Positions 1-64,000 of a stretch of 64,000 nt of DNA are shown here, one piece after another; position 1 is the stretch's first letter; each line of letters begins with the position of its first letter. The stretch is from an uncultured Clostridia bacterium (lineage in GTDB: Bacteria > Bacillota > Clostridia > Christensenellales > UBA1242), in NCBI GenBank assembly GCA_944381145.1, contig CALWJZ010000003.1, positions 6,616 through 70,615 of the forward strand, in the 5' to 3' direction. The notes under the pieces are model-generated. The model was given only the letters and a program-made list of their open reading frames with translations, searched no databases and was not told the DNA's origin. The position numbers and the translations under genes were made by a program.

Positions 1-396
1 TCTATCTTCTTTATTTGGATAAACATATTTATTTGTAATTAATTTTTTGCTTACAGCATTAACAAATCCCGAATTATTTTTATTTTCAATTTTAGAAATT
101 TCAACTATTTCATTAACTAGAGCAAAAGAAGGAATACTTTGAATGTTTTTAGAAACATAAGCGACTATTTTTAATAAAATAAGAATTTGTATAGATGGCA
201 ATTTTTTTACAAACTTTGATATAAAGTATTCCAAAGATATATCATTTTCTAACACTCCATAGACAATTTTTGTAATCAGTGCTGTATTTAATTTATTTTC
301 AGATTTAATGTATTTATTAAGTTCAATACTTACATAAGATTTTTCGATATAAATTTTTTTTAATATTTTGTATGATAAACTTAATTCTTTATTCAC
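1..396 (-). CDS. rsmB: 16S rRNA m5C methyltransferase RsmB/Sun, N-terminal NusB-like domain only (gene continues past the left edge)
   Basis: Absent from the ORF track because there is no stop in the window. My translation of the minus strand 396->1 is open for all 132 codons (VNKELSLSYKILKKIY...TALITKIVYGVLEND...NSGFVNAVSKKL), resembling the RsmB NusB-like N-domain. The GTG start (394-396) overlaps the fmt stop. Order def-fmt-rsmB is canonical. Confidence 0.7.
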   Translation of the reverse strand, partial: MNKELSLSYKILKKIYIEKSYVSIELNKYIKSENKLNTALITKIVYGVLENDISLEYFISKFVKKLPSIQILILLKIVAYVSKNIQSIPSFALVNEIVEISKIENKNNSGFVNAVSKKLITNKYVYPNKEDR

Positions 397-1328
397 TCTA
401 CAATACTTCCAACCTTAATAGTTTTGCCATTTAAATAACTTTTTGCTGACATTTTTTTTGAATTTATTGGTAACAGTTCAGTAATTTCTATTAATCCATC
501 ATTACATTTTATAATAAGTCCCTGCTTATTATTAGCTATCACAACTTCACCATTTTTATACATCTGATAATTTTCTTGACTATATATTTTTGCATTATAC
601 AATTTAAAATAAACACCATCAATACTTATATGAGCTGTAGGCCAAATGGCAAGACCTTTTATTAATCCGACAATTTTTTTGCAAGAATCACTGAATGATA
701 AATTTGCCATATCACTATTTAACAATGTGCAATATGATGCCAATTCATTATTTTGTTCTATAAAATTTGCTTTGCCTGCTTCAATTAAATCTAATACTTC
801 AATTGCTATGTGTGTATTCAATTCAGATAATTTATCAAACAAAGTAATAGCATTGTCATTATCTTCAATTTTTGTTTCAATAGATTTTAAAACTGGGCCA
901 TCGTCCATTCCAATCCCGGATTTCAATACAGTTATGCCTGTTGTCTTTTCTCCATTAATAAGTGCCCATTGTATAGGACTTGCACCCCTATATTTTGGAA
1001 GTAGACTTCCGTGAAAATTAATTACTCCATATTTTTTCGCAAATAAAACATTACTCCCTAAAATTTGGCCATACGCACATGTTACAATTAAATCGGCATC
1101 AATTTTCAATATTTCACTTATATCATCTTTACGAATTTTCTCATACTGATAAACAGGAATATTATATTTTAATGCAACTTGTTTAACTGGTGTAGGAAGA
1201 ATTTTTTTGCTTCTACCCTTCGGTCTATCAGGTTGACTTACAACTGCTACAACCTGATGATTGCTATTTACAAATGTTTCCAGTAATGGTACTGCATATT
1301 CTGGAGTTCCAAAAAAAATTATTTTCAT
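393..1328 (-). CDS. fmt: methionyl-tRNA formyltransferase
   Basis: 311 aa. Motifs FGTPEYAVP, SQPDRPKGR and HGSLLPKYRGASPIQWALINGE. Lies between def and rsmB. Confidence 0.95.
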   Translation of the reverse strand: MKIIFFGTPEYAVPLLETFVNSNHQVVAVVSQPDRPKGRSKKILPTPVKQVALKYNIPVYQYEKIRKDDISEILKIDADLIVTCAYGQILGSNVLFAKKYGVINFHGSLLPKYRGASPIQWALINGEKTTGITVLKSGIGMDDGPVLKSIETKIEDNDNAITLFDKLSELNTHIAIEVLDLIEAGKANFIEQNNELASYCTLLNSDMANLSFSDSCKKIVGLIKGLAIWPTAHISIDGVYFKLYNAKIYSQENYQMYKNGEVVIANNKQGLIIKCNDGLIEITELLPINSKKMSAKSYLNGKTIKVGSIVE

Positions 1329-1792
1329 TATTTATCCTTTTTTTCTTTATAATTTTTTTCAATTTTATCTATATAAAGAATACCATCAAGATGATCTACT
1401 TCATGACAAATTGCCCTTGCCAACATATCTACACATGTCAAAATAAATTCATTGCCATATCTATCATAAGCTTTGATAGTAACTTCGCTTGGTCTTTTGA
1501 CAAATCCACTTTCTCCTTTTACAGATAAACAGCCTTCTCTTTCTATACTTTCACCTATTGTTTCCAAAATTTCTGGATTAATAAGTTCAATTTTCATGTG
1601 ATTAACATCTAAAACAATAGCTCTACGCAAAATACCTACCTGTACAGCTGCTAGACCACAACCATCATTTTTTATCATTGTTTCACGCATATCGTCAAGT
1701 AGTTGCCACAATTTTTCGTCAAATTCTTTCACTGTTTTGCTTTTTTTTCTTAAAATTTCATCTCCGACTTGTATAATATTTCTTATTGCCAT
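1328..1792 (-). CDS. def: peptide deformylase
   Basis: 154 aa with the three deformylase motifs GCGLAAVQVG, EGCLS and HEVDHLDG. Its stop overlaps the fmt ATG. Confidence 0.95.
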   Translation of the reverse strand: MAIRNIIQVGDEILRKKSKTVKEFDEKLWQLLDDMRETMIKNDGCGLAAVQVGILRRAIVLDVNHMKIELINPEILETIGESIEREGCLSVKGESGFVKRPSEVTIKAYDRYGNEFILTCVDMLARAICHEVDHLDGILYIDKIEKNYKEKKDK

Positions 1793-1808
1793 ATTTTCTC
1801 CTTATGTA

Positions 1809-4004
1809 TTAACTAAGTGAACTAGGATTAATTTCCACAAAAATACTTAGTTTATTATTTTTCATTTTATCCAATAATGTATAAATTTCATTTAATACTT
1901 CATCTTCAACTTCATTTGCAAATCTAAGAACAATTTGATATCTATGTTTATTTTTTATTTTATTAACTGGTGATTTCATAGCTTCCAAAAAGAAAAATTT
2001 CTCTTTGTATTTTATCCTAAAGTCTTTTAAATTAATAATTAATTTGTGAGTAGTTTCTTTAGCTAAGTTATCATCTTCACTTGTAAGTAAAATTCTTACT
2101 ATTTTTGCAAACGGAGGAAACTTGGTAGTTTCTCTTAAATTAATTTCTTTTTCATAAAATTTATTGTAATCATAATTTGCACTAGTTAGATACACTGGAT
2201 TTCTAGGAACATAAGTTTGCAAAACGACTTCTCCAGTAATATCACTTCTACCAGCCCTACCTGAGACCTGTGTTATTAATTGAAATGTAGTTTCATTTGC
2301 TTTGTAACTATAATTAAACAGTGAAATATCTGCATCAATTATTCCAACTAGCGAAACATTAGGAAAATCATGTCCCTTAGTCACCATCTGTGTACCAACT
2401 AAAATAGCAGGTTTAGTTTTCCCAAAATTATTTAAAATCTCATTATAAGAATTTTTATTCTTTATACTATCATTATCCAATCTAAAAATTTCAACATTTT
2501 CAAAATGCTTAGAGATTAATTCAACAATTTGCTGAGTTCCTGTAGCTCCTAGTTTTATGCTATCACTTCCACAATTAGGACATTTTGTTAATACTTTAAA
2601 CTTTTTGCCACAAAAATGACATTTAAGAACTCCCTCATCTTTATGATATACAAGATTAGCATCACATTCAGTGCATTTTGGAATATAAGAGCATTCTCTA
2701 CACATCAAATACGAACTAAAACCTCGTCTATTCAAAAATAATATTATTTGATTTTTATTCTTTATCTCCCTGTCAATTTTATCAAGTAATGTTGTACTCA
2801 AAATTGTATTATTACCATTTTTGAATTCATTACACATATCTACAATTTCTATTTTGGGCATAGGTTTCTCGTTAACTCTTGTAGGCATTTCAGTTAAATT
2901 ATATTCTTTAGTTTGTGTTTTGTAAAAAGTTTCAATAGATGGAGTAGCACTACCCAAAACCAATGGACAGTGATTATACCTTGCTCTAAACCTAGCAATA
3001 TCATGAGTAAAAAAGCGAGGATTACTTTCTGATATATATGAGCCATCGTGCTCTTCATCAATAATTATTACTCCAATATTTTTTATAGGTGCAAATATAC
3101 CTGACCTAGCACCTACAACAATTTTTGCTTCATCGTTAAAAATTCTAAGCCATTCATCATGTTTTTCACCAATGCTCAAAGCGCTATGTAATACAGCAAC
3201 ATCTTTTCCAAACCTATTATTAAACAATCTAACCATTTGTGGAGTTAAAGATATTTCTGGCACAAGCATCAATGCACCTTTGCCTTGATTCAAAACCTTT
3301 TCAATTACATGCATATATACTTCAGTTTTGCCACTACCTGTTACTCCAAACAATACAATTGGTTTATCTTTTGAATTAAGTATATCTTCAACTGCATTTT
3401 TTTGAATTTTTGTTAAATTAATGCTTTGTGATATTTTGTCTGTATGTTCTAATCTATTTACTCGAGTTTTTTCTTCGATTACAATACCATCTTTCAAAAG
3501 TTGAGAAACATTCGCGCTTCCAAATTTTTTTACAAGAATATTATATTTACATTTCCCTACTTCTTTGAGAAAATGGCACATCAATGGAATATTTTTATTC
3601 CTTTTGGATAATTTAGCTAAATAATCTTTATACTTATCATCTTTTAATAAAATGTTTCTTTCAACTTTAAAATTTACTTTGTTTCTCACTTGACTAGGAA
3701 CTATTAATCTAATACCGTCAATAATTCTAAGATATAATTTTTCTTTCATAAATTTTATAAGTTCTATCATTTCAGGTATAATTAATGGTTTATCATCAAG
3801 AATACTGATAATGCTTTTTAATTTTTCCTCAGGGCAATCAGTATTTTGTTTCAAAGACATTACATATCCTTCTATTTTCCTGTTTCCAAAAGGTACTAAC
3901 ACTCTATACCCAGGAGTTAGATTCAGACAAGAAGAAGGTATTTTATAATCAAATACCTTATCAACTTCACTAGACAAAACATCTACAATTACTTCTGCTA
4001 TCAA
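1809..4004 (-). CDS. priA: primosomal replication-restart helicase PriA
   Basis: 731 aa. Walker A GVTGSGKTE, DEEHD box, and a Cys-rich zinc module CRECSYIPKCTECDANL...CHFCG...CPNCGS. Confidence 0.95.
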   Translation of the reverse strand: MIAEVIVDVLSSEVDKVFDYKIPSSCLNLTPGYRVLVPFGNRKIEGYVMSLKQNTDCPEEKLKSIISILDDKPLIIPEMIELIKFMKEKLYLRIIDGIRLIVPSQVRNKVNFKVERNILLKDDKYKDYLAKLSKRNKNIPLMCHFLKEVGKCKYNILVKKFGSANVSQLLKDGIVIEEKTRVNRLEHTDKISQSINLTKIQKNAVEDILNSKDKPIVLFGVTGSGKTEVYMHVIEKVLNQGKGALMLVPEISLTPQMVRLFNNRFGKDVAVLHSALSIGEKHDEWLRIFNDEAKIVVGARSGIFAPIKNIGVIIIDEEHDGSYISESNPRFFTHDIARFRARYNHCPLVLGSATPSIETFYKTQTKEYNLTEMPTRVNEKPMPKIEIVDMCNEFKNGNNTILSTTLLDKIDREIKNKNQIILFLNRRGFSSYLMCRECSYIPKCTECDANLVYHKDEGVLKCHFCGKKFKVLTKCPNCGSDSIKLGATGTQQIVELISKHFENVEIFRLDNDSIKNKNSYNEILNNFGKTKPAILVGTQMVTKGHDFPNVSLVGIIDADISLFNYSYKANETTFQLITQVSGRAGRSDITGEVVLQTYVPRNPVYLTSANYDYNKFYEKEINLRETTKFPPFAKIVRILLTSEDDNLAKETTHKLIINLKDFRIKYKEKFFFLEAMKSPVNKIKNKHRYQIVLRFANEVEDEVLNEIYTLLDKMKNNKLSIFVEINPSSLS

Positions 4005-4021
4005 AGTTTAACTCCTAATTC

Positions 4022-4060
4022 AAAAAAATCTATTGCTATCTAAGTTATCTAGCAATAGAT
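4022..4060 (-). terminator. rho-independent terminator after rpoZ
   Basis: ATCTATTGCTA (4028-4038) pairs with TAGCAATAGAT (4050-4060) across an 11-nt loop. On the minus sense it is followed by a 7-U run (A-run 4022-4028). Confidence 0.6.
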
Positions 4061-4127
4061 TTTATCTATTCTTTACTAAATAATAGCAATAGAATTTTGC
4101 ATTTTATATCAAATTTCGAAAGATAAC

Positions 4128-4328
4128 TTATTTGTCAGTTTCTTCATCTATTACAATTGTTCCATTTTCAACTTCTTCAACTGCACGAGTAACTTCAGGT
4201 TTAATTACCTTTTCTTCTTCAGACAATGTTTCACTCAAAAACTTTGCACGTTTACCCACAATAACAGCTAGTTTATATGGATTACCCATTTTTTCAACTA
4301 ATTCATCAATAGGTGGTTCTAATAACAT
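4128..4328 (-). CDS. rpoZ: DNA-directed RNA polymerase subunit omega
   Basis: AGGAG sits 7 nt before the second ATG (4328). MLLEPPIDELVEKMGNPYKLAVIVGKRAKFL is a typical omega N-terminus. The track's 7-codon extension contains that SD, so I reject it. Confidence 0.85.
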   Translation of the reverse strand: MLLEPPIDELVEKMGNPYKLAVIVGKRAKFLSETLSEEEKVIKPEVTRAVEEVENGTIVIDEETDK

Positions 4329-4426
4329 AAATTTGCTCCTAATTAACAAAAAATATATATAACATAATTATTCTAATATATTATAAGAAAATTTTCAACA
4401 CTTTTTTATAAATAATTAAATATTAA

Positions 4427-6382
4427 TTACTTGTATTTATTAAGTTCTAACATGAAAATATCTTCGCCAATAACATTTACACCAAGATTTTTTGCCTTGG
4501 TTAGTTTACTCCCAGGATTTTCTCCACATAATAAATAGTCTGTTTTTGAACTGATTGAGTTAGTTACATTAGATCCAAAATTTTCTAACAGTTTGGTAGC
4601 TTCTTCTCTTGAAAAGTTCTTTAATGTTCCCGTAATTACAACAGTTTTTCCAAAAAACATATTATTTATATTATTAATTTTATTACTTGAAAGTACTGTT
4701 ACCCCTAATTTTATTAAGTCTTCAATTAAATCAATATTATTTTTGTTATTGAAAAAAACAACAATATTTTTAGCTATAATATCTCCAATATCTTTAATTT
4801 CTAACAAATCATCAATACTAGCAGTTTCAACATTCTCAATACTGCCAAATTTTTTTGCAATATCCTTTGCTGTTTTTTGACCTACACCATTAATACCAAG
4901 GGCATAAATAAAATTTGATAACTCAACATTTTTACTTTTTTCTATACTTTGCAGAAGATTATTAATTTTTTTAGATTTGAAGCCTTCTAGTACACTTAAA
5001 TCATTTGATGTAAGTTCATAGAGTTGAGTGACTTTAGTAATATTCAAAGTATTATATAGCAAATTTACAGTTTTTTCAGATAAGCCCTCGATGTTCATTG
5101 CATTTTTACTTGCAAAATGCGTGATTTTTGCAACAATTCTTTCAGGACAATTATCATTAGGACAGAACAAATTAATATCATCATATATTAGTTTTGTTTT
5201 ACAACACGGACAAATTGTTGGCAAATCTATTTTTTTGCTATTCTGCAAATGTTCTGCAACTCCCAAAATCTCAGGTATAACTTCATTACTTCGTCTTACA
5301 AAAACCCTACTACCTATTGCCACATCTTTTCTTTTTATATCATCATAATTATTCAATGTAGCATGTGTAACCGTAGCACCAGCAAGTTCAATTGGTTCTA
5401 TCTCACAAACAGGCGTTAATTTACCTGTTCTACCTACTTGCCAAACTACATTTTTGACTATACTAGTTAATTCTTGTGCCTCAAACTTGTATGCAATTGC
5501 CCATTTTGGAAACTTCTCTGTAAATCCAACTTTTTCTCTTATATTATAATCATCAACTTTAATTACCATTCCATCAATTAAAATATCGAGAGTGTTCTTT
5601 ATTTTGTCTACTTCATCAATATGTTTTACAATTTCGCTGAAACTATCTAGAGTATAAAAATAATCAAAAGTATCAAAATTCTGATTTTTTAGAAATTCAT
5701 GGGCCATTGTTTGTGAAGTTATTTTATCATCAATGTATTGAATATCATAAATAATCGCATCTAAATTTCTACTAGCAGTTACTTTTGTATCAAGGTTTCT
5801 TAGAGCTCCAGCTGCAGCATTTCTTGCATTTTTTAATGGTTCATTACTATTTTTGTTATATTTTTCTAGAACTGATAATTTCATCAAAACTTCGCCCATG
5901 ACTATTAACTTTTTTCTGAAATTGATTGTCTTTGGAATATTTTTTATCGTTTTGATTTGTTCTGTTATATTTTCGCCAACTAATCCATTCCCTCTAGTTG
6001 CACCATTTTTCAATATCCCATTTTCATATTTTAGTACTACTCTTAAGCCATCATATTTATACTCAAGACTAAATTTTGTTGCACCAGCATTTTTCATATC
6101 ATAGAACCAAGTTTTCAGTTCTTCATAATTATTTGCCTTATTTAAACTATATAATTTTTGTTCATGCTTAACTTTTTCAAACTTATCAAGAACAACATCT
6201 CCAACCTTTTGTGTAGGGCTATTATCAAGAATAGTACCAGTTTCTTTTTCTAATGAAACTAACTCATAATATAAATCATCATATTCTTTATCCGAAATTA
6301 GAGGATTATCAAGAGTATAATAAGCATAATTATATTTATCAATGAGTTCAATTAATTGCTTCATTCGATCTATTTTATTCAT
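4427..6382 (-). CDS. ligA: NAD-dependent DNA ligase
   Basis: 651 aa. Adenylation KxDG (LEYKYDGLRV), Cys4 zinc finger CPCCKTKL...CPNDNCP, HhH region and a C-terminal BRCT-like GKTVVITG. Confidence 0.95.
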   Translation of the reverse strand: MNKIDRMKQLIELIDKYNYAYYTLDNPLISDKEYDDLYYELVSLEKETGTILDNSPTQKVGDVVLDKFEKVKHEQKLYSLNKANNYEELKTWFYDMKNAGATKFSLEYKYDGLRVVLKYENGILKNGATRGNGLVGENITEQIKTIKNIPKTINFRKKLIVMGEVLMKLSVLEKYNKNSNEPLKNARNAAAGALRNLDTKVTASRNLDAIIYDIQYIDDKITSQTMAHEFLKNQNFDTFDYFYTLDSFSEIVKHIDEVDKIKNTLDILIDGMVIKVDDYNIREKVGFTEKFPKWAIAYKFEAQELTSIVKNVVWQVGRTGKLTPVCEIEPIELAGATVTHATLNNYDDIKRKDVAIGSRVFVRRSNEVIPEILGVAEHLQNSKKIDLPTICPCCKTKLIYDDINLFCPNDNCPERIVAKITHFASKNAMNIEGLSEKTVNLLYNTLNITKVTQLYELTSNDLSVLEGFKSKKINNLLQSIEKSKNVELSNFIYALGINGVGQKTAKDIAKKFGSIENVETASIDDLLEIKDIGDIIAKNIVVFFNNKNNIDLIEDLIKLGVTVLSSNKINNINNMFFGKTVVITGTLKNFSREEATKLLENFGSNVTNSISSKTDYLLCGENPGSKLTKAKNLGVNVIGEDIFMLELNKYK

Positions 6383-6390
6383 AATATCTC

Positions 6391-8685
6391 CTATTTTTTC
6401 AAAATTTGTAATGGAGCAAAGTTTAAAGACAATGTTTTAACTCCCAATTTGCCAAAATCAACTGATACATAATTATTTGTACCTTCATCATCAACTTTAA
6501 TTATAGTACCAACACCAAATTTTGTATGCAATACCTGAACTCCAACCTTATATTCATCAACATTTTTCTTTTGATTATTAATTTTTTTGTTTAAAATACC
6601 TTGTAATTTTTCTAAATTATCATGATTATTTGAAGATTGAAATTTGAAATCATTTAACTTTTCCTTATATTCACCGTAGTTAGAATAAGTATTAGATGTT
6701 TTTTCATTAAAATAACTTTCATTATAACTATAATTATTGACAATAGAATTATATGAATTACTAGAAAAATGTTGATTATCAAAAGATTTATTTTCTATAC
6801 CCATTTCACTAATAAATCCACTAATAAGAGTATTTTTTCTATTTCCATACAAAAATCTAGATTTTGCTCTTGTAACATATAATTTATTTTTTGCTCTAGT
6901 AATTCCAACATACATAAGTCGTCGTTCTTCTTCCATTTCGTCTAGGTTGTCTTTTGATCTACTTAGAGGGAAAATACCATCTTCTAAACCTATCAAAAAA
7001 ACATACTCAAATTCTAGTCCTTTACTTGCGTGTATAGTAGAAATTGCCACAGATAATTCATTATTATCCTCTTCTTCTAAAGTATTTTGCAAGGTAACAC
7101 TTTCTAAATAATCAATAAGTGTAGCATCTTCATTTAAATTTTCATAACTTTTTACAGATTGTAAAAGTTGGTCAATATTAAGTTTTCTATCAATATCTTC
7201 TTCTGAATTTGTATTATACAAAGATTTAATTTCAGTTTTGTCTATAACAAATTCAACAAAATCATATAAATTTGAATTTTTATATTTTGCTTTAAGTTCT
7301 CCTATCAAATCACTAAAACCTGCAAGTTTGGACTTAACAGCACTTGAAACATCTAAATTTCTGAAATCTTCAATTAGATCAACAAGTGATTTATGTTCAT
7401 TAATTGATAATTCAAGCAATTTATCTATTGTTGCTTGACCTATACCTCTTTTTGGATAATTAATAATTCTTGCAACATTGCTATTGTCTTTTGGATTGAC
7501 AATCATTGTAAGATAAGCAAGTATATTTTTTATCTCTAGTCTTTCAAAAAACTTAAATATTCCACTTACTTTGTAAGGGATATTATAATTAAGAAGCTTT
7601 TCTTCAATGAGTCTACTCAAAGATGAAATTCTCATTAGTACACCTATTTCATTCAATTCAACACCTTTTGATTTCAGCATGTAAATTTCTCTAGCAACAT
7701 ATTCTGCTTCTTCATTTTCATCAATGCATTCTTTGAATTTAACCTCTTCGCCATCAATATTGTCAGTGTACAAAGTTTTGTCAATTCGAGTATAATTATT
7801 TTTTATCAACTTATTTGCTACTTTTATAATGTTTTTAGTACTACGATAATTTTGCTCTAATTTATAAATTTTTGGGCTAAAATCTTTGATAAAATTTGTA
7901 ATATTTTCGATATTCGCACCACGCCAGCAATATATACATTGATCTTCATCTCCAACTACAAATATATTTTTAGTATTCTTTGCAAAACACTTTAATAATT
8001 TGTATTGAACCAAATTTGTATCTTGAAATTCATCAACATGAATATATTTATATTTGTTTTGGTAATACTCAAGAACATTTGGACAAGTATAAAACAATTC
8101 TAAAGTTTTCAACAACAAATCATCAAAATCAAGCGAATTGTTATTTTTTAACCTATCTTGATAAGCCCTATAGATTTTTACAATATCATCAATATCTTTA
8201 TCAAACCTATTTTCCTTTAAATATTCATCAGGTAAAAGTCCAGCATTTTTCGCTTTGGAAATATGGTACAAACTTTTTTGGATAATATCTTCTTCGTCTA
8301 ATTTTAAATTAGAAATAACTTCTTTTATTAAATTTTTTTGTTGTTTTTCATCATAAATAGAAAAATATCTATCAAATCCATCCAATTTATTAATGTTTTC
8401 TCTTAAAATACTTGCACATAATGCATGAAAAGTTTTTATTGTAACTCCATTACTTTGAGGTGCCATTTTAAAAACTCTTTCACTCATTTCTTTTGTTGCT
8501 TTATTAGTAAAAGTTATAGCCAAAATATTGTGAGGATCAACATTTTTTACTCTTATAAGATAACATATTCTATTTGTTAATACTCTTGTTTTACCAGAAC
8601 CTGCCCCAGCAGAAACTAGTATGGGACCTTCTGTATCAGTAACTATTGTTTTTTGAATATCATTTAATGAGTCTAGTAAATCCAT
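6391..8685 (-). CDS. pcrA: ATP-dependent DNA helicase PcrA (UvrD family)
   Basis: 764 aa. Motifs GAGSGKTRVLTNRI, DEFQDTN, VGDEDQCIYCWRGA and a C-terminal Tudor-like KVGVQVLHTKFGVGTI. pcrA-ligA order as in Bacillus. Confidence 0.9.
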   Translation of the reverse strand: MDLLDSLNDIQKTIVTDTEGPILVSAGAGSGKTRVLTNRICYLIRVKNVDPHNILAITFTNKATKEMSERVFKMAPQSNGVTIKTFHALCASILRENINKLDGFDRYFSIYDEKQQKNLIKEVISNLKLDEEDIIQKSLYHISKAKNAGLLPDEYLKENRFDKDIDDIVKIYRAYQDRLKNNNSLDFDDLLLKTLELFYTCPNVLEYYQNKYKYIHVDEFQDTNLVQYKLLKCFAKNTKNIFVVGDEDQCIYCWRGANIENITNFIKDFSPKIYKLEQNYRSTKNIIKVANKLIKNNYTRIDKTLYTDNIDGEEVKFKECIDENEEAEYVAREIYMLKSKGVELNEIGVLMRISSLSRLIEEKLLNYNIPYKVSGIFKFFERLEIKNILAYLTMIVNPKDNSNVARIINYPKRGIGQATIDKLLELSINEHKSLVDLIEDFRNLDVSSAVKSKLAGFSDLIGELKAKYKNSNLYDFVEFVIDKTEIKSLYNTNSEEDIDRKLNIDQLLQSVKSYENLNEDATLIDYLESVTLQNTLEEEDNNELSVAISTIHASKGLEFEYVFLIGLEDGIFPLSRSKDNLDEMEEERRLMYVGITRAKNKLYVTRAKSRFLYGNRKNTLISGFISEMGIENKSFDNQHFSSNSYNSIVNNYSYNESYFNEKTSNTYSNYGEYKEKLNDFKFQSSNNHDNLEKLQGILNKKINNQKKNVDEYKVGVQVLHTKFGVGTIIKVDDEGTNNYVSVDFGKLGVKTLSLNFAPLQILKK

Positions 8686-8888
8686 TTTTGCTCCATGTAT
8701 TTATATAATTTAATTTAGATTAGTCACAAATTATTTTATCACAACTTATAAGTTTAGCAAAACAATAAAAAAAGATAAGTTACTAAAACCTATCTTTTTG
8801 TAGTATTTATTTTATCAAAATATACTTTTTAAACTTGCTTGAAGTTTTATAAAAATATCTATTTTAAACAAATCTAAATTAAATAAAA

Positions 8889-9245
8889 TTAACCACACAA
8901 AACTTGATCTTTAACTTTATTATACTTTTCACTTAAATTTAGTATATAAAATTCTTTTTGCTTAGCATCTAGCGTTTCGAAATAAGCATTATCGCTTAAT
9001 CTACCTAAAGGATTATAACAATCCTGAGATAATAATTTTTTTACATTTTCAACAAATTCAGTATCTTCTTCCAATTTTATAGTTATATAGTTGGTTTCTG
9101 CCTTTAATCGTTGCAAAGCTTTTGCATTTTGAATAAAATAACTTGATGCTTTGTTTTTATTCAAAACTGTTGTTGATTTATAATCTTTATTCATAAGTCT
9201 TTGTTTAGCTAAGTTTGCTAAAAACTTTAATTCATTATTTTTCAT
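8889..9245 (-). CDS. hypothetical protein (118 aa)
   Basis: Stand-alone ORF with hairpin terminators on both sides (about 8769-8800 and 9355-9380). I recognise no family. Confidence 0.5.
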   Translation of the reverse strand: MKNNELKFLANLAKQRLMNKDYKSTTVLNKNKASSYFIQNAKALQRLKAETNYITIKLEEDTEFVENVKKLLSQDCYNPLGRLSDNAYFETLDAKQKEFYILNLSEKYNKVKDQVLCG

Positions 9246-9354
9246 TTTCCATTTCCTTCCAAATTTTGATAATTACATTATAACAAAGATAAATTTTTGA
9301 ACAAAAAGATTTTCAATTCTAATTTTGAGTTATTATGTCGAAGAATGTAAACAA

Positions 9355-9380
9355 AAAGAGTGCCAAAGTTGGCACTCTTT
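9355..9380 (-). terminator. rho-independent terminator after rpsU
   Basis: AAAGAGTGCC(AA)/(TT)GGCACTCTTT stem, followed on the minus sense by TTTTGTTT. Confidence 0.65.
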
Positions 9381-9389
9381 ATATCCTTA

Positions 9390-9581
9390 TTAAACTCTTT
9401 TTTTGCTTCTCTTTATAGCAGCTTTTTGTTTTTTCTTTCTTTTTACACTTGGTTTTTCGTACTGTTCATGTTTACGTAAATCACCAATAATACCATCTTT
9501 TTGGCATTTTCTTTTAAATCTCTTGATTGCACTTTCAACAGATTCAGTTTCACCAACTCTAACTGTAGACAAATTTTTCAC
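9390..9581 (-). CDS. rpsU: 30S ribosomal protein S21 (bS21)
   Basis: 63 aa and very basic. SAIKRFKRKCQKDGI...KPSVKRKKK. Confidence 0.9.
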   Translation of the reverse strand: MKNLSTVRVGETESVESAIKRFKRKCQKDGIIGDLRKHEQYEKPSVKRKKKQKAAIKRSKKRV

Positions 9582-9661
9582 CCACTTTTATTTTTATTCT
9601 ATTCCATTATATATATTTAATCAAAAATGTCAAGGTTTTTACCTAAAATTATAATTAACAT

Positions 9662-10060
9662 TTAAACAATTTTTAACTTTTCTTGTATTTCTTTCAAATC
9701 AAATTCAGATTTTTTCAATATAGGATATATTTTTAAGTTATCTTCATTTTTCCTTGGTATAATGTGTATATGAAAATGAAATACACTTTGTTCAGCATCT
9801 TTACCACAACAATTAATCAAGTTTACGCCTGTAAATCCACAATTTTTTACAAAATGTTCACTTAATTTTTTTGCACTTTTCATTACATTGTTTAATTCTT
9901 CAACAGGTATATCAATTAAATTTTGGTAATGTTTTTTTGGTATTACTAGTGTATGCCCATACACATCATTTGCTATATCTAAAAAAGCAATAGTATTTTC
10001 ATCTTCATAAATTTTATAACAAGGAATATCCCCTTTTATAATATCACAAAATACACACAT
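9662..10060 (-). CDS. HIT-family nucleotide hydrolase/transferase
   Basis: Histidine triad HFHIHIIP. AAAGGAG lies 8 nt before ATG 10060 (MCVFCDIIKGDIP). The track's upstream ATG (10081) would overlap the mtaB stop and contains that SD. Confidence 0.85.
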   Translation of the reverse strand: MCVFCDIIKGDIPCYKIYEDENTIAFLDIANDVYGHTLVIPKKHYQNLIDIPVEELNNVMKSAKKLSEHFVKNCGFTGVNLINCCGKDAEQSVFHFHIHIIPRKNEDNLKIYPILKKSEFDLKEIQEKLKIV

Positions 10061-10077
10061 ATTATATTCTCCTTTTT

Positions 10078-11322
10078 TCAAATTAATTCTACTTTCATAC
10101 CATCTTTGTAGATTTCTTTATATTTAATTTTGTATCGTTCACCCAACAAAACTTGATTACTTATCAAATAACATCTAATATATTCTGGACTAAAACCTTC
10201 TATACAATCTTTCTTTTCTTCAGGAATCATTGTGGAAGTTTTATTAATAAATTTGCTTAAATACTGATTTTTTAAAACTATATTAATTTTTTCTAATTCA
10301 TCAACTCTATTCTTTTTTTCTATCGAAGGCAAGTCTGGTAAATAATAAGCACTAGTTCCTTCTCTTTTTGAATAAGGGAAAATATGGACAAATGAAAATC
10401 CAACTTTTTTTATAAAATTTTTTGTATTTTCGAACTGCTCTTTAGTTTCTCCCCCAAAACCAACTATCACATCTGTTGTTATATTTGCAAGTGGAAAATA
10501 TTTTCTTATAAGCTTTACTTTTTCAAAAAATTGCTCAGAAGTATAATGTCTATTCATTTTTTTCAGTATTTCATTATCTCCACTTTGCAAAGACAAGTGA
10601 AAGTGAGGTGCAAAATTTGGCATATTCTTTAGTGTTTGCATAAGGTCTTCTGTAATCACATTTATTTCCAAAGATCCCAATCTAATCAAACATTTTATAT
10701 TGCTTAACTTATTCATCAATTCAGGAAGTGCTAATTTATTATTTATTTTGTAACTACTTATATCAATACCTGTAATCACAATTTCATTCGACCTTTTAGA
10801 GATAAGTTCAGCTTCTTCGACTATTTCATTTATATCCCTACTTCGTGATCTTCCTCTAAGGTAAGGTATTATACAATATGAACAAAAATTATCACAACCA
10901 TCTTGTATTTTTAGATGTTCTCTTGTACTAGTCTTCATAGGATTCTTTGGACTCAAATATTCAATTTCTAAGTTGTATTTGCTTTTTCTAACATTATTGA
11001 TAAAATCCAATATTTTTTCTTTTCCTTCAGTACCTATAATAGAATAAATATTATCATTTGTATCAAATTGTTTTTGATTTTTTTCACTAGCACAGCCACA
11101 AATAATTATTTTTGCATCTTTATTTAATTTCAGACATTTTCCAATAAATTGTCTACTCTTTTTTTCTGCTTCGTTTGTGACTGCACATGTATTAATAATA
11201 TAAATATCAGCAGGTATAAGTTTTTCTGTTACATCATATCCATTACTACTTAAAATATTTGCCATACAATCACTTTCATACTTATTTTGTTTACAGCCAA
11301 GAGTTAAAATTGATACTTTCAT
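10078..11322 (-). CDS. mtaB: MiaB-like radical-SAM tRNA methylthiotransferase (MtaB/YqeV type)
   Basis: MTTase N-domain LTLGCKQNKYESD and radical-SAM motif CDNFCSYCIIP. ATG 11322 overlaps the rsmE stop (ATGA). rsmE-mtaB order matches B. subtilis yqeU-yqeV. Confidence 0.8.
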   Translation of the reverse strand: MKVSILTLGCKQNKYESDCMANILSSNGYDVTEKLIPADIYIINTCAVTNEAEKKSRQFIGKCLKLNKDAKIIICGCASEKNQKQFDTNDNIYSIIGTEGKEKILDFINNVRKSKYNLEIEYLSPKNPMKTSTREHLKIQDGCDNFCSYCIIPYLRGRSRSRDINEIVEEAELISKRSNEIVITGIDISSYKINNKLALPELMNKLSNIKCLIRLGSLEINVITEDLMQTLKNMPNFAPHFHLSLQSGDNEILKKMNRHYTSEQFFEKVKLIRKYFPLANITTDVIVGFGGETKEQFENTKNFIKKVGFSFVHIFPYSKREGTSAYYLPDLPSIEKKNRVDELEKINIVLKNQYLSKFINKTSTMIPEEKKDCIEGFSPEYIRCYLISNQVLLGERYKIKYKEIYKDGMKVELI

Positions 11323-12041
11323 GACCACTCTCCCATAAGATATAATATAACAGAAGTAAGCGCTATTGAGGCTGTTTCTGCTCTAAGAATTCTTTTTCCA
11401 AGAGACACTGATTTGGCACCTTTTTCGATAATTGCATTAATTTCTTTTGAACTAAATCCCCCTTCGCTACCAACAATTATTGCAACATTTTGAAATTTTC
11501 TAAAATCAATTGAATTTAAATTTTGATTATCTTCACATTCATTTGCAAAAATAATTAAATCAAAATTATCTAAACTTTTCAACATACTTTCAAATGAAAG
11601 AGTTTGACTTATGTACATAGGGAAACTTCTTTTACATTGTTTAATTGATTGATTTGAAATCTCTTGAAGTTTATTGGTTTTTCCATTTTTGTCTTTACTC
11701 GTAATAAATTCACTAGTAAAAGGAATAAAATCTTTTACACCCAATTCAGTTAATTTTTGTACAATAATTGACATATTATCTGACTTTACTAATGCTTGAA
11801 AAACTGTAAGATTACATTTTGGATTATACAAATTTATAGACTTTGACAAAATAACAACTTCTGTTTTTGATTTAGAAATATTTATAATCTTAGCAACATA
11901 ATCAAATTGATCGCCACATACTACTATAATTTCGTCTCCAATTTTCAATCTAAGCACATTTTTCAGATGATTATGTTCTACTCCATCAATTATTACATTA
12001 TCACCAATATTAAATTTTTTCTGTACAAAAAAGCGTTTCAT
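11319..12041 (-). CDS. rsmE: 16S rRNA (uracil1498-N3)-methyltransferase RsmE
   Basis: Starts MKRFFV at 12041, as RsmE proteins usually do. C-terminal GSEGGFS...LGKRILRAETA. The track's 28-codon upstream extension has no SD and begins just after the dnaJ terminator. Confidence 0.85.
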   Translation of the reverse strand: MKRFFVQKKFNIGDNVIIDGVEHNHLKNVLRLKIGDEIIVVCGDQFDYVAKIINISKSKTEVVILSKSINLYNPKCNLTVFQALVKSDNMSIIVQKLTELGVKDFIPFTSEFITSKDKNGKTNKLQEISNQSIKQCKRSFPMYISQTLSFESMLKSLDNFDLIIFANECEDNQNLNSIDFRKFQNVAIIVGSEGGFSSKEINAIIEKGAKSVSLGKRILRAETASIALTSVILYLMGEWS

Positions 12042-12140
12042 AATCACACTATTTCCCTTTGCGTATCTTTCATATAAATTTATTTTTATATAATATATTA
12101 TATCATAGCAAAATAAAATTTTCATTGATTTTATACAAAA

Positions 12141-12182
12141 TAATAAAAAATACTTGAAATTTGCTCAGATTCAAGTATTTTT
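12141..12182 (-). terminator. rho-independent terminator after dnaJ
   Basis: AAAATACTTGAA (12147-12158) pairs with TTCAAGTATTTT (12170-12181). A U-run follows on the minus sense. Confidence 0.7.
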
Positions 12183-12195
12183 GTTAGATAAAATG

Positions 12196-13317
12196 TTAAT
12201 TTAAACTATCCAAATCTTTTTTATAATTTTTATAACGCGTAAAACTATCAGGTTTTATTGAATTTTTTATTTCTTCTAATGCTTTTTTATCAGATTTACT
12301 AAGAGATTTAGGTGTTTCTGCAATTACAGTAACTAGCAAATTACCGTATAATTCTCTATCTAAATATTTTATACCCTTACCTTTTAGTTTAAAAATTGTA
12401 TTTGATTGAGTTAATTCTGGAATTTTTAGAGTTGTTGTGCCTTTTGCAAGAGGTATTTCAACTTCACCACCTAAAAGCAAAGTATAAAAAGGTAGGTATA
12501 ATTTAAGATTCAAGTCATATCCATCTCGAACCAAAATTTTATGAGGTTTTATTTTGATAATAATGTGTAAATCACCATCTTGACCACCTCGTTTCCCGCA
12601 ATTACCTTTTCCAGGCATAGTCAAAACTTGATTATTATCTATACCAGCAGGAATATTAAATGAAATTGTGGTATTTACTTTTTTATAACCATTACCATTA
12701 CATTCACTACATTTTTCTTTTATTATTCTGCCAGTACCGTTACAAGTTTTGCAAGGTCCTTGCCTAATAACTCTACCAAATAATGAATTTTCTTGATATC
12801 TTACCTGACCTGTTCCATGACAATCAGAACATGTTGAATATTCAGTACCATTTTTAGCACCAGTTCCGTTACATTTCGAACAGTTTTCAATACGAGATAT
12901 TGTTATATCTTTTTTAGCACCAAATACGGCTTCTTCGAAAGAAATAGTTATTTGGACTTGCAAATCTTCACCCTTAGAGCTCATATTTCTTCTTTCTCTA
13001 GAGTTGCCAAAACCACCAAAAATATTTCCAAAAATATCACCTAAGTCGCTAAAACCACCAAATCCAGCACTACCATCAAATCCACCAAAACCTTGAGGAC
13101 CATTTGCGTTGCCATATTGATCATAATTTGATTTTTTTGTTGGATCAGAAAGACACTCGTATGCTTCGTTAATTTCCTTAAATTTATCGCTTGCACCTGG
13201 CTCTTTGTTGATATCTGGATGATATTTTTTTGCCAATTTTCTATATGCTGATTTGATTTCATCGGGACTAGCATCTTTGCTAATCCCTAAGATATCATAA
13301 TAATTTTTTTCTGCCAT
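12196..13317 (-). CDS. dnaJ: chaperone DnaJ
   Basis: J domain DYYDILGI...KKYHPD, G/F-rich linker and four CxxCxGxG zinc repeats. Confidence 0.95.
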   Translation of the reverse strand: MAEKNYYDILGISKDASPDEIKSAYRKLAKKYHPDINKEPGASDKFKEINEAYECLSDPTKKSNYDQYGNANGPQGFGGFDGSAGFGGFSDLGDIFGNIFGGFGNSRERRNMSSKGEDLQVQITISFEEAVFGAKKDITISRIENCSKCNGTGAKNGTEYSTCSDCHGTGQVRYQENSLFGRVIRQGPCKTCNGTGRIIKEKCSECNGNGYKKVNTTISFNIPAGIDNNQVLTMPGKGNCGKRGGQDGDLHIIIKIKPHKILVRDGYDLNLKLYLPFYTLLLGGEVEIPLAKGTTTLKIPELTQSNTIFKLKGKGIKYLDRELYGNLLVTVIAETPKSLSKSDKKALEEIKNSIKPDSFTRYKNYKKDLDSLN

Positions 13318-13331
13318 TTATATGCCCTTTT

Positions 13332-15664
<2,333 letters not shown>

Positions 15665-15673
15665 ATATTCTCC

Positions 15674-16720
15674 TTAATTAAGATTTTTTTCTATTTCATT
15701 TATCTCTTCTGTAATATATTTAAGTGCAGAAGCAATCCTATAATAATCAAGCCGTTGTGGCCCAACTACACCTATTGTTGCGATTACCCCATTTTTCAAA
15801 CTATAATTTGCTTTAATAATACTATAATCTGCAAATTCATCTGTGTTGTCATCACCTATAGAATAAGTAATTTCATTATTGCTTGTATCATCTATATTTT
15901 TTATCAAATTAGATATCTTTTCTTCATTTTCAACAAGCGATAAAAATTTTTTTGCTGAACTGATATCTTGATATTCAGGATTTTCTAATAAATTTGAAAT
16001 ATTGGAATGAGTTTTAAATTTATGATTTTGAGAATAAGTTTTCAATGTATCAGTTATGAAAGAAAAGAATTCCTGAAAGTATTTTATTTGGTTTTTGAAT
16101 AATTCGTTATAATAATCAAAATTAGAAATTATCTCATTAATAGGCTTATTATACAAATTTGTAGTCAAAAATTTACTCGCGTCTTTACAATTTTCTTCAG
16201 TAATTTTATCTGAAAGATTAATCGTATTATTAATTATTCCTGCGTCAGTTTGAACAAGAACTAATGCTTGACCTGTAATTAAAGGAATAATGTTTATGCC
16301 CTTTATGCATAATGACTCAGCATTTTGCATTTCAATAAATGTAGGTAATTTTAGAACTTCACTTACATTTTTGGCAAGTCCGTCTACTACATCAAGTATA
16401 AAGTTACTACGTTTGACAAATTTATTTTTTATATCATCAACAATTTTATTATCAAATTTACGCGATTTCAATAAACTTTCTACATAATATTTATAACCTT
16501 TACTTGTCGGAATTCTCCCACCAGAAGTATGTAGTTGTTTTAAATAACCCATTTCTTCCAAAGCATTAAGCTCATTTCTAAGCGTAGCAGAACTTAACGA
16601 TGAAAAAGCATTACTTTGTACATTACTGCTAGTTATTGGCATAGCATTATCTATATAATTACTAACTGAACTTAGCAAAATTTCTCTCTTTCGTTCACTT
16701 AAATTATAATTATCAGCCAA
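15674..16720 (-). CDS. hrcA: heat-inducible transcription repressor HrcA
   Basis: 348 aa with an N-terminal winged-helix LSERKREILLSSV. First gene of hrcA-grpE-dnaK-dnaJ, with a CIRCE operator upstream. Confidence 0.9.
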   Translation of the reverse strand: MADNYNLSERKREILLSSVSNYIDNAMPITSSNVQSNAFSSLSSATLRNELNALEEMGYLKQLHTSGGRIPTSKGYKYYVESLLKSRKFDNKIVDDIKNKFVKRSNFILDVVDGLAKNVSEVLKLPTFIEMQNAESLCIKGINIIPLITGQALVLVQTDAGIINNTINLSDKITEENCKDASKFLTTNLYNKPINEIISNFDYYNELFKNQIKYFQEFFSFITDTLKTYSQNHKFKTHSNISNLLENPEYQDISSAKKFLSLVENEEKISNLIKNIDDTSNNEITYSIGDDNTDEFADYSIIKANYSLKNGVIATIGVVGPQRLDYYRIASALKYITEEINEIEKNLN

Positions 16721-16755
16721 ACCATTCCTCCGTTAGCACTTATTATTGCATTGTG

Positions 16756-16782
16756 TTAGCACTCTTTTATTTAGATTGCTAA
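16756..16782 (-). promoter_or_regulatory. CIRCE operator (HrcA binding site)
   Basis: TTAGCACTC-N9-GATTGCTAA, 17 of 18 matches to TTAGCACTC-N9-GAGTGCTAA. It starts 3 nt downstream of the -10. Confidence 0.9.
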
Positions 16783-16785
16783 CAT

Positions 16786-16814
16786 ATTCTAATTTAATTA
16801 TATGCGTATGTCAA
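16786..16814 (-). promoter_or_regulatory. sigma-A-type promoter of the hrcA-dnaK operon
   Basis: Minus sense reads TTGACA (16809-16814), 17-nt spacer, TAGAAT (16786-16791). Confidence 0.75.
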
Positions 16815-16904
16815 GTATTTTATGACATATTTTTTTAAATTTTATTTCAAAAATTAAATAAATTTATACACTTGAAACGTCAATGTTATTTTGTTTAAAA
16901 AAAG

Positions 16905-16942
16905 ACAATAAAAAAAGTTTATTAATATCTAATTAATAAACT
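16905..16942 (-). terminator. rho-independent terminator after the lepA-hemW-PHP unit
   Basis: Perfect 11-bp stem AGTTTATTAAT/ATTAATAAACT (16916-16942) with a 5-nt loop, followed on the minus sense by a U-run. Confidence 0.7.
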
Positions 16943-16959
16943 ATTTAGAATTAATAAAA

Positions 16960-17826
16960 TCATTTAATACTATTAATAATAGTAATATTGTTCACATCAA
17001 TTTTGGAATTATCACACGATAATTCCCCTATTTTTACTTTTTTATTCAATCCATGATAATCACTACCAGCAGAAACAAGTAAATTATACTTTTTTGCGAT
17101 TTTAACTAAATTATCAGCTTCAATTTTGGTATATAAACTATAGTAACATTCTATACCCCTCAATCCGAGTGGCAATAGCAATTCAATAATATTTTCCACT
17201 TCTTTATAAGAAATTTTTGGTTCATTGATCCCACCTAAAGGATGTGCCCATATACAAATTCCGTTTGCGTTATTTATTGCAGGTATTATTAATCTTGCAT
17301 CAACTCTTGTCTCTAATGGATTAAGTTTGATTATATCAAAACACTTACTAAAACAATCTTCAAAACTTTTGAAAATACCATCTTTGACCATATAATGTGC
17401 AAGTATTGGTTTTCCAATAAAGTCCTTTCTTTTATTTAACTCATTAAACGAATTTTTAGACAATTCTATTCCTAATTGTTCTTTCATAGCTTTTATTCTT
17501 AACAAGAACTTATTGTATCTTTTTTGTTTACCAATATCAATCACTTTTAGTAATTCTTTATTATCAAAATCATAATTATATCCTAATAAATGAATTTTAT
17601 TTCCATCTATTATTGAACTGAACTCAATTCCATTAATCATCTTAATATTATATGTTTTTAAGTTCTCTAATAAATCATAATTATTATTCAAGTATTTACA
17701 TGCTTCGTTGGTATCATGATCTGTTATACTTGCATATTTTATGCCTAGTTTTTTGCATTCTTCAATTATTTCTTCAACACTATTTGTACCATCTGAGAAT
17801 TTAGTGTGAATATGTAAATCTATCAT
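16960..17826 (-). CDS. PHP-domain metal-dependent phosphoesterase
   Basis: IDLHIHTKFSDG PHP motif. GAGGT lies 5 nt before ATG 17826. The track start is an upstream TTG. Confidence 0.8.
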   Translation of the reverse strand: MIDLHIHTKFSDGTNSVEEIIEECKKLGIKYASITDHDTNEACKYLNNNYDLLENLKTYNIKMINGIEFSSIIDGNKIHLLGYNYDFDNKELLKVIDIGKQKRYNKFLLRIKAMKEQLGIELSKNSFNELNKRKDFIGKPILAHYMVKDGIFKSFEDCFSKCFDIIKLNPLETRVDARLIIPAINNANGICIWAHPLGGINEPKISYKEVENIIELLLPLGLRGIECYYSLYTKIEADNLVKIAKKYNLLVSAGSDYHGLNKKVKIGELSCDNSKIDVNNITIINSIK

Positions 17827-17869
17827 TTTGTACCTCAAAAAAACAATTTTTATATCATTTAATATGTTT

Positions 17870-19000
17870 TTAAGAAACTAATTCAAGAATTATTTTATTT
17901 AAAACAGAATAACCTGAATTAGTTGGTATAATTTTATTATAAACTAAATTGATAAAGCCGTTTGCAATTAATTTACTAATTATATCTTTCTTTGTTTTTA
18001 AAAGATCAATTTTAAACTCCTGTTTAATCTCATCAATATCAATGCCATATTTTGTTCTTAGACCCAACATAACAGTTTCTTCAAATTTTTCTGAATTGGT
18101 AATTTTTTCTTTGTTTTCTATAACTGATATATTGGAATTAATAGCTTTTATATACTTATCAATACTAGATAAATTATTGTAGCGAAAATCATTAAAATAA
18201 CTATGCGCACCTGCGCCAAAACCTAAATATTCACCCATTTTCCATGTATTTAAATTGTGTCTACATTCAAAGCCTTTTTTTGCAAAATTACTTATTTCAT
18301 ATCTATCATAACCACATTCTTTTAGATATTGAAGAGCAAAATTATACATTCCTATTGTTTTTTCTTCTTTTGGCAAATATAGTTTATGATTATTAATTAA
18401 TTCTTCAAGCTTAGTATTTTTCTCTAAGATTAAACTATATACACTAATATGTGTACAATCCATTTTTTTCACCAATTTTAATGTGTGTTTTACATTAGAT
18501 AATTTTTGTCGAGGCAATCCTACTAGACAATCTGTATTTATGTTAGCAAATCCAACAGATTTTATGATTTGAACTGCATTAATATAATCATTCTTTGTAT
18601 GTTTTCTTCCCAATAATTTAAGCAAATTATTACTTGCAGTTTGCAAGCCGACACTAACTCTATTTATTCCACTTTCTTTCCATTCTCTTGCTTTTGCAAT
18701 TGTAACCGAATTTGGATTACATTCAATGGTTACCTCAACATCAGAATCTATAATAAACGATTTTCTCAATTCAGACATAAGAGTTGAAATTGCACCATCA
18801 AACATTATACTTGGCGTACCACCACCAATATATATAGAATCTACTAATATTTTTTTGTTAGAATACTGATTAATCTCTTTTATTAAAGCATTAAAATAAT
18901 CTTGTTGATACTCGTCCATATTTGCAAAAGAATTGAAATCACAATAATTACATTTCGATACACAAAATGGAAAATGAACATATATTCCTATTTTTTTCAT
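17870..19000 (-). CDS. hemW: radical-SAM heme chaperone HemW (HemN-like)
   Basis: CVSKCNYCDF CxxxCxxC motif. lepA-hemN/hemW adjacency is conserved. I prefer ATG 19000 over the track's TTG 19009; neither has a clear SD. Confidence 0.85.
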   Translation of the reverse strand: MKKIGIYVHFPFCVSKCNYCDFNSFANMDEYQQDYFNALIKEINQYSNKKILVDSIYIGGGTPSIMFDGAISTLMSELRKSFIIDSDVEVTIECNPNSVTIAKAREWKESGINRVSVGLQTASNNLLKLLGRKHTKNDYINAVQIIKSVGFANINTDCLVGLPRQKLSNVKHTLKLVKKMDCTHISVYSLILEKNTKLEELINNHKLYLPKEEKTIGMYNFALQYLKECGYDRYEISNFAKKGFECRHNLNTWKMGEYLGFGAGAHSYFNDFRYNNLSSIDKYIKAINSNISVIENKEKITNSEKFEETVMLGLRTKYGIDIDEIKQEFKIDLLKTKKDIISKLIANGFINLVYNKIIPTNSGYSVLNKIILELVS

Positions 19001-19001
19001 C

Positions 19002-20798
19002 TTAATCAATTTTTAAAATGGAAATAAAAGCTTCACTAGGTATTTCTACTGAGCCTATTTTTCTCATTCTCTTTTTTCCCCTTTTTTGTTTTTCTAAAAG
19101 TTTTCTTTTGCGTGTAATATCTCCACCATAGCATTTTGCCAGCACATCTTTTCTAAGCGCTTTGATTGTCTCTCTTGCGATTACTTTATTTCCTATAGCA
19201 GCTTGAATTGGAACTTCAAACATTTGTCTAGGAATTACATCTTTTAACTTCTCAGCAATTGCTTTACCTCTTTGGTAAGCTTTATCTTTGTGAACTATTA
19301 AACTAAGTGCATCGCAAACTTCACCATTCAATAAGATATCTAATTTCACAAGAGAACTTTCTTCGTACCCAATTATTTCATAATCAAGACTAGCATAACC
19401 ACGAGATCTGGATTTCATTTGGTCAAAAAAATCAAAAATAATTTCATTCAAAGGCATTTTATAAATTAATTGACATCTAGAAGCATCTAAATATTGCAAA
19501 TCTTGATGAATACCTCTTTTTTCCTGACAAAGTTTCATTAGTTCTCCAACATATTCTGGTGGCGTAAAAATATTTACTCTAACCATAGGTTCTTCCATAA
19601 AAGCTATACTTTGAGTTTCTGGCATGTCTGCTGGATTACTAATTTCAATCACATCACCATTTGTCTTTGTTATTCTATAATTTACAGTTGGTGCTGTTGT
19701 AATCAAGTCTAAATCAAATTCTCTTTCAAGCCTTTCTTGAATAATTTCCATGTGTAGTAGTCCTAAAAAACCACATCTAAACCCAAATCCAAGAGCTTGA
19801 GAAACTTCAGGAGAATACTCAAGCGAAGCATCATTTAATTTTAATTTTTCAAGTGCATCTTTTAAATCATTATATTTATCACCTTCAACACAGAATATTC
19901 CACTAAAAACTACAGGTTTAACTTCTTTATAACCAGGAAGAGCACTTTCGCATGGCATATTTGCTGTAGTAATTGTATCACCCACTTTAGTTTCACTTAC
20001 ATTTTTTATACTTGCACAAATATAACCTACATCTCCTGCCATCAATTCATTTACTTCATTCGACTTAGTTGTAAATATACCAACTTCAGTAACATCATAT
20101 TCATGTCCACTAGTCCAAAATTTAATTTTGGTATTTTTGGAAACTTTTCCATCAACCACTCTTACTAAACAAACTGCACCTTTGAAATTATCATAGTAAC
20201 TATCAAAAATTAGTGCTCTAAGTGGTTTATTTTCGTCACCTTTTGGACTAGGAATATTTTCAACTACTGATTTTAGAACTTCATTTATATTTGTTCCACA
20301 TTTAGCACTAATACATGGAACATCATCTGCAGGAAGGCCAATAACTTCTTCAATTTCTTTTTTTGTCTTTTCGATATCAGCACTAGGCAAATCAATCTTA
20401 TTAATTACTGGCAATATTTCCAAATCATTTTCTAAAGCAAGGTACAAATTACTTAATGTTTGAGCCTCAACTCCTTGCGAAGCATCAACAATTAAAATTG
20501 CCCCCTCACAAGCAGCAAGCGATCGAGAAACTTCATAAGTAAAATCTACATGTCCGGGCGTATCAATCAAATTAAGAGTATAGATTTCTCCATTATAATT
20601 GTATTTCATTGTAGTTGGAGTTAGTTTAATTGTAATTCCTCTTTCTCTTTCGATGTCCATACTATCCAATACCTGATCAGTCAAATCTCTTTTCGCAACT
20701 GTGTTAGTTTCTTCCAAAAGTCTATCAGCCAAAGTACTTTTGCCATGATCAATGTGTGCAACAATGCAAAAATTTCTAATATAATCTTGTCTTGACAT
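19002..20798 (-). CDS. lepA: translation elongation factor 4 (LepA)
   Basis: G1 motif [15 protein letters not shown] and [16 protein letters not shown] precedes ATG 20798; the track start is TTG 20810. Confidence 0.95.
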
Positions 20799-21070
20799 AT
20801 AATCTCCCAAGTAGTATTCACGCTTTGTATTTTGTAAATCATTTTTACAAAAATTTATATCAATATTATATTATATAAAAAACATTCGCATCTAGCAATA
20901 AAAAAGCTAGTAATTATAAAAATTAGGAAAAATTAAAAAAAATTATTAAAAACACTTTATAAATCTAACAAATTTTGATAATATATCTAAAATATATACA
21001 AAATTAGCAACATAAAATAAAAATAAAAACACCTTTGCAGATTTGCAAAAGTACAAAGGTTAGATGATAT

Positions 21071-21946
21071 ATGAAAAAAAATTTAGGTTTAGTTATTAAA
21101 GATAATGAAGTATTATCTTTTGATGAATACAAGAATATAATTGATAAATTGATTTTAGAAAATCGAATTGATAAATTAAAATTACAATCTAATTATTTTG
21201 ATATAACTAATAATTTTTGGATTGTTGATAAATACATAGCGAAAAATGGACAATTTTCCAGCGAAAATTTCCCTAACACTTTAGATACATATAAACTTGC
21301 AATTGATGAGGGTTACGCAATTTGTATACCTGTTCAAATGTTAGACGATGGAAACATTGTTTGTTTTTCAAGTAAAAATTTATCAAAAGTATTAAATACT
21401 ACAAGTGGATATATTAACAATTTAAGCTTACATGAATTGAAAACAATTTCACTTAATGAAAAAAATGAAAAAATTCCTACTTTAGAAGAAGCTTTGGATT
21501 TTATTTCAAACAAAACGCCTATAATAATTGAAATTCAAAACGAAGGTATGATTGGCAAATTTGAAGATAAAGTTTTATCATGTATACAAAAATATATAAA
21601 TACCTATAATTGTTTCAATAGAGTTGCAATTATGAGTGTAAATCCATTCACTTTACAATATTGTTTTGAGCAATATCCCTACATTACGCGAATTTTAAAG
21701 AGTGGCAATTTACAAGAAAAAACTTATGGTTCAATTTCATCAAAAAAATTAAAAAAATTAAAGTATTATAAAATTACACACGCAGACTTTATATGTTATT
21801 CAGCAGAATTATTACCTTCAAGAATAATTACCAAATACAAGCCTGTAGGCATTCTTGCTTATAATGTATGTACACAAAGTCAGTATTTGAATGTTGCTCC
21901 TCACTGTGATAATATAATATTTTGTAATTTTAAACCAACCATATAG
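21071..21946 (+). CDS. GDPD (glycerophosphodiester phosphodiesterase)-like protein lacking the canonical catalytic residues
   Basis: GDPD-like blocks FPNTLDTYKLAIDEGYA, LDDGNIVCF and IPTLEEALDFI..TPIIIEIQ. However HRG is replaced by KNG, E.D by P.Q, and HD by SS. Confidence 0.55.
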   Translation: MKKNLGLVIKDNEVLSFDEYKNIIDKLILENRIDKLKLQSNYFDITNNFWIVDKYIAKNGQFSSENFPNTLDTYKLAIDEGYAICIPVQMLDDGNIVCFSSKNLSKVLNTTSGYINNLSLHELKTISLNEKNEKIPTLEEALDFISNKTPIIIEIQNEGMIGKFEDKVLSCIQKYINTYNCFNRVAIMSVNPFTLQYCFEQYPYITRILKSGNLQEKTYGSISSKKLKKLKYYKITHADFICYSAELLPSRIITKYKPVGILAYNVCTQSQYLNVAPHCDNIIFCNFKPTI

Positions 21947-21954
21947 GAGCATAA

Positions 21955-22512
21955 ATGAAGAATAAATCAATAGTTATTATTGAAGGACCAAGTGGTGTTG
22001 GAAAAGATACAATAATTAATGAATTAGTAAAAAGATATCCAAAATTATTTGGAAAGCCAATTAATGCTACTACAAGAAGTATGAGAGAAAATGAAAGCCA
22101 AAATAATCCATATCTATTTTTGTCAGAGCAAGAATTTTTGAAAATGCGAAAAAATGGCGAAATTTTTGAACATACTATAAGACATGGAACATACCGAGGC
22201 ATGAGAAAGTCAAGTTTTGATGAAATAATTAATTCTGGACGTATTGCTATTCGTGATTGCGATATTAATGGTTTAAATGCAATTAAAAAATTATATGGTA
22301 ATAGAGTAATTAGCATATTTTTGACTGCACCAAAAGAAGAGATAAAAAAAAGATTTTTGAGTAGAAATGAACCTAGTGAGAGTATGACAGCTAGGTTAAA
22401 AGATTACGATGAATATATCAAATTTGCTAAAGATTTCGATTATATAATCGAAAATATTAATATGGAAGACACAATTAATGAAATTTTAAAAATAATTAAC
22501 ATAAATCAATAA
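21955..22512 (+). CDS. gmk: guanylate kinase (divergent)
   Basis: P-loop GPSGVGKDT, ATTRSMRENE (TTRxxRxxE), FEHT, and a lid region SRNEPSESMTARLKDY. It is not next to rpoZ, which is unusual. Confidence 0.7.
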   Translation: MKNKSIVIIEGPSGVGKDTIINELVKRYPKLFGKPINATTRSMRENESQNNPYLFLSEQEFLKMRKNGEIFEHTIRHGTYRGMRKSSFDEIINSGRIAIRDCDINGLNAIKKLYGNRVISIFLTAPKEEIKKRFLSRNEPSESMTARLKDYDEYIKFAKDFDYIIENINMEDTINEILKIININQ

Positions 22513-22543
22513 AAAACACTGAATAATTTATTCAGTGTTTTTT
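22512..22543. terminator. bidirectional terminator between gmk and the convergent membrane-protein gene
   Basis: Near-perfect palindrome AAAAACACTGAATAA-T-TTATTCAGTGTTTTT, with A/T runs on both sides. Confidence 0.7.
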
Positions 22544-22544
22544 A

Positions 22545-23216
22545 CTACTTTTGCTGATTGTTTTGATTAGAAATATATTCATCATATTTTTTTGCTTTTT
22601 CAATAAGCAATGCATATTCTTCTTTTGAAATTTTTATTATATTCTTTTCTTCAATAGTATTATTAGAGACCTTTCTTTTTGCAAGTACTTTAAGAGTTAT
22701 AATTCCAACTAATGATAAAATAATTAAAGTTAAAAAGATTGCAACAATTGAACCTAAGTCTATAACCCCGAAAATTGCTAAAGTAGATAAAATATCAACA
22801 ATACCTACTAACATATAGACAACAATTTGTATTATTAAATATAATTTACCTAAATCCAGCCCAATTGAAACAATAATATTAAATAATACAGATAACAATC
22901 CTAATGAAATAGTAATATTAAGCAAAGTAGAATTTCCAAGGTCTAACCACACGCTAAGTATAATTAAAAAAACTGATCCAGAAATTAATCCTAACGATAA
23001 CCACCCTATTATCTTATTTTTTGGCACCATCATTAAACTACTTATAGCAAAAAATCCACCTATTGCTAGAGATCCCAATGTCACATAGATTTGTAAACTC
23101 ACGTCACCTAAAAAATTTATTTTAAACAATGCTAAAATTAAAAGTAAAGAAACGATTGCGGTAAAAACTATTGTCAATATAGATAAAATTTTTTTTGTTT
23201 TTTCCATAAAAACCAC
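22545..23216 (-). CDS. integral membrane protein (about 6 TM) with a charged C-terminal tail
   Basis: 223 aa, consecutive hydrophobic segments. No family recognised. Confidence 0.6.
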   Translation of the reverse strand: MVFMEKTKKILSILTIVFTAIVSLLLILALFKINFLGDVSLQIYVTLGSLAIGGFFAISSLMMVPKNKIIGWLSLGLISGSVFLIILSVWLDLGNSTLLNITISLGLLSVLFNIIVSIGLDLGKLYLIIQIVVYMLVGIVDILSTLAIFGVIDLGSIVAIFLTLIILSLVGIITLKVLAKRKVSNNTIEEKNIIKISKEEYALLIEKAKKYDEYISNQNNQQK

Positions 23217-23245
23217 CTTCTATTTTTGAATAAAATAACATAGAT

Positions 23246-23276
23246 AAAAAAAATATCCAAACAAATTTGGATATTT
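23246..23276 (-). terminator. rho-independent terminator after the MazG-like gene
   Basis: 11-bp stem AAATATCCAAA/TTTGGATATTT with a 4-nt loop, followed on the minus sense by a U-run. Confidence 0.65.
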
Positions 23277-23298
23277 ATTTTTTATGTCGACAAAACTA

Positions 23299-23580
23299 TT
23301 ATAAATTTTCAAAAAATTTCTTCAATTTTAATTTTCTTATTTTTTCAATTTCTTCTTCACCAAAAATATGTTGCATTTGTTCAACAGTATTCAGAACATC
23401 AGCTATCTCTTCTTGTATATTTTTTATTACTACACTTTCTTTGTCTGTATTCTTATATCTTTTAAATTTGCATAGTTCTTTTGTAAGTTCACTCATTTCT
23501 TCAATGCAAATCATAATTTCTTTTTCTTTACCATTTAATTCTAAAAATTTATCATAATATTTAATATACTCTCTATTCAT
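23299..23580 (-). CDS. small MazG-like nucleotide pyrophosphohydrolase
   Basis: 93 aa, predicted all-alpha. Paired acidic motifs EEMSELTKEL and EEIADVLNTVEQ, as in single-domain MazG proteins. Confidence 0.55.
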   Translation of the reverse strand: MNREYIKYYDKFLELNGKEKEIMICIEEMSELTKELCKFKRYKNTDKESVVIKNIQEEIADVLNTVEQMQHIFGEEEIEKIRKLKLKKFFENL

Positions 23581-23633
23581 TTCCCCTCGTCACAAATATT
23601 TAAAATTAGTAATTTTTAAAGACATAAAACTGA

Positions 23634-24935
23634 TTAATTATTATATTTGTCTTTTTTGCGTATTAAACCTTTTTCACGTCCATTGTTTTTTGGCTGATAA
23701 TATATTTTATTCTTTACATCATCAGGCAAATATTGTTGTTTACAGTATCCACCAAAGTCATGTGGATATTTATACAATCCATGTCCATCATTAAAATCAG
23801 TTGGGTGATTCTTTAAATGATTAGGAACTCTTGCATTTTTATACAAATCAACATCAGATTTAGCACTATTCATTGCTAAAAGTACAGAGTTGCTTTTTTC
23901 AGCTTCACAAATATAAATAATAGCATGACAAAGAGTTAAATTACATTCAGGCATACCAAGTTTTTCACAAGAAATCAAAGCAGAAATAGCAATTAATAAA
24001 GCATTGCTATCAGCCATTCCAATATCTTCACTAGCATGCGCAATAAGTCGTCTAGCTAATACACGTGGATCATAGCCTATTGACAATAATTTTTGAGCAT
24101 AAAACAATGCAGCATCAGTATCACTACCTCTCAAAGACTTGCAAAAAGCACTTAAAAAATCATATGAAGAAGTTTCATCAAGAGCAATATTACCTTTTTG
24201 CATACAGTCATTTATAGTATTTTTATCTATAACAATTTCATCATTGTTATTAGGAGGAGTAGTTGTAACAGCAAATTCTAGTGTATTATAACAAGTACGT
24301 AAATCACCAGATGAATTATAAGCCAAATATCTTATAACATCAGAATCAATTTTTACATTAATATTTCCTAAACCTTTATCTTTGTCCTTAAGTGCTCTAT
24401 TTATAGCACATACAATATTATCGACGCTCAAAGGTTTAAATTCAAAAACCTTACATCTACTTACAATTGCTCTTGTCATATTTATATAAGGATTCTCAGT
24501 TGTTGAACCAATAAAATTAATATAACCTTTTTCAATAGCTTCTAAAACACAATCACTTTGCGCTTTTGACCATCTATGACATTCATCAAGAAGCAAATAA
24601 GTTTTTGTACCATAAAGTTCCAAATTCGATTTTGCTTCTTCTATGATTGTTTTTGCATCTCCAACACCAGAACTTACTGCATTTAGTTTTTTAAAATTAC
24701 CTTTACATGTATTAGCAATTATATTAGCAATCGTAGTTTTTCCACAACCTGGAGGCCCATAAAAAATACAAGAACCTACACAATTATTTTCAATAGCTCT
24801 TACTAAAAAACTATTACGATATATTAAATGCTCTTGTCCAATAAAACCTCCCAAATTATCAGCTCTCATTCTATCAGCTAGAGGTCTAAACCTTTTTAAA
24901 TTATTTTCAAACATCTCCATAAATTTTACCATCAA
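23634..24935 (-). CDS. rarA: replication-associated recombination protein A (RarA/MgsA AAA+ ATPase)
   Basis: GPPGCGKTT, LLDECHRW, and MgsA C-domain SLRGSDTDAALFY. The exact start among the N-terminal Met codons is uncertain. Confidence 0.9.
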   Translation of the reverse strand: MMVKFMEMFENNLKRFRPLADRMRADNLGGFIGQEHLIYRNSFLVRAIENNCVGSCIFYGPPGCGKTTIANIIANTCKGNFKKLNAVSSGVGDAKTIIEEAKSNLELYGTKTYLLLDECHRWSKAQSDCVLEAIEKGYINFIGSTTENPYINMTRAIVSRCKVFEFKPLSVDNIVCAINRALKDKDKGLGNINVKIDSDVIRYLAYNSSGDLRTCYNTLEFAVTTTPPNNNDEIVIDKNTINDCMQKGNIALDETSSYDFLSAFCKSLRGSDTDAALFYAQKLLSIGYDPRVLARRLIAHASEDIGMADSNALLIAISALISCEKLGMPECNLTLCHAIIYICEAEKSNSVLLAMNSAKSDVDLYKNARVPNHLKNHPTDFNDGHGLYKYPHDFGGYCKQQYLPDDVKNKIYYQPKNNGREKGLIRKKDKYNN

Positions 24936-25196
24936 TAAAAATTATATAAATATGATATCATAAAATAATAAAAATAACAATACAATACAATAGAAAATAA
25001 ATTAATTATTTTATGAATATAATTTGATTTATCAAAATAATTAAAAATTTAAAATTAAAATTATTTATAATAAATTCAAAATAAAATACGTATTTTTATT
25101 TATATAAAATATAAACAATATTTAAAATTGTAATATAATTATTGTCAGTAAAATATAATATATTGTCATAAATTTCACTATTATTTACATTTTCAT

Positions 25197-25228
25197 AAAA
25201 AAAATTACTTTCGAAATTCGAAAGTAAT
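25197..25228 (-). terminator. rho-independent terminator of rnpB
   Basis: 10-bp stem ATTACTTTCG/CGAAAGTAAT (25204-25228) with a 5-nt loop, then 8 U on the minus sense (A-run 25197-25204). Confidence 0.8.
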
Positions 25229-25230
25229 AA

Positions 25231-25569
25231 ATGTTAGAATATCCATAAGCCGAGTTCTGTATATAACGATTATCTATCTAGAATTATTGTCACCAATAAT
25301 TTCAAGCGGTGTATTGAGAGACTAGCTGAGCAACATAAACATCTCTCTACCTTGCATCAAATGGGGTTTACACAATTATATAGTCACCTATATAATTAGT
25401 AGGCTCTTACCCTACTATTTCACCTATTGCATAAAAAAACTTTATGCTGTATTTTTTCTGTTGCACTTTCCTTGGAGTCGCCTCCACTAGTCGTTAACTA
25501 GCATTTTGCTCATGTGATGCTCGGACTTTCCTCAAGATTTCTCTTGCAATCGTTTGTATATCTAACAGT
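25231..25569 (-). ncRNA. rnpB: RNase P RNA (bacterial, compact, about 340 nt)
   Basis: Minus sense contains universal P4 GAGGAAAGUCCGAGC (rc of 25520-25534), GGUGAAAUAGUAGGGUAAGAGCC, and 3' P4 ACAGAACUCGGCUUAU (rc of 25245-25260). The ends GUUAGAUAU / AUAUUCUAAC can form P1. This is the only GC-enriched non-coding island in the window. Confidence 0.9.
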
Positions 25570-25573
25570 GATA

Positions 25574-25602
25574 ATTATATCATATTAATGTTATTTAATC
25601 AA
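25574..25602 (-). promoter_or_regulatory. sigma-A-type promoter of rnpB
   Basis: Minus sense reads TTGATT (25597-25602), 17 nt, TATAAT (25574-25579). This places +1 at about 25566-25569, the predicted P1 5' end. Confidence 0.75.
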
Positions 25603-25616
25603 TAGTAATATTGTAT

Positions 25617-26321
25617 TTACTTAAAACCAAATTCTTTTTTATTAATAACTTTTCTTAATATACCCAATGATTTTTTTTCTAGTCTAGAAATATAACTTCT
25701 ACTTATATTTAATTTTTTTGCAACTTCTCTTTGAGTTAAAATAGGATTTCCAAGTAAACCGTATCTCATACACATAATTTGATATTCTCTTTTGCTCAAA
25801 TATTTATTAAGTACTTTATCAAGATTTTGAGATATCATTTTATTTTCAACTAACATTTCAACATTATCTTCATTATCGTAACTTAAGTCTTCAATTGTAA
25901 GTTCATTATTTTCTTCATCACTTCCCAATACATCTTCTATACTAATATTACTTTTATGTTTTTTATTTGCCCGAATTAGCATAAGTATTTCATTTTCTAT
26001 ACATTTTGCCGCATATGTACTAAACTGTGTTCCATGATTTAATTTGTATGAATTTATAGCTTTTATTAAACCCAAACTTCCAACTGATATTAAATCATCT
26101 GCTTCGTCTGCTTGGTTGTATTTTTTTACAATATGAGCTACAAGCCTTAAATTGTGTTGAATTAAAATTTCTTTTGCTTTCTTGTCTCCTTTTTCGTACT
26201 TTTCCAAATAATTTTTTTCTTCTTCTGGTGTTAAAGGCTTTGGGAAAGAAGAATTATTTTTGATATATGAAGAAAAAAACATTATCTTTTGCAAAAACAT
26301 CATAAAACTTTCTACAATCAT
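25617..26321 (-). CDS. sigK: sporulation sigma factor pro-SigK (uninterrupted)
   Basis: N-terminus MIVESFMMFLQKIMFFSS|YIKNNSSFPKPLTPEEEKNYLEKYEKGDKKAKEILIQHNLRLVAHIVKKY parallels B. subtilis pro-sigma-K (YVKNNAFPQPL...LIEHNLRLVAHIVKKF). Region 4 HTH REVAKKLNISRSYISRLEKK. GGGAG SD lies 9 nt upstream. Confidence 0.85.
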   Translation of the reverse strand: MIVESFMMFLQKIMFFSSYIKNNSSFPKPLTPEEEKNYLEKYEKGDKKAKEILIQHNLRLVAHIVKKYNQADEADDLISVGSLGLIKAINSYKLNHGTQFSTYAAKCIENEILMLIRANKKHKSNISIEDVLGSDEENNELTIEDLSYDNEDNVEMLVENKMISQNLDKVLNKYLSKREYQIMCMRYGLLGNPILTQREVAKKLNISRSYISRLEKKSLGILRKVINKKEFGFK

Positions 26322-26506
26322 AACATATACTCCCTAATCGTAATATATGTTGGATATTGTCGAAATTTGCCTGTCCAAAAAAATAATTAAAACATCTTTT
26401 TGTTTATTAGTATAATTATTTATAAATTTAAATAATTATACATCGCTATGTTTTATTAATAAACATTTGTTTTTAAGTATAAATATTCATATTTGTAAAT
26501 ATTTAT

Positions 26507-26541
26507 AAAAAAATCCAAATAAAATTTATTTGGATTTTTTA
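26507..26541 (-). terminator. hairpin terminator after the U32-peptidase gene
   Basis: Near-perfect palindrome AAAAAAATCCAAATAAA-A-TTTATTTGGATTTTTT. Confidence 0.65.
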
Positions 26542-26542
26542 T

Positions 26543-27748
26543 TTAATTTATTTTTTTTCGTAAAATATCACCTTTCTTTAAATTTAAATCACTCTGTATA
26601 TAGATTAATTGTTGAACCAAACTTGCATCACTTATCTCATTACCATCAGTATCATTCATTTTTTTAATTAGAATTGTTTTATTAAAAGTATCATTTGGTG
26701 ATAAAACTTCCAATTCATCTCCAATTTTAAATCTATTTCTTTGTTCAATTAAAACTTTCCCATTTTTACTATCTTCTTTTACAATTGCAATAAATTCAAA
26801 AGATTGAATTGGCATACTAGATTCGATATATTCTTTATCATTTGCTCCAAAATAGAAACCAGTAGTATAGCGTCTATGACTTGTTTTATTGACTTCATCT
26901 AATAATACATCATTAAATGGATTTCCTAAAGCCAAATCATCAATAGCACGTCTATAAGCATTTGTTATTGTAGCAACATAATAAGGACTTTTCATTCTTC
27001 CTTCAATTTTAAAAGATGTTACTCCAGCATCAATCAAATCATTTAAATGATTAATCATACAAAGATCTTTACTATTCAAAATATATGTTCCTCGTTCATC
27101 TTCTTGAATATCATAATGATCTCCACTTCTTGACTTGTCGCATATTGAATATTCAAATCTACATGCTTGAATACATGCACCTCTATTGCTATCTCTTCCA
27201 GACAAATAATTCGAAAGCAAACATCTGCCAGAATAAGAAATACACATAGCTCCATGCACAAAACATTCTAATTCAATATCTTTTGGAATATAATTTCGTA
27301 TCTCTTTTATTTCATTAATACTTAATTCTCTAGCAAGAATTAATCTTTTTACACCCAAATCTGAATAAAATTTTGCACTGTACTTGTTTGTGATATTTGC
27401 TTGAGTTGATACATGAATAGACAAATTTGGAACAACTTTTCTTGCTAATGAAATAATCCCTAAATCACTCACAATTATCGCATCAACTTTGATCTCTTCT
27501 AAATATTTTAAGTATTCTTCCAATCCGTCAAAATCGTCATTGTGCGCAACTATGTTAATTGTCACATAAATTTTTTTATTTAATTTATGAGCTAATTCTA
27601 CTGATTCTTTCATTTCAACTTGATCAAAATTATCCGAAAAAGCCCTTAACCCAAACTTTTTACCAGCAAGATAACAAGCATCAGCCCCATAATTAAAAGC
27701 AACTAATAATTTTTCTTTATTACCAGCTGGCGATAATAGTTCAAGCAT
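26543..27748 (-). CDS. peptidase U32 family protein (YrrN/YrrO/TrhP-type)
   Basis: 401 aa. N-terminus LELLSPAGNKEKLLVAFNYGADACYLAGKKFGLRAF is typical of U32. Overlaps and follows the YrrM-like methyltransferase gene, as in B. subtilis yrrM-yrrN-yrrO. Confidence 0.85.
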   Translation of the reverse strand: MLELLSPAGNKEKLLVAFNYGADACYLAGKKFGLRAFSDNFDQVEMKESVELAHKLNKKIYVTINIVAHNDDFDGLEEYLKYLEEIKVDAIIVSDLGIISLARKVVPNLSIHVSTQANITNKYSAKFYSDLGVKRLILARELSINEIKEIRNYIPKDIELECFVHGAMCISYSGRCLLSNYLSGRDSNRGACIQACRFEYSICDKSRSGDHYDIQEDERGTYILNSKDLCMINHLNDLIDAGVTSFKIEGRMKSPYYVATITNAYRRAIDDLALGNPFNDVLLDEVNKTSHRRYTTGFYFGANDKEYIESSMPIQSFEFIAIVKEDSKNGKVLIEQRNRFKIGDELEVLSPNDTFNKTILIKKMNDTDGNEISDASLVQQLIYIQSDLNLKKGDILRKKIN

Positions 27749-28358
27749 AAAAATCTCCTTTTAATTTAGTTATAGCAATCCCATCTTCTAATCTAATAAT
27801 CTTTGTTACAAAAGGATCAGAATTTACTAAATCTAAATATTTTCTTAAGTTAATTACCATTGTTCGTTTTTTATGAGGAATAATCCCTTTTTGTTCAATA
27901 AGTCCATGTAATAAAACATTATCAGCAAAAATTACGCCACCATTATTTAACAAGTTTTTCAAAATAGGCAAATATTTGATATATTGACCTTTCGGTCCAT
28001 CTAAAAAGATCATATCAAATTTTTTGTTTTCTTTTTCTAAAATTTTAATAACCTTAAAAGCGTCATCATTCAAAATTTGAACTTGATCTAAAAATCCAAA
28101 TTTTTCAAATGCTTTTTTTGCAATTTGAATATATTCATAATTTTTATCAATTGTTGTTAGTTTCAAAGCTCCAGCACTTAATATAATACTACCAGAATAT
28201 CCAATTGCAGTACCTATCTCTAAAATACTTTTTAATTTATTCTCATACACAAAATCATATAAAAATTTTGCAGATTGGTCCCTAATTATAGGAATATAAT
28301 TTAATTTTGCATATGCCTTTTCTTTTTCTAACTTTTTTATAATATCGTTAAATTCCAT
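27741..28358 (-). CDS. trmR: SAM-dependent O-methyltransferase, YrrM/TrmR type (tRNA mo5U34)
   Basis: ILEIGTAIGYS, DMIFLDGPKGQY, IFADNVLLHGL and EDGIAITK align with my recollection of B. subtilis YrrM. Paired with the U32 gene. Confidence 0.7.
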   Translation of the reverse strand: MEFNDIIKKLEKEKAYAKLNYIPIIRDQSAKFLYDFVYENKLKSILEIGTAIGYSGSIILSAGALKLTTIDKNYEYIQIAKKAFEKFGFLDQVQILNDDAFKVIKILEKENKKFDMIFLDGPKGQYIKYLPILKNLLNNGGVIFADNVLLHGLIEQKGIIPHKKRTMVINLRKYLDLVNSDPFVTKIIRLEDGIAITKLKGDFYA

Positions 28359-28366
28359 TTATCTCT

Positions 28367-30037
28367 CTATTTTGTTTCTATAATAATAGGAATAATTAAA
28401 GGTTTCCTTTTTAATTTTTTGAAGAAATATGTTTGCAAAGTCTTTTTGATATTATTTTTGATTTGTACCCAATCTTGTGTTTTAAAATTGGAATTAATTA
28501 TTTGATTCAAAATTAAATCTTTACATTCATCTAGAACTTCTTCATTACCTTTAATATTCATAAATCCTCTAGTTAAAATATCAGGTTTTGATGTTAAAGA
28601 ACCAAATTTGCTTGATATTGTCACTGTTACAATACAAATACCTTCTGACGCCAATTGCATTCTGTCTCTTTGAACTATTCCACCTGCCTCGCTCACTTCC
28701 AATCCATCTACAAGTTTTATTCCACTAGGCACTGTTCCCCATTTTTTTATAACGTTTTTATTTATAAGAATGGTATCACCTATTTCTGGTATTAAAATAT
28801 TTCTATCATTCATACCAAGATCTTTTGCAAGATTGCTATGCGCTCTCAAGTGTCTATATTCACCATGAACAGGTATAAAAAATTTTGGTTTTAATATACT
28901 ATGCAATGTTTTTAGTTCTTCTTGATAAGCATGTCCACTTACATGAACTTCTGCCAAAGATTCATAAATAATTGAAGCACCTTTTGAATAAAGAAGATTT
29001 ATAACATTATTAATTTCTTTTTCATTTCCTGGAATAGCTGATGATGAAAATATAACATAATCATTATTACCTATTTCAATTTTATTAAATTCTCCATTTG
29101 CCATACGAGCAAGCGCACTATTTTCTTCTCCTTGGCTTCCCGTACATAAAATACATAATTGATTATCTGTGTATTTATCAATATTGTTTACATCTACTAC
29201 ACATTCTTTATTGAATTTTAATTCACCAATTTTAGCAGCAGTCTCACATATATTGAGCATACTTCTTCCAGTAAAAATAATCTTTCTATTGTATTTTTCA
29301 CAAATATCCAATATTTGTTGAATTCTATGAACATTACTTGCAAAAGTTGCAATGATTATTCTTTTTGATTGATTTTGAACAAATAAATTATCAAGAGTTG
29401 CACCAACTTTTCTTTCACTCATACTAAATCCAGGTCGTTCAGCGTTAGTACTATCTGCAGTCAAAAGCAATATCCCTTTTCTACTAATTTCTGCAAGTCT
29501 TACTAAATCCATTGCATCACCATCAATAGGAGTATAATCAATTTTAAAGTCTCCTGTATGAAAATAAACTCCTACTGGCGTAGTAATCGCTAATGCCATG
29601 GAACCACTAATACTGTGTGTTACCTTTACAAATTCTACTTGGAAATTTGAAACCTTAATTACCTGTTTAGGTTTTACTGAAATTGGTTTACATTTAATTT
29701 TTTTATGTTCTTTTAATTTGTTTTCAATCAAAGCAACACTTAATTTACTTGCGTATACTGGAACATTTGGAAGTTCACGTAATAAATATGGCAAAGCACC
29801 TATATGATCTTCGTGTCCATGAGTAATAAATATAGCCTTTATTTTTTGTTTGTTATTGATTAAATAAGTAAAGTCTGGAATAACAATATCCACGCCTGGC
29901 ATATCATCAGAAGGAAAAGCAAGTCCACTATCTATAATGATTATCTCATTATTATATTCAAGAGCCATTATATTTTTACCAACTTCTCCAACTCCACCTA
30001 AAAATGTTAATTTAAGTCCTGATTGTAATTTATTCAT
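28367..30037 (-). CDS. rnj: ribonuclease J
   Basis: 556 aa. Metallo-beta-lactamase HGHEDHIG, beta-CASP, and an RNase J C-terminal domain. Confidence 0.9.
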   Translation of the reverse strand: MNKLQSGLKLTFLGGVGEVGKNIMALEYNNEIIIIDSGLAFPSDDMPGVDIVIPDFTYLINNKQKIKAIFITHGHEDHIGALPYLLRELPNVPVYASKLSVALIENKLKEHKKIKCKPISVKPKQVIKVSNFQVEFVKVTHSISGSMALAITTPVGVYFHTGDFKIDYTPIDGDAMDLVRLAEISRKGILLLTADSTNAERPGFSMSERKVGATLDNLFVQNQSKRIIIATFASNVHRIQQILDICEKYNRKIIFTGRSMLNICETAAKIGELKFNKECVVDVNNIDKYTDNQLCILCTGSQGEENSALARMANGEFNKIEIGNNDYVIFSSSAIPGNEKEINNVINLLYSKGASIIYESLAEVHVSGHAYQEELKTLHSILKPKFFIPVHGEYRHLRAHSNLAKDLGMNDRNILIPEIGDTILINKNVIKKWGTVPSGIKLVDGLEVSEAGGIVQRDRMQLASEGICIVTVTISSKFGSLTSKPDILTRGFMNIKGNEEVLDECKDLILNQIINSNFKTQDWVQIKNNIKKTLQTYFFKKLKRKPLIIPIIIETK

Positions 30038-30389
30038 TTTTTCTCCTTTAAGTATAAATTGTTAGTTTATATGTTCATAAAAAATATTTAATTGACAATT
30101 AATAAATTAAAAAAATAAAATTATCAATCACATTAAAACTTTATTAAATTTGCAAACAGCAAAATATTATATTAAACTATTAAAAAACACACACAAAAAA
30201 CGAGTTAATAAAACTCAAAACAATAGTTAATATAAATTTTGTTATTTAATTATTAAACTAACCTTATTTTTATTAATATACTATACATATCAAAAAAAAT
30301 CAATAAAAACTTTAAATATTGTAAAACTTAAAGATAATTTCGCCTAAAAATTCAAAAATTATAAAAAGTAAACAAAATTTTGTCAACTT

Positions 30390-31340
30390 TTAAATAAAAA
30401 ACTTCATTGATTTTATATTATCGTGAATTTCTTTCTTTTTTGGTGTAATAACATTATATACATCAACATAATATCTCATTCCTTGACATTCATAAACTGT
30501 GACCATTCCAAAAATGCTATATATCAAATATGATGTTGGAATAGATATCAAAAGACCGACCATTAGAGTGAAAGGTCCCAAAATTATATTTATTAATATT
30601 ATAGTAATAGCAATACCAATTGCATTAGGGAAAACTCTTTTAAAATTCTTAAAAGAATTTTTTACACTCACTTTTAAAGATTTAAGTATTCCATAATTTA
30701 AAACAACAATAGTTGGTATCCAACTACCAAACAAAGTAAATTTAAAAGAAATAAGCAAAACAAATCCAATAATTATTATAAAAATAGCAAGTACTGACAT
30801 AGCAAAAGATATATTAAACATTTTTAAACTTAAAATAAATAAAGCAATATATATAACTTTTAATGGAAGAGTAACTAAAAAATATACAAATTGAGTTTTT
30901 AAATTTTTACCAAATAATTCATTGTAGCTTAAATAAAAACCATGTTTGTTCATACTGCCCATATAGTAATGCAAAGAATTACAAGATGACATTATTGTTA
31001 AATTTGAAATAAGCACTTGAACGAAAAATAAAATAATAAATAAGAATAAGAAATTCAACCAAAATTTAGAAATATTCTCTGTTAATATTTCTACAGATCG
31101 AAAAAATAATTCATTGATAGACTCAAAAAATTGAGTTAAATTTAAATTTGTTAAAAAATCAGTGTAAACTCCTACTACATCCGAAACAAAACCTGAAGCA
31201 TCAAAAAAATTATAAATTGGATTTATACATAAGTAGCATAAACCAAACACTAATAAGAAATTGAAAAAATAATATAGTATTGTTTTCCAAACTATATCAA
31301 AATTTGAAAATAATATTCGTAAACTATTTTTATAAATCAT
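30390..31340 (-). CDS. polytopic membrane protein, unknown function
   Basis: 316 aa with 6 or more hydrophobic helices. Lies between the holin-end terminator and rnj. No family recognised. Confidence 0.55.
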   Translation of the reverse strand: MIYKNSLRILFSNFDIVWKTILYYFFNFLLVFGLCYLCINPIYNFFDASGFVSDVVGVYTDFLTNLNLTQFFESINELFFRSVEILTENISKFWLNFLFLFIILFFVQVLISNLTIMSSCNSLHYYMGSMNKHGFYLSYNELFGKNLKTQFVYFLVTLPLKVIYIALFILSLKMFNISFAMSVLAIFIIIIGFVLLISFKFTLFGSWIPTIVVLNYGILKSLKVSVKNSFKNFKRVFPNAIGIAITIILINIILGPFTLMVGLLISIPTSYLIYSIFGMVTVYECQGMRYYVDVYNVITPKKKEIHDNIKSMKFFI

Positions 31341-31463
31341 ATTTACAACTCAACTTTTATTTATAAAATTAAAAATCAAAAGCCATTTGTTTAGTAATTT
31401 TATAGATGTTAGAAAATATATTATACTAATATATTATATATTAAAGCAAAAATAAATGCAATT

Positions 31464-31500
31464 AAAAAACAAAAAAGGAGCACTTAAATCAAGTACCCCC
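31464..31500 (-). terminator. rho-independent terminator closing the phage-like operon
   Basis: Minus sense GGGGUACUU-GAUUU-AAGUGCUCC (9 bp including 2 G.U), followed by UUUUUUGUUUUUU. Confidence 0.7.
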
Positions 31501-31507
31501 ATAATTA

Positions 31508-31753
31508 TTATTCTTTATTTTGCTTATCAATTTCATCAAGCAATTCATCACTTGACGACTCATTTTTATCTTCAACATTTTTTTTCGTAATAATACCAAG
31601 CATTACTAATGCAGAGCAAATTGAAAGAATTATTGATTCCACTTCTTTTGAATAGAGATTAAGTCCTATTATATTTGAAATAGTTTCAAGAACTATTACT
31701 ATAGCACCACTCAATCCTAACCAAAATGAAGTCGTTCTAAGTTTGTTTTTCAT
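31508..31753 (-). CDS. phage holin (Phage_holin_1 / phi-LC3-like)
   Basis: 81 aa. KNKLRTTSFWLGLSGAIVIVLETISNIIGL...LSICSALVMLGIITKK gives two TM segments and an acidic tail, the pattern of the LC3/SPP1-type holin family. Confidence 0.6.
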   Translation of the reverse strand: MKNKLRTTSFWLGLSGAIVIVLETISNIIGLNLYSKEVESIILSICSALVMLGIITKKNVEDKNESSSDELLDEIDKQNKE

Positions 31754-31991
31754 TCAAGTTTTCCTTAGTTTTATTTATTTTTATTTTTTTTGAATTTAAT
31801 TCTTTTTTTATATCTTCAACATCTTCTTTTATTAGTTTAACTATTTCTAATGAATTGCCCAGCTTCTCAATTGTTGATTGATATTTTTGTTCTCTTGTTC
31901 TACTATCTTTTAATTGATAAATCAATAGACCTAAAAACAATACAGCAAATAATCCATTGCTTATTGCCAAATTTATTATTTGTTCCCACAT
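31737..31991 (-). CDS. BhlA/UviB-family holin-like protein
   Basis: 84 aa. SNGLFAVLFLGLLIYQLKDSRTREQKYQSTIEKL...IKEDVEDIKKEL matches the G.FA.LF..LL.Y.LK....RE.KY core and the coiled tail of UviB/BhlA. Confidence 0.65.
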   Translation of the reverse strand: MWEQIINLAISNGLFAVLFLGLLIYQLKDSRTREQKYQSTIEKLGNSLEIVKLIKEDVEDIKKELNSKKIKINKTKENLNEKQT

Positions 31992-32737
31992 ACATTTAGC
32001 CTATCTATCAAATTATTATAGTTATCACCAATTAAGTCTTTTATATTTTCACTGGACCCCATAACTTCCAAAATTTGTTTGTTTGGAACCATATCTAAAT
32101 TTGTAGTAATTAAATAAAATAACTTATTTTCAATATAATAATTTATAACTTCCTTGTTATATTTTTTATTCAGAAAATCTAAATTTAAATTATTCAATAA
32201 ATTATCAAAAATTATATCTTTTAGCAAAGAATTATAATTTAAAATAAATTCATTTTCTTTTTCAAAAATAGTTTTGTTCAAATCTTTTAAATTTAAATTT
32301 ATTTTATTTATTTCAATTTCAAGTTTAGATATTTCATTACAAATTTTTACAGTTTTAGAAATATTAAATTCATTTAGAAAATGCTGTTTTAGTGATAATA
32401 AATAATTTTTTTTAAAATTTAATTGTTCTAATGATTCGTGAATCTGATTATCAAATTTCAAATATTCATCATAAGAAGAATTATCAAAAGCTTTTTTATT
32501 AGTAATAACAATACGATTTAGTTCACCTAAATTAGCATCTCTTTCATTATTTTGTAAGACATTTTTTAGATTTTTATATTGTTTTTCATCAAATTCACTT
32601 TTAGAAAAAATATTATGTAAATCGCAAATATTTATTAGTTCTTTTTCCAAAAATTTTTTTAAGCTTTTTTTATTTTCCGAATTAATAGTATGAACCATTT
32701 TTTCGTTAAATTCATTATCAAATGTATAATTATTCAT
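31976..32737 (-). CDS. hypothetical coiled-coil protein (phage-like operon)
   Basis: GGAG lies 5 nt before ATG 32737 (MNNYTFDNEF). The track's 29-codon upstream extension is rejected. N/K/E-rich, heptad-like sequence. Confidence 0.5.
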   Translation of the reverse strand: MNNYTFDNEFNEKMVHTINSENKKSLKKFLEKELINICDLHNIFSKSEFDEKQYKNLKNVLQNNERDANLGELNRIVITNKKAFDNSSYDEYLKFDNQIHESLEQLNFKKNYLLSLKQHFLNEFNISKTVKICNEISKLEIEINKINLNLKDLNKTIFEKENEFILNYNSLLKDIIFDNLLNNLNLDFLNKKYNKEVINYYIENKLFYLITTNLDMVPNKQILEVMGSSENIKDLIGDNYNNLIDRLNVCGNK

Positions 32738-32798
32738 ACTTTCTCCTCTTGCTTTTGTATAATTTAAATTATACTTAATAATCCTAATCAATATATCA

Positions 32799-33896
32799 TC
32801 ATAAACTATCATCACTAACCACATTACAGTTTAAATTGTTGTATAACAAATAATAATCATCTACTTTAATAACATCATTTATATTCCATAAATTTTTTGG
32901 TGTTTCAATTTGTTCTAAAGTATTATTCAAGTCATTAAAACTATACTTAGTTATATTAACCATATAATCATCTATAGAATATACTTCAATATTTTTAGAA
33001 TCAATAAATAATCGAGATAATTCGCTATTTACTGTTAAAATCAAATCCCAGTTATTATTATATAAAACAAATATAGACATTGTTCCATCATCAAAATTTA
33101 CGCCAAAACAAGGTTTATCAAAATATCCATTTACTTCCATTACTGCAAAAGTTTTCGGCATAGCTTTTTCAGGAGTAGATATAGAATATTCTTGACTTAA
33201 ATTATAATTAGCATCTAAAATTTTATAGTATAAATTATCATTTTTAATATAAACAAAATATAATTTATTTTCATTTGCAACTGGCACAATTTGTGCATTT
33301 TCAGAATCACTAGACACAAAAACACTGCTTGTATAATTATTTAAACTTGTGTAAAAATATACGCCATTATTGTAAGTTAAATAACCTAAATAATCATCAT
33401 TATTCATAATGAATGATTGACAATCAATTACATTTGATAAATTGAATAAAACAGTTAAATTATTATTAACAATATCATCTCTTGATGAATAAGATAAAAA
33501 TTCAATATTACCCCTATCTTTAACAATACATTTTTGATTTGGAATAATTTTAGTATAAAATTTATTTTTTATAGTAGCACCCAAAATTGAAATTGATAAA
33601 TTATCGCAACTTCCAATAATTTTCAAGTTAAAATCACCTTCAAAAACGCAAGGTATAATTTTATTTTCACTTCCATTAAATGAAGCAATTTTAAAGCTAT
33701 TATAAAACAACTCGAGATTAATAGCATTTTTTATATCAACATAAATATAACCATAACTAATATAATCTAAAGAATAAAAACTTATAATTTTTTCAGTATT
33801 AATTTTATCAAAAGTAATTTTTGATAACTTATTTGATTTATTGTCTAGCAACTTATATTTATTTATATTTTCAACAAAGTTATCTATCATAAACAC
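32799..33896 (-). CDS. hypothetical beta-rich protein (candidate tail/receptor-binding component)
   Basis: 365 aa. Start is GTG 33896 or ATG 33890; overlaps the upstream ORF. Call is by position only. Confidence 0.45.
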   Translation of the reverse strand: MFMIDNFVENINKYKLLDNKSNKLSKITFDKINTEKIISFYSLDYISYGYIYVDIKNAINLELFYNSFKIASFNGSENKIIPCVFEGDFNLKIIGSCDNLSISILGATIKNKFYTKIIPNQKCIVKDRGNIEFLSYSSRDDIVNNNLTVLFNLSNVIDCQSFIMNNDDYLGYLTYNNGVYFYTSLNNYTSSVFVSSDSENAQIVPVANENKLYFVYIKNDNLYYKILDANYNLSQEYSISTPEKAMPKTFAVMEVNGYFDKPCFGVNFDDGTMSIFVLYNNNWDLILTVNSELSRLFIDSKNIEVYSIDDYMVNITKYSFNDLNNTLEQIETPKNLWNINDVIKVDDYYLLYNNLNCNVVSDDSL

Positions 33897-35391
33897 CTAC
33901 AGTCAAAGTTGGATTAGTAATATAACAATTATTTTGTTCAGTTTCAAAGCCAAAACCAAATAAATTTGCCTTTTCATTAATTTTAATTTTTTGAATTTTA
34001 TTTTTGCCTTTAATATTAAATATTTTTACTTTGTCATCTAAATATATTTTTAGTTTAATATCTGATTTTGTAATAAATTTAATATCTTTGATAAACTTTA
34101 CTTTTCCTGGATAACCCAAATCACTCATTTTACTAACCCAAAATTTACCCAACGGATTTTGTTTGATATTTCCAGAAATATTTACAATACCACATGTCGG
34201 CAAATCAACATTCATTTTATAAGTTGCAATCATAAAATTATTATACTGATCCTTAACAACTACAAATTGTCTAACATCTAAGCCTCTAAAAATTGAATAT
34301 TTATAAGTTTTAACATCTATTTTAACAAATGCATTATTTTGAACGGTTGATAAATTTTCGCATAAAAATTTAGTATTATCTCCAAAATCAACTTTAAATG
34401 ATAAATAGTAAATACCATCAAGATATCCTGCAGTATAATAATCTGTATCCTTTTGTCCAATCATATTGTCAAATTCAAAAGGAATCTTTTTAGCGTTATT
34501 ACCATCAAACTCATATATACCATCGCTTGCCAAAAACATTATTTTATCGTCACAAACACACACTGTATTATAATAAATTCTACTGTTGCAAACATTTAAT
34601 TGCTCAACTTCAAAATTCTTTTTGTCTGTACCTTTTACAATTTTTGCAATATTGAAATCTCTAATAACATATAATTCATCTTTAAATACTATGACTTTGT
34701 TGCATTTTCCATAAATTTCATATGGAATATCAATATAGCCACTTTCATCTTTATTTAATTTAAAATTTAAAGGATTGAATTCTTGACTATATAAAATTGA
34801 CTGTTTGTCTAATTCAAATGTTGCAAAATTTCTGTTATTATAAATACACATATCTGTGATACGATAAGTATTATTTACATAATTAGCATTCTCCGACCTT
34901 GGAGACCACATATACATGCCTGTACCAGAATTACTAAATAAGAAATTATCCTTACCTTGAATTTTTGTTATCATCATATTTGGCATATAAGAGTATTCAA
35001 TATTTCCAATTTCAATAAATTCTGAATTATTTGAATTAAAAATATTATAATAAAATTTATTATTTGACGCATGAAAAATATAATACGAAGAGTAACTTTT
35101 TGTTACTGCATTCCAACATCTTGAAAAAAAACAAGATCTTGCATATGAATAATTTGGTAAGACAAGTGTTTTAGTATACAATTCTGATTCATTGCCATAT
35201 TGTACTTCAATATCCGAAATTCCAATACCATCTTTTAGAACACCCGACGAAAAATCAAAATTATACACACTTTCACAGGTTCCAAAAGGTAAATTACTAT
35301 TAGTTTTTTTTATCATTCCTTCATCAAATGATATTGCTTTTATTTCTTTAAATTTTAAAATATCTTTGTCTAAATAATTATTGTATATCAT
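33880..35391 (-). CDS. hypothetical beta-rich protein (candidate tail hub/nozzle-like component)
   Basis: About 503 aa. AAGGTGG lies 5 nt before ATG 35391, which overlaps the upstream TAA (TAATG). No family recognised. Confidence 0.45.
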   Translation of the reverse strand: MIYNNYLDKDILKFKEIKAISFDEGMIKKTNSNLPFGTCESVYNFDFSSGVLKDGIGISDIEVQYGNESELYTKTLVLPNYSYARSCFFSRCWNAVTKSYSSYYIFHASNNKFYYNIFNSNNSEFIEIGNIEYSYMPNMMITKIQGKDNFLFSNSGTGMYMWSPRSENANYVNNTYRITDMCIYNNRNFATFELDKQSILYSQEFNPLNFKLNKDESGYIDIPYEIYGKCNKVIVFKDELYVIRDFNIAKIVKGTDKKNFEVEQLNVCNSRIYYNTVCVCDDKIMFLASDGIYEFDGNNAKKIPFEFDNMIGQKDTDYYTAGYLDGIYYLSFKVDFGDNTKFLCENLSTVQNNAFVKIDVKTYKYSIFRGLDVRQFVVVKDQYNNFMIATYKMNVDLPTCGIVNISGNIKQNPLGKFWVSKMSDLGYPGKVKFIKDIKFITKSDIKLKIYLDDKVKIFNIKGKNKIQKIKINEKANLFGFGFETEQNNCYITNPTLTVGVYDR

Positions 35392-35966
35392 TATAACCAC
35401 CTTTTTGATGGCATATTAATATTCCTTTTTGGCCTAGACATAGCAAACAAAGTATCCTTAAATCTTTTGTCCCAAGAATACGCTTCGTCAATATTACCTT
35501 TCAAAAACAAATATTCTCCAACTACACCTTGAGCAAATAATAATGAATTCAATTTTAAATAATAATTAATATCACTTTCTAAATTTACAGGATCAGGCAA
35601 ATAAGAATATTCGATTTTTACTTTGGAATAATTTATATGTACTCCATCACTTAATACTTTGAAAGGAATTTTAAAATTATTGTCATCATAAACATTTTTT
35701 ATTTCTACTATATTTTTATTAGAAATATTAGAAAAAGGAACTATATTGTTTTGAACTTCAACATTAATACAATCAATTAATTCAAAATATATAGATGCTA
35801 TTAAATTATTTGTCATATTAACAGCAATAAGTAAAGTATTTAATTTTTCAGAAACATCTTCAGTAATTTCTTGAGATTCACTATTTAAATATTCCAAAAC
35901 ATCACTTAGTTCTAAATATTTAGCACAATCTATAATTATATTTTTTACAATCATATTTATCTCCAT
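35391..35966 (-). CDS. hypothetical protein, possible head-tail adaptor/connector
   Basis: 191 aa, second ORF after the capsid gene. Helical N-part (IIDCAKYLELSD...LLIAVNMTNNLIASIY) resembles gp6-type connectors. Weak call. Confidence 0.35.
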   Translation of the reverse strand: MEINMIVKNIIIDCAKYLELSDVLEYLNSESQEITEDVSEKLNTLLIAVNMTNNLIASIYFELIDCINVEVQNNIVPFSNISNKNIVEIKNVYDDNNFKIPFKVLSDGVHINYSKVKIEYSYLPDPVNLESDINYYLKLNSLLFAQGVVGEYLFLKGNIDEAYSWDKRFKDTLFAMSRPKRNINMPSKRWL

Positions 35967-36334
35967 TTTGTAGAAAATGCTTTCTCATCATCTAGCTTTT
36001 TAGAAGAATTATTTGAAAAACTATAAATTTCACGTAGCATATAATCAGATTGATTTTTTACAATATCCATATTATTTTTTTCAATATTACTATTATTTCT
36101 GTCAATTTCATCGATAATATTGTCAATATTCTTAATATGAGAACTTAACAAATATTCAATAAATTTAACATCTAAAGTTTCATATGGATAAGTAAAACAA
36201 TATGAATATTTTTGATTAGAATTATGTAATTCATAGCGATTTTTATTTGTATCATACAATATAAAATAATATTCATCTATATCTTTTATTCTATTAACTA
36301 TATCAAACACATCACTTTCTACTTTTATTTTCAT
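35957..36334 (-). CDS. hypothetical protein (125 aa)
   Basis: First ORF after the capsid gene hairpin. No family recognised. Confidence 0.4.
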   Translation of the reverse strand: MKIKVESDVFDIVNRIKDIDEYYFILYDTNKNRYELHNSNQKYSYCFTYPYETLDVKFIEYLLSSHIKNIDNIIDEIDRNNSNIEKNNMDIVKNQSDYMLREIYSFSNNSSKKLDDEKAFSTKWR

Positions 36335-36358
36335 TTTTTCTCGCTATTTTAAAAAATT

Positions 36359-36384
36359 TGCTGGACAAATTACTTTGTCCAGCA
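36359..36384 (-). terminator. strong hairpin (partial terminator or mRNA stabiliser) directly after the capsid gene
   Basis: Perfect 11-bp stem TGCTGGACAAA/TTTGTCCAGCA with a 4-nt loop, 8 nt after the capsid stop. Followed on the minus sense by AAUUUUUUAAAA. Confidence 0.6.
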
Positions 36385-36392
36385 TTAATTTA

Positions 36393-37568
36393 TTAACCAT
36401 TAATTCCTGTTAGTTTAGCTTGGCTATTAGGTCTATTACATAGCAATTCAGCATATTTAACTAAAGTTGCTGTATAAATAGGATAATTATCTTTTTGTTT
36501 TATTATTTTTCCATCATTACCTTCAATCCATTCCCAATCTCCAAGTTGACACAATTCAAAATCTTTAGTTGATAATAAATACATTGTATCATCAGCAACA
36601 AATCTATCACTTACAACGGGGATACCATTATAAGATAGAGCTTTGAATCCACCTTGTAAATCCATTACATCAATGTTTCTTTTGTATGTACTAATACAAT
36701 CTTGATAAAAACGTCTTACTTTTGAAGAACAAGCAATAAAGTCAATATCTGTTCCTGCATTTTCAGATATATCGTCTATTGCAGTTTGCATAACATCTTC
36801 ACTTATAGCACCCACACTAGTTTTTGTATATGGATTTAACCATGCATTACTACTTCTGTTTAAACCATATAAATATGCACTATTCCCAAAGATTGCTCCC
36901 AAACCTGTTATTTCATTATTCAAACCTTTCAAAGATGCAATCTTATATCCATTGTAATCAATATCTGCAGGATAATTAGTGATTATTTTATTATTAGTTC
37001 TATCAATACCTTCTATATTAAACATAATTGGATATGTTGTATTATAATTATTTCCAGCAGAATTAAGAAATCTACAACCTTGATTTACTGCAAAATTTTT
37101 AATATTATCAACTGTAAATTCAACTCCCCCTTCTTCATTACTAGCAGTTACTGTTGCTAGAATACCTGAACCATCACCATACAACATTCTTCCTAAATTG
37201 AATGAACTTGATTTAATTAGACTTTCCATTTCTTCATTTAACAAATTAACAAATGCTCCAGCACTATTTTGTGAACATCTTAATGCCTTATCAGTTATTT
37301 CAAGTGTTCCATATAGATTTTTTAAAGTAATTCTAAATTGAGCATATTTTTTGTTGAATGCTTTTGGCAATTCATCATCTTCTTTACCAGCTGTTACTCC
37401 ACCAGAAATACCATAAGAAGTTGATTTTACAATTTCATTACCATAAACATTATTTGTTGTTTGTTTAATTTTTGCAAGTAATGGATTTGCACCCATATTT
37501 AATTGGTTTCCAATTACTCCTAAATACACAGTTTTCAAAGCTTGATCAGCAGTAGTTAATGTAATCAT
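36393..37568 (-). CDS. phage major capsid protein
   Basis: 391 aa, immediately after the scaffold gene, with a strong AGGAG SD. C-terminal block YNGIPVVSDRFV...MYLLSTKDFELCQLGDWEW...YTATLVKYAELLCNRPNSQAKLTGI is capsid-like. Confidence 0.65.
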   Translation of the reverse strand: MITLTTADQALKTVYLGVIGNQLNMGANPLLAKIKQTTNNVYGNEIVKSTSYGISGGVTAGKEDDELPKAFNKKYAQFRITLKNLYGTLEITDKALRCSQNSAGAFVNLLNEEMESLIKSSSFNLGRMLYGDGSGILATVTASNEEGGVEFTVDNIKNFAVNQGCRFLNSAGNNYNTTYPIMFNIEGIDRTNNKIITNYPADIDYNGYKIASLKGLNNEITGLGAIFGNSAYLYGLNRSSNAWLNPYTKTSVGAISEDVMQTAIDDISENAGTDIDFIACSSKVRRFYQDCISTYKRNIDVMDLQGGFKALSYNGIPVVSDRFVADDTMYLLSTKDFELCQLGDWEWIEGNDGKIIKQKDNYPIYTATLVKYAELLCNRPNSQAKLTGING

Positions 37569-37576
37569 ATTTTCTC

Positions 37577-38227
37577 CTAAAATTTAAACATGTTCTCCAC
37601 ATATCTACTTGCTTCTTCCAAAGTCTTAAATTTATGAGTAGAAGCAATACTTCCAGTAACACCAGAATTATTAATTGTTATTGGATTTTTTATTTCATTT
37701 AATGAAGAAACATATTCATTAATTATTTTATTTTTTATTTCATTATTTGAGTAAATAAATTTATCTAAAAATTCTGGATTTTTTGCTAATTCATCTTGTG
37801 AAATAAATTTTTTTTCTAAAACCCTTAAATAAGCTTTTTCCAATCCTTCAGGATTATTTTTTAGCATTTCGTCATTCATAATTTCAGTGGTTATATCTTC
37901 CACAAAATTATTAGCATTTGAATGCGATTTTAAAAAATCACTTATTTTATTGTTCCAGGCAAATTCTTCAGACAAATCTCCCTTTTTCATACCGGTATTT
38001 AAAATTTGAGATTGTTCATCTAATTTTTTTTCTGTTTCGCTTAACTTTTGACACTTGCGAGTAAATTCACTTTGCAACTCGTTATAAGCACTCAAAAGAG
38101 ATTCAGAATTTTTAAACTTGCCTAGTGGAGAGCCTTGCAAATTGGTTGTTCCTTCATTTTCTGTCGCTACAGGTTGAACTACTGAATTTTGAGGTTGTTC
38201 TCCAACATTTAAAAAATTTTCTTCCAT
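37577..38227 (-). CDS. phage capsid scaffolding protein (DUF4355-like)
   Basis: 216 aa, acidic and helical. GKFKNSESLLSAYNELQSEFTRKCQKL is a scaffold signature. Lies between portal and capsid. Confidence 0.65.
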   Translation of the reverse strand: MEENFLNVGEQPQNSVVQPVATENEGTTNLQGSPLGKFKNSESLLSAYNELQSEFTRKCQKLSETEKKLDEQSQILNTGMKKGDLSEEFAWNNKISDFLKSHSNANNFVEDITTEIMNDEMLKNNPEGLEKAYLRVLEKKFISQDELAKNPEFLDKFIYSNNEIKNKIINEYVSSLNEIKNPITINNSGVTGSIASTHKFKTLEEASRYVENMFKF

Positions 38228-38230
38228 ATT

Positions 38231-40129
38231 TTACTCCTTATTTTCTTTTAAACTTTCATTAGTTATCAAATTAAATTTTTTATGATTTCTAATATGATTC
38301 ATTAATTTATTTTTTAAATCTGAATTTTTTAATATTTCTTTTTGAAATTCACTTCCTAACATAAATGCTGTATGTTCAAAAATATGAATCTCATGGTCAT
38401 CAATTTCATTAGGTTCTTGTATATCTCCATCAATTATTAAGGCTAAATTTTCTTTAGTAGCAGAATTTATTTGCAACGTCCTCATATCTTGACTAACTTC
38501 CATTATACCAAATCCTAATTGTTCCAAAACCTTACTTCGCATAGTATTACTTAATTTACCATTTTCATCATTAAGTAGGCCCGAATTTAAAATGTCAAAT
38601 ATCATTGTTCTTTTTTGTGCTAAAGTTTCATTTATTTCATTTTCCGTTTCAAAAATAACTTCTTCAGAACTTATGTCACTTCCACTCCAATAAAACAACT
38701 CAATTGATCCATTGTCTCCAATAATTCTAGAGGTGTGTTGGAATTTTGCATACTGTTTATAAAGTCGCAATATTTGTTTTGCCATTTCTTTTGCACAATC
38801 TCTAATTTCATCTGCACTAGAAACCAATCTAATTTCGTCCTGTTCAATCATTAATTGAAGTGCTACACCACTTATATTTCCTGAAGATATTGTGCTTGAA
38901 TTTAATAAATCGCTAACACCGGATATATTAACAAATTCATTTAGCAAAGCTTCTTCTTCATTTTTAAAGTCTATAGGTAGCGCTTCACTAGAAAGCAATT
39001 TTGGACTAGATGCACCCTGTCTATAAATTAATACTTTGCCAGGCGATAAACCCTCTTCTTCTAAATTTTCTATATCTATAGAACCATCTTCAACAGACAA
39101 TATTCCCATAGTTAATCTATTCATAAACTCATGTTTTCTATTTTTTACAGCATTAAATGCACGTTGTATTGGTATGCATCTTTCAATAACACTTGTACCC
39201 CAAAAAGAATTAGGTGTAGGAATACTTGTTTGTCTAATAAATGGAAACCCTCTTTTTCCTTCTTCTTTATTTATATAAGGTAATTCACCATTATAAATTA
39301 ACTTATCACCAGCAATAATTATAAGTCTTCCATTAGGATATTCAATTGTAGGCTTTTCATATTTTTCAATAACAACAACTTGATCTTTTTTCAACTTTTT
39401 TGCCATTGAATTTGAAAGAGATGAATAACCCAAACCACCACTAAGAGATAAATTATCCAATGAATAAACATCTATATCTTGCCCGTCAACTTCAACTCCC
39501 CAAACATTTTTTACCATATCTTTATGAAATGTTCTAGCGTAGATGATAGACATGCAATCTTCAACCCTATTATATGTATTACTATCAGGATAAATTTCAA
39601 AAGGACTAACTACACTGATTTCAACATCTCCTTCTTTAATTGAATTACCAAGTTCATTAATACCGATAATCTTACCCAAGTTATTATTCCAATCAATCTT
39701 ATAAAAAACTGTTCCACAAATCTCACTCCACATCGTACCTTGAGTTAAAATTTTGCTTATATTTAAACTATGACTTACTGACTTTAGAATTTTTTTGCTT
39801 GTCTTTGCACAAAAAATATCCCTTTCGTCATCAGAAAATGGTACTACTGTAAGTGTAGGTCTAACTCTAGAAAGTTTTGATTGTCTCAATTCAATTAGAT
39901 TTGCTATATGGTTATATACTTCTTTTTCTTGCCAAAAATATTGTTTCCCCGTTTCCATAATTTCTCCTGCTGGAGAAATATAGCAATATTGATTACCTAA
40001 GAAAAAATTTATATTGAGTTGCCACGTATTTTCAAAACTTTTTCGTTCTTGTTGGCGTGTTTTAAAATCTTCAAGAACACTTTTTATTAAATCTTCATCA
40101 TCTAAAGAAACATCTTTTTTATTTTTCAC
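38231..40129 (-). CDS. phage portal protein
   Basis: 632 aa. N-terminal SFENTWQLNINFFLGNQY portal-like block. GTG start with GGAGG 6 nt upstream. Lies between the terminase and scaffold genes. Confidence 0.65.
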   Translation of the reverse strand: MKNKKDVSLDDEDLIKSVLEDFKTRQQERKSFENTWQLNINFFLGNQYCYISPAGEIMETGKQYFWQEKEVYNHIANLIELRQSKLSRVRPTLTVVPFSDDERDIFCAKTSKKILKSVSHSLNISKILTQGTMWSEICGTVFYKIDWNNNLGKIIGINELGNSIKEGDVEISVVSPFEIYPDSNTYNRVEDCMSIIYARTFHKDMVKNVWGVEVDGQDIDVYSLDNLSLSGGLGYSSLSNSMAKKLKKDQVVVIEKYEKPTIEYPNGRLIIIAGDKLIYNGELPYINKEEGKRGFPFIRQTSIPTPNSFWGTSVIERCIPIQRAFNAVKNRKHEFMNRLTMGILSVEDGSIDIENLEEEGLSPGKVLIYRQGASSPKLLSSEALPIDFKNEEEALLNEFVNISGVSDLLNSSTISSGNISGVALQLMIEQDEIRLVSSADEIRDCAKEMAKQILRLYKQYAKFQHTSRIIGDNGSIELFYWSGSDISSEEVIFETENEINETLAQKRTMIFDILNSGLLNDENGKLSNTMRSKVLEQLGFGIMEVSQDMRTLQINSATKENLALIIDGDIQEPNEIDDHEIHIFEHTAFMLGSEFQKEILKNSDLKNKLMNHIRNHKKFNLITNESLKENKE

Positions 40130-40352
40130 CTTTTACCTCCTTTGTTACTTTTATTTTTTTATTAAATATGTTTTCTGGACTTTTTGGAACAACAATTTTT
40201 CCTATCTCACTATATAACTCGTTAATACAACAATTGCACAAATTTAAGCCGACTGATCTGAAAAATCCTGATTTTTCTACCTTGAAATCTGCAATATTTT
40301 TACAATTAGGCATATCACATCTTACTTTTCGAACAACATTTTTTATTATCAT
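40119..40352 (-). CDS. small Cys-rich (zinc-ribbon-like) protein
   Basis: 77 aa with CDMPNC (CX4C) and CNCC. ATGA overlap with the upstream ORF. Carries the portal SD in its 3' end. Confidence 0.45.
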   Translation of the reverse strand: MIIKNVVRKVRCDMPNCKNIADFKVEKSGFFRSVGLNLCNCCINELYSEIGKIVVPKSPENIFNKKIKVTKEVKGEK

Positions 40353-40627
40353 TTTTTCTCCTTTAACTCTTTTAACAATTTTATTTTTTCATTTTCCAAT
40401 TCTTCATCTGTCATATTTGAATATTCGTTTAGTTTTTCATCCTCCTTTTCAAGTAATAATTGCAACGCAGTTAAATCGGGTGGATAAGATTTTGTGCTTG
40501 TTTTTCTTTTTTGTAAAACAAATTCATCTCCCGAATATCCATATTCTTCTATTATTTCTTGAGTTGTAAAACCCAACGCTTTGTTAATTAATGCTTTTTT
40601 TATTTTGCTGTTTTTTATTTCTCCCAT
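40349..40627 (-). CDS. small HTH-like protein, possible degenerate small terminase subunit
   Basis: 92 aa. KALGFTTQEIIEEYGYS HTH-like segment and YPPDLTALQLLLEKE, reminiscent of the PD..A...WL block of TerS proteins. It lies downstream rather than upstream of terL. Confidence 0.35.
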   Translation of the reverse strand: MGEIKNSKIKKALINKALGFTTQEIIEEYGYSGDEFVLQKRKTSTKSYPPDLTALQLLLEKEDEKLNEYSNMTDEELENEKIKLLKELKEKK

Positions 40628-40667
40628 AACTCACCTAAAAAAGTAGTTATTGTAAAACATAACTACT

Positions 40668-42125
40668 TTAATTAATTGAATATCCTTTACTCAAATATTT
40701 TTGATTTTTAATTAGTCTTTCTTTGTTTTTTTGAATAATAGTTTTTGATTTAAAATTTGTAATTTTGTTTTCTGGTCTACTCATTATATAATATCTAAGT
40801 TCATCTAAAGCATGGTCATCTTTTTTAACAGGATTATCAGAATTTCCCCAAAAATACCCCTTTATTTCACGAATTAAATTTACACAATTTTTAAATATAA
40901 ATAATTTTCTTTCGTTGCATGAATTTTTTAAATATGACTTTACTCTATTAATTCCTGAAAACAAATCTTTGTTAACATTTGTATTCGTCAAAATTCCATT
41001 ATCATAAAACAACTCCACAACGCTTTTTTCACTAGCCAAGGTTCTTTGGCTAGCGGCACTATCAATAATGGCTTCAATTCTGCCATTTTTCGTTGGCCAA
41101 TTTAAAATTTTGCATATGTCTTTAATTTTTTGTGCATGATAATCCACTGTTTTTTGTTTTTCATAATGTTCTGCGATAACATAAATATTATTATCATAAT
41201 CACAAGCATACCAATGACAACTAAGTGGATTATGAAGTCCTGGATCAATAGAAATTTTATCATACCATTCTTTAGGCACATCAAACGGCTCAATTACGTT
41301 ATAATTTTCATCAAATTCATTATATACTAAACCTGTTCCACTCGAAAAGTTTCCATATTTTCTACTATTTAATTCATCTTCGCTTAAACTTGCACTTAGC
41401 TTATTAATTTCATCTTTTGATAAATATGGATTATCTTCCCATTGCATTGTTTCATACCAAATATCATCATCATTTCTTTCATTTAAATAAATAATATTAT
41501 ATACCCAAGTTAACCCCTTTAGTGGAGTCATCGTACCATAAATATCTCCACATTTATCAAGCAATCGCATTTTGCATTCAATGTAAATATCTTCTGGGGG
41601 TTCTTCATCAAACCAAACATAATCAAGCGATGTGCCTTGAAATTTTTCTCTACCTTGATCACAACTTTTGAATCCTATTTTACTTATAGATCCGAAGACA
41701 TTCTTAACATAAATAGTATCAATAACACCTTGACTCGCACTACCTTTTTTACCAGATATCATAACAATATCTTCTATCCAATCTTTATCTAAATAATACA
41801 ATATTTTATTTTGTGCCACGTCACGCTGTACTTGTGTACTTAATGAGACTACCCAACCATCTGTCGGTTTGTTTTCTCTATAAGGATGAATTCCTCTTGC
41901 TAACCAAACTGTCTCTACTGCACCACATTCTGTTTTACCACTCCTGTTTCCTCCAAATACCCAACGATTTTTCTTTAAATTTTTATGAAATAAAAGTTGT
42001 TTTTCATGTTTAATTTCTCCTGTGTTATAATAATTTAATTTACAATCACTTTTTCTACGGCCCTGTTCTTTTTCAATTAATTTAATTTTTACTATTAATT
42101 CTCGTTTCGTCATAAAAAGCACCAT
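40668..42125 (-). CDS. terL: phage terminase large subunit
   Basis: Walker A GGNRSGKTE, Walker B LDYVWFDEEP, and a C-terminal RNase-H-like nuclease part (IDPGLHNP...DDHALDELRY). The start may be ATG 42113 (MTKREL) rather than 42125. Confidence 0.85.
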   Translation of the reverse strand: MVLFMTKRELIVKIKLIEKEQGRRKSDCKLNYYNTGEIKHEKQLLFHKNLKKNRWVFGGNRSGKTECGAVETVWLARGIHPYRENKPTDGWVVSLSTQVQRDVAQNKILYYLDKDWIEDIVMISGKKGSASQGVIDTIYVKNVFGSISKIGFKSCDQGREKFQGTSLDYVWFDEEPPEDIYIECKMRLLDKCGDIYGTMTPLKGLTWVYNIIYLNERNDDDIWYETMQWEDNPYLSKDEINKLSASLSEDELNSRKYGNFSSGTGLVYNEFDENYNVIEPFDVPKEWYDKISIDPGLHNPLSCHWYACDYDNNIYVIAEHYEKQKTVDYHAQKIKDICKILNWPTKNGRIEAIIDSAASQRTLASEKSVVELFYDNGILTNTNVNKDLFSGINRVKSYLKNSCNERKLFIFKNCVNLIREIKGYFWGNSDNPVKKDDHALDELRYYIMSRPENKITNFKSKTIIQKNKERLIKNQKYLSKGYSIN

Positions 42126-42197
42126 TTCATTTTTTTATTACAGATTTTTTTATATGTTTTACTTTCAACAATAATTAATTTAAAGTAATATTTTAGT

Positions 42198-42926
42198 ATG
42201 AAAATTATAGTTTTTATTCTTATTATTTTAATAAATTTAATCAACATAAATCATTCATTTGTATACTCAAAAAGCGAATATGCACGTGCAATTAATCCTG
42301 TTTATCTATATAACACATCAAACAATAATGAAAATTCAAATATAAAATGTATAATAGAAAAAAGTTATTTTGTTGAAATAATCTCCGAAATCAATGATTA
42401 TTACAGAGTTAATTACAATGGAACAACTGGATTTGTAAAAAAGAATGATGTAAAAGTAACAACAAGTATACCTTCTACACCATATCCTTATAATATAAAA
42501 ATTGAAATTGAGAATGACTGCAATTTAAGATCTTCTCCAACAACAAAATCAAGCATAAATAATGTTTTAGCAACTCTAAAATCAGGAGAAACCAACATCC
42601 AATTTATAGGTAGAATATTTTCAGAAGAAGCAATAGATTTTGGAGGAACAACATGGTATTATGTGAATTTTCAAGGACAATATGGATATATTTATAATAA
42701 ATATGTAAAATCTGTTTCACCAATATATGAAAATACCGAAGTTGTCAATTTTAAATCTGAAAATATTACCGATTTAACAAACCCAATAACTCACACCTCT
42801 AATATAATTTTGATTATAATATTATTTATCCCTTGCTTACTAATATTATTAATTTTGTATTATCCAAGAAAACGTAACAAAAAATCAAAATCTCATAAAA
42901 CTCCAAAACTAAATGAAAAATATTAA
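42198..42926 (+). CDS. signal-peptide / 2x SH3b / C-terminal TM-anchored surface protein
   Basis: 242 aa. N-terminal hydrophobic leader. SH3b blocks YYRVNYNGTTGFVKKNDV and CNLRSSPTT...TTWYYVNFQGQYGYIYNKYV. C-terminal IILIIILFIPCLLILLILYY followed by a basic tail. Confidence 0.65.
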   Translation: MKIIVFILIILINLININHSFVYSKSEYARAINPVYLYNTSNNNENSNIKCIIEKSYFVEIISEINDYYRVNYNGTTGFVKKNDVKVTTSIPSTPYPYNIKIEIENDCNLRSSPTTKSSINNVLATLKSGETNIQFIGRIFSEEAIDFGGTTWYYVNFQGQYGYIYNKYVKSVSPIYENTEVVNFKSENITDLTNPITHTSNIILIIILFIPCLLILLILYYPRKRNKKSKSHKTPKLNEKY

Positions 42927-43474
42927 CAAATAAAAGAATTATAAGCAAATTCAATTTGTGATATTTCGTTGAGAACTCTTTTTACAACTACTTTATCTAA
43001 AGAGTCTTCTTCTTTATTACACTTACTCAAAACCTCATCATAAACTGACAGCAACCATTTTTCAGTAGAATATTCTGTTTCAAAAAATTGCAAATCAAAT
43101 CCACATTCTATCATTTGTTCATTAAAATTTTCCAAAGCTTTCATTTTTTTCCTAAAAAAAGTCCTTATACTTACACCTAAAAATTGTGCAATTAATTCAC
43201 TTTTCACACCATCTATAAAAGCTAATCCTAAAATTCTCCTATCAGTTTTATTCAAACTACCCAAGGCTTCTTCAACTGCAATTTTTAAGTTAATCATTTT
43301 TCTTTTTCTATCTATTAATTCAATCATTTTACGCGTTTGATAATATGTCGTTTGATTTCTTTGTATATTTTGATTACTATATTTACCTGTATCCAATACT
43401 ATTTTATCTATAGTGTTAACCATTTTTTCAAGGTACCTATAAATTGATAATGCTGATTTACTCCAATATTTCAT
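42923..43474 (-). CDS. sigma-70 region-4-type HTH regulator (ArpU/RinA-like phage late activator candidate)
   Basis: 183 aa. LNKTDRRILGLAFIDGVKSELIAQFLGVSIRTFFRKKMKALENF is a region-4-like HTH. GGAGG lies 5 nt before the ATG. Located at the head of the phage-like cluster. Confidence 0.45.
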   Translation of the reverse strand: MKYWSKSALSIYRYLEKMVNTIDKIVLDTGKYSNQNIQRNQTTYYQTRKMIELIDRKRKMINLKIAVEEALGSLNKTDRRILGLAFIDGVKSELIAQFLGVSIRTFFRKKMKALENFNEQMIECGFDLQFFETEYSTEKWLLSVYDEVLSKCNKEEDSLDKVVVKRVLNEISQIEFAYNSFIC

Positions 43475-43706
43475 TCATCCCTCCAACACGTTTACTGAAT
43501 TTTTTTATAGTATAATGTATAAATTTGTCGCAAGTCAAAACTTTATGTCAAATTTTTGTAAAATTTTTAAAAATTTTGTACAATTTTGCAAGTTTTAATT
43601 ACTTGTAGTAATTAATTTTTATTAAAATGACATAAAAAAATTTTTTTAATTTATAAAAAAATCAAATAAATTACCTTTAAAACAACAAAATAAAGTATCA
43701 AAATTA

Positions 43707-43735
43707 TTGTCAAAATAATGTATGTATGCTAAAAT
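43707..43735 (+). promoter_or_regulatory. sigma-A-type promoter of the 854-aa surface-protein gene
   Basis: TTGTCA (43707-43712), 17 nt, TAAAAT (43730-43735), preceded by TGc (extended -10-like). AGGAG SD at 43745-43749. Confidence 0.6.
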
Positions 43736-43756
43736 CAAGATAATTAGGAGAACATT

Positions 43757-46321
43757 ATGAAAAAGGCAATTTTGTTTACATTTTTGTTGTTACTGAGTGT
43801 AATTTTTACGCCTTTTTTTCAAAGTTATGTATTAGCAATAGAAGATAATCAATTTCAACCAACAACAATTTATCCAGAAGAAATAATAGATTATGTAGAT
43901 TTAAACAATATATCAACATTTGCTATTAATCAAGATTACATAGTTTACACTTTAGACAAAAGTAAGTTAACTATTTATCAAATAGAAACTAGACAATTTT
44001 ATTATATAGACAATTTTAATAATATAAATAAAATTAAATTTCTTAATTCTTCAATTATTGTTGGAGATAATAACGGAATCAATGTAATTGATAATTATAT
44101 TTCTGCTAACCCACAAATCTCAAAATTAAATGAAATAAATGTGACAAACAGCAAAGCTATAGATATATATACTTCAAATAATTATATGTATATAGGTACA
44201 ATAAATAATAATACATTTAACTTGTACAAATACGAACTAAACGAAAAAGAAGTCAGTCTTATAAAATCTATTGAATCGCCCTATTTAGAAAATGCATACA
44301 TGATTGCAATTAACGATTACAATGCATATGTTGTGTACAAAACAAATAATAGTGAAAAATTCTCTACAGGTTTATGTATTTTTAATTTAAAATCAACAAA
44401 TACATCTGCAATTATCAAGGATCCTTTTAAAGTAAATGCATCAGTATTAGATACTTTTATATATAATGATGTTGAATATTTGGTAACATTTACAAATGAA
44501 AATTTATTTTTATTATCAAACGATGCAAGTGATTTAAGCAACATACACATCGCTAATGATGGCGACCTAGAAACAAATAATTTCCCAATATTTAATATTA
44601 CAGATATAAACTTTTTTGATAATAAAATTTATGTTTCTGATGTTGAATTCAAAACAATTCAAACGTTTAATATCTTAAAAACCGATAATTCAACAAATTT
44701 AATGTCAGATTCTATTATACTTGGTAGCAAAGGTTTTGACAAAGGAAGATTTGATAATGTAAATGACATTTATATTCAAGGCGACACAATTTTTACATCA
44801 GATACTGGAAATAATAGAATTCATTACTTATTAAATAATAAATCATATTTTATACAAATTGATGAAGCAAATGCAAATATTCATTCCGTAACTACAGATA
44901 AAAACAATGATATATACTTTGTCAAAAACGACTTAACAAAATCTACATTAGTAAAATATAGATTTTCTGAAAACTCCTATATTTTAGATTCACAATATTC
45001 TCAAGTAAATACCGAAAATATAGGATTTGTGTCAGATATATGTATTACAAATACAAATAATGTTTTTTTGTTAGACTACACAAATAATAATTTATTATTT
45101 TTGTCAGGGAATGGATTAGTAATCAGAAAAAATTTGCCTATTTTACTAAACAACAATAGCCAAATTGAATATATAAAATCAATTGACAAATTGATTATTT
45201 TAAATAACGAAATTTTATATTGCTTAAATACTAATGGAGAAATCATTTCTCAAAAAGAAATTATTGATACAACTTGTATAACTGTAGATTTTGATAAATT
45301 TTATGCAATAACAAATGATAAAATAATTTTACTGAAATTTGATATAAATAATAATACAATAATAGAAGAAAGAAGTATTCAAATAGAGAATTTGAGCAAT
45401 TATAAAGCTTACTGTTTTGATATTATTAATCGTAAAATGGTTTCATTTGATAAAGTAAGAAATTGTTTAGTAGAGTTTACATGTAATATAAACCAAAATC
45501 CATTTTTATTTAGCGATATCACAATAAATGAACCACTTACTGTCGAACCTTTGCCATTAAAAATTATTAATCAATCTTTAATTTACGAATATCCGTATGA
45601 ATTAGGAAACTTTTATAATACGGAAAATAATATTTCTATGTGTGTAGGAATAGAAGAATATAATGATTATTACAGAATTTTATTTGAAAATAATGACTCA
45701 TTACAATGTGGTTTTATTCCAAAAACTTCAACAGAAGTACAACCAATTATTTATAATCCAATAAAGGTTATAACTACGAATCAGATTGTCCCTGTTTATA
45801 AATACCCTACCTTGCTAACTTATAATAGCGAAAGATTAATTATTAATAATTTAAATATAAATACAAAAATTATTCTTACTTCTGTTTACCCTGTTTCACT
45901 TGATACAAAAACTTTTTATGTTTATAAAAACAATAATGAAATAGGATTTATTTTCAATGCTGATGTTGTATTAGATGAAAGCAACAATATTCAAAATTTA
46001 AATACTGAAAATGCAAAAATAAAATTAATTGGACAGGATAGTATATCATTACTAAAAGATGATAAAACAACTGAAATAATTAAATTAAAAAATAACGATA
46101 GAATTTATGTTGAAAAATATGATAAAAATAGTGAGTATACAAAAATTATATATAAAGATAAAGATTTAAATACTTATGAAGGATATATAAAAACAGAATA
46201 TATTGAAATGGACAAATTGGACAATTTCAAAATTGTTTTAATTATAATTATCATAGTATCTATAATATTGTTGGCATTGATAGTTACAACATATATAGTA
46301 ATAAAAAAGAAAAATAAATAA
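43757..46321 (+). CDS. large secreted repeat protein (beta-propeller/NHL-like), 3x SH3b-like, C-terminal TM anchor
   Basis: 854 aa. Signal peptide MKKAILFTFLLLLSVIF. One clear NHL-type DTGNNRIHYL. C-terminal SH3b-like blocks ending YEGYIKTEYIE, then IVLIIIIIVSIILLALIVTTYIVIKKKNK. Confidence 0.6.
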   Translation: MKKAILFTFLLLLSVIFTPFFQSYVLAIEDNQFQPTTIYPEEIIDYVDLNNISTFAINQDYIVYTLDKSKLTIYQIETRQFYYIDNFNNINKIKFLNSSIIVGDNNGINVIDNYISANPQISKLNEINVTNSKAIDIYTSNNYMYIGTINNNTFNLYKYELNEKEVSLIKSIESPYLENAYMIAINDYNAYVVYKTNNSEKFSTGLCIFNLKSTNTSAIIKDPFKVNASVLDTFIYNDVEYLVTFTNENLFLLSNDASDLSNIHIANDGDLETNNFPIFNITDINFFDNKIYVSDVEFKTIQTFNILKTDNSTNLMSDSIILGSKGFDKGRFDNVNDIYIQGDTIFTSDTGNNRIHYLLNNKSYFIQIDEANANIHSVTTDKNNDIYFVKNDLTKSTLVKYRFSENSYILDSQYSQVNTENIGFVSDICITNTNNVFLLDYTNNNLLFLSGNGLVIRKNLPILLNNNSQIEYIKSIDKLIILNNEILYCLNTNGEIISQKEIIDTTCITVDFDKFYAITNDKIILLKFDINNNTIIEERSIQIENLSNYKAYCFDIINRKMVSFDKVRNCLVEFTCNINQNPFLFSDITINEPLTVEPLPLKIINQSLIYEYPYELGNFYNTENNISMCVGIEEYNDYYRILFENNDSLQCGFIPKTSTEVQPIIYNPIKVITTNQIVPVYKYPTLLTYNSERLIINNLNINTKIILTSVYPVSLDTKTFYVYKNNNEIGFIFNADVVLDESNNIQNLNTENAKIKLIGQDSISLLKDDKTTEIIKLKNNDRIYVEKYDKNSEYTKIIYKDKDLNTYEGYIKTEYIEMDKLDNFKIVLIIIIIVSIILLALIVTTYIVIKKKNK

Positions 46322-46349
46322 AAAGATATAATTAAACCTTATATCTTTT
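46321..46349. terminator. bidirectional hairpin terminator
   Basis: AAAAGATATA (46321-46330) pairs with TATATCTTTT (46340-49). It overlaps the stop of the convergent minus-strand ORF. Confidence 0.6.
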
Positions 46350-46806
46350 TATTTTTTTGCTTCTTTTTGTAATTTTTTTTGTTTTGCATAGTATTAAAAT
46401 TAAAAATATACATGATTGATAAAGTAGTTAAAATAATAACTAGTCCACCACATAATAAAGGTAATACTATTCTTCTATAATCTAAATTATAAATGACACC
46501 TATTGGATTATTTTCATCGTAATATATTGTAATTATATCACCAATTTCATTCTTTGAAATATAAGATGTTGTTTTTTTGTAATATACATTGTTAACTTCA
46601 TATACTATAATGTCGTATAACAATTCCCCATCTTTTTCATGATCAACAACTTCTGCACTCGTTTTTTTGAAATATCCATAATCTCTATAGTAATTTATTT
46701 CCCAAATTATTGTATAAATAATTAGAAAACATACAACTATAGCAAAAACAATTAAATATAGTTTGTACTGATTCTTTCTTATATCTTTTTCGTTAATACC
46801 TTGCAC
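46339..46806 (-). CDS. DUF3592-like membrane protein
   Basis: No in-frame ATG near the 5' end. TGGAG lies 6 nt before GTG 46806, giving (M)QGINEKDIRKNQYKLYLIVFAIVVCFLIIY, i.e. a basic N-terminus followed by a TM. The track starts at TTG 46884. Beta-rich loop plus a C-terminal TM, as in DUF3592. Confidence 0.5.
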   Translation of the reverse strand: MQGINEKDIRKNQYKLYLIVFAIVVCFLIIYTIIWEINYYRDYGYFKKTSAEVVDHEKDGELLYDIIVYEVNNVYYKKTTSYISKNEIGDIITIYYDENNPIGVIYNLDYRRIVLPLLCGGLVIILTTLSIMYIFNFNTMQNKKNYKKKQKNKKI

Positions 46807-46884
46807 TCTATACTCCAAAATTATCAAATAATAAATAAAATATTTATATAATTTTAGATTAACACAAAACCATATTTTTATCAA

Positions 46885-47562
46885 TTATCTTACATAATAA
46901 TTTTCTAATTGACCTATAGATGTCATTACCGTATCTACATGATCATCATTATTTAATAGTTCAATTTTATTTAGACTAACTTCATATGCTGTTTTTGTAA
47001 CTAATGAATCATTTATTTTTTTCTGATATTCTCTACTTTGGATTCGCCCTGTAACAGTTACTTTGTCACCAACATTAAATGTTTTTACAAGTCTTGCATT
47101 TTTTCCCCAAGCAATACATGGCAAATAATCAGATTTATTATAACTTCGATTTACAGCAATTAAAATATCCGAAATTTCTCTTTTGAAAGGTGTAGTTCGA
47201 AAAACAGGTTCTTTGCAAAGATATCCTGTTATTTCAATATAATTTGGATTTTCACATTCTTCATATGGCATAATTCGATTCAAAAACACAGTTAAAATTA
47301 ATTTGCTTTTTCCATCAATTAATTTATTATAACTTCTAAATTGACCATAACCACACAATTTAGAACCATCATTTAAATCATTATCAATTAATAATTTTTC
47401 GCTAATAGTAACAGGTATAATATCAAACAAAGATGATAGTCTAGAAACTTTCAAATTAAATTCAAAAAAATTTTCCCCATAAACTTCATGACTAAATTTT
47501 GGCTCTCCTTGTATTTCTCCACATACAAAAACCTTGTTATTTTTCATTAGATTATAATCCAT
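46885..47562 (-). CDS. tandem OB-fold SSB-like protein
   Basis: 225 aa. Two SSB/PriB-like OB segments (NKVFVCGEIQGEPKFSHEVYGENFFEFNLKVSR and YIEITGYLCKEPVFRTTPFKREISDILIAVNR...VTVTGRIQSREY). No acidic SSB C-terminal tail. Confidence 0.5.
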   Translation of the reverse strand: MDYNLMKNNKVFVCGEIQGEPKFSHEVYGENFFEFNLKVSRLSSLFDIIPVTISEKLLIDNDLNDGSKLCGYGQFRSYNKLIDGKSKLILTVFLNRIMPYEECENPNYIEITGYLCKEPVFRTTPFKREISDILIAVNRSYNKSDYLPCIAWGKNARLVKTFNVGDKVTVTGRIQSREYQKKINDSLVTKTAYEVSLNKIELLNNDDHVDTVMTSIGQLENYYVR

Positions 47563-47579
47563 AAAAACACCCTACCTTA

Positions 47580-48344
47580 TTAATTTTTTCTTTGTATTCC
47601 CAAATTATCAATGTAATAATCACTTTCGTATATTAGTTCACCTACAGATACTACTTCATAACCTGCGTTTAATAATCTTTCAAGCATTAATGGAAGTGCT
47701 TCCAATACATGATCTGAATTATTATGATTTAGAATAATACTTCCATTTTTTACTTTACTCATAACTCTTTCGCAAATTTCAACACCACTTAAGCCTTGCC
47801 AATCAAGGGTATCTACGTCCCACTGAATAGTTTTTAGATTTAAATCAGATGCAACATTAATCATTGTATTATTATATGCACCATAAGGTGCTCTAAATAA
47901 ATTAACTTCTTTGCCAGTAATATTTTTGATTAAATCAATGCTTGTAGTTAATTCCAACTTCATTTGACTTTCAGCAAGAGTTGTGAAATCTGGATGTGTA
48001 TTGCTATGTGTACCTATTTCAATTCCCTGATCATTAATTGCTTTTACCATTTCAGGATACTCTTCCACCCAAAACCCAACCATAAAAAATGTTGCACCAA
48101 CATTATATTCTTTCAAAATTTCAAGAATTTTTAGAGTTTTGTCTGCTCCCCACGCAGTATCAAATGTCAAAGCGACTTTTTTTTCGTTCGTATCGACAGA
48201 ATAAATTGGTACTAGTCTTGGAGCTTGACCAAAAAACACACTTGCACTAGCTCCACCCTGAAAATTAATCGATAACATAATAATACTTACAATTGTTACT
48301 ATACATAACCAAAAAAACTTTTTTTTAATTACTACAAATTTCAT
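47580..48344 (-). CDS. polysaccharide deacetylase (NodB domain, secreted/anchored)
   Basis: N-terminal TM or signal segment. LTFDTAWG, ATFFMVG and GTHSNTHPDF NodB motifs. Confidence 0.85.
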   Translation of the reverse strand: MKFVVIKKKFFWLCIVTIVSIIMLSINFQGGASASVFFGQAPRLVPIYSVDTNEKKVALTFDTAWGADKTLKILEILKEYNVGATFFMVGFWVEEYPEMVKAINDQGIEIGTHSNTHPDFTTLAESQMKLELTTSIDLIKNITGKEVNLFRAPYGAYNNTMINVASDLNLKTIQWDVDTLDWQGLSGVEICERVMSKVKNGSIILNHNNSDHVLEALPLMLERLLNAGYEVVSVGELIYESDYYIDNLGIQRKN

Positions 48345-48523
48345 TTGGTACTCCTAAATTATATAATTTAATAATTTTTAAGTTTATTTTTTTTTGAGTC
48401 TATATTTGCTTTGTTAAAACGATTTTTGTCTAATTTTATAGAAAGTTTATAAATTAAATTTTAAAATTTAATTCTATAGTTTTACATTAATGTATATTAA
48501 TCAAAACTTATCATTAGAACTAA

Positions 48524-48556
48524 TAAAAAAAAGAATAGATAAAATTATCTATTCTT
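48524..48556 (-). terminator. rho-independent terminator after the topoisomerase genes
   Basis: AAGAATAGAT (48531-40) pairs with ATCTATTCTT (48547-56) across a 6-nt loop, with a U-run on the minus sense. Confidence 0.7.
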
Positions 48557-48649
48557 ATATGTTTATAATGTTTATAAATTTTTTTTAAATTTGAATAATA
48601 TATTATTTGACTTATTATAAAAAACATTTTAAATCTTTTTTTATTTTTG

Positions 48650-51484
48650 CTATTTGCTTTCTGTGAAATTATAAACCGTCAATATTTTTTCTTTTGAAAT
48701 TAATTTTCCTGTTCCTAATCTTGTATCCAAAGGCAAAGCATTGCTCAATATAAATGTTAATTTATTTTTATCGTTTTGAATAACATAATTCACTTTTGTA
48801 CTAAGCCTACTTACACATACAATTTTTGAATTTTTTGCTTTTGAATTTAATATATTAACACCCTTTCTATTTCGTTCACATTCTGGAATTTCGCTTTGTT
48901 TTATAATTTTGCCAAATCCATCAGACTGAAATATTGTAAATGCATCACTATTTGCAATTTGCATAGCATTTATGACATAATCTTGCTTATCTAAAGATAT
49001 TCCTTTGACTCCAGCACTTACTCTACCTGTAATGGATATATCAGAAGTATCCACTTTCACAGCATTGCCACAACTACTAAATAAACAAAGTTTTTTGTTT
49101 GGGTAATGTATGTCCACCATTAATAATTCATCATTTTTTGATAACTTAATAGCATTTATAACTTGTTTTGTAGCAAAGTACTCAGATACTTTAGATATTT
49201 TTATCATTCCATTTTTAGTAACAAAAATTAAATTATTATCTTTTACAGCATTGTCAAGTTCTATAGCACCAATAATTTTTTCATTCTTGTCAATATTTTT
49301 AACTAAACTAAATAGCGACACTCCTTTATCTCTGAATTTACACTCAGGAATATTTTTTATAGGCATTTTTACACAATTACCTACATTTGTAAATAAATAA
49401 ACTTCTTTGTTATTATCAATTTTAAAACTAAATTCAGGTACTTCGCTTAAAGTAGGATTACTACTTAATTCTTTGGCAACTAGTTTATAACTTTTTAAAT
49501 TAATAAGCTTTAAGCAATTATCAGGAGTTGTTATAAAATGATAAGTGGAAATATCTTCAGAAGTATCAATACTATCAAGGATACTGCTACTATCTTCAAA
49601 ATATTCATCAGCATCTAAAAATTTTGTTTTTCTAGGTTTAGCATATTGTTTTGAAATATCTTGAAGTTCAGATTTAACGACTTTCATTTGTAATGTTGGA
49701 CTTTTTAAAATTGCTGTATATCTCTTTATTAAGTCTCTTAATCTATTTAAATCTGTTATCAATTTATTTACTTCTAGATTTGTTAGTCTAGCAAGTCTCA
49801 TATCTAGTATAGCTTGAGCTTGAATTTCAGAAAGTTCAAAAGTCTTTATTAATGTAATTTTTGCATCTGTTACATTTTTGCTATTTTTAATAATTTTTAC
49901 AACTTCATCAATATTTCTAATAGCTATTAGTAAACCTTCAAGAATATGCTCTTTTTTCAAAGCTTCTTCCAAATCATAATTAGTTCTTCTTACAATAACT
50001 TGTTGTTGGTAATTAACATAATATTCAAGAATTTCTAACAAACTCATTTGCTTTGGTTTACCATCTGCTATGGCAACAATATTTGCATTAAAAGTAGTTT
50101 GAACATCACAATTTTTATAAAGTAAATTAAGTATCGAATTTATTTTTGCGTCTTTTTTTAATTTAATTACAGCTCTAGTTCCAAACCTATCAGATTCATC
50201 AACAATTTCTTGTATTCCACCTAACGCACTATTTGGATTTGCATCTCTTTGTTTAGCTATTTTTTGCAACATATTTGCTTTGTTAACTTGAAAAGGTATT
50301 TCAGTAATAACTATATTTTTTTTACCGTTTTCTGCATTTTCAATATTAATTTTTGATCTAATATAAATTTTTCCTTTCCCTGTAGAATACATTTGTTTAA
50401 TTTCTGAATTTGTTAAAATATATCCACCACTAGGAAAATCTGGAGCAGGCATTATTTTCATAAGTTCACTCAAGGTGATATTTCTATTATCAATATATGC
50501 TATTACTGCATTACATGCTTCAGCAAAATTATGAGTAGGAATATTTGTTGCCAATCCAACAGCAATTCCTTGACACCCATTAACCAATAAATTTGGAAAT
50601 CTACCTGGTAGCATGTTAGGTTCTTTTAATCTATCATCAAAATTCAAACCCCAAGTAACTGTATTTTTATCCAAATCTCTAAGTAGCTCCATTGCAACTG
50701 GTGTAAGTTTAGCTTCAGTATATCTCATAGCAGCAGCACTATCACCATCAACAGAACCAAAGTTTCCATGTCCATCTACAAGTGGCTCACCCATATTGAA
50801 AGGCTGGGCAAGACGAACTAAGGTCTCATAAATACTACTATCTCCATGAGGGTGATATTTACCCATACAATCACCAACAATAGTTGCGCATTTCTTATAA
50901 GGTCTGTCAGGCAATACACCAACTTCCAACATACTATATAAAACACGTCTTTGTACAGGTTTTAAACCATCTTCAACTCTCGGCAACGCCCTGTCCATTA
51001 TAACAAATTCACTATATGGAATCATGCTTTCATGAATAGTCTGAGACAAAGATTTGTTAACGTAATTTGTATTATAATCTTCTAAAGTAATTTCTCTTTT
51101 TTGTCGTTTTCTACTTTGAATTTTCGGCTTTTCTTCAGAAGAATTTTCACTTTGCATAGTATCAACCAATTCAATACTAGATTTGTTTTCTTCAGGATTA
51201 TTGTCTTCATCAATAAAATCATTTTTAGCATTAGATTTTGATTCTTTGCTTAAAGATTTTTTAACTTCATTTTTATCATTTTTATCAATTTTATCAGTTT
51301 TATCAGGTATAAGATTTTCTGATTTTAAATTTTTCTTTTCATTATTGTTTTCATTATTAATATTTTTCTCTGTATTATTTTGATTTTTATTAATATTCAA
51401 AATATCTTTTTTTACACTGCCTTTTCTTTTTGAAGTAGAAGATGTTGATACATATTTATCGAAAAAATCGTCATCTTTAGCCAT
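48650..51484 (-). CDS. parC: type IIA topoisomerase subunit A, ParC-like (no GyrA box), with a ~130-aa low-complexity N-terminal extension
   Basis: RALPRVEDGLKPVQRRVLYSM and active-site AAMRYTEAKL. I found no QRRGGKG-like GyrA box at the start of the C-terminal domain. The ATG overlaps the subunit-B stop (TAATG). Confidence 0.65.
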   Translation of the reverse strand: MAKDDDFFDKYVSTSSTSKRKGSVKKDILNINKNQNNTEKNINNENNNEKKNLKSENLIPDKTDKIDKNDKNEVKKSLSKESKSNAKNDFIDEDNNPEENKSSIELVDTMQSENSSEEKPKIQSRKRQKREITLEDYNTNYVNKSLSQTIHESMIPYSEFVIMDRALPRVEDGLKPVQRRVLYSMLEVGVLPDRPYKKCATIVGDCMGKYHPHGDSSIYETLVRLAQPFNMGEPLVDGHGNFGSVDGDSAAAMRYTEAKLTPVAMELLRDLDKNTVTWGLNFDDRLKEPNMLPGRFPNLLVNGCQGIAVGLATNIPTHNFAEACNAVIAYIDNRNITLSELMKIMPAPDFPSGGYILTNSEIKQMYSTGKGKIYIRSKINIENAENGKKNIVITEIPFQVNKANMLQKIAKQRDANPNSALGGIQEIVDESDRFGTRAVIKLKKDAKINSILNLLYKNCDVQTTFNANIVAIADGKPKQMSLLEILEYYVNYQQQVIVRRTNYDLEEALKKEHILEGLLIAIRNIDEVVKIIKNSKNVTDAKITLIKTFELSEIQAQAILDMRLARLTNLEVNKLITDLNRLRDLIKRYTAILKSPTLQMKVVKSELQDISKQYAKPRKTKFLDADEYFEDSSSILDSIDTSEDISTYHFITTPDNCLKLINLKSYKLVAKELSSNPTLSEVPEFSFKIDNNKEVYLFTNVGNCVKMPIKNIPECKFRDKGVSLFSLVKNIDKNEKIIGAIELDNAVKDNNLIFVTKNGMIKISKVSEYFATKQVINAIKLSKNDELLMVDIHYPNKKLCLFSSCGNAVKVDTSDISITGRVSAGVKGISLDKQDYVINAMQIANSDAFTIFQSDGFGKIIKQSEIPECERNRKGVNILNSKAKNSKIVCVSRLSTKVNYVIQNDKNKLTFILSNALPLDTRLGTGKLISKEKILTVYNFTESK
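51271..51306 (-). repeat. 4 x 9-nt in-frame tandem repeat inside the ParC N-terminal extension
   Basis: TTTTATCAT TTTTATCAA TTTTATCAG TTTTATCAG on the plus strand. Encodes the DKTDKIDKNDKN stretch. Confidence 0.8.
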
Positions 51485-53445
51485 TATTTCACACTCCTAC
51501 TTTCAAATTTGTCAACTTTATTAAAATTTGCATTTGCTATTATATATTTTTTTCTTGCTTCAACATTATCACCCATTAGAGTTGAAATCATTTCTTCAGC
51601 ATCAGCAGCATCATCAATACTAATTTTTACCAAAACCCTTTTTGCTGGATTCATTGTAGTTTCCCAAAGCTGTTCTGCGGACATCTCTCCTAATCCTTTG
51701 AATCGTGTAACATTATATCCACTACCAGCCTCTTTTACTATTTCATCATAATCAGCTTCATCATATACAAATTTTTCAAAGCCTTTTTTATAAATTTTAT
51801 ATAATGGTGCTATAGCACAGTAAACATGTCCTGTATTGATAAGTTCTCTCATATATCTATAGAAAAATGTCAAAAGAATAGCTCTAATATGTGCTCCATC
51901 TTGATCAGCATCAGCCATAATTATGACTTTGTTATATTTTAAATGTTCTATATTAAAGTCACTTCCTATTCCTGTTCCAACAGCAGAAATAATAGTTCTT
52001 ATTTCTTCATTATCCAAAATTTGAGATAATCTTTTTTTCTCGACGTTTAATGGTTTTCCCTTTAGAGGCAAAATTGCTTGAAAAGATCTATCTCTCGCCA
52101 TTTTGGCACTACCACCAGCACTATCACCTTCTACAATAAATACTTCATTTAACAACGGATTTTTACCAGAACAATTGGAAAGTTTGCCAACTAAAGAATA
52201 AGTATCTACGCTATTTTTTTGTCTTGCAATTTCTTTTGCCTTTCTTGAAGCATCTCTTACTTTGGCTGCGCCCTTTGCTTTGTTAATTATATCAATTAAT
52301 ATTTGTTTACTACTTGTCTGATTCGCAAAATTAATCAAACCATCATAAATAATATTTTCAACTTCAACTTTTGCTTCAGGATTACCCAACTTTGTTTTTG
52401 TTTGTCCTTCAAACTGAACATTTTTCATCTTTATTGAAAGAATGGCAGTAATACCTTCTCTATAATCTTCTCCCAGTAAATTTTGTTCTTTATCTTTTAG
52501 TAATCCCATATTTCGAGCAATTTCATTGAAAGCCTTAGTCAATCCACTTTTCAAACCAGTTTCATGCATACCCCCTTCAGGAGTAGGAATATTATTTACA
52601 TAACTAAAAATGTTTTCAGAATATAAGTCTACATGTTGTATTACGCAAGATAATTCAAGAACATTAGTTTTAGCCTCGATATAAATAGGTTCTTTATACA
52701 AAACTGAATTTTTTTCATTCAAAAAATTAATAAACTCTTTTAAACCATTTGTATATTTATACACTCGTTTTCTATCGCCCAATTCTTCAATTTGGTTTTC
52801 ATCTATAAGCTCAATAGTAATACCTTTATTTAAAAATGCAAGCTCCCTAACCCTTTTTGCAATAGTTTCTCTGTCAAAAACACAATCTTTAAAAATTCTA
52901 TGATCTGGTTTGAAAGTAACAGTTGTACCGGTTTCGTTAGTAGGTCCCAAACATTTCAACGGAGCAACAGGAACTCCTCCAGATATTTTATCTTTGGATT
53001 TTTTAACAGCTCTAAATTCCATAAAATATCTTTGTCCATCATTGCACACTTCTACTTTTAGCCATTCAGACAAGGCATTTGTAACACTTGCGCCAACTCC
53101 ATGCAATCCTCCAGAGTAAGAATAATTAGAATTATTAAATTTGCCACCAGCATGTAATTGTGTAAAAACCACCTGAACTCCACTTACTTTTAATGTTGGA
53201 TGCTTATCAACAGGAATTCCTCTACCATTATCTTTTACAGTAATGCTATTATCTGTATGCATAATAATTGTAATCTTATCTCCATAACCATTAGCAACTT
53301 CATCAACAGAATTATCAACAATTTCCCATAACAAATGATGCATTCCCTTAATACCTGTGGTTCCAATGTACATTCCCGGTCTTAATCTAACAGCATCTAA
53401 ACCTTGCAATACTACAATATCTTTACTTTTATAATTTTCTGACAA
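51484..53445 (-). CDS. parE: type IIA topoisomerase subunit B (ParE-like by pairing; GyrB not excluded)
   Basis: EIVDNSVDE, DNGRGIPVD, TOPRIM VEGDSAGGSA, PLKGKPLNVE, DADQDGAHI. Confidence 0.65.
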   Translation of the reverse strand: MSENYKSKDIVVLQGLDAVRLRPGMYIGTTGIKGMHHLLWEIVDNSVDEVANGYGDKITIIMHTDNSITVKDNGRGIPVDKHPTLKVSGVQVVFTQLHAGGKFNNSNYSYSGGLHGVGASVTNALSEWLKVEVCNDGQRYFMEFRAVKKSKDKISGGVPVAPLKCLGPTNETGTTVTFKPDHRIFKDCVFDRETIAKRVRELAFLNKGITIELIDENQIEELGDRKRVYKYTNGLKEFINFLNEKNSVLYKEPIYIEAKTNVLELSCVIQHVDLYSENIFSYVNNIPTPEGGMHETGLKSGLTKAFNEIARNMGLLKDKEQNLLGEDYREGITAILSIKMKNVQFEGQTKTKLGNPEAKVEVENIIYDGLINFANQTSSKQILIDIINKAKGAAKVRDASRKAKEIARQKNSVDTYSLVGKLSNCSGKNPLLNEVFIVEGDSAGGSAKMARDRSFQAILPLKGKPLNVEKKRLSQILDNEEIRTIISAVGTGIGSDFNIEHLKYNKVIIMADADQDGAHIRAILLTFFYRYMRELINTGHVYCAIAPLYKIYKKGFEKFVYDEADYDEIVKEAGSGYNVTRFKGLGEMSAEQLWETTMNPAKRVLVKISIDDAADAEEMISTLMGDNVEARKKYIIANANFNKVDKFESRSVK

Positions 53446-53651
53446 GTTTTATCTCCTTGATTAATATTTCACTACAAATTTGATTATATCACAAAAAAAG
53501 CCAAAAAACAATTAATTTCTAAATTTATTAAAATTATACAAAACACTAAAAACTATTTTATTTTTATACACTTTTTGTTATATATATTCATATTTTAAAA
53601 TAATACATATTATGACAAAATTCGTCATAGAATAAAAGTATAGGAGTTATT

Positions 53652-54704
53652 ATGAAAAATATTGTTTTTACTGGTGGTGGAACTGCAGGACACATCATGC
53701 CCAATATAGCAATTATAGAACAATTAAATAATTATAATGTATATTATTTAGGCTCAAACGGAATGGAAAAAAATATTTTGAAAAATTATCCTAAAATTAA
53801 ATACATAGAAATACCTGCTGTTAAATTTATTAGAAGTTTCACATTAAAAAATTTATTAATCCCCTTTAAGTTAATAAAAAATATAAACATATGCAAAAAG
53901 ATTTTAAATGAATTAAAACCTTGTGTAATATTTTCAAAAGGAGGATATGTTTCAATTCCAGTGTGCATAGCAGGTTCAAAATTACATATTCCTACACTTA
54001 CACATGAAAGCGATTATACCATAGGACTTGCCAATAAAATAATTGCAAAAAAATCAAAATATCTTTGTTGTAGCTTTGAAGAAACAGCAAATAGATATAA
54101 AAAAAATAGCATTTACACGGGTTCTCCGATTAGACAAAATATTTTTGAAGGAAAAAAAGACATTATTATTAACAGACACAAAATAAATACAAATCACCCA
54201 ATAATTTTGATAGTTGGAGGAAGTCTAGGAGCACAAAGTATTAATGAAATCATTTGGAATAACATTAATATATTATCAAAAAATTATTGTATAATTCATA
54301 TCGTGGGAAAAGGTAATATCAAAAAAAATTTATTAAACATAAATAATTATATCCAAATTGAATTTGCAACCGATATAAATAATTATTTTGATGCTTCCGA
54401 TTTAGTTATTTCTAGAGCAGGTAGCAATACAATATTTGAATTACTTGCATTAGTTAAACCAATGATTTTGATTCCATTATCAAAATCATCTAGCAGAGGC
54501 GACCAAATAATTAATGCTGAGATTTTTAGAGAAAAAGGCTTTGCAAATATTATTTATCAAGAAGAACTTACTTTTTATAAACTAATGCAATCTATAAAAT
54601 ATACATTAGAAAATAAACTATATTTTGAAAAAAACATGAAATCAGCAAAAATACCAAACGGAAACAAAAAAATCATTGAATTGATTAACAGCAATGCAAA
54701 GTAG
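53652..54704 (+). CDS. murG: UDP-N-acetylglucosamine--N-acetylmuramyl-(pentapeptide) pyrophosphoryl-undecaprenol GlcNAc transferase
   Basis: GGGTAGHIMP, GGSLGA, SRAGSNTIFELL. TAGGAG SD upstream. Confidence 0.9.
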   Translation: MKNIVFTGGGTAGHIMPNIAIIEQLNNYNVYYLGSNGMEKNILKNYPKIKYIEIPAVKFIRSFTLKNLLIPFKLIKNINICKKILNELKPCVIFSKGGYVSIPVCIAGSKLHIPTLTHESDYTIGLANKIIAKKSKYLCCSFEETANRYKKNSIYTGSPIRQNIFEGKKDIIINRHKINTNHPIILIVGGSLGAQSINEIIWNNINILSKNYCIIHIVGKGNIKKNLLNINNYIQIEFATDINNYFDASDLVISRAGSNTIFELLALVKPMILIPLSKSSSRGDQIINAEIFREKGFANIIYQEELTFYKLMQSIKYTLENKLYFEKNMKSAKIPNGNKKIIELINSNAK

Positions 54705-54866
54705 TTATATTTATTAAATTTTTTGCATAATTATAATTAATTTATATTATAGTAATCATGATTAAATAAATGTTGAAAGTTTATTTTAATTAAAAATAGA
54801 AAACTATAATAACACACTCAATTATAAAAAAATCATAAATAAAATTTAATTTTTTTAAAAAATATC

Positions 54867-54895
54867 TTGACATCAAACAAAGATACTGCAATAAT
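54867..54895 (+). promoter_or_regulatory. sigma-A-type promoter of the leader-ABC exporter unit
   Basis: TTGACA (54867-72), 17 nt, AATAAT (54890-95) preceded by TGC (extended -10). Confidence 0.65.
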
Positions 54896-54961
54896 AATCA
54901 TGTAGATCAACTTTTAATCATAAAAACAAAAAAAATAAAAATAAAAGGAGGACTATTCAAA

Positions 54962-55033
54962 ATGGTTAAATTCGCAAAGATTCTACAACTAAATATAGAA
55001 AATTGCCATACGAATGGTTCTTTTTTGATATAA
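54962..55033 (+). CDS. 23-codon leader peptide ORF (MVKFAKILQLNIENCHTNGSFLI)
   Basis: GGAGG (54947-51) lies 10 nt before the ATG. Its codons 16-20 form one arm of an antiterminator. Below the ORF-track size cut-off. Confidence 0.55.
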   Translation: MVKFAKILQLNIENCHTNGSFLI

Positions 55034-55060
55034 TAATACTATAAATATTTTAGTATAAAA

Positions 55061-55099
55061 AACCTTCGTATGCAAAAAAAATTATACGGAGGTTTTTTT
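55061..55099 (+). promoter_or_regulatory. terminator / SD-sequestering hairpin of a leader-peptide attenuator
   Basis: AACCTTCGTAT (55061-71) pairs with ATACGGAGGTT (55084-94): 11 bp including one G.U. U-run to 55099. The 3' arm contains the exporter SD GGAGG (55088-92). Alternative pairing of 55061-72 with 55007-19: 12 bp with a 1-nt bulge. Confidence 0.6.
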
Positions 55100-56908
55100 A
55101 TGTTTAAAAATAAAAAACAATCAATATCACTTTCACAATATTTATCAAAATATAAATTTGGTATTTCAATGTATATTCTTGTTTATCTCATTGCAGGAGC
55201 TGGCATAATACTTCAAACCATCTTATTTGCAAAGGTAATAGAAAATATAACTTTGTCTTTATTTAAAAACTCTATAATATTATTACTCATAATATCTGGA
55301 ATTGTTTTAACAAAAAGAATTTGTTGGTATTTATCAGGAGTTTTATATCAAAAATATGCAAATAAAATAATGGCAGATTTAAATTTAGATTTAGCAAAAC
55401 AAGCATTTAAATTAAATTCAAAAACTTATGCTGACCACGAAACTGGAAAGTTTGTTCAAAGAATAGTAACTGATCCTGAAAATGTGGTTAGAAGCTTAGC
55501 AGACTTAGTGGACTTAATAACCGATTGTGTAACATCTTTTGTAATGATTATTTACATTGCCACTTTAAATATTTTTATATCTATCGCAATTATTTGTATC
55601 ATAGTCTTTTGTATGATAATTGAAAACATAAGAAGAAAAAGAAATAGAAAAAACAAATTTATCATGCGAAGAAAAAACGATAAAATTTATTCTTTAACTA
55701 CTGAAATAGTTAGAAGCGAAAAAGATATAAAATCTCTTGGTTTAGAAGAAAAATTAAGTGAAATTTCAAAAAATTATTATAATGAATACAAAAAAGCATC
55801 TTACAACTATGAAATTAAAGATATGAATTTATGGTCACTAAGAAATGTAATTATTGAAATATTCGGGATTTTATTATTAATATTCGGAGTGTATTTAATT
55901 GATATATCAATTTTAACACTAGCTTCATTTATGATTGTATATTCTAATAATGGAAGTTTATCCTCTTTTGTTTGGTGTATTGGCAAAATTATGGATATAT
56001 TTTTGGAAATAAAAGTTTGCACTGATAGAATGTTTTCATTATTTGACAACAAAGAATTTGTATGCGAAAAATTTGGCAATTTACATATAGATGAAGTAAA
56101 AGGAAAAATTGAATTCAAAAATGTTTCATATTCATTTATTGAGTATGAAGAACAAAATGATGATAATTTTTTATCAAAAAAAGAATTAAAGGCTAAAAAA
56201 AATAAAAAACGAAAAATTGAAAATGTAAATCAAATATTTAATAATTTATCTTTTAAAATTGAACCTAACACTACAGTTGCTTTTGTTGGAAAATCCGGTT
56301 CTGGAAAATCAACAATTTTAAATTTAATGTCCAAAATGTATGAAGTAGATAGCGGAGAAGTTTTGATAGATGGAGTCAATATTAATGATTTAGATAAAGA
56401 TACATTAAGAAATTCAATATCACTTGTAAGTCAATTCCCCTACATTTTCGATATGACAATAAAAGAAAATTTATTACTTACAAAAAAAGATGCGACAGAA
56501 GAAGAACTACAAAGTGCAATTGAAAGAGCATCATTAAAAGATTTTGTTGCTACTTTAAAAAAAGGCATTAATACTAAAGTTGGAGAAAGTGGCATAAAGC
56601 TTTCTGGAGGACAAAAGCAAAGATTAGCAATTGCAAGAGCACTTCTAAGAAACTCACCAATTATAATTTTCGATGAAAGCACAAGTTCTTTGGATAACTT
56701 TGCTCAAGAGGACATAAAAAGATCTATTGACAAACTAAAAGGCAAAAGTACAATTGTTATAGTTGCACATAGATTATCCACAATAAAAAATGTTGACAAA
56801 ATTTTCTTTTTGGACAATGGGAAAATTGAAGATATTGGAACATTTGATGAACTTTTTGAACACAATATTAAATTTAAAAATATGTTTTATGCTGAAAATA
56901 TAAAATAA
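55100..56908 (+). CDS. ABC exporter, fused permease/ATPase (MsbA/LmrA/BmrA-like)
   Basis: Six-TM domain plus NBD: GKSGSGKST, LSGGQKQRLAIARAL, IIFDESTSSLD, VAHRL. Started at ATG 55100 (GGAGG 7 nt upstream). The track ATG 55070 lies in the hairpin loop with no SD. Confidence 0.9.
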   Translation: MFKNKKQSISLSQYLSKYKFGISMYILVYLIAGAGIILQTILFAKVIENITLSLFKNSIILLLIISGIVLTKRICWYLSGVLYQKYANKIMADLNLDLAKQAFKLNSKTYADHETGKFVQRIVTDPENVVRSLADLVDLITDCVTSFVMIIYIATLNIFISIAIICIIVFCMIIENIRRKRNRKNKFIMRRKNDKIYSLTTEIVRSEKDIKSLGLEEKLSEISKNYYNEYKKASYNYEIKDMNLWSLRNVIIEIFGILLLIFGVYLIDISILTLASFMIVYSNNGSLSSFVWCIGKIMDIFLEIKVCTDRMFSLFDNKEFVCEKFGNLHIDEVKGKIEFKNVSYSFIEYEEQNDDNFLSKKELKAKKNKKRKIENVNQIFNNLSFKIEPNTTVAFVGKSGSGKSTILNLMSKMYEVDSGEVLIDGVNINDLDKDTLRNSISLVSQFPYIFDMTIKENLLLTKKDATEEELQSAIERASLKDFVATLKKGINTKVGESGIKLSGGQKQRLAIARALLRNSPIIIFDESTSSLDNFAQEDIKRSIDKLKGKSTIVIVAHRLSTIKNVDKIFFLDNGKIEDIGTFDELFEHNIKFKNMFYAENIK

Positions 56909-56910
56909 AA

Positions 56911-56970
56911 GAAGAGCAATATTTTACTGAAGTAACTACTAAATGAGTTATATTCAGAAATATGCTCTTT
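56911..56970. terminator. long bidirectional hairpin terminator between the ABC exporter gene and ddl
   Basis: AAGAGCA(A)TATTT / AAATATGCTCTT outer stem, continued by CTGAA.TAACT / AGTTA..TTCAG inner stem. T-rich on both flanks. Confidence 0.65.
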
Positions 56971-56988
56971 TTTATAAATTAATTAATT

Positions 56989-58113
56989 TTATTTGTTAAA
57001 TCCATTAAACCCTTGTAAAAGAACTTCACTATGAAAAGTTTTGATAGAAGTTTTACTTTTTTCAAATCTAAGTAGAGCATTTGCAATCATTTCATCTATA
57101 AATTTTGTGTATGATAACTTATTTTTAAATAAATAATTAGCCATTGAACCAGGTATAGTATTAACTTCATTAACATATACACTATTGTCTTCCAAAACTA
57201 AAAAATCAAAACGAACAACTCCAAACATATTTAATAAATAATATAGTTTTTTTGCTATATTTTTTATTTTAGCATCAACTTCATTAGATATTTTAGCTGG
57301 TGTTATCCTTTTTATAGATTCAAATCCTTCTCCATTTTGACTATATTTATCATTAAAATTCAACAATTCATTTTTGGTCACAGGTTCCTCAGTATCTGAA
57401 AATATAAGTTCCCCCTTGTCATAAAAACAAGCAATGTTTACTTCTTTTTTATTTTCTATATATTTTTCAACAATAATTCTACTATCATATTCAAAAGTTT
57501 CTTTTAATATTTCTTCAAATTTTTCTGCCTCTTTGCATATTTGTATACCTATACTACTTCCCTGTCTTGAAGGTTTAATTATTACAGGCAATCCAATATT
57601 ATTTAGTTTAGAAATATATACATCTTTTGAATTATAAAAATCATCTTGTATTATTTCAAAACTATCCACACGTTTAATGTTTGCACCTTTGCAAACATAA
57701 TCGAATAAAATTTTATCCATACATATAGCACTTGCCAATAAAGAAGAATTAATATAAGGTATTTTGCTTAATTCTAAAATACTTGCAACACTACCATCTT
57801 CTCCATTAATACCATGTAGGCATAGTATCGCAACATCAATATCAATATATTTTTTTGCTTTATTTTTTTTAAAAACAAATAAACTCGAATTATTCGGCAC
57901 CAAACCGACTTTAAAAGTTTTTCCTAAATTTTCAGGAAAATTATCAATATCTTTTAAATTTTTACCTATCTGCCATGTCCCACTTTTATCTATGTAAATA
58001 GGAATAATATTGTATAAATATTCATTAGCTTTTGATATTAATTGCTGTGCAGTAATTATAGAAATATCATGTTCACAACTTTCACCACCAAAAATAACAG
58101 CTAAATTTATCAT
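56989..58113 (-). CDS. ddl: D-alanine--D-alanine ligase
   Basis: AVIFGGESCEHDISI and an ATP-grasp core. GGGGAGG lies 4 nt before ATG 58113. The track start 58152 would overlap murF. Confidence 0.9.
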   Translation of the reverse strand: MINLAVIFGGESCEHDISIITAQQLISKANEYLYNIIPIYIDKSGTWQIGKNLKDIDNFPENLGKTFKVGLVPNNSSLFVFKKNKAKKYIDIDVAILCLHGINGEDGSVASILELSKIPYINSSLLASAICMDKILFDYVCKGANIKRVDSFEIIQDDFYNSKDVYISKLNNIGLPVIIKPSRQGSSIGIQICKEAEKFEEILKETFEYDSRIIVEKYIENKKEVNIACFYDKGELIFSDTEEPVTKNELLNFNDKYSQNGEGFESIKRITPAKISNEVDAKIKNIAKKLYYLLNMFGVVRFDFLVLEDNSVYVNEVNTIPGSMANYLFKNKLSYTKFIDEMIANALLRFEKSKTSIKTFHSEVLLQGFNGFNK

Positions 58114-58126
58114 AAAACCTCCCCTT

Positions 58127-59788
58127 TTATTTGTAATTTTCAGGCAAATCATTTTCTATTAAAATTACATAATTTTCATCGGATTTTTCAATAAAATTTT
58201 TAGCTTTTGAAAAATCATCAACAATATAAACTTTATTTATATCAAAATTAGTTTCCTTTATTCCATCCAAAATTGCAATTCTGTTCTTTTTCTTTACAAT
58301 CACGATTTCAGTTGCATATTTTGTTAGTAATTTACCAAAGTTTTTATTATACAAATAATCATTTTCACACTCAATCAAACCTGGAGTAATTACCATTTTA
58401 TGTGTTTTATCAAATAAATTTAAGGCTCTTAAACTAAATTTTGCTGAATCCAAATTCGAATTATAACCATTATTTATAATTATTGCACCATTGTTGTTTA
58501 TTTGTTTTTCAAATCTTGCACTTATAAATTTTGTTTTTACTAATCCTTTTTTCAAATTTTCAATTTTAACATTTAACATTTTAGAAATAGCTAAGGCCAA
58601 CAATACATTAATCACATTATGAATACCTATTAAATAAGTATTAAAATATCCTAAAAATTCATAACCAAACCAAACTTCAAACTTTGAACCATTTTGAGTT
58701 AACTCAATATTTTTTGCATACATATTATTAAATTTTTTATTTTCAAAAAAATATTTGCTAATGCGATATATTCTAGATTTAAACTGGATATTAGATTTCA
58801 AATAACTTTTAAAAATTTTCAAATCTCTTTTTATGCAAACAAAAATCCCTATTTTATTTCCTTCATATTCACTATACATCTTAGCAACATACTTATTTAT
58901 TAAATTAAATACACAAGACTTATTATATAAATAATCAGGTAATTCTTTTTTTGTTTTATAAACATTTTCTATATTTCCAAAAGTACTAGTATGTTGTCTT
59001 CCTACTGTTGTTACAATACCATAGTCAACATCAACTAATTTGCATAATTCTTTTATTTCACCAATTTTTTTTGCACCCATTTCACAAAGAAATATTTGAT
59101 GAGAGTTTTTCAAGTCTTGATTAATAACTTTAGTTATACCAAAAGGTGTATTATAACTTTTTGGAGTTGTTAATGTATAAAATTCTTCTGTTAAAATATT
59201 ATTTAAAATTTCTTTAGTACTTGTTTTTCCATAACTTCCCGTAATGCCAATTTTAATCAAATTGTTACACTGAGATAATCTATTTTTTGCTTTTTTAATA
59301 TAATATTTGCCAATTATATTTTCAATAGGCATTAACAATATAATAGATAAAAAACTCAAAAAATAAGAAATAGGAAATATAAATGGAAACAAAATTACAT
59401 TTAAATAAATAGGTAAATAAAAACACAATAAACAAATAAAAGCAATTAAAAATATATTTAAAATAAAGATTCTTTTGAATCTTTTTGTATATGTAATTTT
59501 AAATAAATAATTAAATTGATTTCCAGCCCACAACCACAAAACAGTTTCAGCAAGTAAATATATTATATAAAAAAATATGCAATTAATATTAACTAACAAT
59601 AAAGTTATGATAATTACACAACAAAGTAAAATGTCCAAAAAATTATTTCGTAAAGTTTCTAAAAAATAAAATAAAATACTCTTTAATTTATAATTATTTA
59701 ATTGAACATAATATAATAATCCAGTATTTAACATTATAGATATTAATAAAAAAGATACAAAAAAATAAACATAAAATATAAATTCCAT
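58127..59788 (-). CDS. murF: Mur ligase, MurF-like (UDP-MurNAc-tripeptide--D-Ala-D-Ala ligase) with an N-terminal multi-TM domain
   Basis: P-loop GITGSYGKTSTKE and a murF-ddl pairing. The first ~165 aa are hydrophobic helices instead of MurF domain 1. Confidence 0.7.
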   Translation of the reverse strand: MEFIFYVYFFVSFLLISIMLNTGLLYYVQLNNYKLKSILFYFLETLRNNFLDILLCCVIIITLLLVNINCIFFYIIYLLAETVLWLWAGNQFNYLFKITYTKRFKRIFILNIFLIAFICLLCFYLPIYLNVILFPFIFPISYFLSFLSIILLMPIENIIGKYYIKKAKNRLSQCNNLIKIGITGSYGKTSTKEILNNILTEEFYTLTTPKSYNTPFGITKVINQDLKNSHQIFLCEMGAKKIGEIKELCKLVDVDYGIVTTVGRQHTSTFGNIENVYKTKKELPDYLYNKSCVFNLINKYVAKMYSEYEGNKIGIFVCIKRDLKIFKSYLKSNIQFKSRIYRISKYFFENKKFNNMYAKNIELTQNGSKFEVWFGYEFLGYFNTYLIGIHNVINVLLALAISKMLNVKIENLKKGLVKTKFISARFEKQINNNGAIIINNGYNSNLDSAKFSLRALNLFDKTHKMVITPGLIECENDYLYNKNFGKLLTKYATEIVIVKKKNRIAILDGIKETNFDINKVYIVDDFSKAKNFIEKSDENYVILIENDLPENYK

Positions 59789-59854
59789 ATATCAACCTTT
59801 ATGCTAGTATATTTATATTATTTATGCATTTTTATATATATTAGTGACAATAAG

Positions 59855-60589
59855 TTAATTATAATTGTCATTTAATAAGTTATTTATTAAATTTGAAAAT
59901 TTGTTTATATTATACATAAAAGCAAAATGTTTTCCATTACTATACAAAACAACAATATTGTTTTTTATATTTTTATGTAATGTTTTACATATATAATATG
60001 GTGTATCTTTATCTTTTTTATCCCAAACCAAAATAGTTTTGCACATTATAAATTTCAAAAGATATTTTAAATCTTGATTAATAATTTTTACAAAAATTTT
60101 TTTATCAATATTTTTTAGATTTTTATAATCTTTACTACCACAATTAGATAATAATTTATTAGATATTAATTTTTTGTTTGCAAAAAATTTTATTATTTTG
60201 TACTTTAAAATTTTTATATTTTTATAAATACTAAATTTATTTATGCCCGCACTTGAAGTTAAAACCATAGATACAATATTAATATTAAAAATACTACTTA
60301 ATATAATTGCTACTCTGCCACCAAAAGAATGCCCAACTAAAATAACTTTGTTTATTTTTAGTTCACTTAATAATAAAAAAACCTGATAAGCATATTCATA
60401 TGTATCATAAAATTCATCTGGTTTTTCTGATTCACCAAAGCCAAAAAAATCTAGTCTTAGAATTTTTTGATTAGGAACAGTTTTTTGTACAAGCCTATCA
60501 AAACATGATTTATTCATACCCCAACCATGCAACAATACAATTACAGGCTCATTTATTCCTTTTAATTCATACGCTAGATTTTTTATCAT
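59855..60589 (-). CDS. alpha/beta-fold hydrolase
   Basis: HGWG oxyanion motif and GHSFGG nucleophile elbow. Confidence 0.75.
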   Translation of the reverse strand: MIKNLAYELKGINEPVIVLLHGWGMNKSCFDRLVQKTVPNQKILRLDFFGFGESEKPDEFYDTYEYAYQVFLLLSELKINKVILVGHSFGGRVAIILSSIFNINIVSMVLTSSAGINKFSIYKNIKILKYKIIKFFANKKLISNKLLSNCGSKDYKNLKNIDKKIFVKIINQDLKYLLKFIMCKTILVWDKKDKDTPYYICKTLHKNIKNNIVVLYSNGKHFAFMYNINKFSNLINNLLNDNYN

Positions 60590-61022
60590 TTATAATTAAC
60601 CTATATATTTTAGCATCAACACCATTATAATATAGCTTTCTTAACCTTTCAAATTGAAATCCAATTTTTTCATAAAATTGAATTGCAATAGTATTATCAA
60701 TCCTTACTTCTAAAATTATGTTATGGATTTTTGACTTAATACAATCTGAAATTAATCTATTAAAAATTTTTTTACCTATTCCACGATTTTTATATTTTTC
60801 ATCAACAATTATTTTCAAAACTTCACATTCATCAAAAATAAAAGTAGCTACCAAATATCCAACTATAAAATTATCATATATTGCTACATAATAATGGTAA
60901 AATTTGAGACCAAATGACTTACTTAATTCATTATATGAATATTTTTCAAACTTATACTGACATTCTAACTTATAAATATCATCTAAATCTTCAAATTTTG
61001 CTTTTCGAATTTTCACATTCAT
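60567..61022 (-). CDS. rimI: ribosomal-protein-alanine N-acetyltransferase (GNAT)
   Basis: GNAT core RGIGKKIF. Order tsaE-tsaB-rimI. Confidence 0.8.
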   Translation of the reverse strand: MNVKIRKAKFEDLDDIYKLECQYKFEKYSYNELSKSFGLKFYHYYVAIYDNFIVGYLVATFIFDECEVLKIIVDEKYKNRGIGKKIFNRLISDCIKSKIHNIILEVRIDNTIAIQFYEKIGFQFERLRKLYYNGVDAKIYRLIINDKKSSV

Positions 61023-61647
61023 CTTTTAGATTCCTTTCTGCTTGAGAAGATTGTAAATAAAATGGTTCAAAAACAAAATTAGAATAATCAGAATTAATTT
61101 TTTTTAAAATTGATTTTGAATATAGTTCACTAAAATCATCACCTATCTCATTAATATTATATTCTATATTTAGTAATTTTTGTTCTTCTTTCAACATATA
61201 CAAATTATCTGATGGAAACATTTCTCTAATTTGCTTTTTGTCAATTAAACCACAGTTCTGTATTTCATTATTTTTTATTTTTGCATAATAACATGTTGAG
61301 TTAGTTGAATTTAACAAAATTATTCCATTTTTTATTTTTTCACTTAATATTTCAAACATATTTATTGGAATAATCTTCTTATTTATCACTTTATTAAAAG
61401 CTTTTATAACAGACATACCAACTCTAATCCCAGTGAAAGAACCTGGACCTACAACGCAACTCAAGTAATCAAAATCATAAATTTTCATATTTGCTTCAAA
61501 CAAAACTTTTTCAATGTATAAAAATAATCCTTCACTATGTTTTATATTTTCATCAATAATTTGAATAATTGTTTTATTAATTTTTTCATCATTATAAATA
61601 AAAATTTTAGCACTTTTTCTTGTAGTATCTAATCCAAAAAATTTCAT
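60991..61647 (-). CDS. tsaB: tRNA t6A37 biosynthesis protein TsaB
   Basis: VVGPGSFTGIRVGMSV motif. Lies between tsaE and rimI. Confidence 0.85.
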   Translation of the reverse strand: MKFFGLDTTRKSAKIFIYNDEKINKTIIQIIDENIKHSEGLFLYIEKVLFEANMKIYDFDYLSCVVGPGSFTGIRVGMSVIKAFNKVINKKIIPINMFEILSEKIKNGIILLNSTNSTCYYAKIKNNEIQNCGLIDKKQIREMFPSDNLYMLKEEQKLLNIEYNINEIGDDFSELYSKSILKKINSDYSNFVFEPFYLQSSQAERNLKDECENSKSKI

Positions 61648-61650
61648 AAT

Positions 61651-62106
61651 TCACCTAATAATTTCAAACTCTCTTTTGTTTTCATCTATAAATTTTATAT
61701 TAATTTTTATACATTGATCATTTATAATATCACTAATATTTTCAGCCCACTCTATAAAAATCAATTTTCTAGAACTATCTTGAAAAAGATATTCTTCTAT
61801 ACCAAAAGCGATAGCTTCTTTACTATTAGATAATCTATACATGTCAAAATGATAAATATCAAATTTTTTAGTTTTATATTCATGCATTATTGTAAAAGTA
61901 GGACTCGTTATATTTTCTTTTACTCCAAGTTCTTGTAAAACATATTTTATAAATGTTGTTTTCCCTGCTCCCAAATCACCATTTAATAAAACAGTTTCCC
62001 CACCAATTAAAAGTTTCGCAAATTTTTTTGCCAACATTTTAGTTTCTTTTAAATTTTTAATTATGGCCTTTTCCACTAACTCCCCCAACTTTTTTGATTT
62101 TTTCAA
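61651..62106 (-). CDS. tsaE: tRNA t6A37 biosynthesis ATPase TsaE
   Basis: GDLGAGKTTF P-loop. Start uncertain: the track's TTG 62106 overlaps the PAP2 gene by 50 nt. Confidence 0.8.
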   Translation of the reverse strand: MKKSKKLGELVEKAIIKNLKETKMLAKKFAKLLIGGETVLLNGDLGAGKTTFIKYVLQELGVKENITSPTFTIMHEYKTKKFDIYHFDMYRLSNSKEAIAFGIEEYLFQDSSRKLIFIEWAENISDIINDQCIKINIKFIDENKREFEIIR

Positions 62107-63007
62107 ATATAAAAGGCAAAAGTATCGTACAAATACAACTTACTAAAAAATAAATTATAAAAATAAGTATTCCATTTACCGAAAAAATAAGTTTAGTAAA
62201 AATAAAATTAACTATTAATATTGAATACAAAATGATTGCTCTAATTAACAGAGTTTTCAAATCTTGTTTTTCATTGTAATGTATCCATCTTTTATCAATA
62301 AAATAGCCCAAAGACATTGCAATAAATACTGCAGTAAGCATATATACTTTATCTTCAACAATACCTGCAAATATATCTAATAAAAAAAATACAATAAATA
62401 CAACACAAGATACAATAAGCAAAAATGAATATAAAATTTTATCACTAAATTTGTTTTTGAAATTTACAGGTAAAATCTTTAAAAACTCTTGTATTATAAT
62501 TGCAATACAAATACCAAAAACAGCACCGACTACAACATCTGTCAAATAATGTTGACCCCAATATAATCTACTCAACATAACAAGTAATCCAAAAATTAAA
62601 AATACAATTAAACTTGTTATTTTCTTTAATTTTGATTTTGAAACTTTTGATATTTCTAAACAAATTAGTGTTGATTGTACAAAATATCCCTGCGAATGCC
62701 CACTAGGAAAGCTATAATTACTAGCAGGAAGCCTATTTTCAATTTCTGAGCTTGCAATATATGGGCGAGGTCTTTTTACTAATATTTTCACAATAAAATT
62801 GATACCCACACTTATTAAATAAATCATACTATATTTGAAAGCAAAAGATTTGCTATATAGTAAATAAATTCCTAAAACACCGAAAACAAAAGCAATTTCT
62901 TCTCCAAATTTAGTAATAATCCAAAATACAATATCAAAAAAATTGTTTGATATACTTTGAACACCTTTTACTATTTCTACTTCCAATTTAGACTCCTGTA
63001 TAATCAA
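62057..63007 (-). CDS. PAP2-family membrane phosphatase
   Basis: KILVKRPRP, PSGHS and SRLYWGQHYLTDV phosphatase motifs. Multiple TM helices. Confidence 0.8.
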   Translation of the reverse strand: MIIQESKLEVEIVKGVQSISNNFFDIVFWIITKFGEEIAFVFGVLGIYLLYSKSFAFKYSMIYLISVGINFIVKILVKRPRPYIASSEIENRLPASNYSFPSGHSQGYFVQSTLICLEISKVSKSKLKKITSLIVFLIFGLLVMLSRLYWGQHYLTDVVVGAVFGICIAIIIQEFLKILPVNFKNKFSDKILYSFLLIVSCVVFIVFFLLDIFAGIVEDKVYMLTAVFIAMSLGYFIDKRWIHYNEKQDLKTLLIRAIILYSILIVNFIFTKLIFSVNGILIFIIYFLVSCICTILLPFIFEKIKKVGGVSGKGHN

Positions 63008-63112
63008 TAATAAAATTTACTATCTATTTAATTTTATCAAATTAATCAATAATTCACAAATAAAAATATTTATATCTGTTATTAAAGTACAATTATAGTT
63101 AATAATTAATTA

Positions 63113-63880
63113 ATGGTTACAAAAGTTACAAAATTAAGCAAAATATCAAATTCAATATTTATAATATCAAGCGTATTCTGTTTGTTTTTTTTATGGTGCA
63201 ATTTTTATATAAAAAGCATACGATTAAGTTTTATTTGTAGTGTAATAGCAGTACTTGCTTTTTCAATAATTTTTTTCCCAATAATTACAATAAAAAACAA
63301 GAAAATGTTACTAAATAAAAATAATAAACAAAATATTGAAAATTTTAAAAACTATCTAATATATCAAAAAAATACAGAAACATTACTATTTTTAGTCAAA
63401 TTATTAGATATTAAAAACTATAGTATAATAACTCAAAATCATATTGTTGCAAACAACGATACTGATATTTATATTAATTTTAATGATGAAGTTGATAATC
63501 AATATTTTATAAACATGATTCAAAATAGAAACACAAATAATATAAAATTCATATGCATAAATTCACTTGCTAATATTACACACATCAAAGGCATAAATTT
63601 TGAATCAACAAATGTAGAAAAATTATACAAAATTTCAACCGAAAAAAATATACAATTTGATTCCAATATTATTATAGAAAACAAGCCAAAATATAGCATA
63701 AAAGACATACTTTGCGTAGTACTTTGCAAAAATAAATCAAAAAGTTATTTTTTATTAGGAATATTACTTTTATTTTCTAGTTTATTTACTCCATTTAAAA
63801 ATTACTATATTATTTTTTCATCTATATTTATACTGCTATCAATTTTTTCTAGATTCAATACAATCTTTAATAAATACTAA
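63113..63880 (+). CDS. hypothetical membrane protein (2 N-terminal and 2 C-terminal TM around a soluble middle domain)
   Basis: 255-aa ORF. No family recognised. Confidence 0.5.
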   Translation: MVTKVTKLSKISNSIFIISSVFCLFFLWCNFYIKSIRLSFICSVIAVLAFSIIFFPIITIKNKKMLLNKNNKQNIENFKNYLIYQKNTETLLFLVKLLDIKNYSIITQNHIVANNDTDIYINFNDEVDNQYFINMIQNRNTNNIKFICINSLANITHIKGINFESTNVEKLYKISTEKNIQFDSNIIIENKPKYSIKDILCVVLCKNKSKSYFLLGILLLFSSLFTPFKNYYIIFSSIFILLSIFSRFNTIFNKY

Positions 63881-63889
63881 TTATTTTTT

Positions 63890-64000
63890 TTAGATTAAGT
63901 GGTTGAATTTTGGTTTTGTTGTGAATTTATAAATCAAAATTTTACTACCAATTATACTAACTATTTCACAATCACATTTTTTTGCTATTGTATTTGCTAG
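63890..64000 (-). CDS. C-terminal 36 codons of an unidentified gene entering from the right edge
   Basis: My translation of the minus strand from 64000 is open (LANTIAKKCDCEIVSIIGSKILIYKFTTKPKFNHLI) and ends at TAA (63890-63892). Too short to name. Confidence 0.4.
   Translation of the reverse strand, partial: LANTIAKKCDCEIVSIIGSKILIYKFTTKPKFNHLI

Follow-up and report, generated by a model that had tools for sequence, protein, structure and literature searches.

The window, a stretch of 64,000 nucleotides, contains a 12-kb set of genes with phage head, DNA-packaging, short-tail and holin functions, and the question that this locus raises is whether the genes are left over from a prophage, belong to an element that moves, or form particles on behalf of the host.

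Gene content of the operon

As shown in Table 1, 13 genes run in the same direction on the minus strand from 42125 to 31508. This had been read from the sequence in an earlier note, as had the hairpin and U-run at the operon end and the Shine-Dalgarno sequences AAGGAG (scaffold), AGGAG (capsid) and GGAGG (portal GTG), all of which we confirm. The genes overlap by 4, 11, 10, 10, 17, 26, 16 and 17 nt or are separated by gaps of 40, 3, 8 and 58 nt; the 26-nt overlap is lost if the helical distal protein begins at ATG 32737, a start that has a Shine-Dalgarno sequence in front and is so annotated in another strain. The hairpin that follows the capsid gene, within the 58-nt gap, could attenuate transcription or stabilise the mRNA, a function that is inferred. 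The host-like composition has now been computed and stands: GC3 is 0.156 in the element compared with 0.150 in 21 housekeeping genes, and the RSCU correlation between the two sets is 0.98, the distal genes of the operon being richer in AT overall (19-23% GC). Of the housekeeping flanks named before, topo IV is not a direct neighbour and is separated from the element by five other genes. The 316-aa membrane protein comes after the holins in the rnj context and also in at least four lineages without an adjacent rnj, and we infer from this position across lineages that it travels with the element.

Table 1. Features of the locus, in window coordinates, with sizes in amino acids and best supporting matches
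Feature	Position	Strand	Size	Match or remark	dN/dS
Polytopic membrane protein	30390..31340	-	316	no family match	
Intrinsic terminator, operon end	31464..31500	-		11-bp stem 31500-31476, T-run	
Second holin-like protein	31508..31753	-	81	Phage_holin_1 3.9e-4, below Pfam cut-off	0.06
Holin, BhlA family	31737..31991	-	84	Holin_BhlA 1.4e-15	0.05
Helical distal protein	31976..32824	-	282 (likely 253)		
Hypervariable beta-rich distal tail protein	32799..33896	-	365		0.12 (close species)
Podovirus tail nozzle/hub, predicted	33880..35400	-	506	AlphaFold pLDDT 88.4, pTM 0.87	0.14
Head-to-tail adaptor candidate	35391..35966	-	191 (187 from likely start)		0.10
Possible head-completion or connector protein	35957..36334	-	125	no family match	0.11
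Hairpin	36359..36384	-		11-bp stem, 3' of capsid gene; terminator-like scan	
Major capsid protein, HK97 fold	36393..37568	-	391	NCBIfam capsid_maj_Podo 7.3e-73; phrog_14242 8.5e-49	0.06
Scaffolding protein candidate	37577..38227	-	216	between portal and capsid genes	0.14
Portal, P22/SU10 type	38231..40129	-	632	P22_portal 7.4e-11, SU10_portal; phrog_156 5.9e-25	0.03
Small Cys-rich protein	40119..40352	-	77	30-59% identity across many loci	0.11
Short TerS-like protein	40349..40627	-	92	phrog_309 'terminase small subunit' 5.5e-5	0.03
Large terminase TerL (ATPase and nuclease)	40668..42125	-		Terminase_6N 4.5e-16, Terminase_6C; phrog_2 4.6e-27	0.02
Membrane-anchored SH3b protein	42198..42926	+	242	Pfam SH3_3 4.5e-9	0.06
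Sigma-region-4/DUF1492-type late-gene activator	42923..43474	-	183	Pfam Sigma70_r4_2 2.3e-5, DUF1492 8e-4	0.11
Activator regulatory region	43475..43756	-		palindromes and promoter	
Promoter TTGACAtaaagtTTTGACT-N18-TATACT	43538-43509			upstream of activator; promoter match	
Invariant palindrome TAATTACT-N3-AGTAATTA	43596-43614			in activator regulatory region	
TTTGTACAAA-type palindrome	within 43475..43756			in activator regulatory region	

The identities given earlier to TerL, portal and capsid are borne out by Pfam, PHROG and NCBIfam matches. In TerL, the Walker A (GGNRSGKT), Walker B (WFDEE) and TMTP motifs and the nuclease residues D294, D437 and D441 do not vary among 61 species. Neither the TerL alignment of 61 species nor the portal alignment of 75 contains a stop. 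The AlphaFold model of the capsid protein (pLDDT 90.9) gave the capsids of Pa223, Mic1, SU10 and HK97 as best Foldseek matches. The TerS-like protein is well conserved in alignment, but its match to phrog_309 spans only profile positions 194-262 of 319, and nothing in it corresponds to the N-terminal region of the phage profiles for TerS; phrog_309 is matched by 31 of 35 orthologues and phrog_23444 by 8 of 35. Because these profile matches are weak and a profile comparison with the Maliibacterium TerS gave none that was significant, its assignment as TerS is tentative. The scaffold is a candidate called on position and size only, the size being kept across the best 80 of at least 583 loci; family searches found no match, and the label 'DUF4355-like' used before has no Pfam support. 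Family searches with the Cys-rich protein were likewise negative, and the 125-aa protein, for which a role in head completion or as a connector is possible, is kept in about 40 of the best 80 of at least 583 loci.

The predicted structure of the 506-aa protein matched the Pa223 tail best when searched against the PDB with Foldseek (9nwi_Y, E 2.6e-18, TM 0.73), followed by VP1, SU10, P22 gp10 and T7 gp12, and its BFVD matches carry the annotation 'P22 Gp10'. Capsid and nozzle thus have the same phage as best structural match. On the strength of this model, the protein is a podovirus nozzle/hub, and hence a short tail is predicted to be present. Directly upstream of the nozzle gene, in every case among the best 80 of at least 583 loci, lies the adaptor candidate, which is similar in size to the Pa223 adaptor (208 aa) and had no match in a PDB sequence search; hhalign matched its profile (96.4%, E 1.2e-9) to that of a 189-aa protein whose gene precedes the nozzle gene in the phage-like cluster of Maliibacterium. 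A word search with the 365-aa distal protein found homologues in its own species only, and proteins at this position in 32 species share a mean identity of 14% in alignment. Despite this hypervariability, the protein is under purifying selection between close species, and we regard it as a candidate fibre or receptor-binding protein, a role that is inferred. The helical distal protein itself had no match in a Pfam search; in tblastn it shares 24-31% identity with the final structural gene in other lineages, which encodes DUF7934 in three loci and in the Maliibacterium cluster, and from these comparisons it is the positional counterpart of the DUF7934 proteins. Orthologues of the second holin-like protein match Phage_holin_1 as well.

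In the window, Pfam scans that covered most ORFs of 100 aa or more detected neither an integrase, a CI/Cro repressor or a replication gene nor a tape measure, sheath, tube or endolysin, in keeping with the absences listed earlier; the short tail and the activator had been overlooked in the earlier note. Further, no endolysin is present at the locus in any lineage inspected, and att-like repeats are absent from the border regions of the element. We conclude that the element has no means to integrate, excise or replicate. Large ejection proteins are also absent, and DNA delivery may therefore be impaired or recipient-dependent.

Vertical inheritance of the module

Relatives of the capsid protein were found in at least 583 stretches among GTDB species-representative genomes, and the gene architecture is constant in the best 80 of these. 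The carriers are hundreds of uncultured gut and rumen Clostridia, belonging to Christensenellales or Christensenellaceae where labelled. Of the checks proposed in the earlier note, we ran those on synteny, per-gene dN/dS, direct repeats at the borders (none, as stated above) and empty sites in other strains. In at least 19 species the cluster is found at one and the same chromosomal position, on the rnj side, and three further strains of the window's species (four in all) are intact, none with an empty site. All 13 operon genes have dN/dS values of 0.02-0.14, the same as the flanking housekeeping genes, and the dS of the element is similar to that of its flanks. Further, RNase J identity tracks the identity of TerL, portal and capsid (Mantel r 0.89, with 0 of 5000 permutations as high), and the GC content of the element follows that of its flanks from 26 to 63% (r 0.98, n=51). 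A DNA search of 50,697 phage records gave no match to the element; capsid identity to the nearest phages that have been sequenced is only 24-28%, and IMG/VR copies of the element bear the same host flanks. Overall, we conclude that a particle module of phage origin has become fixed at this locus in the host chromosome, that it descends from a Pa223/SU10/P22-like lineage of short-tailed phages, that all of its genes are under purifying selection, and that it has passed by vertical descent through a large radiation of uncultured Clostridia from gut and rumen. Since it is vertically inherited and intact in hundreds of these, it is probably a host-owned GTA-like system and not a dead prophage, and the earlier view of a maintained particle-forming system is supported by synteny, dN/dS and the intact strains.

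The activator and its upstream region

The activator gene lies upstream of TerL in nearly all loci. Its product has weak NCBIfam matches to SigB/F/G, ArpU and RinA models, and 14 of 28 orthologues match Sigma70_r4_2 and 14 of 28 DUF1492. The SH3b gene is divergent from TerL, with which it shares a short intergenic region, and most lineages have a divergent gene at this position, its start codon 70-90 nt from TerL. An alignment of the activator upstream region from seven lineages contains blocks of invariant bases, with proteins only 50-65% identical, and the activator promoter is deeply conserved. The TAATTACT-N3-AGTAATTA palindrome occurs once in the window (0 expected by chance), and 11 related loci carry it in the matching position. 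Where the window's clade has this palindrome, most lineages have a canonical LexA box, which was not found in the window itself. Of 22 exact LexA boxes in 903 kb, 19 fall within a zone of 1.4 kb on the upstream side of the activator (p 3e-19), always 110-195 nt from its ORF regardless of the gene on the far side. The proximal promoter is ~80-100 nt downstream of the box, whose target is therefore probably a distal, unmapped promoter.

Proposed function of the particle and known counterparts

The best explanation, which we hold with only slightly more confidence than doubt, is that this domesticated module makes GTA-like particles (a viriform); there are no data on particles, packaged DNA or transfer. 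The cargo is most likely host chromosomal DNA, by inference alone, and such cargo would make the element a gene-transfer-agent-like particle; a GTA hallmark is a head with too little room for the locus that encodes it. The earlier terms 'GTA-like' and 'minimal short-tailed particle' were both right and are compatible, given the podovirus nozzle. We propose that a host signal would open the activator promoter; in most lineages this would be DNA damage acting via the LexA box, and in the window's clade an unidentified factor would bind the TAATTACT...AGTAATTA palindrome instead of LexA. The activator would then switch on the TerL promoter, and the operon would be transcribed to its terminator. 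Procapsids would assemble on the portal from capsid and scaffold proteins and be filled with DNA by TerL, aided by the TerS-like protein, and the adaptor candidate, the nozzle and the two fast-evolving distal proteins would close the particle and determine its receptor specificity. Release from a lysing subpopulation would depend on the two holins, which may be assisted by an endolysin or autolysin from another locus.

The lack of an endolysin, of ejection proteins and of a LexA box in the window counts against the GTA reading, as does the LexA control of other lineages, which would suit a bacteriocin-like killer particle equally well. SOS (LexA) control with holin-mediated release is typical of colicins, tailocins and PBSX, the last being such a killer particle in Bacillus. 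A particle domesticated for a use other than gene transfer, as a killer or an adsorbing decoy, with its DNA packaged incidentally and not productively delivered, is a serious if unlikely alternative: the LexA box and holins fit it, large ejection proteins are absent, and hypervariable distal proteins are expected of strain-level targeting. However, the TerL ATPase/nuclease motifs and the TerS-like protein are conserved as strongly as the capsid, which would be needless if DNA did not matter, and we know of no killing mechanism for a short non-contractile tail. The doubt whether such a particle serves gene transfer was also raised for FpGTA by the authors who described it, but the host family is one in which GTA-like packaging has been seen (PMC12946183).

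The conserved TerS-like protein, and an element that never excises and has neither integrase nor att, would also agree with in-situ packaging akin to lateral transduction, in which a pac site in or beside the fixed element starts headful packaging and the element and downstream chromosome are moved preferentially. Lateral transduction has been seen in a Christensenellales prophage, but coverage in the Christensenellaceae events was assigned to the even, GTA type, and the fragments were short (PMC12946183). The match of the TerS-like protein to TerS profiles is confined to their C-terminal part, and the strictly parallel divergence of element and host speaks against an element that often transfers itself, so that we consider this reading improbable. 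Far less credible is a phage satellite or capsid-forming island awaiting a helper phage. The element is small (~12 kb) and has no sequence-recognisable tail fibres, lysis enzymes or replication genes, but integrase, primase and rep genes are absent from the ORFs scanned and att from the borders, the element brings a nozzle and an adaptor candidate of its own, and its constant position, vertical inheritance and complete amelioration across a GC range of 26-63% do not suit a satellite. The 'capsid-forming island' of the earlier note is rejected because the element lacks an integrase/replication module, has its own tail hub and does not move. The phage-derived genes and incomplete phage gene set might suggest a recently inactivated, functionless prophage remnant, intact by chance, but we give this almost no credence: it is contradicted by the selection and synteny tests, with low dN/dS in all genes, intact loci in 80 species (the best 80 of at least 583) and in all four strains, no close phage relatives and a GC content that co-varies with the host.

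Compared with known systems, the element thus favoured as a GTA-like module resembles Pa223 in the structures of its capsid and nozzle, and the Maliibacterium cluster in its adaptor profile and DUF7934 counterpart, but has none of the large ejection proteins present in both. GTA-like packaging of 4-7 kb fragments has been reported in Christensenellaceae MAGs with no gene cluster assigned (PMC12946183). The element is a candidate source, although the link is circumstantial and carriage by the genera HGM11616 and QANA01 is not established. FpGTA of Faecalibacterium is a podovirus-like GTA-like element with ~40-nm particles containing ~8.5 kb of host DNA (PMC12946183); its capsid family differs from that described here, but the present element resembles it in kind.

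Location, distribution and vertical inheritance of the element

The window has a GC content of about 25% and is made up of housekeeping genes (including fmt, def, priA, ligA, pcrA, dnaJ, dnaK, hrcA, lepA, rarA, RNase P RNA, U32 peptidase, rnj, topo IV, murG, and ddl). We found the 13 co-directional minus-strand ORFs that the earlier note had read, and the gene junctions, Shine-Dalgarno sequences, and terminator are all present as stated. The match in base composition, previously judged by eye, could be computed (GC3 of 0.156 compared with 0.150 for housekeeping genes; RSCU correlation of 0.98). Pfam scans of the cluster and most ORFs in the window with 100 aa or more detected no integrase, repressor, replication gene, endolysin, tape measure, sheath, or tube, in agreement with what had been noted as missing. 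An Rfam search of the 30-47 kb interval detected no riboswitch and no other RNA family; the sole Rfam match in the window is RNase P RNA of bacterial class A (242.6 bits).

Coordinates of the features discussed, in window positions unless a related locus (L number) is named
Feature	Position	Strand	Description
Phage-particle operon	42125..31508	-	13 genes
Terminator	31500-31476		3' end of the operon
Activator gene	42923-43474		183 aa, upstream of the operon
TerL upstream region	42126-42197		holds the TTTCATA pattern
TerS-like gene	40349..40627	-	92 aa
Capsid gene	36393-37568	-
Post-capsid hairpin	36359-36384		perfect 11-bp stem
Adaptor candidate gene	35391..35966	-	191 aa
Nozzle/hub gene	33880..35400	-	506 aa
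SH3b membrane protein gene	42198-42926
Membrane protein gene	30390-31340		316 aa
RNase P RNA	25230-25565	-	bacterial class A
Sigma-70 family factor gene	25617-26321	-	234 aa, regions 2 and 4
Gene divergent from activator	43757-46321	+	854 aa
Two-OB-fold SSB gene	46885-47562	-	PRK05813 type
ParC/GyrA-like ORF	48650-51484	-	944 aa
Second polytopic membrane protein gene	L027:14707-15528		273 aa
Inserted gene of one sub-lineage	L057:4623-6899
Inserted gene of one sub-lineage	L028:3555-6917
Inserted gene of one sub-lineage	L026:256-2343
Positional counterpart of the 854-aa gene	L042:1404-3977		857 aa

Several neighbors of the element are of interest in their own right. A two-OB-fold SSB (9.8e-87 to PRK05813) is encoded close to the element in the window and also adjoins it at three related loci where rnj does not (L067, L080, and L086); this proximity may reflect either plain synteny or a functional link. 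The start of the ParC/GyrA-like ORF abuts the parE stop. No part of the topoisomerase IV domain precedes residue 165 of this ORF, so that either the protein is extended at its N terminus or the start has been called too far upstream. A sigma-70 family factor encoded downstream of the U32 peptidase gene, and kept there in other strains, is probably unrelated to the element. The 854-aa protein encoded divergently from the activator gene begins with a signal peptide and is anchored at its C terminus; one orthologue gave a faint NHL-repeat match. It has no detectable similarity to the 857-aa protein in the same place and orientation at a related locus, and we did not count it as a member of the element.

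Capsid homologues fall into more than 100 clusters at 55-80% identity, many of them on 100-440-kb contigs of Clostridia metagenome-assembled genomes (MAGs), and a scan in which a single genome stood for each GTDB species located capsid relatives in at least 583 stretches. The best 80 of these at least 583 stretches all come from uncultured gut or rumen Clostridia and are labeled, where a label is given, Christensenellales, Christensenellaceae, Christensenella sp., or Ca. Onthoplasma. Among these 80 loci the architecture is constant: the sigma-like gene and a divergent membrane protein are followed by TerL (~478 aa), a ~95-aa protein, a ~70-aa protein, the portal (~625 aa), the scaffold (~215 aa), the capsid (~390 aa), sometimes a ~125-aa protein, a ~188-aa protein, the nozzle (~500 aa), one or two variable proteins (the second often DUF7934), and the holins. 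Cluster look-ups aimed at a carrier in culture, or at a homologue in Faecalibacterium, yielded nothing beyond MAG labels and Maliibacterium. The chromosomal site beside rnj, as in the window, is common to at least 19 species; in other lineages the element resides among different housekeeping genes, one example being the interval from feoB/rluD to yabP-yqfD-phoH. Within the species of the window, three other strains (~99% identical) all carry the element intact. What looked like a frameshifted adaptor gene in one assembly corresponded to a run of N.

Pairs of loci with more similar RNase J sequences also have more similar TerL, portal, and capsid sequences (Mantel r 0.89 on pairwise identities, with none of 5000 permutations as high), and TerL and capsid are better conserved than RNase J. 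The GC content of the element tracks that of the host flanks from 26 to 63% (r 0.98, 51 loci). In the best-suited species pair (loci L007 and L008; dS 0.3-1.1), dN/dS was 0.02-0.14 in all 13 genes compared with 0.02-0.08 in flanking genes, with dS alike, indicating purifying selection and arguing against decay. The Walker A, Walker B, coupling, and nuclease residues of TerL are invariant in 61 species, and stops were absent from the 61 TerL and 75 portal alignments. A search of the borders for direct repeats revealed low-complexity chance matches only and no att-like repeats. Thus, synteny, dN/dS, and border repeats, all tests proposed in the earlier note, support its main reading of a maintained, domesticated particle system.

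Sequenced phages yielded no close relatives. When the entire cluster was compared by megablast with 50,697 phage records, there was no DNA match; the best phage capsids, from actinobacterial podoviruses, are 24-28% identical; and the IMG/VR "viral" contigs with close relatives are the element itself plus host flanks. Overall, we conclude that the phage-derived operon of head, short-tail, and holin genes, with its dedicated activator, is fixed in the chromosome and that, throughout a large clade, it has descended vertically under purifying selection.

Genes for the head, the short tail, and the holins

The TerL protein matches Terminase_6N/6C (Pfam) and phrog_2, and the portal is of the P22/SU10 type (Pfam and PHROG). 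The capsid protein matches NCBIfam NF033394, capsid_maj_Podo (7.3e-73, 245 bits), with no other capsid model at E<=0.1, and its structural model (pLDDT 91) has Pa223 as its best Foldseek match, followed by Mic1, SU10, and HK97. The 92-aa protein encoded after TerL belongs to a well-conserved family, 31 of whose 35 members match the TerS family phrog_309, only over profile positions ~194-262 of 319. On the strength of this weak profile match, we regard it as a short TerS-like protein without the N-terminal part; its profile returned nothing significant against the TerS of the phage-like cluster of Maliibacterium massiliense (L144).

Two features of the capsid gene deserve comment. Its GC3 of 0.107 is the lowest among the genes measured (compare ssb at 0.111 and dnaK at 0.128), which hints at codon adaptation to high expression. 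Directly 3' of it, in a 58-nt gap, lies a hairpin that a scan scored as terminator-like on both strands and that may set the capsid-to-tail expression ratio. Further, we note that one sub-lineage (loci L057, L028, and L026, as well as L040, L052, L063, L065, L066, and L085) carries an extra gene of 695-1120 aa between the TerL and TerS-like genes, with Listeria-Bacteroides repeat/InlB B-repeat matches; to judge from these matches, it looks like a surface-protein insertion (moron) within the operon.

Because the five genes between the capsid and holin genes had no family match, we approached them by structure and synteny. The model of the 506-aa protein, built from an 18-sequence alignment (pLDDT 88, pTM 0.87), matched the tail hub/nozzle of short-tailed phages in Foldseek, the best being Pa223 (9nwi_Y, E 2.6e-18, TM 0.73), followed by VP1, SU10, P22 gp10, and T7 gp12, and matches in the viral library BFVD agree with this assignment. 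The protein therefore meets the criterion for a podovirus nozzle/hub, namely a beta-propeller hub fold beside an adaptor and downstream of the capsid gene, as for P22 gp10, T7 gp12, and Pa223 gp59. The gene for the 191-aa protein always lies directly before the nozzle gene (80 loci); this protein is homologous to the pre-nozzle protein of the Maliibacterium cluster (hhalign 96%) and matches the Pa223 head-to-tail adaptor in size. Taken together with the head genes, the nozzle, adaptor-candidate, and TerS-like assignments lead us to predict that the particle would be a complete head with a short tail and not a tailless capsid.

Profile searches of PDB sequences with the nozzle and 191-aa families returned noise only, which is why structure comparison was required, and tblastn of the nozzle against phages produced no match. 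BLASTP of the nozzle and the 191-aa protein against their positional counterparts in Microbacterium phage Shocker returned nothing significant, nor did a profile comparison of the 191-aa family with its Shocker counterpart give a match. For the 365-aa protein, one of the two distal proteins, homologues were found in its own species only, and positional counterparts align at 14% identity. We detected no counterpart in the cluster of the large ejection proteins of Pa223 or of the 807-aa and 704-aa extra tail proteins of the Maliibacterium relative.

The final two genes of the operon encode holins, one of the BhlA family and one with a weak Phage_holin_1 match. Among the ORFs following the holins, viewed by eye in 9 lineages, there was no endolysin candidate. 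Two membrane proteins are co-conserved with the element, the SH3b protein and the 316-aa protein, and at one related locus (L027) a second polytopic membrane protein is encoded between the holins and the 316-aa protein.

The region upstream of the activator gene

The activator gene upstream of the operon encodes a sigma-region-4/DUF1492-type protein; in Firmicutes phages, proteins of this kind switch on the late genes. The region upstream of this gene retains three near-invariant features in lineages with protein identities of only 50-65%: a palindrome, TAATTACT-N2-3-AGTAATTA (N3 in the clade of the window); a second palindrome of the TTTGTACAAA type; and a TTGACAtaaagtTTTGACT-N18-TATACT promoter. 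The window contains a single copy of the first palindrome, where none is expected by chance, and 11 related loci have it in the same spot. A search of metagenome contigs for a wider regulon gave 120 matches from unrelated environments, none with an element or flank protein, and we attribute these to chance.

In more distant lineages, the position of the palindrome is occupied by GAAC-N4-GTTC with an AT-rich spacer, which we take to be the canonical Gram-positive LexA box. Of the 22 exact boxes in 903 kb from 47 loci, 19 lie inside the 1.4-kb zone upstream of the activator (binomial p 3e-19). The distance from box to activator ORF is always 110-195 nt, whatever gene stands on the other side, and the box usually abuts a TATAAT-like hexamer. 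No LexA box was found near the element in the window. In the absence of binding or transcription data, we infer from these sequence patterns that the family would be SOS-controlled via the activator and that the clade of the window has swapped the operator.

A separate pattern, TTTCATA-N9-11-ATTATA, recurs in the regions upstream of TerL, where it extends across the start codon of the divergently transcribed gene. Of 60 such regions, 32 contain TTTCATA, compared with 2 expected from the coding background, and the pattern could be a promoter that the sigma-like activator recognizes.

Function of the element and comparison with known systems

Several traits of a gene transfer agent or viriform are present: the element is a set of phage-derived structural and packaging genes in which Pfam, PHROG, and NCBIfam scans revealed no functions for integration, lysogeny, or replication, and it is vertically inherited and under purifying selection. 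Such an agent would further be expected to package essentially random host DNA, to have a head capacity below the length of its encoding loci, and to be produced under host control; as to control, most lineages have the LexA box, and the clade of the window has a different conserved operator. We incline to the inference that host DNA is what the element packages and that its role is gene transfer; the chief rivals to this reading are a killer or decoy particle that transfers nothing and an engine for pac-type packaging in situ. The element could also be thought of as a phage satellite, since capsid-forming PICIs (cf-PICIs) are likewise small chromosomal elements with their own capsid, portal, and terminase. 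However, cf-PICIs carry an integrase, att sites, and a replication module, are missing tail genes, and are mobile, none of which is true of the element: no integrase, att sites, or replication module was found in it, and it has its own nozzle and adaptor candidate, whereas satellites rely on helper tails. This explanation is effectively excluded. So, too, is a dead prophage. The marks of a functional or recently decayed prophage, which are a lysogeny module, patchy presence among strains, close phage relatives, and pseudogenes, were not met; there is no close phage, every strain carries the element intact, and its genes are under purifying selection without stops.

Returning to gene transfer, the packaging of host DNA has a single indirect support: Christensenellaceae MAGs HGM11616 and QANA01 are reported to display GTA-like packaging of 4-7 kb fragments, for which the gene cluster is unassigned (PMC12946183). 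We can offer only tentatively the wider proposal that the element is an ancient, order-wide gene transfer agent of the Christensenellales, the podovirus-type counterpart of RcGTA; that a LexA-controlled sigma-like activator places it under an SOS switch in most lineages; that it is the source of the 4-7 kb Christensenellaceae packaging in human fecal virus-like particles; and that the clade of the window rewired the LexA input while keeping the rest of the circuit. To our knowledge, well-characterized gene transfer agents are few, and most are from Alphaproteobacteria. FpGTA of Faecalibacterium, described as the first podovirus-like GTA-like element and the first of this type in gut Firmicutes, was published only in 2026 (PMC12946183, Nat Commun 2026). 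The locus provides a concrete, searchable gene set. Its relatives are found in several hundred species-level genomes or more, from a gut lineage that is heritable and associated with health. The evidence for host ownership comprises co-divergence, amelioration from 26 to 63% GC, and dN/dS of 0.14 or less, and the regulatory model (LexA box to sigma-like activator to TerL operon, one clade having naturally exchanged its operator) is testable. If the proposal is true, gut DNA damage, of which inflammation and antibiotics are possible causes, would directly increase the flow of genes in these bacteria, and many "prophage" calls of the cluster in viromes and IMG/VR would need relabeling.

RcGTA of Alphaproteobacteria resembles the element in having a head-tail cluster that is non-mobile, vertically inherited across an order-level clade, under purifying selection, and co-diverging with its hosts, and in having a TerS without strong DNA specificity. 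It differs in being siphovirus-like, with a tape measure, a tail tube, and a protease-processed capsid, and in its CtrA/GafA and quorum-sensing control and unlinked lysis genes; there is no sequence relationship between the two. PBSX of Bacillus subtilis, a defective prophage of Firmicutes, resembles what is inferred for the element in being SOS-inducible, in having a sigma-like late activator (Xpf), in packaging random 13-kb host DNA, and in its release by holin-dependent lysis. Unlike the element, PBSX is myovirus-like with a contractile tail, species-restricted, a killer particle, and equipped with its own endolysin. The criteria for PBSX or a tailocin (contractile sheath, tube, baseplate, and tape measure) were not met, the tail being of the podovirus type.

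In structure comparison, both the nozzle/hub (TM 0.68-0.73) and the capsid came closest to phages Pa223 (a Bruynoghevirus), SU10, VP1, and P22, and the portal, adaptor, and hub of Pa223 are comparable in size to those of the element. However, these phages are autonomous, have genomes of 40-77 kb with replication genes, fibers, a needle, and large ejection proteins, and are only ~10-14% identical to the element. The nearest phage-like relative found is the Maliibacterium massiliense cluster (LR026983.1, ~2.215-2.237 Mb; L136 is its IMG/VR counterpart), which shares the gene order (activator, TerS, TerL, portal, scaffold, capsid, 136 aa, 189 aa, 477-aa nozzle, and DUF7934 protein), a capsid 40% identical, and a homologous adaptor candidate. 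This cluster differs in being larger (IMG/VR viral region of 34.8 kb), in having a full-length TerS upstream of TerL, and in its two extra tail proteins.

A literature search located no paper describing this Christensenellales element and one directly relevant paper (PMC12946183). The FpGTA described there forms capsids of ~40 nm containing ~8.5 kb of host DNA, and its ~10.5-kb core operon, with TerS, TerL, portal, capsid, and tail nozzle, is near-ubiquitous in the host genus (PMC12946183). Like the element, FpGTA is chromosomal, podovirus-like, found in gut Clostridia, and without integrase or replication genes; we also count as a likeness its TerS, described as missing the DNA-binding domain (PMC12946183). 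The FpGTA capsid (RCH50849.1) is annotated as N4-gp56 family, whereas that of the element is capsid_maj_Podo, so that the N4-gp56 criterion was not met, and between portal and capsid FpGTA has a Prp-like protein where the element has its 216-aa scaffold candidate. The fibers, holin, and endolysin of FpGTA are encoded in a second operon ~125 kb away, whereas the element has its holins and distal proteins inside a single operon with no endolysin seen; as far as the 64-kb window allows, the two-locus layout was not met. The hosts differ as well, being Oscillospirales for FpGTA and Christensenellales for the element. By the available tests, which are annotations and gene layout without direct sequence alignment, we conclude that the element is of the same kind as FpGTA and not of the same family.
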